IMG/VR virus record: IMGVR_UViG_3300030376_006779
Coordinates: 1 to 36,906 of that record
Source: a virus
Lineage: Duplodnaviria > Caudoviricetes
Direction: 5' to 3' (one strand)
Length of the DNA stretch: 36,906 nucleotides
Part shown: one piece after another, positions 1 to 36,906 of the stretch
How the letters are laid out: each line of letters opens with the position of its first letter
Position numbering within the stretch: position 1 is the stretch's first letter
Translations under genes and position numbers: made by a program
The notes under the pieces: generated by a model
Told to the model about the DNA's origin: nothing
What the model saw: only the letters and a program-made list of their open reading frames with translations
Database searches by the model: none

Positions 1-2445
1 CTGGGCGGTAAGCAGATTATGCCCAAAGCCCTTCAGGGGCAAAACTGGACTGACGAGGGTACCCAAAGAGACTGGACTGGGCAGGATGCCATGGATGTTG
101 CCATGGTTATGCCGGCCACTCGTGCTCTTGGTGGAGCGACTAAAGTAGGTCAAGCAATTCGCAAAGTTCCAGGCGGTAAACTTTTTATAGGAAAGGGTGG
201 GCCTGGGACCGCTTTTAATGGACCTAAATTTTCTAAATACACGCCCGGCGGAAGGAATTGGGGCAGTAAACTGCAAAACTTTGGGCGCACCAAAAAAGGT
301 TTAGCCCTTAAGACCGCAGCAGCCTCAGGAACTCTCGGAGCGGCCTCTAATATGATTGACGGAGTAGGTCTGCCCGATCAGGAGCCTAACCCGCTCGATC
401 CCAACCAGACCTTAGACGATCCCACCGGACAAAACGTCCCAGGCTTGCCTATGGAGGGTGCCGGCGCCGGAGCCGGAGCCGGAGGGCAACACCCAGCCAC
501 CGCTTTTCAGACGCAAGCTAATTCTATGCCCGGTCAGGTCAGGAGACTGGGCGGATCCGGATCCACCATGCCGAGTTTGGCGCAGGGCCGGATGCAGGCC
601 GAGGCCGATCGCCTGATGGATAACGAGATCAAGAAGTCCAAGGGAACCTACAACCCGACCTATAGCGAGGACCCCAACTATTTCATGAAGCAGCGCTACG
701 AATCCACGGGCGGCAGGGCCGCTGGTGATTGGGATGCGATGACTCCCGAGCAGAAGAGAGCGGCAACCAGCGCTTACCAGAAGAACAGCTATTACGATTC
801 CTCGAGCAAAGAGGGCAGGGCAGCTGATCAGCGCCTCAAGGATTCCGGGTGGACCGCTCCTCGGGCCGATGGCATAGCCAACGCCGCCCGCCAAGAGCTC
901 GGAATGAACAGCTTGCAGGATCACAGAGCTCAGGAAGCCGCCAAACCGCAATGGGGCGGAGGAAACTATTTCGCGGATCCCGATGATCCGAATAATGAGA
1001 ACATTATGCCCGGCCAAGTAACCCGCCAGGAGTTCATGGACAAGAGCGGTATGCAAACCCCGGGCACCGGTCTTACGCAAAATCCCGACGGTAGCTACCA
1101 AACCCATGAATATGGCGACACCTACGAAAAATCCGGAGGAGACGCGAGCGCCGAGGAGTATTTAGTAGGCCCGCAGGAGCAACCGCCCGAGCCACTGGAA
1201 GTGACGGACGTTCGTTCAGAAAGCGCAGACGAGTTTTTAAGCAGACATGGTACATCCGAACCCGACGGACAGCCGACTTTTACCTCCGGAGCTACTCCGC
1301 AGCAGATGGAGCTTAACAGGCCAGCTCTCCCCCAATCGGATCCTTTGGCGGCTCAGCCAACTCCGGCTCCTCAAGGAGAAGGCAAAATGGAGCCGTTCGT
1401 AGATGAGCAGGGCAGAAGAGGGTTTAGGCCTACCGAGGAGTCGCTAGCGAGCCCCCTACCTTCAGAGGAAGAGTATCTAAAGTTGGCCCCAGACGGTAAT
1501 TACGAGGAATATGTCAAGTCCCATCAAAGTATGGCAGAAGACAGAGGCGTAATGGGCGGAGGCATGGGCCTGGACAACCCCGCCCCCGACACACTTACCG
1601 CTCCCGGACAAGCAGGACCCCGAATCGAGGGCGGACACGCAAAGCTTGCCAATCTCATGAATCAAGCAGGCGATCGATCCGTGAAAATGGCCGACGGCTA
1701 TAGCGATCCGAGCATGGATATGAGCGAAGGAACCAGGATGCTATCCTCGGATATGCAGGATTATGGCGATGCCGCATTCAAGAACAAGGCCGACGCTCTC
1801 GGATATCTCAATAGGCAGGCTCCGACTATGGATGAGCCCGCACCGGAAGCGCCGGAACCGATGCCCGGCCCAGGCCCAGGCCCAGCTCCAGGCCCCGAAG
1901 ACGGCGGAGACTTTAACTGGAAACCTTGGGCAGCGGGAGCGGGTGGCGCAGGATTGGCGGCTCTTGCCGCTTGGGCGCTCAGTAGAGGCAGGATCAAGCC
2001 CAAGCAGGCTCAAAAACTTATAGGAAAGCTAGGATCGAAGGGACCAAAGCCTTTGGGTCTACCTCAAAATCGTATGCCGCGGAAGCTGAATAATATCGGC
2101 CCGCAGAAAGCCTTACCTCTTAAGCCTGCCCCTAAGCAGCTAACGAATACACCTAAGCCCAACCCGACTCTTCCTAATAAGCCCACCCCGAAGCAGCTAA
2201 CTACTCAGAAAAAAGGGGTTCAAGTTGAGCATTTCTCGGATAAACCGTTCCGTATGGGTAAAGAAGTTCGCGGTCCAGGATTCCATAGCGCTAGGCACCA
2301 ACCAATGCAAGGACCGGGGGTACCGAAGATGACGGAGAAGAATGCTCGAAGTCTGGTACAGCAAGGACGGAATCCCGACGGATCCATAGCCACAAAAGAG
2401 CAGCGAATAGCTGCAATGCGGTATCTCAAAGCTAACCGCCTGTAA
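1..2445 (+). CDS. Low-complexity G/P/Q/M-rich protein, probable internal virion (ejection) protein; probably 5'-truncated
   Basis: The frame is open from base 1 (LGGKQI precedes the ATG at 19). Gly/Ala-rich hydrophobic stretches (e.g. WAAGAGGAGLAALAAWAL), an acidic Pro-rich middle and a basic C-terminus. Lies directly upstream of the giant protein. Function is inferred from composition and position. Confidence 0.55.
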   Translation: MGGKQIMPKALQGQNWTDEGTQRDWTGQDAMDVAMVMPATRALGGATKVGQAIRKVPGGKLFIGKGGPGTAFNGPKFSKYTPGGRNWGSKLQNFGRTKKGLALKTAAASGTLGAASNMIDGVGLPDQEPNPLDPNQTLDDPTGQNVPGLPMEGAGAGAGAGGQHPATAFQTQANSMPGQVRRLGGSGSTMPSLAQGRMQAEADRLMDNEIKKSKGTYNPTYSEDPNYFMKQRYESTGGRAAGDWDAMTPEQKRAATSAYQKNSYYDSSSKEGRAADQRLKDSGWTAPRADGIANAARQELGMNSLQDHRAQEAAKPQWGGGNYFADPDDPNNENIMPGQVTRQEFMDKSGMQTPGTGLTQNPDGSYQTHEYGDTYEKSGGDASAEEYLVGPQEQPPEPLEVTDVRSESADEFLSRHGTSEPDGQPTFTSGATPQQMELNRPALPQSDPLAAQPTPAPQGEGKMEPFVDEQGRRGFRPTEESLASPLPSEEEYLKLAPDGNYEEYVKSHQSMAEDRGVMGGGMGLDNPAPDTLTAPGQAGPRIEGGHAKLANLMNQAGDRSVKMADGYSDPSMDMSEGTRMLSSDMQDYGDAAFKNKADALGYLNRQAPTMDEPAPEAPEPMPGPGPGPAPGPEDGGDFNWKPWAAGAGGAGLAALAAWALSRGRIKPKQAQKLIGKLGSKGPKPLGLPQNRMPRKLNNIGPQKALPLKPAPKQLTNTPKPNPTLPNKPTPKQLTTQKKGVQVEHFSDKPFRMGKEVRGPGFHSARHQPMQGPGVPKMTEKNARSLVQQGRNPDGSIATKEQRIAAMRYLKANRL

Positions 2446-2457
2446 CTTCAGTCAGAT

Positions 2458-5400
2458 ATGTCCAAGCTCGACGAACTAGGACTGTCAGACGACTACGAGG
2501 AAAAGAAAAGCGGTCTAGGACAGTTCACAAGCAAACCAACTCAACGGCAATTCCAGCCGTTTGGTGGTCCACTTAAGCCACAACAGCCTCAGAATCAGGT
2601 TAGCCAGGTCCAGAACCCCTTCCCAGCTGAGCAGCCTCAGTATGTCTCTCCATTGGACGATCTGGGTACGTATGACCAGTACAAGACGAACTACTCCGCG
2701 ATAAGTAAGGAAGCGTCGAATTACGGCCAGATTAGCTCCAGATGGAATAGCCTGTACGACGATTCCCTGGAAAACGAGATCCGGCCGTTTTACGATCAGC
2801 TTGGGCTATATGACGACATACAGGACAAGGCGAGCGGCGACGAGTACATAGCCAGTATTGACAAGGAGTACGCCAGACTTAACAAGCTAGCTAATTCCGA
2901 GGATGGGTGGTTTGGTTCTTCGGACGAGAAATTGGGTGCTCAGGAAGCGCTGAAGAGATTCGGATCCTGGGGTGGCGAAAACGGACTGAGGAGTAAGTTC
3001 TTCAAGCTCAAACAGGAGCGGGACAACCGCAAATTGATGAGCGACCAGGCCAATGACACCAAGGTCCGAATGCTCGAGGAGATGACCTCCATTCCGCTCG
3101 ATCAGCGGATGGCAATGGACGAGGCTCTGAAGAGTAGGGGCAAGGGCGAGAAGGATCCGAGAGAGATAAATAAGATTCTCGACTCCATGCAGTGGGAGGA
3201 TCCGGTAGTTGATTTTAATACAGGAGAGATCACAAACCTTCACAAGGTCGACCCCCGCCGCAAGTCTCCAACTGCTACAGACTTTAATACCGGTCAGAAC
3301 GCCGGCCAAGCCGCCCAGAGCAAAAGACGTCAGCAAGCTTTCTCAGGAGACATTGATACTATCATGTCCGAGCGTGCCGGCATGGAACGTCGCCGGAACA
3401 TGCAGAATCGCGGATTTATGGTCGGCCATTCAGGTACGGCTCCTCGAGGCATGTCCAATGACTTCATTGATATTCTCGATGCCGACAAGCTCAAGGATGC
3501 AGGGTTCACAGAATTCAAGGGTCTTCCGATTGAGGAAGCTATAGCTCAGCTTGGGGGAGCGGAAAAGATTGAAGCCGCAAAGGTCATGAAGAGTGCCTTG
3601 CAGGCCAAGGAGATCTTCCGCAACTCTCAACTCGAGTTGCTAAAGGAGATCGGCGGAGCGAATAAAAATTCCGACCAGCTCAAGCTCAAGGTTGACAAAG
3701 CTAGACAGAATTGGCACGGCGCGCTCAAGGTTGCGGGCGATTTCGGGCTAAGTAGCAGACTTTACGAACAACTGTCCTCGGCCGAGGATCAGGTCGGATT
3801 CTGGGAGGGTATAAAAAACGAGTGGAATCGCGGACTTAAGCAGGCCGACATGGCTGATCTCAGTTTGGACTTCGCCATGGGGCAAGCCGACGAGTCAGAC
3901 ATTCAGACCCTTATCGACATATCCCAGGATATCGAGGACATCCCGACAAGCTCGGCCTTAAAGAGAATATCCAGCGGTAAGTCTAAGAATCTTATGGAAG
4001 CGGTCGGGTTGATCTTCGGTAATGCCGAGGCCCTCCCCGAGCTCATAGCTGGTGTTACGTCGGCGTACTTCCCGACAATGGTTAACACTTTTATGAAGTA
4101 CACAGGACCAGCGGCCCTGGGTCATGGAGCAATCCAAAAGATGAGGGGTAAGGGCGGCTTGTTTGGCACAATAGGGCTCGGAGCTCGACTGAATGCCGGT
4201 GTGGCAAGTGCTGCGCTCGAGTACAACGGTAAGCTCATGGAGGAAATGAGCGGTCTGGGCGTTGATGTTCACGACCCTAAGATTTTCATGGCCGCCTGGC
4301 AGAGCCCGCAGATCAGAGAAGCTCTGAAGGACACCGCTCTCGCCAAATCGTTTGGTGTAGGTCTTATGGATTCGGTAGGCGGTTTGATGGCTGGCCGGAT
4401 TGGGCAGACCACCCGCTATCTCGGAATGAAGGGTGGCAAGCATGTGGATGCTACCCGCTGGGCAAAAAAGCATGGGCGTAGCGATTGGCAACAGGCCGGT
4501 ATTGATATGCCTGTGTTCTCCAGTTGGCAAAGATTCAAATCAAGCATCGTTCCGGAAACAGGGGCCCAAATGGGCTTCGGAATGGGTGGTGAAGCGCTTG
4601 GTCAGTATCTGGCCATGAAACCTGGCGAGTCCTTCGATTGGGATGCGATCGCTGCGGAGGGTGCTCTCGAGATCGTCAGCCCCTTTGGTATCTACGGTGC
4701 CATGAGTGAAGCCTGGCGCGGGGGCAAGAGAGAAGCCGCTCGCAAGAATTTCGCTCAGGCTACTCCGACCTACTCGAATGTTCAGCCCATGACGATCGAC
4801 GGGCAGCAGGTAGGCTCCCAGGGCACTGTCACCCGGGCAGGTTTGGTCCAAGAGTTTAGACAGTACGACTCTGCGGATAATGCGGCAGCCGACATGATTC
4901 AGGCCGCGGGCATTAACTTCGACCCCGCCAATCCGAACAGCCCTGAAAACCGTCAGGCTCAGGTAATTCAGGACTTCATGTTCCGCTTTCAGGAAATGAA
5001 TCCCGAGAAATTCAAAGAGTTGCGCTGGGTCGTAGCCGAGAGAACTCCCGACAGCATAGATTCCGAAGGTTTATTCGAACACTATGACGATCCATCCTTT
5101 GGTGGATCCACCGTTTTCCTGAACGCTGACAAGATGAAGGAGAACCCAATTCGCGGGCTCTTCCACGAAGGCGCTCACTGGGCCCGTTTGTCTATTTTTA
5201 AGGACGTCAAGGACTTGATGTCGGTGTATAACTCACTCACCTCTGAGCAAAAGTTAAACTCCTTCGCCGAGTACCATCTAAAAATCCCTAATGCGAAGTT
5301 CAGTGCGCTGGAGGATGGTCAAAAGTCGGAGGTCATGAGGCGCTTCCAGGATACCAGCTCCCGAACCCAAGCCGAGGAGTGGTTCGCCTTGCAGTTTGCC

Positions 5401-8400
5401 CGTAATCTCGCAGGCAACCCTTCTGACCGTACGGTCGCTCAACCGGTCAAGAAGTTCATGAAGAAGTTCGTCTACCCCCTTATGGAGGGGAAGATGGGTA
5501 GCGTGGATAACGCCGGTGCTTTTGCCGCCCAGGTTGACGGTGTGATTCTTAACGCAATGGGCTGGGGACCGACCGGTGTGCGCATGGGTGACACTCTTCA
5601 GGATCAGGATTGGTCTGCCGACGGCGTTCGCGGAGCTGCATTGCCCGAGGGCATGGAGCAAATGTCTCAGGAGGAAGGCATCAAGTGGTTGTGGGAGAAG
5701 ATCCAGAAATACGACAAGAAGGATCAAGGCCCGCTTATCGAGACCATTGAAGCCCTCATGGGCGGTAATAAGATTTTCATGACCCCCGAGGTCAGCGCAT
5801 TTACCAAATCCGATGACACTCCTATTGGCAAAAAAGAAGCCAAGAAATTTGCCGATCCGGAAGCCAAGAAGTGGTCCAAGGAGAAGGTAGATCTCCTTAC
5901 TGAGCTGTACGAGGATGTGGATGGTGACGTAAACCGCATGCTCGACGCCCAGGTTCCTGGGGAGAAGTCTGAGGGCAAGACCGAGCCTAGGAAGAGTGAG
6001 GATGTAGGTGAAGCGTTGGATACTGAGGCAATAGATAAAATCAGAAAAGTTCCAGGGAGCCCATCCATCGAGGGTGATCCCGCAAAACCCGACACGCTCA
6101 GCCTAACACCCTCCCAGCAAAAGAATTTAAATAACGTACTTAAGAATGAGAAGGAGTTTGACGCCCTAAAGAAGTACATAAAGCAGCTTAGAAAAGTAAA
6201 CACCCCTGAAGCTATAGCTCAAATCGAGAAAGCTAAGGCTCGAATAGAGGCGCTCAAGATTGACCCTCCGGCAGAAAAGACATGGGATCAGGTTTCTAAA
6301 TTTGAAGAGTCTTTACTCAACGACGACGGCACCCCGAAAGAATTTCAGCTTGGGCCGAATGTGGTTAGGTTTATACCTTTTAGAGGTAAAGCACTTACAG
6401 ACGGCGGCGGAAGAGTTTGGATAAAGGCCGAAATTAACGGCGTCGAAGTGCCGTTCTATCAATCCACTGGTCTCGGCCAAAAGATTTTACAAACAGGAAA
6501 ATTCTACCCCTCACCTGGAGTAGGTGGCACCTGGGTTAACAAGCTTAGTAGTAAGCAAATGGCCGAGTTCTACGGCTCGCCCGAAATGGCTCAGGTCAGC
6601 GCTTTTCTGGAACAGGGTTTCGGTGATATAACACCCCACGAGGGCAAAATCAATCTCCGCTTTAAGGAGTCTATCCCCGGTTACGACAATCTTACGATAA
6701 AGGAACAAAAGAGGCACGCCGGGCAGTTCGTTAAAGAGCAAAGATCGTGGATGAATGACGGTCGCACGCAAGTTGAATTAGACGAAAAGGGTGCCGCTGC
6801 GAGCATAAGAAATGAGATGGCTCGGTTGGCCAAGCTCATCGAGGATGGTATGCCCGCGCCGGTTGAGAGAACCGCCGAAAAGCCTCTCCCAGGGAAGCCT
6901 AAGTCGGAGACCACGCCTACCAGAACCGGCGCACAGGTACGAGTTGATGAGATCAGGGGTCAGGAGGAGCAGGTTTACACCAAAGACTCTTTCGATCCGC
7001 AAAAAGCGGCGACCCGTAAAGCCGTCATTGAGTCTCTTAAGAAAATCGAGGAGCTGATAACCGACCCCAAGAAATTCAAGAAAGCTTTGGTAGATGCTCG
7101 TAACAAACTGGTTAACCAAAGGCTCGAGGCACTAGGCATAGACAGTAAGGGAGTATCTACCGAAGACTGGGATAATGTAGTCCGCCAGATCAGCTGGATG
7201 GATGTTCTTCGGGAAATGTCGGAATTCGATACGCTACTATCATTCGGCAAGGGCGGGCGCTCTCAGTGGGGTCTCGATCTCATCGACCGCTTTACAGACT
7301 CCTTCGACATGCCTGAGATTGACGCTGTCGAGGAAGCTATGGCGAAGGGCGAAGCCGATCTCGGTGAGGCCCAGGACATGATCCGTCAGGAAAAGCTGGC
7401 CGCAATGGACGAGCAGCAAGCCCTTGAGAAATCGATTAAGAAGGTTAAGAAGCCGTTCGAAAAAAAGTCAGAGACCCGCGGTAATCAAAAATTGGTCACA
7501 AGCCCGCTTGATCCCAAGAAGGGTTACAAGGAGATGGTCAATCTGAAGAAGACAAACAAGCCCAAGAAGGGTATGATCCAGTCCAAAGAGAAGTTCCAGG
7601 AGTGGATCAAGAAGAATAAGGGTAAGGCCACCCTGAAGGATTGGGAAACGGCCAGCAAAAACAGCTTGGTCAAAAAGAAGGGTAACAAACTTGTCTATAT
7701 TCCCGGAGAGGGTTTCGCGCTCCTGTACAAGACCACTGTCCAAGAAAAGGCTAAGAAGGAAAAAGCCATCCCCGAGGGAGACAAGAGAGCTATCCACTCC
7801 GGAATGATCAAAGCCATTCAGGAGCAAATTCGGGCCGAGGTAGGAGAGGGGCTGGAAGCTTCCGAGGTCGAGTATTTCGACCGGATGGATGCCAGCGAAA
7901 ATTTTACATACGTTAAGCAGCAAGCAAGGTTCTTCAGAGAGCGCGGGCACAACGAGAATTTCATGATTGAATTCTTCAATGCCATAATGAATTCCGAAGG
8001 GGTTGTCGTAAAGATAGGCGGCAAGACATATGGCAAAAAGGGTAAGCGCATGCGTGTTCACCAGTTCATGAATATGCTCAGAGATGCCCAGTCCTTGGAT
8101 CAAAACCAGAAAAAGGAGATTGCCGCACTGCCGACCTCCTATGAAAAGACTGACAATTTCGCAAATGCCCAGAAGTTTAACGAAAGAGTCGCCAAGCTCC
8201 TGATACCCAGGAGGGGTAAAACCAAGACGGCGAAGAATACGGGAAAGAAACAAAAATCCGCCCCGACTAGGGATTACACGACATACGCCTCACAAGTAAA
8301 GGAATGGGCTAAGTTTGCTCAGGTCATGCGCGAAGAGGTCAAGAGCCGGCAGCCCGATCTGGTGGACGAGGGCAAGGATCAAGCATTTACGGATGAGCTC

Positions 8401-11400
8401 AGCCGTCGCATTGCTCAGACCATGCGCCTGCCCCGTGCTTATATGGATTTCATGCAGGCCGAAGCCAAGACCCGCAGGCAAAAGGCTCTGGCCCGGCATA
8501 TCGAATTGCTCCAGGAAGCAGAGATGCTCTTCGCTCCCGAAAATTATGGGGTCGATTGGAAGAATGTTCGTGTTATGCACGGACCGTTTGCGAATACGTT
8601 CATCAAAGAGGGGGGCGTGCTCAAGCCCCTGACCCTCGGAGTTCTATCCACGCATAGCAATAAGGGATGGGGAGGCGCGCTCAAGCTGTTCGATAAGAAA
8701 GGTTACCCTAAGAAATATAAGGGTAAGGATGGGAAACAGATGGAGATCGCAGACGGCCAGCATCTACTTGGTGGCGTTCCGTTCGAGGGCGCCAAGACGG
8801 ACACCGTTACCTTTTATGACCAATTTGATCTGAAAAAGATTACTCCAGATCTAAGCACTAAATCGAAAGATCCTAATACCTACCACGGAGCCTACGGCAT
8901 GACCCCCCGCCAATACAAGCTCTATGTGGCTGCCGCTCAGGCATCCATGCACCAGCCGATCACCGGTCGAGGCTTAAATACCAACGACCTGCGACGGAGG
9001 GTAATCGTTCAAGGAACACCCGATGAGGGAACCAGCCTTTTGACAATCCTTGCTAAGATGGTCTGGGAGGCAAACGCGGAATCCCTTGACGGCAGTGCGG
9101 AAACCCGCAAGACGCGGGCCCGCATGAGCACGCAAATGGCGTACTCCCCCGAGGATTACCTTCTCGCCGAGGTTGCCAAAACCGCAAGTTATACCGGAGC
9201 GGAAATGGATCAGACCGGGCTCACCATGATGTGGCTTCAGCACAATAAGGTACGTGAGCTCACTAGGCTTCTCAGCCAGCTCAAGGATCAAACTTGGAAG
9301 GATCGGGGCGCCTTACGGGCCAAGCAGCGCGATATTGAGAAACTCATACAGTACCATCTACATGCCGAGCCGTATGAGAAGGGTAGGATAACTGAGACCT
9401 TCAGAACCGTTGATATCAAACCGAAGTCTAGGGCGGAGAGGCGCCGCCTGTATCAGCGATACCTCGATTCGTTTAAGGGAGAGAAGCCTCTGCCTTTCGA
9501 CTCAGACTCTAAGAAATACAGGAAGTTCGAGAACCAGGTCACCAAAGAGCAGGAAAGAACGGGCACCATGCCCGACGCCGACAAATTTCGCTTCCGCCCG
9601 CCCGTGGTGGAGGAGTATAAATGGACCTCCTGGAATGAGATGTACGAGTACTACCGGCAGGAAGATATCGCCTTTCTCAAGGACAAGTATGCGTTTGAAA
9701 AGGCCCGGCTGGGAGACTCTAATAAGACCGGAAAGTTCCCGAGCCTGACAAAGTGGCTAAACCAGAAGGATAAAAACGGTAATTATACTAACCGCGTTCG
9801 TGTCGAAGGGGGCTTTGGTGACGTCCAGACCAACCCCGGCGGACGGGAAAAGCCCCAGCCCGATCGGATACCCGGCGGGAAAATGTGGACCGAAGCCCTG
9901 GGACAGTACGATTATTGGCACTGGAAGATGAAGGCCATTGATGAAATCCTCACCCAATGGGAAGAGGAGATTGGCCCTCTGGGAGGTTGGCATAAGAAGG
10001 CCGGGAAGGCTTACACGGACGCCCGCGAGGCCCTTTCTCAAGCTCATGGTGAGCAAGCCGACCGCTTATTTGTAGACGATCTGCTCGAGAAGAGATTTAA
10101 ACAGAAAACGGGTAACGATAGCTGGAAAGATAACAAAGCCTTTAGTAAGTTCAAGGAGCAGCACAAAAACTTGTACGAGGGTCTTACCAGACAGAGCAAG
10201 GAACTGAACAAGCTTCAGCGCGAGAGACGAAAGGTCATGCACAATCCCGACCTAAGCGATTCTCAGAAGGAGTCGATCCTAGACGAATTTTATACTCGGA
10301 TCACGAGGGAGCAGGAGAAGATACGAAAAGTCTCCGTCGCCAAGAGGAAGGATATTTTCCAAATGTACCGCGATTGGTACCTTGAATTTATCGGCAAGGA
10401 TGCCAATCAGGAACTCGCCGAAACCATGCTCAACACCATTGAGCGTAATTTTGTAGAGCAAACCCCGCAGTATGGCGAAAACGGTGAAGTCTACTATGTC
10501 CCCCAATTTAGCTGGAATGTGGGTAATAGAACCGGTTTTAGTAGGAGAGAAGATAAGTATCCGAGGAAGTTCCGTAACGATGGCTACGCGTACGTTGAGT
10601 TGGACGAGTCTTTGGATAACCCGGATTTCAAAGTAGAGGCCCAAGAGGGTGCTCACGGCGAGTTCAAAAGGGTGAATCTGGACAAGACTTACAACATACT
10701 CAGCCTGTACAAATCGCAAGCTGACAAGGTTTTTGGTCAGCTCAAGAAGACCGGCGAAGGCTTGGGTGCGGAGTTTGAAATCCCGGATCGCGTTCGCGAT
10801 GACGCCGGGAGATTTGCCAAATGGAATGCTACTTATAAGGATCGCGAAGATCTATCCGCAACATTCATGGCACAGGGTGCCGAGGATGGTGAGAAGATCA
10901 GTTTCAAGGGTGTTGATGCGGATGGGGTGGATGTTGAGATCGACGCCATATTCAAGAATGGGTTCTGGGAATATGAGGATGGCAGCGGACAATTAAGCGT
11001 CAGACCGGGGACAGAAGTCATCAATGTTACCCGAATCGATCAAGACCCGGAGACTCTAGCTGCTCAAAAAGACCCAGAGCTGAACATTCGGAAAGCGATA
11101 GACAGGGGAGAAGATAGATCGCCAGATTCGAAAGCCGGCACGACAGCGGAGCTATATAACCGTCCAAGTCTCCATGACCAAGCGACAGAGGCCTGGCTCG
11201 CGGAGCAAGAGAAGAAGGGTGTGGATAGACAGAATGCCGCAAGCAGCGACAGTCATTACACCGCAGCCCGTTTGGCTGAACAAATTTTCAAGCTTGGGGT
11301 ACGGTCTTTCACACACTTTGCTGATACCGAAGTTACGGGAGATAACAAGAGCACCCCTGGTCAGCAATTTGCACCGTACATAATCCAGCGCATATTGCAC

Positions 11401-14400
11401 CCACTCCTCGAGCGGATGTACAAGGATCTGAACATAGACCTCGATGCGAAGACCGGAAACAGTACCGAAGAATTTCCACAGACCTACGGTGACTTGCTCG
11501 AGAAGCTTGACCGTCTGACGAAACTGAAGACTCAGGTGGATATGGACTCCGCAGCAGTTGAGCCTCCTATGTCCGAACCCAAACTCCTCATCGTAAATGA
11601 CGACAAGGGTGAAAAGGGTAAGAGTGACTTGATCAGGGAGTGGTTTGAACAGAACGGTATGGACCCAGGGGAGGCCGGTCGAACATACGCCATGGATGAG
11701 CGTAAGACCGTTGAAGCTTCGGAGGAAACTCTTCCCGACGGAACGGTCAAGAAGTCCAAGGAGCGTAAAGAAAACGATCAGGAAATCGATGTGGATAACC
11801 TGACCGAAGCAGGCATTTCCGTGATCTTCAAATCGTCCAAGGACGGTAGCGCCCGGTTTAAAAACCTGGTCGAGTTAGCTAAGGACGATTCGGACAGAAT
11901 GACGATCGTGGTAGACATATCCGATAAAGACTTCGACATCTCCAAAGTAGTTCGTGGTAAGGGCGGAATCCTTGAGCAAATGGGTCAGGGTATTGAGTTC
12001 GAACCAGGTAGCATATTCATATTTGCAGATACTGAAGCTACCACCTCCGATGCCAAGATTACTGCGGTTCTGGACTATTTGTTCAAAGGCGATTTACCAC
12101 CAGCCAAAGACACTAAGTCGAAGGCCGAGGGTCGGAAGGGTAAGCGTGCGGTAGACGTCAATTTTGGAAAAGGTATCAACCCGGAACTCTCCCCCTTATA
12201 TGACCTCGCGAAACCCTTCGAGCATGAGGGTAGAAAGTTCTACTCCGTTGAGGCCGCTTATCAGGCATTCAAAAATCCACAGGCCGTTAAGGACGGGGAG
12301 ATAAACCCGGACGATTTTGCCGAGCAATCTGATGGCCCAACTCTTACGGGTAAGGAGGCAAGAACTTGGGCTAACGAACTGGGGGTCAAGGCCGACACCA
12401 AGATTAGCAAGGAGCTCATGCGCACACTTCTTAGGAAGCGTTACGATACGGACAGCGAGTTCAAGCGCAGGCTCGGACAGATCAGAGGCCCAATCACTCA
12501 CTCGGTCAAGGATGAGTTTTGGAAAGAAGCCCTCCCTGAGTTACTTGAGGAATTGTCGACCGAGGCAGCTAAAAGCGCTTGGTTCAACGATTCAAATCTC
12601 TGGGGTGATACGGACACCGCCGAACTCTCTGCCTGGCTGAGTGATATCCGGGAAGCGATCGAGCCCATAATGACCGCAGCATTCAACGGCCGCCGGGTTG
12701 ATCAGCTTGACGAGAAAGTGGAACAGAGCATCATGTCCCGTGACTCGGGTGCTTACCAAGCCGAGGGCGACAAGAGCGTATTTGAGCAAAAAGAGGCGGC
12801 GGACAAAGGTCCTTCTGAGCCAGGGGAAGATGTGGGGGATACTGAAAGCCAGGAATCCGCCGATGGCGACGCTACTGGCACTAAGGTTAAGGATCGGGAA
12901 GATCCTCCCGAAGGTACGTTCGATCCCGACTATGCCGACAAGCAGGCCGGGCAAACCGGTGAGCCTCCATCCTCCGATAATAACATCCAGCTCGATGACA
13001 TAAAGCAGAAGAACATCCGGATGGGTATAGCCGTTCGGGATATTCTCGAGTCTCTAGATGAGGTCACAAACTGGACGGAAGATGAAATCCTGGGGTGGGC
13101 GATCTCCAATAGCTATCATCTCGATGATGCTATGAGTGTGGACAAGCCTGGCGGTTTTGAGTCAGTCCTTCCTGAAAATAGCTCCAAACTTACAGCAGAA
13201 TTTGAAAAGCTAGGCGCGCCCCCCAAGGCGGTAGATAACCCGAATTTCGATCTAGAGATCGGGCAGTGGGTATCCAAGATCGCTGAATCGGATAATAATA
13301 TGCTACAGCTAGTCTGGCTCATGTGGAAGGGATTCTGGGGCAAGGCTGAGGGTGCTTCGTTCACCAAATGGAGGGGAGATGTCCAGAAGCAGATAGATAG
13401 GCTAGAGGCGGGCGATTTAGACGGTCCGGAGAGAATGGGAAAAATGGGCGAAGATTTTCAAGCAGGATCTCAACTCCCCCCAATGTCCGAAATACCTATA
13501 TTTAAGAAACTCCGGGAAAAACCTCGTGAGTTCGCGGTTCCACTCGGGCAGGTAATCGATTCGATGGTTAAAAGATTGGAGGAGAACCTATCAGTAGCTC
13601 TCTATGAAAAACGGTTAGGTATGTCCGAGAGAGACCCAAGGCTTAGAGGTATCTACGAGGTCCTCACCGCCTTTCGCACTCTCTATAAATCCCGTAAACG
13701 TAAAGATGGTGACGAGAGTCACGGCAAAGTGAAATTTAGTATGTTCGATTCTGCAAAGCGCCAAGCAGAGACCGGTAAAGTTATCTTAGGCGACGTGGAT
13801 GTGGATAGCGAATCCGGGGATTACACTATGAGACTTGGCGACATACACCTTGACAATTCGCGAGACGTTGCGAGCGGATATCACACGGTTATCCACGAGA
13901 TATTCCACGTGCTGACTCACCGATTCTCTAAGCTGTTAACTGGTGTGACTGAGAAAAATCCAGGGATGGCGAGAAAAATTAAACTTATCTCGAAGACCGA
14001 CCTACTGCTTGCCGAGGATCAAAAGGCGAGGGGTGAAAAAATACAAGTCGCGGGGGTATACAATAAGTACAAGAGTGCGTTTGAGAACATCGAGAAGCTT
14101 CACGAGTTTGCGCTAGAAGAGTATAATAGGCTTGCAGAAAACCCATTTGGCATCGGCCTGAAAGAGCGTCTTGCATACGGTTTTGACGGTGCCGGAAAAG
14201 ACGCCCAGCTCGTTGAGTTCATCACCGAGGCAGGGTCCAATATCGAAATGCAAAGATTCCTGGATGGTATCGAGATTACGGATGCGCAAGCAAAGTCCCT
14301 AGGCCTCGAACCTACAACAGGATCCAAGTCCACCCTCTGGCAGGCATTCGTCAATGTACTAAAGGACTTTTTCGGTCTCAAGGTTGATGGCACCGTGCTC

Positions 14401-17400
14401 GGGGAAGTCCTTCGGGAGTCCTCTACATTTTTGGAAGACCCGGAAGCCAAACTCCGAGAATATACCGATGCCCTCAACGGTGTTGATAAGTTCGTTAACG
14501 ACAGGTTGATCCAAAACCAAAAAAACCAAAGGCTTGAACAGGTATGGTCAGACGATGTCCAGCTCGGCTCCCAGTTGCACATTCCACCGAATCAGCTTGA
14601 ATCCCTGGCTCAGGGCAAGGTGAGCTCCGGCAATTTGGTGGATGAGATAACCGATCTACAGAGATATCGTTCGGAGTTGCAACTGCTCGCAAACCTATTT
14701 GGAGAAGAGGCAGTAGAGGATTCCATGAAAAACATCAGCACGAAGGAGCACCGTCTGCTCCGTTCGCACTGGCTTCAGGAGTTTGTGAATCCGGATTTTT
14801 TCCCTGAGGTATTTAAGCTCTACGGGGTAGATTACGCTTCGGAAAGGTTGCCCATCCCCTGGGGGAACTTCGGATTTGCGAGAGAAGGGAAGATTACGAG
14901 AGACGGTAAGGAATTGAATAGAGAGAATAAAAAAGCCCGGCGTATGCTGATAGACATTTTGCAGAGTGGCGGAGTCGAAATTAGGGATTTCCTACTCGCT
15001 ATGCGTAAGGACTATAAAAATCGAGCCCGCCTTCTCAGAAAAGCGCTCAAGCCCGAGAACATGTCAAAGGTAAGGCGCATAATGGCAGAGCATCCCGATT
15101 TCAGGGTTGCCAATGAGTCTATGCCGGCACGTGTAAAAGCCACCATAGACACCCTGTACACTTCCATACGAGGTGAGCTTGCGTATGTAGGAAAACTAGA
15201 TCAATTCCTAAATTCGCTCTATAAGCTTACAGATAGGGCTAAGTTTGCAAACACTAAGGTTCGGTTTGTAAATCTAACCAGCCCAATACGAAAAGATCAA
15301 AACTGGGGGGCTATGGTTAGGCCTCAGATCATTCGAGATTTTGGAGACCACGGGCACAAGGAAAAAGTTGGGGGTATGAGAATGTACATGGGGCATGGTG
15401 CCGCCCCGCATGCATTTATACATGAGCTCATACACGTTTTGGCTGAATCCCACATTGGCGTGGGTACTACAAAGAAATTCCGAGATAGAGCGGTTAGCCT
15501 TTTTGAAGAGGATAACCTGGGTGAAACTGTAGAAGATCCTTACGCCGACCTAATGAAATTTCCCGAGTATAAGGCGGATAAAGTCATTGGTGAAATACGT
15601 AAAGTGCTGGATAAGGAGCACGCCAGACTCCCAGACGGGATTCTTAAAAACAAAACTGCATACGGGTCCGTTACGAACAATGAAGAGGTTGTAACCGAGG
15701 CTCTTAGTAATCCGGTTTTTCAGAAGTGGCTAAAATCGATTAAGACCCCCAAACATATAGCTGATCTCGTCAAGGACGCCAAGACTGGTTGGACGCCCAG
15801 CAATCTCTGGGAGGCTTTTGTTATAGCGTTCAAGAAGCTTCTGGGATTGAAGATTGATGGCACTCTTATGGAAGCCACTCTCGATATGAGCGGCATAATC
15901 ATAGATGCCTCGCAAAAGCCTGAAATCCTTCAGAATGACCGACCTTTCTCTTTTATCGAGGGGATCGCTAGGAAGCACACTATCAAAAGATCTAAGGCTA
16001 GAACCAAAGCGTTGCAGCCACTCGTGGGGGAGAGTCCGAACATAGAGATGAGCGAGGTGGCGGAAGCTCTGGACTCCCTGGACGCCATGGAAAACGATGG
16101 GCAGTTCGGCTCCCAATTAGGAGACTCGAGAAAGGGTAATACCCCCAAGGGCAAGGGCTTTAGGCCCAAGCACACAGAGTGGTCTAAGAAAGAATTTCTA
16201 CCCAATAGATATGCCCTTAAGGATAAGGATTCTTTGTGGGACATGTTTGTTGCCGAGCTTTCGTGGGTAGCCGGTGTGGATACTGATCCGTATGATACGG
16301 AGGGGTTACTTAAAGAGCTAGGCGCGAATCCCGAACTCGTAGACTTTACGGATAAAACACCCGAGGGCTATGACCCCGCTGACGACGCCCCGGCTGAGAA
16401 GTTACCCGCGAACGCTCTCAATGAGCTGCTGAAGAAAATCTTCTGGCCGAGCGTACACCCGAAGCTGAATCTCTTGTTCAATGCTTCCAATGAGACGGTA
16501 CTTAAGGAGATGGCACTGGGCTTGGATGGGTTCCTGGAGTATCACGACCTAAGGAAGCAGGATATTAACTGGGGAGAAGTTAGAAAATACATGCGGCAGA
16601 CCCCCGTGGATCCTGCGGAGAGGATGGACGACAGGGCGGCACGTAAGACAATCCGTGCGGGCGACCCCGGACCCTATGATATCCAGCTCGGCTCTCAACT
16701 CGTGGATGACGGTGCGGACAACCACCGCAAGGCCGGGTTCTTCGCCACGATGTTCAACAAGGACAACTGGAAGGAGCTGTACCAGGAGACCAAGCGCGGA
16801 TCCACTCAGGCTTGGGGGCAGGGTAGCAAGAAGGATATTTTCATAATAGATTACGTAGACAAATTCCACCCGCTGAAGAAGATGTTCTACGAGGTCAAAG
16901 ACATCGTCGGGCCGATGATGGAGAAGGGCACCCCGCTCTACGACGCTCTGAATACCTGGGGTAAGGTTCATACCTATTTGGGGCTTGGTCAGAGCGAGCT
17001 TGAACAGCACCAGATCAAATACCACCACCCGATGATGAATGCCATACGGGAGGCTGGAACAACCGTAGAGGTGGTTGGTGAATATCTCCTCGCCCGGATG
17101 GCTCCCAGCCGGAACCATCACCACACTTTGCAGATCAAGGATGCTCTTAAGGATGTTAAGAACATCAAGGATAAGAAGAAGAGAGAAGCGAGACGCAAGG
17201 AGCTGAACGAGAGGCTTAAGAACAAAGCTCTTTCCGGAATCCCCGATGACGCCGCTATTGATGTAGTTAAAAAACTCGAAGCCGGCCAAGCGGTTGGCAA
17301 TCTTACCAAGGAGCAAGCGCAAGCGTTCGTGAGGTTTATGGATCACGAGAACAGTCCCCTTCAGCTATTCTACGAGCAACAGCTTGAGGATCTCACGAAC

Positions 17401-19995
17401 AGGGCAACTATGGATGTCATAGCGACCGAAGAGGTCTCCCGGATGAAAGTCGCGGCATCGTACTTCGATTGGCAGAAAGCCGGTTCGAAGTTCAAATTTA
17501 AGGACGCGGACGGCAAGCTCAGTAATTATTCGTATGCACCCATGCAAGGGTTCGAGGGCGAGTTTCAATCCATAGTAGATACAGAGAAAGCTTGGGAGCT
17601 TCTCGGGCAAGGTACCAAATCTTCAGGTAAAGGTTTTGATCAGCCCAAGCAAGTGCTTCTGGCCAAAGGTGCTTTCGGTAGATACAAGGATGAGAACGGC
17701 AAGCCCATCAAACCACCCGATCCTACTCAGGTTCTGGGTACTTCCGAACAGCAGTATGTAGACGGGTCGATCCGGGGGAATAAGAACACCGTAGCTAATG
17801 CATACGGCAAGCTCCACGACATGATGCGCAGGGTAGCGTTTGGTAAGGAAGAGGACTACCCGACACCGGACTCATTTGAGGGGGTCGATCTGGACAAACT
17901 CCATAAGGATGAGAACATCCGCAAGAAAATGGAGGAAGAGTACCATTCAATTTTCAAGACACACGTCCAGACGGTGGATAAGATGGAATACAACTGGGAT
18001 GATGTCGATCCTTCAGGCCGATGGAAAATGGTTCAAAAGAGGATCAACACCAGCTTTGCCAATGACCCGCATGTATTTGTCTACCGCAAAGAGGGTACCC
18101 CGGTCTACCTATCCTTTCAGGAAACCGGAAAAGGTAAGATGATGGCGGCCGCGTTGAAAAACATGAGGTACGAGTCATTGCCCGAGATCCTGGGTCAAGT
18201 GAATGGCATCACGAAGCGCATGTCCCAAATGGCCACCTCTCGAAATCCTGGATTTATCATACCTAACTTCGTCCGCGACCTTGGTAGTGCTCTGATCCAC
18301 TTGACGGAAGATGACAAGAGGTCGCTCGTCAAGAACGCTCTTAACCTAAAGAATATCCACAAGTTCGGTAAGGCTGCATTCGAAGCGGAACTATCATTGA
18401 GGAAGGATAAGAAGAGCCCGGTCGACATCAAAGGATTCAAGGGTGGAGACCTGGCGATGGCTCAGAAAATTATGGAAGAGGGTGATGCTGTGAAGATGTA
18501 CATGTTCGCCAAGGCCAACGGAGCCATGGTCGGATATTTCAACACGAAGGGCGTGCCTGATATCATTAAGAGTATGCGGAAGGAAGCTGAAAACCCAAGC
18601 AAGGCTCCGAAACGCATGTGGGAGAAAACGGTTGCTTACATGGACGCCATGAATGCATACGCCGAACAATCCATACGTATCTCTTCTTTCTGGGCTGCGA
18701 TCAAGGACGGTCGCTCCACCCAAGAAGCCGCACTTATTTCACGACGGGTGACCGTAGACTTTAACCAAGGGGGTAACAAAGCCAACGCGATAAATGCTTT
18801 GTATATGTTCTTCAGAGCGAGCATCACGGGTATCAACCGTTCCTGGAATACGCTTAAGAAGCGCTCATGGAAGGAGAGGTTTATCCTGGTTGGCGGGATC
18901 ATGGGCACATCCTATGCATGGGCTATCGTTTCCAGACTTTTGGATGATGACGAGGACGAGGACACCGAGCCATTGTACGATCAAGTAAGCCCGTATGTCA
19001 GGCACAGGAAGATAGTTATCCCCGTACCTAGTTGGTTGCTTAAAGCCGTAGGTATGGAGGACGACGGTTTTCATATGACGATCAATTTACCCCTCGGTAT
19101 GCCGGCCAGTATTTGGGGCGCGGGGCAGCAGCTTGCGGATATGACTTCCTACTATACTCCTGGCATAAGGGGTGGTCATGGAATATTCGAGAGCGCTGGA
19201 AACTTTGCGACTTCCCTTCAGGACATGGGCAACCCGATGGGTGGTGTAGGTCTTACCGAGTTTGTTCCTTCTCCGATCAAGCCTTGGGTCGAAGTAATGG
19301 CCAATCAGGACTTTACGGGTAAGGAAATAGTTTACCCGAACACCCCGTGGGGGGATCCAAAACCCGCACACACACGCGACCCCAAACAAACTCCCGCTTT
19401 CTGGACGGGAGTCTCAAAACAGATCAACGAGTGGGGCGGGGGAACGGATGATTCCTACGGTTCCGTACGTGGTATGCTCGGCCAGAATCCTCTCGAATTC
19501 AGCGAGGAAGAAGATTGGAAGTGGGATTGGTCGGGTAACCAGATCAGGCACATAATATTCGGATACCTCATGGGTGTAGGGCAGACCGCAGAGGGGGCCA
19601 TCCTATCGGCAGCCGGTGGGGTTGACGATTTTGACTTTGCTCAAGTCCCCGTAGCTCAGAGATTTCTTAAAAGCAGTACCTACGGAGGCCGTACGCGATC
19701 CAAGGTAAACCATCTCAGAGACGCAGTATTCCAAGCTGAGAACGTGGTTGAAAACGCACCCGCCGAGGTTCGAGCTCAGGAAAGAAAACGTCAGAACAAA
19801 CTCCTCCAGTTCTTGCCCGACGTTAAGCAAATCGACCGAGTTAAGCAGAAGTATCGAGACCAAAAACAGAAGGTCCAGGACAGTAAAATGTCGGATGTCG
19901 AGAAAGCACATCGGATTGCGAACCTCGAGGCTAAAGAGTTAGAGTTAATGACCAAAGTTATCAACCGAGCACAAAAAGCCGGTCTAGCAATATAA
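2458..19995 (+). CDS. Giant (5845 aa) polyvalent internal virion/ejection protein with zincin-like peptidase, NADAR and LPD38-like domains
   Basis: Uninterrupted 17.5-kb ORF. Motifs HEGAH (5164), HEIFH (13894), HELIH (15421) and SVEAAYQAFK (12244). C-terminal NFVRD...VTVDFNQGG...YMFFRASITG...PWVEVMANQDFTGKEI is typical of LPD38-containing phage proteins. Confidence 0.85.
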   Translation: MSKLDELGLSDDYEEKKSGLGQFTSKPTQRQFQPFGGPLKPQQPQNQVSQVQNPFPAEQPQYVSPLDDLGTYDQYKTNYSAISKEASNYGQISSRWNSLYDDSLENEIRPFYDQLGLYDDIQDKASGDEYIASIDKEYARLNKLANSEDGWFGSSDEKLGAQEALKRFGSWGGENGLRSKFFKLKQERDNRKLMSDQANDTKVRMLEEMTSIPLDQRMAMDEALKSRGKGEKDPREINKILDSMQWEDPVVDFNTGEITNLHKVDPRRKSPTATDFNTGQNAGQAAQSKRRQQAFSGDIDTIMSERAGMERRRNMQNRGFMVGHSGTAPRGMSNDFIDILDADKLKDAGFTEFKGLPIEEAIAQLGGAEKIEAAKVMKSALQAKEIFRNSQLELLKEIGGANKNSDQLKLKVDKARQNWHGALKVAGDFGLSSRLYEQLSSAEDQVGFWEGIKNEWNRGLKQADMADLSLDFAMGQADESDIQTLIDISQDIEDIPTSSALKRISSGKSKNLMEAVGLIFGNAEALPELIAGVTSAYFPTMVNTFMKYTGPAALGHGAIQKMRGKGGLFGTIGLGARLNAGVASAALEYNGKLMEEMSGLGVDVHDPKIFMAAWQSPQIREALKDTALAKSFGVGLMDSVGGLMAGRIGQTTRYLGMKGGKHVDATRWAKKHGRSDWQQAGIDMPVFSSWQRFKSSIVPETGAQMGFGMGGEALGQYLAMKPGESFDWDAIAAEGALEIVSPFGIYGAMSEAWRGGKREAARKNFAQATPTYSNVQPMTIDGQQVGSQGTVTRAGLVQEFRQYDSADNAAADMIQAAGINFDPANPNSPENRQAQVIQDFMFRFQEMNPEKFKELRWVVAERTPDSIDSEGLFEHYDDPSFGGSTVFLNADKMKENPIRGLFHEGAHWARLSIFKDVKDLMSVYNSLTSEQKLNSFAEYHLKIPNAKFSALEDGQKSEVMRRFQDTSSRTQAEEWFALQFARNLAGNPSDRTVAQPVKKFMKKFVYPLMEGKMGSVDNAGAFAAQVDGVILNAMGWGPTGVRMGDTLQDQDWSADGVRGAALPEGMEQMSQEEGIKWLWEKIQKYDKKDQGPLIETIEALMGGNKIFMTPEVSAFTKSDDTPIGKKEAKKFADPEAKKWSKEKVDLLTELYEDVDGDVNRMLDAQVPGEKSEGKTEPRKSEDVGEALDTEAIDKIRKVPGSPSIEGDPAKPDTLSLTPSQQKNLNNVLKNEKEFDALKKYIKQLRKVNTPEAIAQIEKAKARIEALKIDPPAEKTWDQVSKFEESLLNDDGTPKEFQLGPNVVRFIPFRGKALTDGGGRVWIKAEINGVEVPFYQSTGLGQKILQTGKFYPSPGVGGTWVNKLSSKQMAEFYGSPEMAQVSAFLEQGFGDITPHEGKINLRFKESIPGYDNLTIKEQKRHAGQFVKEQRSWMNDGRTQVELDEKGAAASIRNEMARLAKLIEDGMPAPVERTAEKPLPGKPKSETTPTRTGAQVRVDEIRGQEEQVYTKDSFDPQKAATRKAVIESLKKIEELITDPKKFKKALVDARNKLVNQRLEALGIDSKGVSTEDWDNVVRQISWMDVLREMSEFDTLLSFGKGGRSQWGLDLIDRFTDSFDMPEIDAVEEAMAKGEADLGEAQDMIRQEKLAAMDEQQALEKSIKKVKKPFEKKSETRGNQKLVTSPLDPKKGYKEMVNLKKTNKPKKGMIQSKEKFQEWIKKNKGKATLKDWETASKNSLVKKKGNKLVYIPGEGFALLYKTTVQEKAKKEKAIPEGDKRAIHSGMIKAIQEQIRAEVGEGLEASEVEYFDRMDASENFTYVKQQARFFRERGHNENFMIEFFNAIMNSEGVVVKIGGKTYGKKGKRMRVHQFMNMLRDAQSLDQNQKKEIAALPTSYEKTDNFANAQKFNERVAKLLIPRRGKTKTAKNTGKKQKSAPTRDYTTYASQVKEWAKFAQVMREEVKSRQPDLVDEGKDQAFTDELSRRIAQTMRLPRAYMDFMQAEAKTRRQKALARHIELLQEAEMLFAPENYGVDWKNVRVMHGPFANTFIKEGGVLKPLTLGVLSTHSNKGWGGALKLFDKKGYPKKYKGKDGKQMEIADGQHLLGGVPFEGAKTDTVTFYDQFDLKKITPDLSTKSKDPNTYHGAYGMTPRQYKLYVAAAQASMHQPITGRGLNTNDLRRRVIVQGTPDEGTSLLTILAKMVWEANAESLDGSAETRKTRARMSTQMAYSPEDYLLAEVAKTASYTGAEMDQTGLTMMWLQHNKVRELTRLLSQLKDQTWKDRGALRAKQRDIEKLIQYHLHAEPYEKGRITETFRTVDIKPKSRAERRRLYQRYLDSFKGEKPLPFDSDSKKYRKFENQVTKEQERTGTMPDADKFRFRPPVVEEYKWTSWNEMYEYYRQEDIAFLKDKYAFEKARLGDSNKTGKFPSLTKWLNQKDKNGNYTNRVRVEGGFGDVQTNPGGREKPQPDRIPGGKMWTEALGQYDYWHWKMKAIDEILTQWEEEIGPLGGWHKKAGKAYTDAREALSQAHGEQADRLFVDDLLEKRFKQKTGNDSWKDNKAFSKFKEQHKNLYEGLTRQSKELNKLQRERRKVMHNPDLSDSQKESILDEFYTRITREQEKIRKVSVAKRKDIFQMYRDWYLEFIGKDANQELAETMLNTIERNFVEQTPQYGENGEVYYVPQFSWNVGNRTGFSRREDKYPRKFRNDGYAYVELDESLDNPDFKVEAQEGAHGEFKRVNLDKTYNILSLYKSQADKVFGQLKKTGEGLGAEFEIPDRVRDDAGRFAKWNATYKDREDLSATFMAQGAEDGEKISFKGVDADGVDVEIDAIFKNGFWEYEDGSGQLSVRPGTEVINVTRIDQDPETLAAQKDPELNIRKAIDRGEDRSPDSKAGTTAELYNRPSLHDQATEAWLAEQEKKGVDRQNAASSDSHYTAARLAEQIFKLGVRSFTHFADTEVTGDNKSTPGQQFAPYIIQRILHPLLERMYKDLNIDLDAKTGNSTEEFPQTYGDLLEKLDRLTKLKTQVDMDSAAVEPPMSEPKLLIVNDDKGEKGKSDLIREWFEQNGMDPGEAGRTYAMDERKTVEASEETLPDGTVKKSKERKENDQEIDVDNLTEAGISVIFKSSKDGSARFKNLVELAKDDSDRMTIVVDISDKDFDISKVVRGKGGILEQMGQGIEFEPGSIFIFADTEATTSDAKITAVLDYLFKGDLPPAKDTKSKAEGRKGKRAVDVNFGKGINPELSPLYDLAKPFEHEGRKFYSVEAAYQAFKNPQAVKDGEINPDDFAEQSDGPTLTGKEARTWANELGVKADTKISKELMRTLLRKRYDTDSEFKRRLGQIRGPITHSVKDEFWKEALPELLEELSTEAAKSAWFNDSNLWGDTDTAELSAWLSDIREAIEPIMTAAFNGRRVDQLDEKVEQSIMSRDSGAYQAEGDKSVFEQKEAADKGPSEPGEDVGDTESQESADGDATGTKVKDREDPPEGTFDPDYADKQAGQTGEPPSSDNNIQLDDIKQKNIRMGIAVRDILESLDEVTNWTEDEILGWAISNSYHLDDAMSVDKPGGFESVLPENSSKLTAEFEKLGAPPKAVDNPNFDLEIGQWVSKIAESDNNMLQLVWLMWKGFWGKAEGASFTKWRGDVQKQIDRLEAGDLDGPERMGKMGEDFQAGSQLPPMSEIPIFKKLREKPREFAVPLGQVIDSMVKRLEENLSVALYEKRLGMSERDPRLRGIYEVLTAFRTLYKSRKRKDGDESHGKVKFSMFDSAKRQAETGKVILGDVDVDSESGDYTMRLGDIHLDNSRDVASGYHTVIHEIFHVLTHRFSKLLTGVTEKNPGMARKIKLISKTDLLLAEDQKARGEKIQVAGVYNKYKSAFENIEKLHEFALEEYNRLAENPFGIGLKERLAYGFDGAGKDAQLVEFITEAGSNIEMQRFLDGIEITDAQAKSLGLEPTTGSKSTLWQAFVNVLKDFFGLKVDGTVLGEVLRESSTFLEDPEAKLREYTDALNGVDKFVNDRLIQNQKNQRLEQVWSDDVQLGSQLHIPPNQLESLAQGKVSSGNLVDEITDLQRYRSELQLLANLFGEEAVEDSMKNISTKEHRLLRSHWLQEFVNPDFFPEVFKLYGVDYASERLPIPWGNFGFAREGKITRDGKELNRENKKARRMLIDILQSGGVEIRDFLLAMRKDYKNRARLLRKALKPENMSKVRRIMAEHPDFRVANESMPARVKATIDTLYTSIRGELAYVGKLDQFLNSLYKLTDRAKFANTKVRFVNLTSPIRKDQNWGAMVRPQIIRDFGDHGHKEKVGGMRMYMGHGAAPHAFIHELIHVLAESHIGVGTTKKFRDRAVSLFEEDNLGETVEDPYADLMKFPEYKADKVIGEIRKVLDKEHARLPDGILKNKTAYGSVTNNEEVVTEALSNPVFQKWLKSIKTPKHIADLVKDAKTGWTPSNLWEAFVIAFKKLLGLKIDGTLMEATLDMSGIIIDASQKPEILQNDRPFSFIEGIARKHTIKRSKARTKALQPLVGESPNIEMSEVAEALDSLDAMENDGQFGSQLGDSRKGNTPKGKGFRPKHTEWSKKEFLPNRYALKDKDSLWDMFVAELSWVAGVDTDPYDTEGLLKELGANPELVDFTDKTPEGYDPADDAPAEKLPANALNELLKKIFWPSVHPKLNLLFNASNETVLKEMALGLDGFLEYHDLRKQDINWGEVRKYMRQTPVDPAERMDDRAARKTIRAGDPGPYDIQLGSQLVDDGADNHRKAGFFATMFNKDNWKELYQETKRGSTQAWGQGSKKDIFIIDYVDKFHPLKKMFYEVKDIVGPMMEKGTPLYDALNTWGKVHTYLGLGQSELEQHQIKYHHPMMNAIREAGTTVEVVGEYLLARMAPSRNHHHTLQIKDALKDVKNIKDKKKREARRKELNERLKNKALSGIPDDAAIDVVKKLEAGQAVGNLTKEQAQAFVRFMDHENSPLQLFYEQQLEDLTNRATMDVIATEEVSRMKVAASYFDWQKAGSKFKFKDADGKLSNYSYAPMQGFEGEFQSIVDTEKAWELLGQGTKSSGKGFDQPKQVLLAKGAFGRYKDENGKPIKPPDPTQVLGTSEQQYVDGSIRGNKNTVANAYGKLHDMMRRVAFGKEEDYPTPDSFEGVDLDKLHKDENIRKKMEEEYHSIFKTHVQTVDKMEYNWDDVDPSGRWKMVQKRINTSFANDPHVFVYRKEGTPVYLSFQETGKGKMMAAALKNMRYESLPEILGQVNGITKRMSQMATSRNPGFIIPNFVRDLGSALIHLTEDDKRSLVKNALNLKNIHKFGKAAFEAELSLRKDKKSPVDIKGFKGGDLAMAQKIMEEGDAVKMYMFAKANGAMVGYFNTKGVPDIIKSMRKEAENPSKAPKRMWEKTVAYMDAMNAYAEQSIRISSFWAAIKDGRSTQEAALISRRVTVDFNQGGNKANAINALYMFFRASITGINRSWNTLKKRSWKERFILVGGIMGTSYAWAIVSRLLDDDEDEDTEPLYDQVSPYVRHRKIVIPVPSWLLKAVGMEDDGFHMTINLPLGMPASIWGAGQQLADMTSYYTPGIRGGHGIFESAGNFATSLQDMGNPMGGVGLTEFVPSPIKPWVEVMANQDFTGKEIVYPNTPWGDPKPAHTRDPKQTPAFWTGVSKQINEWGGGTDDSYGSVRGMLGQNPLEFSEEEDWKWDWSGNQIRHIIFGYLMGVGQTAEGAILSAAGGVDDFDFAQVPVAQRFLKSSTYGGRTRSKVNHLRDAVFQAENVVENAPAEVRAQERKRQNKLLQFLPDVKQIDRVKQKYRDQKQKVQDSKMSDVEKAHRIANLEAKELELMTKVINRAQKAGLAI
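5050..5480 (+). other. Zincin-like metallopeptidase (MPTase-type) domain 1 in the giant protein
   Basis: EGLF...TVFLN...GLFHEGAHW (HExxH at 5164-5178) with downstream AEEWFA at 5371. Boundaries approximate. Confidence 0.75.
12151..12560 (+). other. NADAR (YbiA-like) domain in the giant protein
   Basis: ELSPLY...PFEHEGRKFYSVEAAYQAFK...MRTLLRKRY...ITHSVKDEFW...LPELLEEL follows the NADAR motif order. Boundaries approximate. Confidence 0.8.
13453..16701 (+). repeat. Four dispersed copies of peptide motif D-x-Q-x-G-S-Q-L
   Basis: DFQAGSQL 13453-13476, DVQLGSQL 14554-14577, DGQFGSQL 16096-16119, DIQLGSQL 16678-16701. Confidence 0.9.
13477..16095 (+). other. Two tandem paralogous zincin-like metallopeptidase modules in the giant protein
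   Basis: IHEIFHVL...EFITEAGSN...LWQAFVNVLKDFFGLKVDGTVL versus IHELIHVL...EVVTEALSN...LWEAFVIAFKKLLGLKIDGTLM. Confidence 0.8.
18230..19995 (+). other. LPD38-like C-terminal region of the giant protein
   Basis: NPGFIIPNFVRD, EQSIRISSF, VTVDFNQGG, INLPLG, PWVEVMANQDFTGKEI, QIRHIIFGYLMGVG and VPVAQRF motifs. Includes a hydrophobic segment (FILVGGIMGTSYAWAIV). Confidence 0.7.
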
Positions 19996-22010
19996 TGAAA
20001 GAAACCAACTTACGCCTGACCAAGGAGCAGGAAGACAAGCTCGTTAAATACACACTGGAGCGCGTTGAACAGCTGCGAGAGGATAACAGGGAGCGCATCG
20101 AGGCGGACAAGCTTTCGTGGAAGATGTACCATAACGATCGTGACGATCGGGTTAGTTACGACAGTATATTCGGGCACTCCAATCTTTCCGTTCCTCTGAC
20201 CTCACTTGTGGTCGATCACTTCATGGCCAGGGCCGAGGACGAGATCACCGGCACCAGCCCGTACTTCAAATTCGAAGCTCAAGGGGCTCAAGATCAGGAG
20301 ATGGCGGAAGCTTTCGACAAATACTTTAATTGGAAGATCGAGGATGAGGCGGGAACGAGAGAACGGCTCGAGGAGTCCTATCTACACCTGTTCATCCAAA
20401 GAGCTTTGATTCTCAAGTCCACCTACAAGGAAGACATCTCGACTTGGTACGATCACGAGAGAAACGGTTTGTTCAATAACGAGACTCAGGAATTCGAACA
20501 GATCCCCGGACAAGGACCGATACTCGAGGGTGAGGCTGAATTTATCCCCGAACTTAACCCAATGACCGGAGAGTCGGAGCTTAGACTTGCACAAGACCCC
20601 ACGATCCAAATGATTCCGGGCATTCACGAATTCCAACCGCTTCCGGAGGGTATCCCAACTCAACAGATAAGGTACAAAGGTCCAATGTCGGAGGTCGTGG
20701 ATTCCGACAGATTCATGTGCCCGACCAGCGCCGAGTCCGTTGACGATGCCGACTTTATCGTAGAGCTATACGACAAGGATCTGCGTTGGGCGATGGGTAT
20801 GTTCCTTGAACGCGAGTGGCTCACATTCGGAGATTTTTACAACCACATCAAAAAAGACGCCAACCCTCGAAGCCCTATCGAAAAAAACGATAACTCCGAG
20901 AACCTGGACTTTGATTCCGACGAGAACCCAAGCATTCAGATTATGGAATGTTGGATAAAGCGTGATGTACTTGGAACCGGAGAGCCTCAGGAATTTTGCA
21001 TATTTATAGATCCCGAGACCGAGAAGCCGATTTACTACGAATACGTAGCCAAGCTCACGCCTGATAACAAAGTCCCTTACTCCGTGGTTTCGATCGGTAG
21101 GGAGAGAAACAAGTGGTGTGGCCTCAGTTTGCCCGAGCGTATCAAGAGTTTTCAGGAATATGTAGACAAGCAGTTCAACGCTCAGAGCTATCGGAACGAG
21201 TTGGCTGCCAACCCCGTCGTAGGTTTCAATCCACAGGCCGTCGAGGATGAGCCTGAGGACGTAGAGCTACACGCCGGTAAAATATTCGAGCTCAAGGACC
21301 AATACGGCATAGATGATTTTTTACAATTTTCTGCTATCCCTAATGTGGACATCAAGACCCAAGAGCTGATCGATTTTGTGTTTGGGATCGTTCAGCTCTG
21401 GCTTGGTGTCTCCAATATGGCCCAGGGTGATTATCAAGCACTCGCTCCCGCCAACACGGCGACAGGGGTCGAGGCAACTCTTAGGGAAGCCTCCAAGATC
21501 GGCCGCCGTTGGATGCGTAGGATCGTGAGAGGTTTTGAAGAGCATTTGACCAAACTCGTTCAAGTTTCCATGGCGACCATGGATGAGGAGGAAGTGTTCG
21601 AGTACATGGAGGGTGATATCAGAGCCTTCGGCGTAATGACCCCGGAAGCTATTGAGGAGGTCGGGATCAACGTAAAAGTAATTTTGTCGCAAGACCAAGG
21701 TCAAAGGGCGATAGAGAAAGCCAACCTCGCCTTGCAGACTCAAGAAAGATATTTCCAATCGCCGCCCGAGATGCGTCCGTTCATGAGGCCTATGCTCAAG
21801 AGAATTCTAGATGCCATGGGCTTTGAGAAGACGGATGAGCTAATCCCTCGGGAAGCACCACCCGACCCTAAAACGGAAGCAGAGATAGCAAAAATGCTTG
21901 GTGACAACGCGGCTCAGGGGCAAAGCCCCGCCCCAACCGATGGCGTAGCCGCGGCTACTTCTGGTATGGGTAATAGTAACCCACAAGGACAAAACCAATA
22001 TCAAGCTTAA
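19995..22010 (+). CDS. Portal protein (671 aa)
   Basis: Size and motif order fit podovirus-type portals (IMECWIK, VPYSVVS, GLSLPERIKSFQE, LGVSNMAQG, NTATGVEATLREAS, low-complexity Q/G/A tail). Its start overlaps the stop of the giant gene (TAATG). Confidence 0.85.
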   Translation: MKETNLRLTKEQEDKLVKYTLERVEQLREDNRERIEADKLSWKMYHNDRDDRVSYDSIFGHSNLSVPLTSLVVDHFMARAEDEITGTSPYFKFEAQGAQDQEMAEAFDKYFNWKIEDEAGTRERLEESYLHLFIQRALILKSTYKEDISTWYDHERNGLFNNETQEFEQIPGQGPILEGEAEFIPELNPMTGESELRLAQDPTIQMIPGIHEFQPLPEGIPTQQIRYKGPMSEVVDSDRFMCPTSAESVDDADFIVELYDKDLRWAMGMFLEREWLTFGDFYNHIKKDANPRSPIEKNDNSENLDFDSDENPSIQIMECWIKRDVLGTGEPQEFCIFIDPETEKPIYYEYVAKLTPDNKVPYSVVSIGRERNKWCGLSLPERIKSFQEYVDKQFNAQSYRNELAANPVVGFNPQAVEDEPEDVELHAGKIFELKDQYGIDDFLQFSAIPNVDIKTQELIDFVFGIVQLWLGVSNMAQGDYQALAPANTATGVEATLREASKIGRRWMRRIVRGFEEHLTKLVQVSMATMDEEEVFEYMEGDIRAFGVMTPEAIEEVGINVKVILSQDQGQRAIEKANLALQTQERYFQSPPEMRPFMRPMLKRILDAMGFEKTDELIPREAPPDPKTEAEIAKMLGDNAAQGQSPAPTDGVAAATSGMGNSNPQGQNQYQA

Positions 22011-22012
22011 TT

Positions 22013-22828
22013 ATGAACTATACGCATAGCAAAACACCTAACGCCTTCAAGCAAGGCCGCATCAATAATCGTAAAAAGGGATCAACCCTCGAAGTGGTCA
22101 AGCGTCAGCTTGGAGACAACTTCGGACTTTTCTCTGTACCGCTCGGCAAAGGATACGACTCCTCAACGGGAGTTATTTCCAAAACTAACAGAGCGGCTTC
22201 CATAGCTTCTGCTGTTAGCGGCGGCGGCGGAGGCGGGTCTAGTAGCAGTAATACTTTACAGTTCCAACTTTCTTTCGCTGCAGACTACGATGCTACGAAC
22301 GACACTGGTTGGGCTGGAAGCTCTGAAGCGGGGATTACATTTTCTTATGATGCCAACACGTACGGAAGTACAGGACCGCATACCTACTCCGCAACGGGCG
22401 TAGCAAATTCGTCCGACAAATTCGTAGTTGCATGGACGGATCTAGACACGGACGCAATGGGTACGGAATGGTGCGGCTGGACGCTTTATGTAGAGGATAG
22501 CGGGAGTCTGAATCGATTAGGTTATGACGGGGGCGGGGGATATGAGATGGCTTACGTGATCGCTGGCATAGATACTAGTAGTGACTTTAGCGGGAACCCT
22601 TGGGACCAAACACAGTCTTACGGCACTCCTTTTGATCTTGATGCAGCAACCTTACCTGACGGCGACCCTTATACTTATTGGGAGACCGCATACGACGGAA
22701 ACGGAAACACCTCTGGCTCTGGAAACGGTTATCCGGTATATTTTGATTACGCCAGCACCTGGGGTAGCGACGGCAGCAACTTCGATTACTCAGCCTTTCA
22801 GAGCAGTCGTTCGGGATCTGCGGGGTAA
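22013..22828 (+). CDS. Hypothetical virion protein: basic N-terminal module, Gly/Ser linker, acidic aromatic-rich C-terminal domain
   Basis: 271-aa ORF starting 2 nt after the portal stop. SGGGGGGSSSS linker; the C-terminal ~190 aa are rich in Y/W/D/G/T, consistent with a surface-displayed beta domain. Confidence 0.55.
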   Translation: MNYTHSKTPNAFKQGRINNRKKGSTLEVVKRQLGDNFGLFSVPLGKGYDSSTGVISKTNRAASIASAVSGGGGGGSSSSNTLQFQLSFAADYDATNDTGWAGSSEAGITFSYDANTYGSTGPHTYSATGVANSSDKFVVAWTDLDTDAMGTEWCGWTLYVEDSGSLNRLGYDGGGGYEMAYVIAGIDTSSDFSGNPWDQTQSYGTPFDLDAATLPDGDPYTYWETAYDGNGNTSGSGNGYPVYFDYASTWGSDGSNFDYSAFQSSRSGSAG

Positions 22829-22835
22829 CATTTAA

Positions 22836-23126
22836 ATGACCGACATAGTCGTTTTCGACCAGCTCGCTGACATCAAGCGACTTACAGTAGATGAAGCTTT
22901 TATCCATCTTGAAAAACGTTTTCAAAAGGAAAGAGCCAGATACCTCTCTAAGCTCCTTGACCCAGCCACCTCCCCGGAGGAAACTTTGCAGATCAAGGCA
23001 GTCATTAACGCGCTTGAAAGTTTATCGCCGATGGCTCTCGCGGAAAAGACGCTTAAAATTGAAGTAAAGAACCGTAAAGTTGAACACCCCGAGCTGTTCA
23101 AGGTAAAACGAAACGCAACCGGTTGA
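22836..23126 (+). CDS. Small helical hypothetical protein (96 aa)
   Basis: Charged amphipathic ORF in operon context. Resembles in size and position the small proteins commonly found downstream of portals. Confidence 0.6.
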   Translation: MTDIVVFDQLADIKRLTVDEAFIHLEKRFQKERARYLSKLLDPATSPEETLQIKAVINALESLSPMALAEKTLKIEVKNRKVEHPELFKVKRNATG

Positions 23127-23157
23127 GGATATTGGCCTCAATAGCCATGCTTTATAC
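23115..23157 (+). promoter_or_regulatory. Putative activator-dependent late promoter, copy 1
   Basis: GCAACCGGTT (23115-23124), 21 nt, CATGCT (23146-23151), 6 nt, ATG at 23158. Confidence 0.65.
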
Positions 23158-23442
23158 ATGGCTACTGTAAACTTATCATGGACAACTCCCTCGTCTGTTT
23201 CGGATGTGGATAACATAGAAGTCTGGCGTTGGGCTGGGCTTTCAGCTACCACTACCTCCGATCTTGAGACGCTCATAACCGCTGCGGCTACAACCCCTCT
23301 GGCTACGCTGTCGGACTCTACCGTTACCTATTCGGACACGACTGCTCCCGCAGCTTCTGACTTAACGTACGCAGCTGTTTCCAGAAATACCGCAGGCTAT
23401 AAGCTTGAGGGTACTGGGCATGCGAACGTGACCACTACATAA
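23158..23442 (+). CDS. Stand-alone fibronectin type III-like domain protein lacking the first (A) beta-strand (94 aa)
   Basis: TVNLSWTTP (strand B with conserved W), NIEVWR (C), VTYSDTT (E), LTYAAVSRNTAG (F), ANVTTT (G). The protein begins directly at strand B. Confidence 0.72.
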   Translation: MATVNLSWTTPSSVSDVDNIEVWRWAGLSATTTSDLETLITAAATTPLATLSDSTVTYSDTTAPAASDLTYAAVSRNTAGYKLEGTGHANVTTT

Positions 23443-23443
23443 A

Positions 23444-23797
23444 ATGCCTCGATGGGGGGACATTGCTGACACCACAGAACACGTTGACCTACATCCAGGC
23501 AGCGTGGATTTGGTTGGTCGGCCTTCACCCCACACTTTAAGCGGGCGCCCTTCACCGTACGACAGACCTTTTGGGGGTATAGAACCCAGATATCGGTGGA
23601 GTGATGACGCCGACGGCACACACAGGGGGGCTGCCCAACCTCCCGCAGCAGTAGGTTTCAACATCGACATTCGAGTCCTTGAAGCAACGATCTTGGCGAG
23701 AACTGGAGACCCGACAGGGACAATAGCTTTCGCAACGGATACCCATGACTTGTACGTCTATGACGGGGCGGCTTGGCAAATTTACAACGACACTTAA
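23444..23797 (+). CDS. Putative fibre adaptor protein (117 aa)
   Basis: C-terminal GTIAFATDTHDLYVYDGAAW motif, of the kind found in phage fibre shafts and junctions. Confidence 0.55.
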   Translation: MPRWGDIADTTEHVDLHPGSVDLVGRPSPHTLSGRPSPYDRPFGGIEPRYRWSDDADGTHRGAAQPPAAVGFNIDIRVLEATILARTGDPTGTIAFATDTHDLYVYDGAAWQIYNDT

Positions 23798-23803
23798 AGC
23801 ACT

Positions 23804-24778
23804 ATGACAAGCACACTAGAAACTTGCGCAGACGCATCAGCTCGTCCTGCATCCCCATCCGCTGGTGACACCGTTTACCAAGAGGATACAAAACAAATCA
23901 TCGTCTGGGACGGTTCAGCGTGGAGACTCTACGATGCGGCAGGGGGTGAACTAGCGTATCCTTCGGGACTTTATACGGCTGGAACACCTTATGTCATCAC
24001 CACTCAGCCCGATATGCACTACGATGCGAGTCGCATTAACGGAGTTGATTCGTCAGGCAACCCTGCCTTTGGTGTGGCTGTGTCAAGTTGGGAGGACAGG
24101 TCGGGGAACAGTAGGGACGCTGACCAAGCGACTGCGGCTGACCAAGGCTCTTTCATTCAAATAGGAGGACACGCTGGAATCCGTATGCCTTCTTCTACTT
24201 CCCTCGGATTTTACGACACGAACCACGCATTCGCAGCAGGTTCTGATGGTATGACCGTTATCGTTGCCGTAACGACACCCAACGCCAACTACTACACCAA
24301 CATTGTTGGCGCTACAAAGACAGGGGAGACCGTGCCTGGGTTGTACAAAGACGCAGGAATAAATATATCAGGCACTAAAATAGCACGTATCGCCCATTTA
24401 GGTGGTAACTACTACGCATCGAGCTACACTACGCTTTCATGTCAAGGACCACGCATTATCGCTGTATTGGACGGGGATGGTGACCAAAAACTTTTCGAAG
24501 GGAATCAAGTTGGCTATTCTGGTACAACCGCCCGATCCCAAGCGACCATTGATAACGCACTGGCAGGTGATTGGTTTTTAGGAGAGGGGTACCAACATTT
24601 CGGGGGTACGAATACTAATACTGGTGGTGGTATATATCACGAAGTTTTAATCTTTCGAGGACTCTTAGGATACACGGTTGACGGTAACGGAGACCTTAAC
24701 GGCGGAGAGATGAACACCGTGGTAAACTACTTGGCCAACAAATATGGGATAGACGCTTCGAACCCAATCACATCATAA
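23804..24778 (+). CDS. Putative receptor-binding/fibre protein with concanavalin A/LamG-like lectin domain (324 aa)
   Basis: N-terminal RPASPSAGDTVYQEDTKQIIVWDGSAW fibre motif, then HYDAS...VSSWEDRSGNSRDA...EVLIF...VNYLANKYGI, a pattern typical of phage LamG-like domains. Confidence 0.7.
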   Translation: MTSTLETCADASARPASPSAGDTVYQEDTKQIIVWDGSAWRLYDAAGGELAYPSGLYTAGTPYVITTQPDMHYDASRINGVDSSGNPAFGVAVSSWEDRSGNSRDADQATAADQGSFIQIGGHAGIRMPSSTSLGFYDTNHAFAAGSDGMTVIVAVTTPNANYYTNIVGATKTGETVPGLYKDAGINISGTKIARIAHLGGNYYASSYTTLSCQGPRIIAVLDGDGDQKLFEGNQVGYSGTTARSQATIDNALAGDWFLGEGYQHFGGTNTNTGGGIYHEVLIFRGLLGYTVDGNGDLNGGEMNTVVNYLANKYGIDASNPITS

Positions 24779-25032
24779 TGAAAGCAAAAATATTTAACAC
24801 TTCAACACAGGGCACATCGTCCATTTCGGACATTCAAACGGCTCTTGGAATACCACAACAAGGTACTGACAAGTACGCTGACGTGATGGAGATTATCAAC
24901 CCCGAAAGTTCTTACGTCGGGAAGTTCACTTTCCCAATAATGGCTGAAGGAAAATGGAAATGTGACAATCTTTTCGAGTCTTCCGAATTAGTGGATTGGG
25001 ACGATTCATGGTTTGAGACTGAAATAAGCTAA
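24778..25032 (+). CDS. Small acidic hypothetical protein, possible fibre assembly partner (84 aa)
   Basis: TAATG overlap with the lectin-domain gene; acidic, Trp-containing C-terminus (DWDDSWFETEIS). Confidence 0.55.
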   Translation: MKAKIFNTSTQGTSSISDIQTALGIPQQGTDKYADVMEIINPESSYVGKFTFPIMAEGKWKCDNLFESSELVDWDDSWFETEIS

Positions 25033-25067
25033 CATATGCAATACGAAACGGTTGAAAGTCTGACCTA

Positions 25068-25283
25068 ATGGAAACTTACATCTTTCTAGGCCTTAGCGTA
25101 GCCGTTTCCGTACTCGGTTTCTTTCTGAAGAGGTTGAAGGAAGAAATTGATGTATTGAAAGCTAAAAATACAAAGCTCGAGGTATCTACGGCGAGGGAGT
25201 TTGAAAAGGTAAGAAATCTGGAAAAGATATCCGAAGACCGGAGAGAAGACATCAAATCACTTTTTTCAAAGTTAGACAAATGA
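25068..25283 (+). CDS. Single-TM plus coiled-coil protein (71 aa), possible lysis accessory
   Basis: YIFLGLSVAVSVLGFFL followed by a heptad-like charged helix. Confidence 0.6.
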   Translation: METYIFLGLSVAVSVLGFFLKRLKEEIDVLKAKNTKLEVSTAREFEKVRNLEKISEDRREDIKSLFSKLDK

Positions 25284-25606
25284 CTGTTAAATTAGACGAA
25301 AGCACACAGGTAAAAGCCAATGCGATGTTCATGCTGAAAACCATTGGTTTTGTCGGGAGTGCGGTATGGTTGGTGGCTGAGTTTAAAGCAGACGTGCAAA
25401 CCCTGCATACTGATGTGATTCGATTGAATCAACAGGTCGAATTGAACAGTGAATTTAGGATAAAATGGCCTCGTGGCGAGATTGGAGCATTACCTGCTGA
25501 TGCGCAACAAGATATGAAAATACAGCATCTTGAGGGAAGGGTTGATAAACTTGATGGGCACGTTGACAATTTAAGATATCAAGGGACTGACAAGCCAAAG
25601 GACTGA
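25280..25606 (+). CDS. Membrane-anchored coiled-coil protein (108 aa)
   Basis: Hydrophobic AMFMLKTIGFVGSAVWLVA followed by two coiled-coil-like segments. ATGA and TGATG overlaps with its neighbours. Confidence 0.55.
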   Translation: MTVKLDESTQVKANAMFMLKTIGFVGSAVWLVAEFKADVQTLHTDVIRLNQQVELNSEFRIKWPRGEIGALPADAQQDMKIQHLEGRVDKLDGHVDNLRYQGTDKPKD

Positions 25607-26070
25607 TGTTCGAGATATTGACAATGTTTTTAACGGGAGGGGGTTCGGCGGCGCTGGGCTCGATTCTCAAAGGAGTGTTTGGCACGATTGCGGACAATCG
25701 CCAGCAAAAGTTTGAACTAGAACTAGCAAGGGAGTGTAGAGGAAATGAATTCGCGCTTAAATTTCAAGAACAGATGTCTAACGGCGAGGGCGGGAAGTTT
25801 ACTCGCGCTACTCGTCGCCTGCTCGCTGTTATTCTCATGTCTACACTCTCAGCGGTCGTCATCCTCTGCACGCTCTTCCCATCAGCCGAAATCATCACCC
25901 TCTCAAACCCAAACGGAGACGGACAAACCTCCTTCCTTTTTGGACTCGTCACTTATCCGTCGCAGCAAACCCCTGTGGCGCTCACCACAGGGCACCTCGC
26001 TACGTATTTCGTTGTAATCTTGGCACCAATGGTTGTCGGGTTTTACTACACGCCTGGAGGGCGGAAATGA
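25606..26070 (+). CDS. Holin-like membrane protein (154 aa)
   Basis: Three hydrophobic segments (N-terminus; LLAVILMSTLSAVVILCTLF; LATYFVVILAPMVVGFYY), an RATRR basic patch and a short basic C-terminus. Layout is like 3TM holins. Confidence 0.6.
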   Translation: MFEILTMFLTGGGSAALGSILKGVFGTIADNRQQKFELELARECRGNEFALKFQEQMSNGEGGKFTRATRRLLAVILMSTLSAVVILCTLFPSAEIITLSNPNGDGQTSFLFGLVTYPSQQTPVALTTGHLATYFVVILAPMVVGFYYTPGGRK

Positions 26071-26225
26071 GTGATACGACACCGATAGTGGGGATGGCCG
26101 GAACTAGCCTTTCTCTTTCCTTGGGTCAGTGGAATGAACTTTTAGGTATATTGGCAGGTGCTCTGACCTGCGTGTACATGATTTGGAAACTCGTAAGATA
26201 TTATAAGGATGGAAAACCTAAATAA
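26067..26225 (+). CDS. Small holin-like membrane protein (52 aa), absent from the ORF track
   Basis: Hand translation: MSDTTPIVGMAGTSLSLSLGQWNELLGILAGALTCVYMIWKLVRYYKDGKPK*. ATGA overlap with the upstream gene; fills the gap to the next gene. Confidence 0.7.
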   Translation: MSDTTPIVGMAGTSLSLSLGQWNELLGILAGALTCVYMIWKLVRYYKDGKPK

Positions 26226-26415
26226 AAAAGAGGGTAAAGCGCCTTCAGACAAAGTGAAAGGTGCTAAAAAAAAGGCGTGCCGTGGAGATTGCCCTTCACC
26301 TACTCTCTGTAAAGATGTTTTTCAAGGCGACTGCGCTCTCGAGATAATGTCACAACAGGAAGCCGAAAAAGGCGAAAAACCGGGCACAAAAGGGTACGCT
26401 TCCAAAGGCAAATAG
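26209..26415 (+). CDS. Small Lys-rich protein with four cysteines (68 aa)
   Basis: CRGDCPSPTLCKDVFQGDC (C-x3-C-x5-C-x7-C); operon context. Confidence 0.55.
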   Translation: MENLNKKEGKAPSDKVKGAKKKACRGDCPSPTLCKDVFQGDCALEIMSQQEAEKGEKPGTKGYASKGK

Positions 26416-26421
26416 TGTTTT

Positions 26422-26464
26422 GCAACCGGTTACTTTTTAGTGACCAAAGAGTTATGTTCCGATT
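26422..26464 (+). promoter_or_regulatory. Putative activator-dependent late promoter, copy 2 (scaffold-capsid operon)
   Basis: GCAACCGGTT (26422-26431), 21 nt, TATGTT (26453-26458), 6 nt, ATG at 26465; intergenic. Confidence 0.7.
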
Positions 26465-27460
26465 ATGGAACAAGAACATGCGGAGGTTGAATCCCCGCAA
26501 AACGAAGAGCTGAGCCTTGCAGATGCATCATCCGATGATATCCGTAATGCTCTTGGAATAACGTCAGAGCCCGTAGCTGAGGAGCAGGCTATCGAAGAAC
26601 CGCAAGCCGAGGAGCAAATCCCGGGAACGGAGGTCGAAAGTCAGCAGCCGGAAGAGGAAGCGCAACTCGGAAAACGTAGGATTCGTCCTCGTAACGAGTT
26701 AGACCAGCAGGTCATCGATCTTTATAGATCCGAAGGTTTTGCAGGTTCTTTTGCCGATGCTTCGAGAGTCATCTACGGTCAGGACGTCCAAACCGCTCCT
26801 CAAAACTTTCAACAGCCACAGGAAGTCGAGGCGAACGAGCCCGACCCTCTCCAAGGCATTGATACGCGAGCTGAAGAGATTGCGACAGCTATTACTGAGC
26901 TTGAAGGTAAAGTAGAACAAGCAGCCGACGACTTGGAAACGACCGAAGCGCTGAAATATCAGCGTGAGATCATGAAAAAGGAGCTCGAGCTGCAAAATCT
27001 AACTAGCCGTAAAGAGCGCATGCAAGAGGCTTACGAGCAGCAAGAGTATCAAAACCACCAATCAAAAGCGGTGGAGAGCAGGGATAAGGTCTACGAAAAG
27101 TATCCCGTTTTGCAGGACAAGAATTCAATTCATAGAAAGCAATTCGACGATTTCATTAACCAGGCTCAATCCCATCCCGACTATGAAGCGGTTTTTCAGT
27201 CACCTCGGTGGCCTGAACTTCTAGCTAATGAGTATGCAGCTTCGCAGCCAGCTTCGCAGCAACAGCCGGCAACGGCCATTCCGCAACAGCAGGCTCCGCA
27301 GATGGGCACTCAAGCTAAAGTTCTGACAACGGGAAATACGCAACAACCTGTAAACGCCTCTGTGTCTAGAGAGGGGTTGGTTCAAGATCTTCCGAATATG
27401 AGCAAAGACGACCTTTACAGTCTGCTGGGCTCACCGGGAGGTAAGCAGCCTCTTCGATAG
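26465..27460 (+). CDS. Capsid scaffolding protein (331 aa)
   Basis: Acidic E/Q-rich N-terminus, long coiled coil, short C-terminal helix (MSKDDLYSLL); lies immediately upstream of the capsid gene. Confidence 0.8.
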   Translation: MEQEHAEVESPQNEELSLADASSDDIRNALGITSEPVAEEQAIEEPQAEEQIPGTEVESQQPEEEAQLGKRRIRPRNELDQQVIDLYRSEGFAGSFADASRVIYGQDVQTAPQNFQQPQEVEANEPDPLQGIDTRAEEIATAITELEGKVEQAADDLETTEALKYQREIMKKELELQNLTSRKERMQEAYEQQEYQNHQSKAVESRDKVYEKYPVLQDKNSIHRKQFDDFINQAQSHPDYEAVFQSPRWPELLANEYAASQPASQQQPATAIPQQQAPQMGTQAKVLTTGNTQQPVNASVSREGLVQDLPNMSKDDLYSLLGSPGGKQPLR

Positions 27461-27502
27461 ATATAGGGGATCAACCTATACTATACTAAATTCTAATTAA
27501 CA

Positions 27503-29011
27503 ATGGCTACTAAATCACAAGCGGGTGGCTTTCCGGCTTCTCCCGGACCACTCGATTCTACCGCAGCAGGCAACGCTAACGTTGACCTGATCAAACCACG
27601 CATATCTTCTTATGCCGATCTTCTTAACGGAGACGCTAATTCCGACTTGCGCTCAAGACTTTGGTCTGAGCTCGTCACTCGTGACGCTCGGGAAAAAAAC
27701 GTGTTCGCAAAGTTCATCGGAGGCGAAGGTAGCGGCAAACCTATTACCGAAAAGCGCGATCTCAGCGCCGGCGGTTCCGACAAAGTAACCTTCACCACAG
27801 TCGCTCCCATCCGTGGGCAAGGCGTACGTGGGGAAGAGGTTCTGAAGAACAGCACCGACAACCTCGACTTCGGGACATTCTCCGTTGAAGTTGACCTCGT
27901 TCGTCACGCTGTTTCCTGGACGCAAGTCCTTAAGCTCATGCGCTTCACCGGCAAGACCATCGATCAGCTCTCAGCTGAGGTCATGTCCGAATGGATGGGT
28001 CGCACAGAGCAGGACCAGCTTCAGTACGCACTTCGTCAGATCTGCTTGAAGAACGCTACCGGAAGCAACTACATCAGCGGCTACGGTACTGACTCAACTG
28101 GAGCACTTAAGTATGTTGACGGTCTCAGCACCGACATCATCCAAGAGGCTAAGCAAGCACTGATCGCCAACGGCGGTGAGCCAATCAACACTGGCGGAGA
28201 CGTCAATCAGGACATCCCTGGTTACCTGTTCTTCGCTCCTGATGCTGTTCTTCGTCCTCTGCGTTCCGACCCTGACTACCTCGAGGCTATCCTCCAGGCT
28301 GACAGTCGTTCCGACAGTAACAAGCTCTACACTGGTTCGTATGCCAAGTGGGATAACAATGTAATCGCTAACCACAACGTTCTCATCGACACAGCTCGTG
28401 GGCGCCAAGGTTCTCCATTGTTGCCTACGTTCTACGCATTCGACGCAATTGCTGACGCTGCAAGTTCTGGAATCGGCGGAACCGACGGTGACTACGTTGC
28501 CAACTTCCGCGGTGCATTCATCAACATCCCAGGTGGTGGTGGTGTTGCAATGGGTCAAAACGACGACGGAACCTACTACATCCTCGGTATCGACACCAAC
28601 GGTGAGGTTGCTCTCTACAGCTACGCTCAATCCGACATCGCAAATAGCTTCGGAACCATCGCACTTACTCGTGTGTCTGGTGACGGAGGATTGACCGGAA
28701 ACGTCAAAACCGGAGACGCCTTCTCGGCCGGTGCTATGTTCGTTCAAGCCAACGCTTTGGGTACGCCAATCGGCTACGCTCTTGCAATGGGTAAGGACGC
28801 AATGTACTTCGCCAAGGGTAAAATCTACGGTGAAAGCATCTACCACTATGACGATTTCGCGAACTCCGGCAACGAAGCTCACTTGAGCGCTGTTGGTGTT
28901 CAGTCCGTCTACGGAATGGGTGCTCGTCACGACACCAGAGGCCGCGTTCCTGCGGTTCAGTTGGTCGAGTGCGTTCGCCAAGTTCCAGGATTGTCGCTTA
29001 CGCAAGCGTAA
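27503..29011 (+). CDS. Major capsid protein, DUF4043/N4-like HK97 fold (502 aa)
   Basis: GSDKVTFTTVAPIRGQGVRGEEVLKNSTDNLDFGTFSVEVDLVRHAV resembles the DUF4043 capsid E-loop. Strongly biased C/T-ending codons; follows the scaffold and precedes a terminator. Confidence 0.88.
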   Translation: MATKSQAGGFPASPGPLDSTAAGNANVDLIKPRISSYADLLNGDANSDLRSRLWSELVTRDAREKNVFAKFIGGEGSGKPITEKRDLSAGGSDKVTFTTVAPIRGQGVRGEEVLKNSTDNLDFGTFSVEVDLVRHAVSWTQVLKLMRFTGKTIDQLSAEVMSEWMGRTEQDQLQYALRQICLKNATGSNYISGYGTDSTGALKYVDGLSTDIIQEAKQALIANGGEPINTGGDVNQDIPGYLFFAPDAVLRPLRSDPDYLEAILQADSRSDSNKLYTGSYAKWDNNVIANHNVLIDTARGRQGSPLLPTFYAFDAIADAASSGIGGTDGDYVANFRGAFINIPGGGGVAMGQNDDGTYYILGIDTNGEVALYSYAQSDIANSFGTIALTRVSGDGGLTGNVKTGDAFSAGAMFVQANALGTPIGYALAMGKDAMYFAKGKIYGESIYHYDDFANSGNEAHLSAVGVQSVYGMGARHDTRGRVPAVQLVECVRQVPGLSLTQA

Positions 29012-29044
29012 TGGTACGGAATTTTCCCGCCCACTAATCCACTC

Positions 29045-29085
29045 GAGACCCCGCCTGGCACTATCCTGGGCGGGGTCTCTTTTTT
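29045..29085 (+). terminator. Rho-independent terminator after the capsid gene
   Basis: Perfect 11-bp stem GAGACCCCGCC (29045-29055) / GGCGGGGTCTC (29069-29079) followed by TTTTTT. Confidence 0.9.
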
Positions 29086-29088
29086 ATC

Positions 29089-29400
29089 ATGAAAATCATC
29101 ATACTCGGAAAGAAAAACATGGCAGGGACTAATCCCTCCATTCGCATTAAAGGACTATCTCAAGTAAGGTATAACTTCCTCTGGGATCCGGAAATCAGGT
29201 ATTTTGCCTATGAGCCGAAGGACCAGAAGGAGTGCGACGATATCTTTCGTACCCAAGGCAGGGTCTATCGGACGATGTTCTTCTCCGCATGGATGGAGCC
29301 CGAGGCTGAAGAGGTAGAGGAAAAACCGAAGGCAAAGGCCAAAAGTCGAAAGACGAAAGCCAAGTCTCAACCGGTGGAAGAACCGGTAGTGAGTGAGTAA
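29089..29400 (+). CDS. Hypothetical protein (103 aa) with acidic then Lys-rich tail
   Basis: ORF between the capsid terminator and the adaptor gene; EPEAEEVEEKPKAKAKSRKTK tail. Confidence 0.65.
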   Translation: MKIIILGKKNMAGTNPSIRIKGLSQVRYNFLWDPEIRYFAYEPKDQKECDDIFRTQGRVYRTMFFSAWMEPEAEEVEEKPKAKAKSRKTKAKSQPVEEPVVSE

Positions 29401-29409
29401 TATGGCTTT
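29367..29409 (+). promoter_or_regulatory. Putative activator-dependent late promoter, copy 3 (tail operon)
   Basis: TCAACCGGTG (29367-29376), 21 nt, TAATAT (29398-29403), 6 nt, ATG at 29410. Confidence 0.65.
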
Positions 29410-30162
29410 ATGGCCTCCATTTCTTATCTCTCGCTTAAAAATCAACTGGCCTCGATGTTGGGGGCGGACGAAGTGTCCGATCTTCCTCAAATTGATCAGG
29501 ACAGAGTAGGTATTTTTATCAATCAAGCCTATCGGGAGTGCTACACTCCTCTTGACGGCAAACGACCTATGTGGGCCCAAAAAGGGTTCACGTTGGACTT
29601 CGTAAAAGACCAGGTATCAGCCGATCTATCGGCGGATGTTACATCCGTTGATAAGATCCCGGTGCTTGTCGGCGAAGGCCCACTATCACCTATGTCCGGG
29701 CCCGAAGATGAGATTCGAGCTCGCACCATATTTGCATGGGATTTCAAATCTCCTCAAGGTCGGGGTTTGAACTTCCCGAAATATAAAGAGAATGAGCCGG
29801 AGAAAGGGCGCCCAGTTTGGTACTATTTGGATAATCGAAATTCCGGGACTGATAACAAGGTCATCCCTAGACTGTTTCTTTACCCAATACCTGAAAAAGC
29901 ATACCAGGTTGAGTTGTTCGCTAACATAGTCCCCACCGATCTGGAGTTGGATACCGACGAGCCTCGTATGCCTTCTGACTTAGTGTGGGACATACTTTTC
30001 CCAATTGCTCAAGGTAAGATGCTTTCCGACCCCCGCTACAACGGGGATAATAAAGAGTTCATCGCCCGTATGGCTGAGGAAGCCCGTAAAAGGCTTAGAA
30101 CTCTAGTATCACCGCAGAAGCACAAAGGTTCTCTAAGACTCACAAAACGCGGAGGCTGGTAA
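29410..30162 (+). CDS. Head-tail adaptor / tail tubular protein A-like (250 aa)
   Basis: FINQAYRE...GRPVWYY...LFLYPIPEKAYQVEL...LELDTDEPRMP pattern typical of podovirus adaptor proteins; position after the capsid. Confidence 0.78.
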   Translation: MASISYLSLKNQLASMLGADEVSDLPQIDQDRVGIFINQAYRECYTPLDGKRPMWAQKGFTLDFVKDQVSADLSADVTSVDKIPVLVGEGPLSPMSGPEDEIRARTIFAWDFKSPQGRGLNFPKYKENEPEKGRPVWYYLDNRNSGTDNKVIPRLFLYPIPEKAYQVELFANIVPTDLELDTDEPRMPSDLVWDILFPIAQGKMLSDPRYNGDNKEFIARMAEEARKRLRTLVSPQKHKGSLRLTKRGGW

Positions 30163-31607
30163 TGCCTAAAGACCTGACAATTCGCCTTCTCGGACGACCT
30201 ACAGTCACGGAAGACAGTGTACTGGGCTTCCATAAGCTGGCACGCAAGTACGTAGTCCAAGGGCCGAGAGCCTGCAAGGCCGGAATAGTCGATGCGACCA
30301 ACCCACTTTTCCTTGATGTCGGAACCGCCGACGAGGAGTTTACCGACCACTACCTAGTTAACCAGCGACTTGAGACTGCGCAGGGCTCTATGGAGAAGGC
30401 GTACCTGACTCGAGAATTCGCAGACATTAGGGATACTTGGAGCTCCGAATCCATAAGCGAGAGTGGCGACCTTAAGAGGATGTCACGCCGATATGCGGTT
30501 TTGCGCGCTGAGCACGCTCGAGGTTATGACGCCACTTCCTGGGCGGCTCACCCTCACAACTCCAGTGTTAATGAGAATGATCCCTGGGATTATTTACCGA
30601 AAGTAATCAAGGATACTGAACCTGTATCAGTTAGCTACGAGGACAACTCGCCGACAACAAATCTTTTCGCGAATGCCGCCAACACACCTTCTGGTATTCT
30701 AACACCGAAAGTCAGTGTGGGTGGAACGCCTGTGTCTCTGGCAACGATTCTCGCTAGCATATCGTCCACCGACAGCTTGTCCCTGAGATGGCTCAGGGCA
30801 ACGGCAACCGTCGATAGCTCCAACCCTGGAGTTGACATATGGCAGGTCTCGTGGGCTGCCCCCGTAACCGACCACTGGACTTCTCGTGCAGGCGGGGGAG
30901 GGCGTTCAGGTAGCAGCTACCCGAACCTCGTGGAGTTTGATCACAATGGCATAAAAAACCATAAGTTCGGAGCAGTGAGCGGAGGATCCGGGATATCCGT
31001 AATGAGGAGCTATGTATCTTACGTCGTGGGTGAAACAGCGGGCGACGCTTGGGCTAGCTACTTCTCAATGGGCAGTCTCAAGCCAAGCGTGAGTATGGAC
31101 TTTTTCATGGAGTATCTTGATGGCGGAGGGACGGGATTCAAGCAGAGTATGCCTAATTCGGTATATATGTACGATGCTAGTGCACATATAGTCTTCCCCA
31201 CCAACCCTGACACCGACAACCCCACTGCCTCCGGGAGTAATGTTGACGGAATACGGGTGTCGAAAGCCGTCCCTATGGGTTACATATTCAGGTATCGTGA
31301 AGACCAGACCATAACGGTCGATGTAAGTTTCGACCCCGCGAATTCGGTGACCACAGTTACCGAGCATAGGTATGATGCGGAGGGGGACGACGTATACGAG
31401 GAACAAACCTCGTCCACTCCCGGCATAAACCATCCGTACTATCAGACCAAGGCCATTACCCGGGCGGGAGGGAAGGTAAACTGGTCTCACGCCATAGATC
31501 GCTCGACTATCGATCAATATAGTCAGAACTCAGGTTCGTCAGTATCACCCATATTTTCGCACGGTAAGGATAGGATCTGGAAGGTTGTGCTAACCTTTGT
31601 CAGCTAA
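30162..31607 (+). CDS. Hypothetical tail-region virion protein (481 aa)
   Basis: S/T/V-rich, probably beta-rich ORF coupled by TAATG overlaps on both sides; no family recognised. Confidence 0.55.
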   Translation: MPKDLTIRLLGRPTVTEDSVLGFHKLARKYVVQGPRACKAGIVDATNPLFLDVGTADEEFTDHYLVNQRLETAQGSMEKAYLTREFADIRDTWSSESISESGDLKRMSRRYAVLRAEHARGYDATSWAAHPHNSSVNENDPWDYLPKVIKDTEPVSVSYEDNSPTTNLFANAANTPSGILTPKVSVGGTPVSLATILASISSTDSLSLRWLRATATVDSSNPGVDIWQVSWAAPVTDHWTSRAGGGGRSGSSYPNLVEFDHNGIKNHKFGAVSGGSGISVMRSYVSYVVGETAGDAWASYFSMGSLKPSVSMDFFMEYLDGGGTGFKQSMPNSVYMYDASAHIVFPTNPDTDNPTASGSNVDGIRVSKAVPMGYIFRYREDQTITVDVSFDPANSVTTVTEHRYDAEGDDVYEEQTSSTPGINHPYYQTKAITRAGGKVNWSHAIDRSTIDQYSQNSGSSVSPIFSHGKDRIWKVVLTFVS

Positions 31608-32584
31608 TGGACGAGGAGGAGGAGTTAGAGGAGCTTGAAGATAAGCTCGATGAGCTGAAGCGGAAGGTTGAGGAAATCGAGTCTCAAGTCACGACCAATA
31701 CCGAGGCTACCGAAGAGAGGCCCTACCAGCAAATCGTTTCTTCTGACAGACCCTTCGTTCTACATTGGGTATCCGGGCAATTTGGAGGAGTGGACTCCGT
31801 AGCAAAGGCAAAATGGGCTTTTGCGAATGCGATTAAGGATAAGAAGAATTCAAGCAAACCCGTACAGCACGGAGATATGATGATCCTTGATACGGACTGT
31901 CCTTGGTACGGGCTGCTTGTCGAGCAAGGGGAGATTTACCAATCGGTTGGATACGAGGGCGAAGACCCTATAGGCATAGTAGTTTGGAACGGATGCTCCG
32001 AGCTTACCGATTGCGCATGCGACGACACTATAGAGGAGTTAATATCCGGAGGGATTGACGAGAGCAGTCCAGACACATCCTGGAAAGTGTCCCTGGGCAC
32101 TTGCGTATGGTTCAACCAACTCATGAGCGTGTCGATATACTCGCACACTTCAGCTGGAACGGTTCTTTTGACAAAGACCCGAGCATTCACGCTAAACAAA
32201 TGCGGGGCGGTAGTAGATGTCGGTAGGGAAGTCGAGGACTCCCTTCTCATACCATGCGAATGTGGGGAGGATCCTCCCACAGGTAATTACGATGATTGCT
32301 CGGAGTTCGCAACAATGCCGAACTCCATAACCTTAGAGGAGACGGATAGTCAGGGCACTGTTACGACCACGACTCTATACAAATACACGATATCGTCGAC
32401 TTTCTGCCGGTTTACCACGGATAGCACTGGCGGATCAGCTGGGGGTGGAGTCAATGATTACTCCGTACGATTTCTCTCCGGATTATGGAAGGTCTATAAA
32501 ACGGGAACTGCATACGCAACCCACCACTTATTTTTTGGGAACTATACAACCATAAACGGAACTAGTACGTGGAAAGTGTTATGA
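31607..32584 (+). CDS. Putative tail fibre/spike-like protein with N-terminal coiled coil and Cys-rich middle (325 aa)
   Basis: LEELEDKLDELKRKVEEIESQV coiled coil; several Cys pairs (DCACDD, PCECG); T/G/Y-rich C-terminal domain. Confidence 0.5.
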   Translation: MDEEEELEELEDKLDELKRKVEEIESQVTTNTEATEERPYQQIVSSDRPFVLHWVSGQFGGVDSVAKAKWAFANAIKDKKNSSKPVQHGDMMILDTDCPWYGLLVEQGEIYQSVGYEGEDPIGIVVWNGCSELTDCACDDTIEELISGGIDESSPDTSWKVSLGTCVWFNQLMSVSIYSHTSAGTVLLTKTRAFTLNKCGAVVDVGREVEDSLLIPCECGEDPPTGNYDDCSEFATMPNSITLEETDSQGTVTTTTLYKYTISSTFCRFTTDSTGGSAGGGVNDYSVRFLSGLWKVYKTGTAYATHHLFFGNYTTINGTSTWKVL

Positions 32585-32739
32585 CCGACGAAAAGAAAGA
32601 ACCCTCAAAAGGCCTGGGCGATACGGTCAAGAAGATCACGGACAAGCTAAAAATACCCCAATGCGGAGCCTGTAAGAAAAGACAGGCAAAACTCAATCGG
32701 TTGTTTCCTTACGAACCTAAGGATAATAATAAGAAGTGA
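32581..32739 (+). CDS. Small basic CxxC protein (52 aa), absent from the ORF track
   Basis: Hand translation: MTDEKKEPSKGLGDTVKKITDKLKIPQCGACKKRQAKLNRLFPYEPKDNNKK*. ATGA and GTGA overlaps on both sides. Confidence 0.8.
   Translation: MTDEKKEPSKGLGDTVKKITDKLKIPQCGACKKRQAKLNRLFPYEPKDNNKK
32693..32735 (+). promoter_or_regulatory. Possible degenerate fourth copy of the late promoter
   Basis: TCAATCGGTT (8/10 match) lies exactly 43 nt before the GTG at 32736, with TAATAA at the -10 position. It is inside a coding region, so it may be coincidental. Confidence 0.35.
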
Positions 32740-34892
32740 GATTTTTTCGCATACCGGCCTTTACGGGCATAGAAACCCACCGGGACGATATGGATCGGGG
32801 GAGCTTGCGCACGGTCGAAGGTTGTGTACCGCACGGCCCGGGAGGATTAAGATCCGGACCGGTCTGGTCTAAGATTGGGGATGTCAGCCAGTTCTCCGCG
32901 ATTGCTGAAAATCATGTGTCGGCCGCAGATGACGGCAAAGGGAATTCGCTCTTTTTCGTTAGTCGAGAGTCGGAAGTCCATGACCTGCTTGTAACGTCCA
33001 CGGAGAACACCGCTCTTGTATCACTTGGTGCAAGCTACGGTGTGATAAATAACTCTGTTTTCGACCAAGGGGACGCATCGTTAACCCCAGTAGGTAATCG
33101 CTTGTACGCCTTAGGCGATGGGAGTGAGGAGGCAGTTGTCACGATTGGCGAAGGCCCTCCGCACATCACCCACAGTGTGACTCCAGATCAGACTCTTTAC
33201 AGTCAGGAGTGGTCAAGGTTTCCGAACTGTCAATTTTATGTCGCCGGACCAAAGAAAACTATCTTTGCAGCAGGTAATCCTGCCGACCCGCTAGTCGTTT
33301 ATATTTCCGAACCCGCTGGTGTTACACAGCCCGTGCGAGACAATCCATACTCAACCTACGAAACGGGACACTACGAAGGTGTGTTGAGCGAGGTTCGAAT
33401 CTTGGGGAGTAACGCCTCAAAAATTACTGCTTTGAGCACCCGGCAGGACCGGGTAGTCGTTCACACCGATAAAGGATGCCATATTCTATATGCCCCATCT
33501 CCCGATCAGGCTAGTACGGGATACCGTACAGAACAGGTGTCGGCCACGAACACCTCGGCCGCAGTTAACTCTCAAACCGTTGCAGGAGACGGGGGGACGC
33601 AACCTTTTTGGTTGGGTCACGACGGACAAATTTATAAGGACGAGGCAGCTGTGCGCGGAGCCGAAGACTTTAAATCGTATGCCGATCCTCAACAGGCAAG
33701 TTGGAAAGCGAAGGGCAAATGGGAGAAGGAACACCCCGCTAATCTGGAGAATTCATTCGCTACATATGATCCCCAATCTGGAATGTATTGGGTATTTGTA
33801 GAAAGCTCGGAGAGTCCCGTAAATACGAGAAAGCCCACGGAGGGTCCGACCAGCCTTTCCGGAATTGTCAAGCCCGTCAACGGCCCAACAGGTTTGGGAG
33901 CGATTACCGCGCCTACTGATGGACCAACAGGGCTGGTAACTCAGGAGATTGTTACACCTACCAGTGGACCAACAGGGCTGGTAACTCAGGAGATTGTTGC
34001 ACCTACCAGTGGGCCGACAGGGTTGTCGGCAACTCAGTATATTGTTGCACCTGCTAATGGGCCGACAGGGTTGTCAGCAACTCAGCAGGTCGTTGCACCA
34101 ACCAGCGGACCTACAGGGTTATCGGCAACTCAGCAAGCATCCGCACCTGCTAGCGGACCTACGGTACTAACCGCGACCGCCATGCCGTTTCCGCATTTGC
34201 ACTATCTTATCCCGGGAACGCCGAGTTACGCTGGGGACAAGATGTACGCTACTGGGCTGACGTACAACCCGACTCTAAGCACTTATCATATCAATAATTT
34301 CGGGTACCAGAGCTTTACTAACGTAGCTACCCCGACGCAAACATCCGAACTAGCAGCAACAGCAAACACGGGGAGTACGTGTAATGTTGAGATGAGCATG
34401 TATTTCCCAGGAGGTGGGTTGAGGCACTTCCTTCGTAGCAATTCAACGTGCAGTTTTTATCAGCATTGGATCGAGATGACATACGCTGGTCTTCTGGATC
34501 TGGATGTGTTTATCGCTACTACTGCTACGGGAGCGACAGGTAACTGGAATGCGGGTTTTGGATCCCCAGCTTGGCATTACCAAGAAGTTGATGCCTCTAC
34601 AGGCGGAGTGTGGGATGTGTGGGTGGCCGCTGGAAACACAACTGGGGTATACAACGTTGTCAAGAGACTCGGTTCGAACTCAGCCCCGTTCTTCTGGACG
34701 ATGGCAAACGCTAGTGCCGGGTCGCCAATGGGCATACCTTCCGTAGGTGCCCCCGCATACTTGCCCAACCCATTAGGCAGTGGTCAACGCTTAGAGATGT
34801 TCATCAGTTCTGGTGCTGGTACTCACAACTATGCAACTAGTGAAAACAGGTACTTTGACCACAATAACACTACCCACCTTCTTCCAGTATGA
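32736..34892 (+). CDS. Putative tail nozzle (tubular protein B-like) N-terminal part, repeat array and C-terminal accessory domain (718 aa)
   Basis: Nozzle-like start (AFTGIET...GGLRSGP) and beta-propeller-like strands (VVYISEP, KITALSTRQDRVVVHT, PFWLGHDGQIY, FATYDPQSGMYWVFV). Then 8 PxxGPT repeats and a T/G/Y/W-rich domain. Confidence 0.65.
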   Translation: MRFFRIPAFTGIETHRDDMDRGSLRTVEGCVPHGPGGLRSGPVWSKIGDVSQFSAIAENHVSAADDGKGNSLFFVSRESEVHDLLVTSTENTALVSLGASYGVINNSVFDQGDASLTPVGNRLYALGDGSEEAVVTIGEGPPHITHSVTPDQTLYSQEWSRFPNCQFYVAGPKKTIFAAGNPADPLVVYISEPAGVTQPVRDNPYSTYETGHYEGVLSEVRILGSNASKITALSTRQDRVVVHTDKGCHILYAPSPDQASTGYRTEQVSATNTSAAVNSQTVAGDGGTQPFWLGHDGQIYKDEAAVRGAEDFKSYADPQQASWKAKGKWEKEHPANLENSFATYDPQSGMYWVFVESSESPVNTRKPTEGPTSLSGIVKPVNGPTGLGAITAPTDGPTGLVTQEIVTPTSGPTGLVTQEIVAPTSGPTGLSATQYIVAPANGPTGLSATQQVVAPTSGPTGLSATQQASAPASGPTVLTATAMPFPHLHYLIPGTPSYAGDKMYATGLTYNPTLSTYHINNFGYQSFTNVATPTQTSELAATANTGSTCNVEMSMYFPGGGLRHFLRSNSTCSFYQHWIEMTYAGLLDLDVFIATTATGATGNWNAGFGSPAWHYQEVDASTGGVWDVWVAAGNTTGVYNVVKRLGSNSAPFFWTMANASAGSPMGIPSVGAPAYLPNPLGSGQRLEMFISSGAGTHNYATSENRYFDHNNTTHLLPV
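33834..34181 (+). repeat. Eight tandem PxxGPTxLxx peptide repeats (13-16 aa unit)
   Basis: PTEGPTSLSG, PVNGPTGLGA, PTDGPTGLVT, PTSGPTGLVT, PTSGPTGLSA, PANGPTGLSA, PTSGPTGLSA, PASGPTVLTA. The 45-nt units at 33920-33964 and 33965-34009 differ by one base. Confidence 0.95.
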
Positions 34893-36906
34893 GCTTTTGC
34901 GAGACGATAAATATTACTAAAACGGATTCCTCAGCGGATATCTGCGAGGGAAACTATACATTCGACGCAGTTGCCAGAGAGTATGTTCATACAACGGATT
35001 CAAATTGCAGACTGAGTAAGTACATAGACTTCGCATCAGGTGAGTATAAATGGCGGGCATACCATTGGGTTCCTTCCGATCAGCCACAACCAGCGGGGAG
35101 CACGCTAAGCGCGCAATTTACAATGCCTCCCACAATAGTTTGTGCTACTACAAAATATCACCAAACGGCGGTTACCGAAGTGCCTAGTGATATCCTAACT
35201 GATCATAATGCTCATTTCTTACAAGAGGACGGAGATCTAAACGGATGCCCCGAGATGAGTACGTTCCCAGGCAGACCGAATATGTCCATGTCAGGAATGT
35301 CTAATGACGTGAGCGGTTTGTGGGAAAGTGGGAAAGGCGTATTCGCCGACCACGACCCCCTTGATGGGACGAGTTATGTCGAGGATGCAAGGCAAGTAGG
35401 CGTGCCTAGAGATAGGTGGGTATTAAATGGTGTAAATTGCGATGATCCATTTCGGGGAGATCCTGCCCCACAGGACGCAGATGTTACTAGATGGATCGCG
35501 AAGTACAATACGAGAACTTCTAAATACTGGGGTGACGAGCCGTCTGGTAGTACGACACCTGCATGGAGTATCGAACATGAGTGGACAAGGGATCAGAGCG
35601 GTAACGTCACAGGACAAACTTGGAATAAATCCGCTAACTTTAGTAACGATGTTGGCAGAGTGGATCAGTGCTTGATCAACGTCTATGTTATCGATCCTAC
35701 GCAAGGTATAGTGAACGACTCGGGGGCTACCAGTGGTGGTAAGATAATACCTTACCGAGAAGCTACGATAAACGACGGGACGTTTGGGCAGTCACAATAT
35801 GCAGGGTGGGTAGGCGGTATTCTGTGGCAATGGAATGAGACTACTCAAAGGATGGAAATAGAGGAAAGACCCTCTACTGCTCAAAACTACCCGATCTTCA
35901 GAGCAGGTGCTGGTGCCAACAATGACGAGCACGACATTTTAATATTAAACTCGAACGGGCAGAAAACAGCTATCTCAGATAACATCTGCTTTCTACATCA
36001 GAACTATTACGGAGCGAATGTTAATTATGATGATTATATCGCATATAACAACGCTACCTGGTCAGGTGTAGGTAGTGCAGCAGCTAGAACAGGTTTTGAG
36101 AAACATTGGTTGGGTGCAACGTTTTCATTCTTTGAGGATGCTGACTCCCTGACTCCTGAGTATATGGAGATCAAAATGATCACCCAGGACTCAGACTACG
36201 TAGACTGGATAAGTAATGGGAGCCAAGGTGCCTGTGCAAGCATGGGCTGGTACAGATCTGTAGGGATTGAAACAACTTCAGATATATCAGAAATGTGCCC
36301 AACTGATGCGGATTGGACGCAGACGGGAATAAGTGTAGCGGAAGCTTCCGAACCGTCCGTTGGACCAACCGCTCTTAATGCAACGACTCAGCCCGCTTCA
36401 GGACCGACAAATCTCAGTGCCGCGCAAGACGGGTCGGGGTCGGGCGGAGGATCTGGCGGAGGATCTGGCGGAGGATCTGGCGGAGGCGGAGGTACCGTAG
36501 CCCCAGCAGTAGGACCTACCGCTCTTACAGCGACGCAAGCACCTACAACTTTTACAGGAAACACGCTATCCTCAAAGTATCTCGGTTATGTAATCGACGA
36601 GCGCACAAGCTCGCTGTCCGGCCCATTCGATCATGAGTCAATCACAGCGGTTGCAACCCGGGACAATTCCGCAGAGATGTATGCTGTGACCGAGGACAAG
36701 AGTGTCAAGAAGACCGACCTGTTAGATTTTAACGAAGCAGTATTTCCAAAAGTCTCCGATCCATTCGGGAGCATCACCGTCCCATTTGACACGACTACTG
36801 AAAAAGGTGTTGTCTGCTCGAAGACCGGTGAGGGGTTTCTATACCGTGGACGTTATATGTCCGCGCCATTTGAGGAACCTGTTGACGGGCCGGGTACGGT
36901 CGAAGA
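34889..36906 (+). CDS. 3'-truncated tail protein (>672 aa), absent from the ORF track: Cys/Trp-rich N-terminal domain, repeats, probable C-terminal part of the nozzle
   Basis: ATGA overlap with the previous gene. Hand translation (MSFCETINITKTDSSADICEG...) shows no stop up to the window end. KYLGYVIDERTSSLSGPF...ITAVATRDNSAEMYAVT begins at 36575. Confidence 0.8.
   Translation, partial: MSFCETINITKTDSSADICEGNYTFDAVAREYVHTTDSNCRLSKYIDFASGEYKWRAYHWVPSDQPQPAGSTLSAQFTMPPTIVCATTKYHQTAVTEVPSDILTDHNAHFLQEDGDLNGCPEMSTFPGRPNMSMSGMSNDVSGLWESGKGVFADHDPLDGTSYVEDARQVGVPRDRWVLNGVNCDDPFRGDPAPQDADVTRWIAKYNTRTSKYWGDEPSGSTTPAWSIEHEWTRDQSGNVTGQTWNKSANFSNDVGRVDQCLINVYVIDPTQGIVNDSGATSGGKIIPYREATINDGTFGQSQYAGWVGGILWQWNETTQRMEIEERPSTAQNYPIFRAGAGANNDEHDILILNSNGQKTAISDNICFLHQNYYGANVNYDDYIAYNNATWSGVGSAAARTGFEKHWLGATFSFFEDADSLTPEYMEIKMITQDSDYVDWISNGSQGACASMGWYRSVGIETTSDISEMCPTDADWTQTGISVAEASEPSVGPTALNATTQPASGPTNLSAAQDGSGSGGGSGGGSGGGSGGGGGTVAPAVGPTALTATQAPTTFTGNTLSSKYLGYVIDERTSSLSGPFDHESITAVATRDNSAEMYAVTEDKSVKKTDLLDFNEAVFPKVSDPFGSITVPFDTTTEKGVVCSKTGEGFLYRGRYMSAPFEEPVDGPGTVE
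36353..36541 (+). repeat. Three PxxGPTxLxA repeats and a (GGGS)3 linker
   Basis: PSVGPTALNA, PASGPTNLSA and PAVGPTALTA; GGCGGAGGATCT repeated three times at 36443-36478. Confidence 0.92.

What the first reader, a model, noticed from the sequence alone, without database searches (positions are those of the whole stretch)
23158..36541. Candidate split-FN3 donor-strand system: tail proteins carry arrays of the beta-strand that a separate small protein lacks
Seen: the 94-aa gene (23158-23442) reads as an FN3 domain that starts at strand B (MATVNLSWTTP). Two tail genes carry 8 (33834-34181) and 3 (36353-36541) repeats of PxxGPTxLx(A/T/G), with no FN3 body after them. Established: bacterial FN3 domains usually begin with a PxAPTxLxA A-strand, followed shortly by VTLSW. 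Donor-strand complementation builds chaperone-usher pili from Ig-like folds. Inference: each repeat supplies strand A in trans to one copy of the small protein. This would turn a flexible peptide into a beads-on-a-string fibre holding the appended domain away from the tail, with length set by repeat number. The small gene sits behind a perfect copy of the promoter-like element that precedes the scaffold-capsid operon, as expected if many copies are needed. I know of no description of this in phages.
Basis: partly seen in the sequence, partly recalled or inferred. Interest (0 to 1): 0.92.

Follow-up and report, generated by a model that had tools for sequence, protein, structure and literature searches.

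The report
Split FN3 rope-and-bead phage fibre
An uncultured marine phage encodes a small fibronectin-type (FN3) domain that lacks its first strand, and its likely tail-nozzle genes carry eleven loose copies of that strand, so the small protein likely threads onto them like beads on a rope; relatives pair different strand types with different bead genes, a new version of the rope-and-bead fibres seen in phages A1002 and Bas63.

Summary
Observation confirmed. The 94-aa gene is an FN3 domain of strands B-G only (AF2 model; aligns to solved FN3s from residue 15-19). The 8+3 PxxGPTxL repeats are the 11 best matches in the window to strand A of 352 intact FN3 domains. The two 'tail genes' are the halves of one split, probably nozzle, protein. 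In relatives the strandless gene often sits inside the split: 26 of 26 loci with several non-GP repeats carry it there, 0 of 8 with GP-only arrays do, and those covering the head region have a distinct portal-side bead like the window's. All 11 near-complete relatives have both bead and array (one bead weak). Complex prediction gave weak support only (0.39 vs control 0.02), and a natural cis-fusion was not modelled with the strand in place. Binding is unmeasured. This scan also noted split FN3s in other genomes. Verdict: new variant of a known kind; the apparent strand code is the new part.

The parts
23158..23442 (+). Bead: FN3 domain lacking strand A (strands B, C, C', E, F, G plus a helix in the C-C' loop); portal-side, GP-associated group
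23116..23124 (+). Promoter-like CAACCGGTT, 42 nt before the bead start codon (overlaps the last codons of the upstream 96-aa gene)
32736..34892 (+). N-half of split, probably nozzle, protein: conserved core aa 1-359, rope of 8 repeats, variable C-terminal domain
33834..34181 (+). Array of 8 A-strand-like repeats PxxGPTxLx(A/S/T/G), period 13-16 aa
34889..36906 (+). C-half of the split protein (runs off the contig): variable N-terminal domain, 3 repeats around a Gly/Ser linker, then the conserved C-core
36353..36541 (+). Three A-strand-like repeats (36353, 36392, 36503)
32694..32702 (+). Promoter-like CAATCGGTT, 42 nt before the nozzle N-half start (inside a small upstream ORF)
26423..26431 (+). 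Promoter-like CAACCGGTT, 42 nt before the scaffold gene (reference copy)

Best explanation
The 94-aa protein is an FN3 domain without strand A, and each repeat in the two halves of the likely tail nozzle is predicted to insert as that missing strand, so copies of the small protein would thread onto the repeat arrays as beads on a rope. Shown: the missing strand, the A-strand identity of the repeats, the split of one ancestral gene with the arrays at the cut ends, and family-wide linkage of bead genes to arrays. Inferred: that the split protein is the hexameric nozzle; that binding is 1:1 per repeat (up to 11 beads per N/C pair, about 66 per virion if hexameric); that the beaded rope stiffens and holds the variable terminal domains (likely host-recognition modules) away from the tail, with reach set by repeat number; and that repeat class selects the bead (PxxGP repeats use the portal-side bead, PxxP/PGxV repeats use a bead encoded inside the nozzle locus).
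For: Fold: six strands, mean pLDDT 84; model residue 1 aligns to residue 15-19 of solved single FN3s (2h45_A Z 9.3, rmsd 1.5, 70 aligned, chain 19-95; 3teu_A 15-91); 8 of 8 small relatives match Pfam fn3 from profile position 15-16 of 84. Start register: of 70 distinct family members 65 have the strand-B aromatic at residue 8-10, one at 14, and 4 missed by the pattern show it at 7-8 in the printed rows. Repeats: a 7-position profile from 352 A-strands of intact FN3 domains ranks the 11 repeats 1-11 of 11,499 windows; spacing never under 11 residues in 34 GP and 31 non-GP arrays. Linkage: of 55 non-redundant loci with both halves, 26 of 26 with 3 or more non-GP repeats have a bead gene between the halves, 0 of 8 GP-only arrays and 0 of 7 unsplit, repeat-free genes do. 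11 of 11 records at least 79% complete have a bead (G038's weak, E 0.07) and a clustered array. In G001 (99% complete; bead 88% identical) the only GP-type array is in the nozzle gene. Nozzle-locus beads and GP-associated beads separate on a tree, and a second nozzle-region bead beside GP repeats in G006 falls with the GP group. Complex prediction: weak support, score 0.39 against best control 0.02; runs agree in at least 0% of contacts, partner pLDDT at least 56; that mark was reached by 116 of 157 solved and 2 of 215 mismatched pairs, but at 0.60 or under by only 18 solved pairs and by both mismatches. Precedent: ropes completing incomplete sandwiches in Bas63 and a nozzle-rope with 11 dimers in A1002.
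Against: No binding or virion data. The complex score is in the weak band and no interface was given. In the natural cis form L084:2967-3281 (GP motif 17 residues before the strand-B Trp, the canonical distance) AF2 did not model the motif as a strand, and only 2 of 50 structural matches extended over it, one at rmsd 7.5; the alignment had gaps there in nearly all other rows, so the test is weak but it failed. G025 (38% complete, covering portal to nozzle) has a portal-side bead and no array. Four loci have an in-locus bead with under 3 pattern hits (L027, L078, L081, L088). The repeat patterns were drawn after seeing the data, and the in-locus bead changes only about 5 times on the tree (at least 3 forced), so the 26/26 split reflects few independent events. 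In the window the bead gene lies 10 kb from the arrays. Nozzle identity rests on gene order and weak leads.
Confidence: 0.78

Rival explanations
1. The repeats are plain Pro/Thr/Ser-rich spacers left over from FN3 decay, and the strandless protein completes itself (strand-swapped dimer or polymer) or docks elsewhere as a decoration protein.
For: AF2 folds the six-strand monomer confidently without a partner; best Foldseek rows are a strand-swapped engineered FN3 (4m6a, E 0.02); G025 has a bead without an array; the cis test failed.
Against: Does not explain why bead genes sit inside the split nozzle locus only when non-GP arrays are present, why spacers keep the inward Leu and Ala positions of strand A and a minimum period of 11, or the fixed start register. 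Self-pairing was not tested.
Confidence: 0.11
2. Strand donation is real but the window's bead serves a different donor (a head-region protein or a gene outside the contig), and the nozzle arrays here are unoccupied or served by a gene not in the window.
For: Portal-side beads in many relatives sit beside head-region genes with their own GP arrays (G007, G013, G016, G019, G023, G027, G033, G035); the window is a partial genome.
Against: The window's head region has no GP repeat; in 99%-complete G001 the nozzle holds the only GP array and the only free bead is the 88%-identical one; G019 and G027 (100% complete) have one bead gene for GP arrays in both regions.
Confidence: 0.07
3. The repeats self-assemble into a beta-spiral or beta-helix fibre between nozzle subunits and need no partner.
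For: Tandem Pro/Gly-containing repeats of about 14-15 residues are typical of viral beta-spiral shafts (recalled, not tested).
Against: Irregular period (13,13,15,15,16,16,16 in the window), single copies in close relatives (L009, L099), mixed classes in one array (L012 group), and the match to FN3 strand A.
Confidence: 0.04

Closest known systems
Nozzle-rope chain-like fibre of Pseudomonas podophage A1002 (PMC13730344; read abstract and sections 9, 11, 12, 18, plus term searches)
   Same: Nozzle split over two genes; a rope fused to a nozzle half; separately encoded small proteins threaded on it by beta-augmentation; two bead proteins in one phage; bead genes gp40/gp41 numbered between the two nozzle halves gp39/gp42.
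   Different: A1002 beads are 147- and 171-aa homodimers related to GP4 gp80 and VP1 gp11; the main text has no 'fibronectin', 'FN3', 'repeat' or 'donor'. Here the bead is an ~90-aa FN3 lacking exactly strand A, the rope is a tandem array of that strand, ropes occur on both halves and on head-region proteins, and repeat class tracks bead class.
Collar-rope/whisker assemblies of Bas63, Sf14 and GP4 (PMC12609058; read passages found by term search)
   Same: Rope runs through grooves and completes a series of incomplete beta-sandwiches, 'beads on a string'.
   Different: Whiskers are dimers with an N-terminal helix and extra small sheet, on a neck collar; no 'fibronectin', 'FN3' or 'donor' in the main text.
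Donor-strand complementation in chaperone-usher pili, type V pili and TasA (TasA paper PMC9674648 seen as search listing only; the rest recalled)
   Same: An incomplete beta-sandwich is completed by a strand from another chain.
   Different: There each subunit carries one donor strand and polymerises head to tail, with a chaperone or protease; here many donor strands sit on one scaffold chain and the bead carries none.
HCF-1 Fn3nc self-association module (PMC6582346, passage read; PDB 4go6 hit weakly)
   Same: A natural FN3 domain assembled from two chains.
   Different: Eukaryotic, made by proteolysis of one precursor, single copy, half-domain split rather than an array of single strands.

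Membership tests
Fibronectin type III fold | Strands B-C-C'-E-F-G with Trp in B and Tyr in F | tested here: met
   Pfam fn3 in 8 of 8 small relatives; none for the window protein itself
Fibronectin type III fold | Strand A in the same chain | tested here: not met
   alignments start at FN3 residue 15-19; nothing upstream in frame
FN3 strand A (the repeats) | P-x-x-L-x-A core as in intact bacterial FN3 domains | tested here: met
   ranks 1-11 of 11,499; the PxxGP lead-in is absent from 352 intact domains
Rope-and-bead fibres (A1002, GP4, VP1, Bas63, Sf14) | Rope from a tail or neck protein completes incomplete sandwiches of separate small proteins | tested here: inconclusive
   genomic linkage and weak complex support; cis test failed
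Rope-and-bead fibres (A1002, GP4, VP1, Bas63, Sf14) | Bead is a 140-171-aa subunit with N-terminal dimerising helix (GP4 gp80-like) | tested here: not met
   94 aa, begins with strand B, no N-terminal helix in the model against the descriptions
Rope-and-bead fibres (A1002, GP4, VP1, Bas63, Sf14) | Structural homology of the bead to gp80/whisker | tested here: inconclusive
   searches list FN3s only; an unlisted family is not excluded
Rope-and-bead fibres (A1002, GP4, VP1, Bas63, Sf14) | Beads bind as dimers | not tested
Split nozzle (A1002 gp39/gp42 type) | One ancestral nozzle gene divided into complementary halves | tested here: met
   7 non-redundant relatives have both cores in one ORF, 48 have them split
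Podophage nozzle (P22 gp10 / T7 gp12 type) | Beta-propeller nozzle fold | tested here: inconclusive
   no PHROG/Pfam hit; nearest named Atlas cluster PF11134 on 13% of members; weak propeller hits E 0.27 or worse; position after portal, capsid and adaptor-like genes
Chaperone-usher / type V pili | Subunit carries its own donor strand and polymerises; dedicated chaperone, usher or protease | tested here: not met
   bead has no terminal extension; no such gene family in the window

The most novel reading that the evidence does not exclude
This phage family uses a genetically encoded strand code: several orthogonal FN3 strand-A/bead pairs (PxxGP with the portal-side bead, PxxP/PGxV with the nozzle-locus bead, a third motif with a bead fused to a LamG-like domain, and adaptors that are socket and plug at once) let one virion build separate fibres on head and tail, set their length by repeat number and swap tip domains between genomes as plug-ins.
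Probability: 0.5. Interest if true: 0.86.

Novelty: new variant of a known kind. Interest (0 to 1): 0.7.

Why it matters
If true it explains how an abundant uncultured marine phage family turns short Pro/Thr-rich repeats, normally dismissed as linkers, into length-tunable fibres, and shows that rope-and-bead fibres arose again from the commonest Ig-like fold. Strandless FN3 genes and their arrays are invisible to standard annotation. Natural peptide/domain pairs of about 12 and 90 residues with apparent orthogonality are directly testable in vitro and would be a ready set of non-covalent assembly tags.

Tried and rejected
Pfam and PHROGs give nothing for the bead or either tail gene. Foldseek against PDB and BFVD gave no match at E 0.001 or better, only weak FN3 rows; no rope-bead protein of GP4, Bas63 or A1002 was listed. 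No cultured phage matched the nozzle core or a relative's bead and no prokaryote genome matched the nozzle core. No RNA holder listed. The first repeat profile missed V/I-type arrays (G038, G040), so it was replaced by the independent profile. Alignment A5 held a stray row and was not used. The careful nozzle tree did not finish; the quick tree is reported (54 of 55 rows, L061 dropped as too short). The handle search covered 44 of 50 records asked for. Rejected: mis-called start codon or frameshift supplying strand A; assembly artefact at the split; promoter as proof of high copy number (same element before the nozzle in 19 of 25). Literature searches for a split FN3 or donor-strand FN3 in phages listed no such paper; one search returned the rope-fibre papers. 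The library lacks most subscription papers; the GP4, VP1 and Sf14 papers and the figures and supplementary files of the two papers read were not seen and may describe the bead folds in more detail.

Full report
Setting. The window is the structural region of an uncultured tailed phage: SU10-type portal (19995-22010) and N4-like major capsid protein (27503-29011) by Pfam and PHROGs, a 5,845-aa LPD38 protein upstream, and an adaptor-like gene (phrog_10775, E 7e-4). Runs holding the DNA are mostly labelled marine metagenome. No cultured phage or prokaryote genome matched.

The observation. The 94-aa ORF and the 8+3 repeats are at the stated places. The motif PxxGPxxL is absent from 10,283 aa of the other main ORFs. 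There is no upstream in-frame strand A.

The small protein. Sixteen close homologues start at the same Met. AF2 gives six strands and one inserted helix, mean pLDDT 84. VIA-align places model residue 1 at residue 15-19 of solved single FN3 domains (best Z 9.3, rmsd 1.5, 70 aligned). Eight of eight small relatives match Pfam fn3 from profile position 15-16. Of 70 distinct family members, 65 have the strand-B aromatic at residue 8-10; 26 further database proteins start the same way, while the 7 weakest rows of that search are ordinary FN3 fragments. So the loss of strand A is a conserved family trait. Inference: the fixed short N-terminus leaves room for a rope passing where the A-B turn would be.

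The repeats. From 120 intact multi-FN3 proteins I took 396 domains anchored on the strand-B Trp; 352 had an A-strand core, consensus P-S/G-A-P-T-G/N-L-T-A-T. Its 7-position core ranks the window's 11 repeats 1-11 of 11,499 windows; with the four lead-in positions included the ranks spread to 42, because none of the 352 has the PxxGP lead-in. The core was picked with a loose pattern that resembles the repeats, so the test is not fully independent; a profile from one tandem-FN3 protein gave ranks 1-43. Spacing is 13-16 in most of 65 arrays and never under 11, which fits one FN3 length of about 35-40 A per repeat (dimension recalled).

The two tail genes are one split gene. Seven non-redundant relatives encode both conserved cores in one ORF with no repeats; 48 have them split, with arrays and variable domains at the cut. 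The split in the window is bridged without differences in 4 of 4 runs laid. I call it the nozzle from gene order and weak leads only.

Linkage. Among 71 loci with both halves (55 non-redundant), a strandless FN3 gene lies between the halves in 26 of 26 with three or more non-GP repeats and in 4 of the other 29; it is absent from all 8 GP-only arrays, the window included. The patterns were drawn after seeing the data and the trait changes only about 5 times on the nozzle tree, so this is a few independent events, not 55. GP-only genomes that cover the head region (window, G001, G005, G016, G019, G027) carry a portal-side bead; G019 and G027 have a single bead gene for GP arrays on both nozzle and head-region proteins, and in G001 the nozzle holds the only GP array. 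Genomes such as G013, G021 and G035 have both: non-GP nozzle arrays with an in-locus bead, GP arrays near the portal with a portal-side bead. On a short-column tree the 33 nozzle-locus beads stay outside a 27-row group (support 88) that holds all 15 GP-associated beads, including one that sits in the nozzle region of G006 next to four GP repeats. All 11 records at least 79% complete have both a bead and an array (G038's bead at E 0.07). Exceptions: G025 (38% complete) has a bead and no array over portal-to-nozzle; G002, G005, G006, G012 and G014 (24-52% complete) show no cluster by the profile, although G005 has one and G006 four GP repeats by pattern; G034 and G042 have arrays at contig ends and no bead seen.

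Promoter-like element. CAACCGNTT-like sites lie 41-48 nt, mostly exactly 42 nt, before the start of the scaffold gene in 27 of 28 records, the nozzle N-half in 19 of 25, nozzle-locus beads in 11 of 12, and within 70 nt of other free beads in 14 of 22 (9 at 42-45 nt); background 127 of 10,100 random 70-mers. Beads therefore often have their own transcription start (inferred, probably leaderless), in either location. Before the portal-side bead and the nozzle the site overlaps coding sequence.

Predictions. Bead plus a two-repeat peptide: weak support, 0.39 against best control 0.02; contacts agree in at least 0% between runs, partner pLDDT at least 56; the mark was reached by 116 of 157 solved and 2 of 215 mismatched pairs, but at 0.60 or under by only 18 solved pairs and both mismatches; no interface given. 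Against: the natural cis form L084:2967-3281, with a GP motif at the canonical 17 residues before the Trp, was modelled with residues 1-17 outside any strand.

Mechanism. Most likely each repeat inserts as strand A into one bead; the two nozzle halves reassemble, and the N-half rope (8 beads) and C-half rope (3 beads) project their variable domains. Binding, stoichiometry, stiffness and receptor role are inferred.

Comparison. A note from this scan led to two papers. Bas63 whisker dimers sit on a collar rope 'beads on a string', the rope completing incomplete sandwiches (PMC12609058, passages). A1002 has a nozzle split over gp39 and gp42, a rope on gp39 and 11 dimers of two proteins bound by beta-augmentation (PMC13730344, sections 9, 11, 12, 18). 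So it works like those systems. It is not a member by the features tested: the bead is smaller, FN3-derived, has no N-terminal helix, and the rope is a tandem array of one strand. Neither main text mentions FN3 or donor strands. Searches listed no split-FN3 phage paper. The scan has noted split FN3 systems in at least seven other findings, none sharing sequence words with this protein; these are unchecked AI notes and no support.

Verdict. Real feature; new variant of a known kind; mechanism about 0.78 likely; the cognate strand classes are the most novel and most testable part. Interest 0.70.

Noticed in passing
L001:10287-13042; L002:3388-7762; L003:10281-12361: A third pairing: collagen-like fibre genes carry 2-3 motifs like PxDVSxSIxY and are followed by a strandless FN3 fused to a LamG-like domain (label from sequence appearance). 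The window lacks both.
   Followed up: partly
P0029, P0030, P0034; L062:13544-15745: Strandless FN3 followed directly by its own A-strand repeat(s): socket and plug in one chain, a possible adaptor or chain extender.
   Followed up: no
L010:7688-10309; L020:4872-7457; L062:9986-12226: Variable domains in the nozzle insert carry HExxH motifs, suggesting zinc-peptidase domains on the tail.
   Followed up: no
L027:10001-12709; L084:2-2719; L096:1940-4822: Nozzle inserts made of long Cys-rich repeats instead of A-strand arrays.
   Followed up: no
window 32581-32739: Small unlisted ORF with a CxxC motif just before the nozzle gene; similar CGGC proteins lie inside the nozzle locus of L027 and L084.
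   Followed up: no
window 22013-22828 and L001:10287-11786: The C-terminal domain of the window's 271-aa gene recurs almost unchanged inside a relative's collagen fibre gene: module shuffling among head-region fibres.
   Followed up: no
window 23158-23442 (Atlas neighbours): Clusters of 78-83-aa proteins labelled bacterial, one with fn3 on 92% of members, are nearest by features; they may be strandless FN3s outside this phage family.
   Followed up: no
window 2458-19995: 5,845-aa protein with an LPD38 domain, probably an ejected internal virion protein.
   Followed up: no
window 33811-34058: One contig in run X4 joins across part of the repeat array with other letters between, possibly a co-occurring relative with fewer repeats.
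   Followed up: no

Follow-up and report, generated by a model that had tools for sequence, protein, structure and literature searches.

Two neighbouring genes at the end of a 36,906-nt virus record (Caudoviricetes; IMG/VR record IMGVR_UViG_3300030376_006779), here called A and B, carry the same short repeat, and each bears a further domain at the end that faces the other gene. The whole of this stretch of DNA is referred to as the window. A sequence-only reading took the pair for one tail nozzle gene that was split in a loop of its beta-propeller, with each half displaying a different putative receptor-binding domain on a stalk. The locus raises two questions, namely whether A and B are parts of a single nozzle, and what purpose the repeats at the break might serve.

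Results

Genes A and B and the stop codon between them

Genes A and B overlap by ATGA and sit in the structural module, downstream of the portal, the major capsid protein and a probable adaptor, the label of the last being weak (Table 1). On re-examination of the sequence, the gene coordinates, motifs and overlap of the sequence-only reading were all recovered. The core of gene A, which is conserved in 13 aligned rows, ends after a YDPxxGxYWVFV strand; FATYDPQSGMYWVFV lies at 33756-33800 in gene A, and KYLGY starts at 36575 in gene B. The record's assembly consists of one contig only, whose end truncates gene B. Judged by relatives that are 71-75% identical, the window should hold 115 of the about 228 aa of the B core, with the remainder past the contig end. 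The B core is a free gene of 220-228 aa in three other loci (L005, L008 and L014).

Table 1. Positions in the window of genes A and B, their parts and the other genes discussed here
Feature	Position	Strand	Remarks
Portal	19995-22010	+	PHROG 1216 / Pfam SU10_portal
FN3-type protein, 94 aa	23158..23442	+	Starts at strand B, without strand A; likely bead
Major capsid protein	27503-29011	+	PHROG 334
Probable adaptor	29410-30162	+	PHROG 10775, weak (E 7e-4); role assigned from size and position
Gene A	32736-34892	+	718 aa, GTG start
Gene A core, 359 aa	32736..33812	+	Predicted N-terminal nozzle half: N-terminal strands, most of the beta-propeller, tip
Rope of gene A	33834..34181	+	8 copies of PxxGPTxLxA, 13-16 aa spacing
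Domain X, ~238 aa	34176..34892	+	Swappable C-terminal cargo of gene A
Gene B	34889-36906	+	672 aa, cut by contig end
Domain Y, ~485 aa	34889..36343	+	N-terminal cargo of gene B; many relatives lack it
Rope of gene B	36353..36538	+	3 copies of the gene A repeat, flanking a Gly-Ser linker
Gly-Ser tandem in gene B	36443-36486	+	
Gene B core, cut by contig end	36560..36906	+	Predicted C-terminal nozzle half; five propeller strands, then (in relatives) C-terminal beta-sandwich

Because gene B is truncated by the contig end and there are contigs alone to go by, one might suspect that the stop of gene A at 34890-34892 is an assembly error, as the sequence-only reading had warned, or a fresh pseudogene lesion. 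Two further contigs cross this stop without an indel and leave it unchanged, one of 2504 nt (33969-36472) in runs X1-X3 and one of 1554 nt (34418-35971) in run X4. The evidence across the stop thus consists of contigs, not reads, from four runs of four studies; the depths of X2 and X3 are near-identical, so that these two may be one data set, and one of the four runs may be the source of the window. Seven of the 16 listed runs contain at least half of the window's words, six of them labelled marine metagenome and one labelled with a coded organism. Given that the stop is the same in the contigs of four runs and that the split is common to 45 loci (see below), the chance of an error or a lesion is practically negligible.

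The two halves might also be made as one chain across the ATGA overlap, via frameshifting, readthrough or protein splicing. An overlap of A and B is found in the window and in L015, and would permit such a mechanism. However, other loci have gaps between A and B of up to about 2.8 kb that hold whole genes, the B genes of relatives have their own start, and a Pfam search of A and B gave no match to an intein family. Synthesis as a single chain is therefore very improbable.

Unsplit homologues and the position of the break

As we show here, relatives have the A and B cores joined in one protein, with A forming its N-terminal and B its C-terminal part. A profile search with the B core among proteins of 400-2000 aa gave 38 matches, four of which (P0037-P0040) also contain the whole A core, while it is absent in the other 34. 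In these four proteins the two cores are joined by a short helix and a loop. In P0037 the A core corresponds to residues 1-346 and the B core to residues ~361-581. With the A core as query, the full profile search found 125 matches. Of the 130 stored A-core proteins, 53 also contain the B-core sequence, as one chain, and 63 lack it; the other 14 are fragments. Unsplit relatives, which the sequence-only reading had asked for, are thus numerous; most of the 53 are 577-632 aa long and some are cut short. Measured between fixed anchor columns, the junction comprises 7-25 residues in 39 of the 44 aligned unsplit proteins and 28 residues in the five nearest ones. In one single-chain protein (P0164), an NHL propeller of about 245 aa is inserted in the junction loop. 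Bare halves are present as well, in L005 (381 and 228 aa) and L044.

Predicted fold of the divided protein

The unsplit homologue P0037, which is about 55% identical to the A core of the window, was modelled with AlphaFold2 from 59 alignment rows (pLDDT 88.6, pTM 0.89). Strand 337-343 of the model is the last strand of A and is followed by the helix and the loop; on the B side come strands 365-371, 376-381, 386-391, 397-402 and 406-411 and a C-terminal sandwich (477-577). The break thus falls in a propeller hairpin, in agreement with the proposal that it separates consecutive strands of one blade. In a Foldseek search of the PDB with this model, the best 32 rows all belong to phage tails, with Pa223, VP1, A4, P22 gp10, Pan3, Sf6 gp8 and SU10 at the top. 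VIA aligned 435 residues to Pa223 (Z 21.2, rmsd 3.5), followed by SU10 (Z 19.3), crAss (19.1) and P22 (18.1). Generic propellers (Z about 17) align to model residues ~39-414 and hence span the break, so that A alone leaves the propeller open.

We therefore predict from the fold that the split protein is a podophage tail nozzle, as had been suggested from sequence. Two findings that would speak against this did not occur: gene A would not form a complete fold by itself, since it lacks propeller strands, and the C-terminal part of gene B is included in a nozzle match of the whole chain. By sequence, A, B, X, Y and the unsplit homologues match no named family in PHROG, Pfam or the PDB, and none of the 59 alignment rows matches any PHROG. 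With P0037 as query no relative was found among cultured phages, nor was one found in GTDB contigs.

Distribution and history of the split

Four scans yielded loci L001-L103, which represent 71 distinct A cores including that of the window; four are unsplit. Complete A genes number 54, and comprise 45 split loci in which B was found (the window among them), seven without B in the fetched DNA and two unsplit ones. Many of the 45 loci are near relatives and do not count as independent events. With a cut-off of 100 aa for an addition, both halves are extended in 14 loci, only A in 25, only B in three and neither in three; a long A tail is found in 39 of the 45. The mirror arrangement described by the sequence-only reading is thus present in the window, but it is one of four layouts and not the rule.

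A quick tree built from 94 A cores groups all 50 A-only rows and five unsplit proteins in a single branch (SH-aLRT 99), and places 39 unsplit proteins outside it. Both this tree and a reduced one of 42 hand-picked rows are quick, midpoint-rooted searches on the A core. They omit rows whose core ends outside residues 300-450 and rows that look cut, and for database proteins 'split' means that the chain has no B core, without a check of the locus. The first tree suggested that P0037-40 and P0082 were re-fused; this is unproven, since the reduced tree does not reject a single split clade (p-AU 0.457). The data fit one split from an unsplit ancestor, and a later re-fusion or a second split is possible.

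Exchange of the end domains

Relatives of domain X occur in L015 (63% identity), P0046 (46%) and L004 (43% over part of the domain). The Atlas lead for X is a PLL-like (lectin) propeller at 0.85, below the bar of 0.9, and X is a possible adhesin. Full-length relatives of domain Y are found in P0004 (71%), L015 (39%) and L004 and P0003 (both 36%), and other relatives have only its first 75-125 aa in common; Y itself has no match in Pfam, PHROG or Atlas. The domains at the break are swapped among relatives, a variation that the sequence-only reading had proposed to look for. P0042, with a core that is 88% identical, has an RCC1-like domain in place of X, and L005 (core 75% identical) has no cargo; in other relatives the cargo consists of PKD, Ig-like, TSP3, LamG or FGE-like domains. 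The GC content is 0.47 in domain Y and 0.51-0.52 in the cores, which is no clear cargo signature. We lean towards the view that X and Y are host-surface adhesins which are exchanged by recombination at the repeats.

The repeats and a small FN3 protein

The repeats have the consensus P-x-x-G/A-P-T-N-L-x-A, which we take to resemble the first strand (strand A) of FN3 domains. GPTxL occurs eight times in A and three times in B, counts that were reached by none of 10,000 shuffles of either protein (maxima 2 and 1); both genes thus do carry the same repeats, as first read, though asymmetrically. Their Pro and Leu are invariant across 25 aligned rows, in strand-A spacing. A profile of 195 repeat units, built only from A-tail repeats, matches in the plus-strand ORFs of the window nothing except the 11 repeats. 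In a sequence comparison with P0210, the sole natural FN3 protein used as control, this profile scored best on the segment before strand B (12.8 bits vs 5.1 bits at the next site). The profile has matches in 26 of the 61 long A tails and in 19 of the 34 long B heads, and none in the 53 unsplit nozzles; some of the 35 long A tails without a match have variant repeats. A PDB search with a repeat-pair profile returned nothing meaningful.

In 28 of the 45 split loci, the stretch between A and B contains a gene for an FN3-type protein of about 90 aa. In the window, the 94-aa protein is encoded 9 kb from the nozzle genes, in a cassette after the portal, and is up to 42% identical to the products of the small genes between A and B in relatives. 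Pfam fn3 is matched by 24 of the 29 members of this family, the window's own copy not being among them. With few exceptions, the family begins at strand B. The fn3 match of L001 starts at profile position 15 of 84, the family profile matches single solved FN3 domains from about residue 19-23 onward, the aligned members begin with M-A-x-I/V-x-L-x-W at strand B, and the strand-B Trp is residue 8 in 45 of 46 database matches. In four loci (L048, L050, L079, L097) an FN3 domain without strand A heads cargo proteins of 414-1051 aa. L048 has FN3 genes and no repeat in A, and L027, L068 and L103 have 16-23 repeats and no FN3 gene in the fetched DNA. In L029 the FN3 protein is encoded with one repeat as its own N-terminus. 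An AlphaFold2 model of this protein confirmed the FN3 fold from residue 18 and left the repeat undocked: no strand is formed by residues 1-17, and residue 16-18 is where most structural matches start. The N-terminal segment is missing from almost all the other alignment rows, which may bias the model.

Donor-strand complementation of FN3 domains calls for an acceptor with an FN3 fold without strand A, which is found here at the family level, and for a strand-A-like partner segment, which is found by sequence. The FN3 beads and the repeats would together form a rope-and-bead fibre. The sequence-only reading had instead regarded the repeats as stalks, and accordingly the nozzle could be truly split while the repeats do no more than carry X and Y as plain, flexible Pro/Thr stalks, the FN3 protein docking at another site such as the capsid or a different fibre. 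The undocked repeat of the L029 model, the repeat-rich loci without an FN3 gene nearby and the place of the window's FN3 gene after the portal would agree with this. Against it stand the invariant Pro and Leu in strand-A spacing, the score at the strand-A position of P0210, the almost invariable start of the FN3 family at strand B, the FN3 gene between the halves in 28 of 45 loci and the restriction of the repeat to A and B among the plus-strand ORFs of the window. Plain stalks are thus rather unlikely, and a likely role as docking strands, to which a separate FN3 protein binds, is the better reading of the repeats.

Discussion

We consider it likely that A and B are two halves of a predicted podophage tail nozzle, cut at one propeller hairpin, that they reassemble non-covalently and that their repeats are donor strands, each completing one copy of an FN3 protein which is devoid of strand A. 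The non-covalent reassembly is suggested by the unsplit model and by the structure of the nozzle of phage A1002. As in that solved nozzle, the first two strands of B would very probably finish the open blade of A, the next three strands would close the propeller, and the C-terminal sandwich of B would pair with the N-terminus of A. Each PxxGPTxLxA repeat would probably fill the strand-A groove of one 94-aa protein, giving ropes that hold up to 8 and 3 beads per subunit and end in X and Y.

The closest parallel in the way of working is the Pseudomonas podophage A1002 (Kochitakasuvirus). According to the accessible part of its description, it has a nozzle-base gp42, a nozzle-rope gp39 and fibre dimers of gp40/gp41 (PMC13730344). 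In gp42 one blade is short of two strands and the following blade of three; gp39 supplies these strands together with the platform, and carries a rope of 300 Å to which 11 fibre dimers are bound by sheet augmentation (PMC13730344; PDB 26FB). The authors call both ends at the break 'fiber-dock' (PMC13730344), so that the break is probably the usual place at which fibre docks are inserted. As far as the available description goes, the two systems have in common a nozzle in two genes, the C-terminal protein of which contributes the platform as well as two plus three strands of the propeller, together with genes for beads (here likely ones) between the halves, beads that would here too bind an unfolded rope by sheet augmentation, and an end domain that caps the rope. 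For sequence comparison, ORF008/007/006/005 of phage KPP25, arranged as base, bead, bead and rope, served as stand-ins for the A1002 proteins, the lengths of which they match (398/171/147/620 aa). The five strands on the C-terminal side (365-411 in the P0037 model) correspond to the two plus three strands described for A1002, in a register that was set against KPP25 by eye, not by superposition; the position of the break is apparently equivalent.

The systems differ in their parts. The beads here are FN3 domains of about 90 aa without strand A, whereas those of A1002/KPP25 are dimers of 147-171 aa; the rope here is a clear sequence repeat that lies mostly on the N-terminal half, and on both halves in the window. 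In contrast to A1002, end domains are swapped freely and there are close unsplit relatives. Hhalign gave no significant link (probabilities of 0.6% with the base of KPP25, 0.3% with the rope and, profile to profile, 25.7% over 49 columns), the FN3 profile gave 0.1% and 0.0% with the KPP25 beads, and the repeat motif occurs in none of the four KPP25 proteins. Two defining features of the A1002/KPP25 family are absent, namely membership in PHROG 8040 (Hc3 base), as no alignment row matches a PHROG, and beads of the gp40/gp41 type (PHROG 8123/3758) on a rope of the C-terminal half only, as ropes here are mostly on A. Hence, the nozzle would work like the split nozzle of A1002 and is not a member of its family. 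The genes of about 200 aa after Hc3 in 8P, MetMV and Manatee Spring phage were considered as bare C-terminal halves and rejected; they encode gp41-type beads (PHROG 8123).

The split could nevertheless go back to an ancestor shared with the A1002/KPP25 (PHROG Hc3) nozzles, in which case the unsplit relatives would be re-fusions. The register of the break looks the same, with five C-terminal propeller strands in both (as far as the A1002 description was accessible), KPP25 has the order base, beads, rope, and five near unsplit proteins stand among the split ones in the first tree. This history is unlikely, however, because the sequence link is not significant, the beads are unrelated, and the split group excludes 39 diverse unsplit proteins, in a tree that is midpoint-rooted only and does not include KPP25. 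The split probably arose inside the family of the window, separately from A1002.

We tentatively propose that a large clade of marine podophages opened the fibre-dock loop independently of A1002 and turned both ends into arrays of FN3 strand A for clip-on beads, which are either bare or fused to adhesins, with free exchange of modules, namely the length of the rope (0 to 23 sites), the domains at its tip and the beads; one lineage may have re-fused. If this holds, the same loop of the podophage nozzle was cut more than once in evolution and is a repeated hot spot of gene fission, and the tail carries a natural, minimal tag-and-catcher display system. The family would keep the stages side by side, from a tight hairpin over a longer loop and an in-frame insert to a bare split and to ropes on one or both ends. 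These stages would allow testing how gene fission makes new attachment points on virions, on which the A1002 paper, in its accessible part, only speculated (PMC13730344). The proposal would further account for the missing annotation of such nozzles and predicts a small coupling of peptide plus domain. Novel features are the probably independent origin, with relatives that are unsplit or bear an insert, the ropes at either end or both, and the likely FN3 beads. Searches of the freely accessible literature gave no paper on the nozzle family of the window or on nozzles with FN3 beads.

Single-chain nozzles resemble the divided protein over the whole length of the predicted fold. This applies to Pa223 (9nwi), SU10 (7z4b), the crAss001 muzzle (7qol), VP1 (8zkk) and P22 gp10 (8eap), with Z of 18-21 and rmsd of 3.5-4.4, and T7 gp12 (7ey7) is also counted among them. 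Single-chain podophage nozzles are likewise alike in their position in a podophage-type structural module. The difference is that the nozzle here comprises two chains, with ropes and cargo at the break. The proposed docking also has known counterparts. In the donor-strand complementation of chaperone-usher pili, a terminal segment enters another domain, with one joint per chain. The GP4 fibres and the Bas63 collar-whisker are beads on a rope (PMC12609058). In both, as proposed here, copies of a beta-sandwich that is incomplete by itself sit along an extended chain, which supplies the missing part, but their rope is a separate protein or an extension of the collar, and the beads are dimers and are not described as FN3 in the accessible text (PMC12609058). 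In BppU-BppA of Tuc2009, which are connected by a hairpin joint, one protein has a short terminal segment that is bound tightly by a domain of the other (PMC4742702). There, each chain makes one joint, which the accessible part of the source does not describe as fibronectin (PMC4742702), whereas here an array of single strands would be displayed on the nozzle.

Variation among predicted nozzle halves

In three related loci gene A, the N-terminal half of the predicted split nozzle, stops directly at the end of the nozzle core (Table), and the proteins encoded downstream are long and either repeat-bearing or extended; in L087 the whole addition sits on the gene B product (813 aa). The gene A tails of L027, L068 and L103 carry 16-23 regular repeats, and no FN3 gene was found in the DNA fetched around each of these loci. 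Gene A tails of L029, L041 and L063 form a subgroup in which one repeat is followed by long Cys-rich repeats, and the FN3 protein of L029 bears its own repeat at the N-terminus. Small proteins resembling the window's CxxC ORF, which overlaps both the preceding gene's stop and the gene A start, are placed between A and B in the same three loci.

In the database protein P0164 an NHL propeller (residues about 363-609) is inserted at the loop where split relatives break, the nozzle itself being unsplit; such an insert-bearing nozzle could represent an intermediate. Inserts are also present in P0141 and P0151, at positions further downstream.

Module exchange and related systems

Strand-A-less FN3 domains also occur fused to larger proteins (Table), and hence cargo, besides bare beads, may clip onto the repeat ropes. 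The ORF adjoining the window FN3 gene shares 59% identity over its last 49 aa with the C-terminal end of the gene A tail protein P0081, which shows that modules pass between this cassette and nozzle tails. The giant upstream product is possibly an ejected polyvalent protein.

Features of the window and of related loci
Feature	Coordinates	Details
Gene A ending at core	L024:1544-2623; L058:9968-11038; L087:1431-2516	
Repeat-rich gene A	L027:10001-13297	
N-terminal FN3 fusions	L079:1392-2645; L097:1177-2421; L048:13544-15745; L050:5576-8731	414-1051 aa
ORF adjoining FN3 gene	window 23444-23797	117 aa
CxxC ORF	window 32581-32739	52 aa; sequence read by eye
Giant protein	window 2458-19995	5845 aa; LPD38 domain close to C-terminus; three unnamed PHROG families matched

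Relatives of the nozzle base of KPP25, the stand-in for phage A1002, are encoded by phages 8P, MetMV, the Manatee Spring isolate (L105, L106, L107) and Rollin (L108), with lengths of 396-442 aa; their C-terminal nozzle halves were not located. Directly after the base relative, three of these phages (8P, MetMV and the Manatee Spring isolate) encode a bead of the gp41 type (PHROG 8123), and thus the A1002 design may reach well past Kochitakasuvirus.
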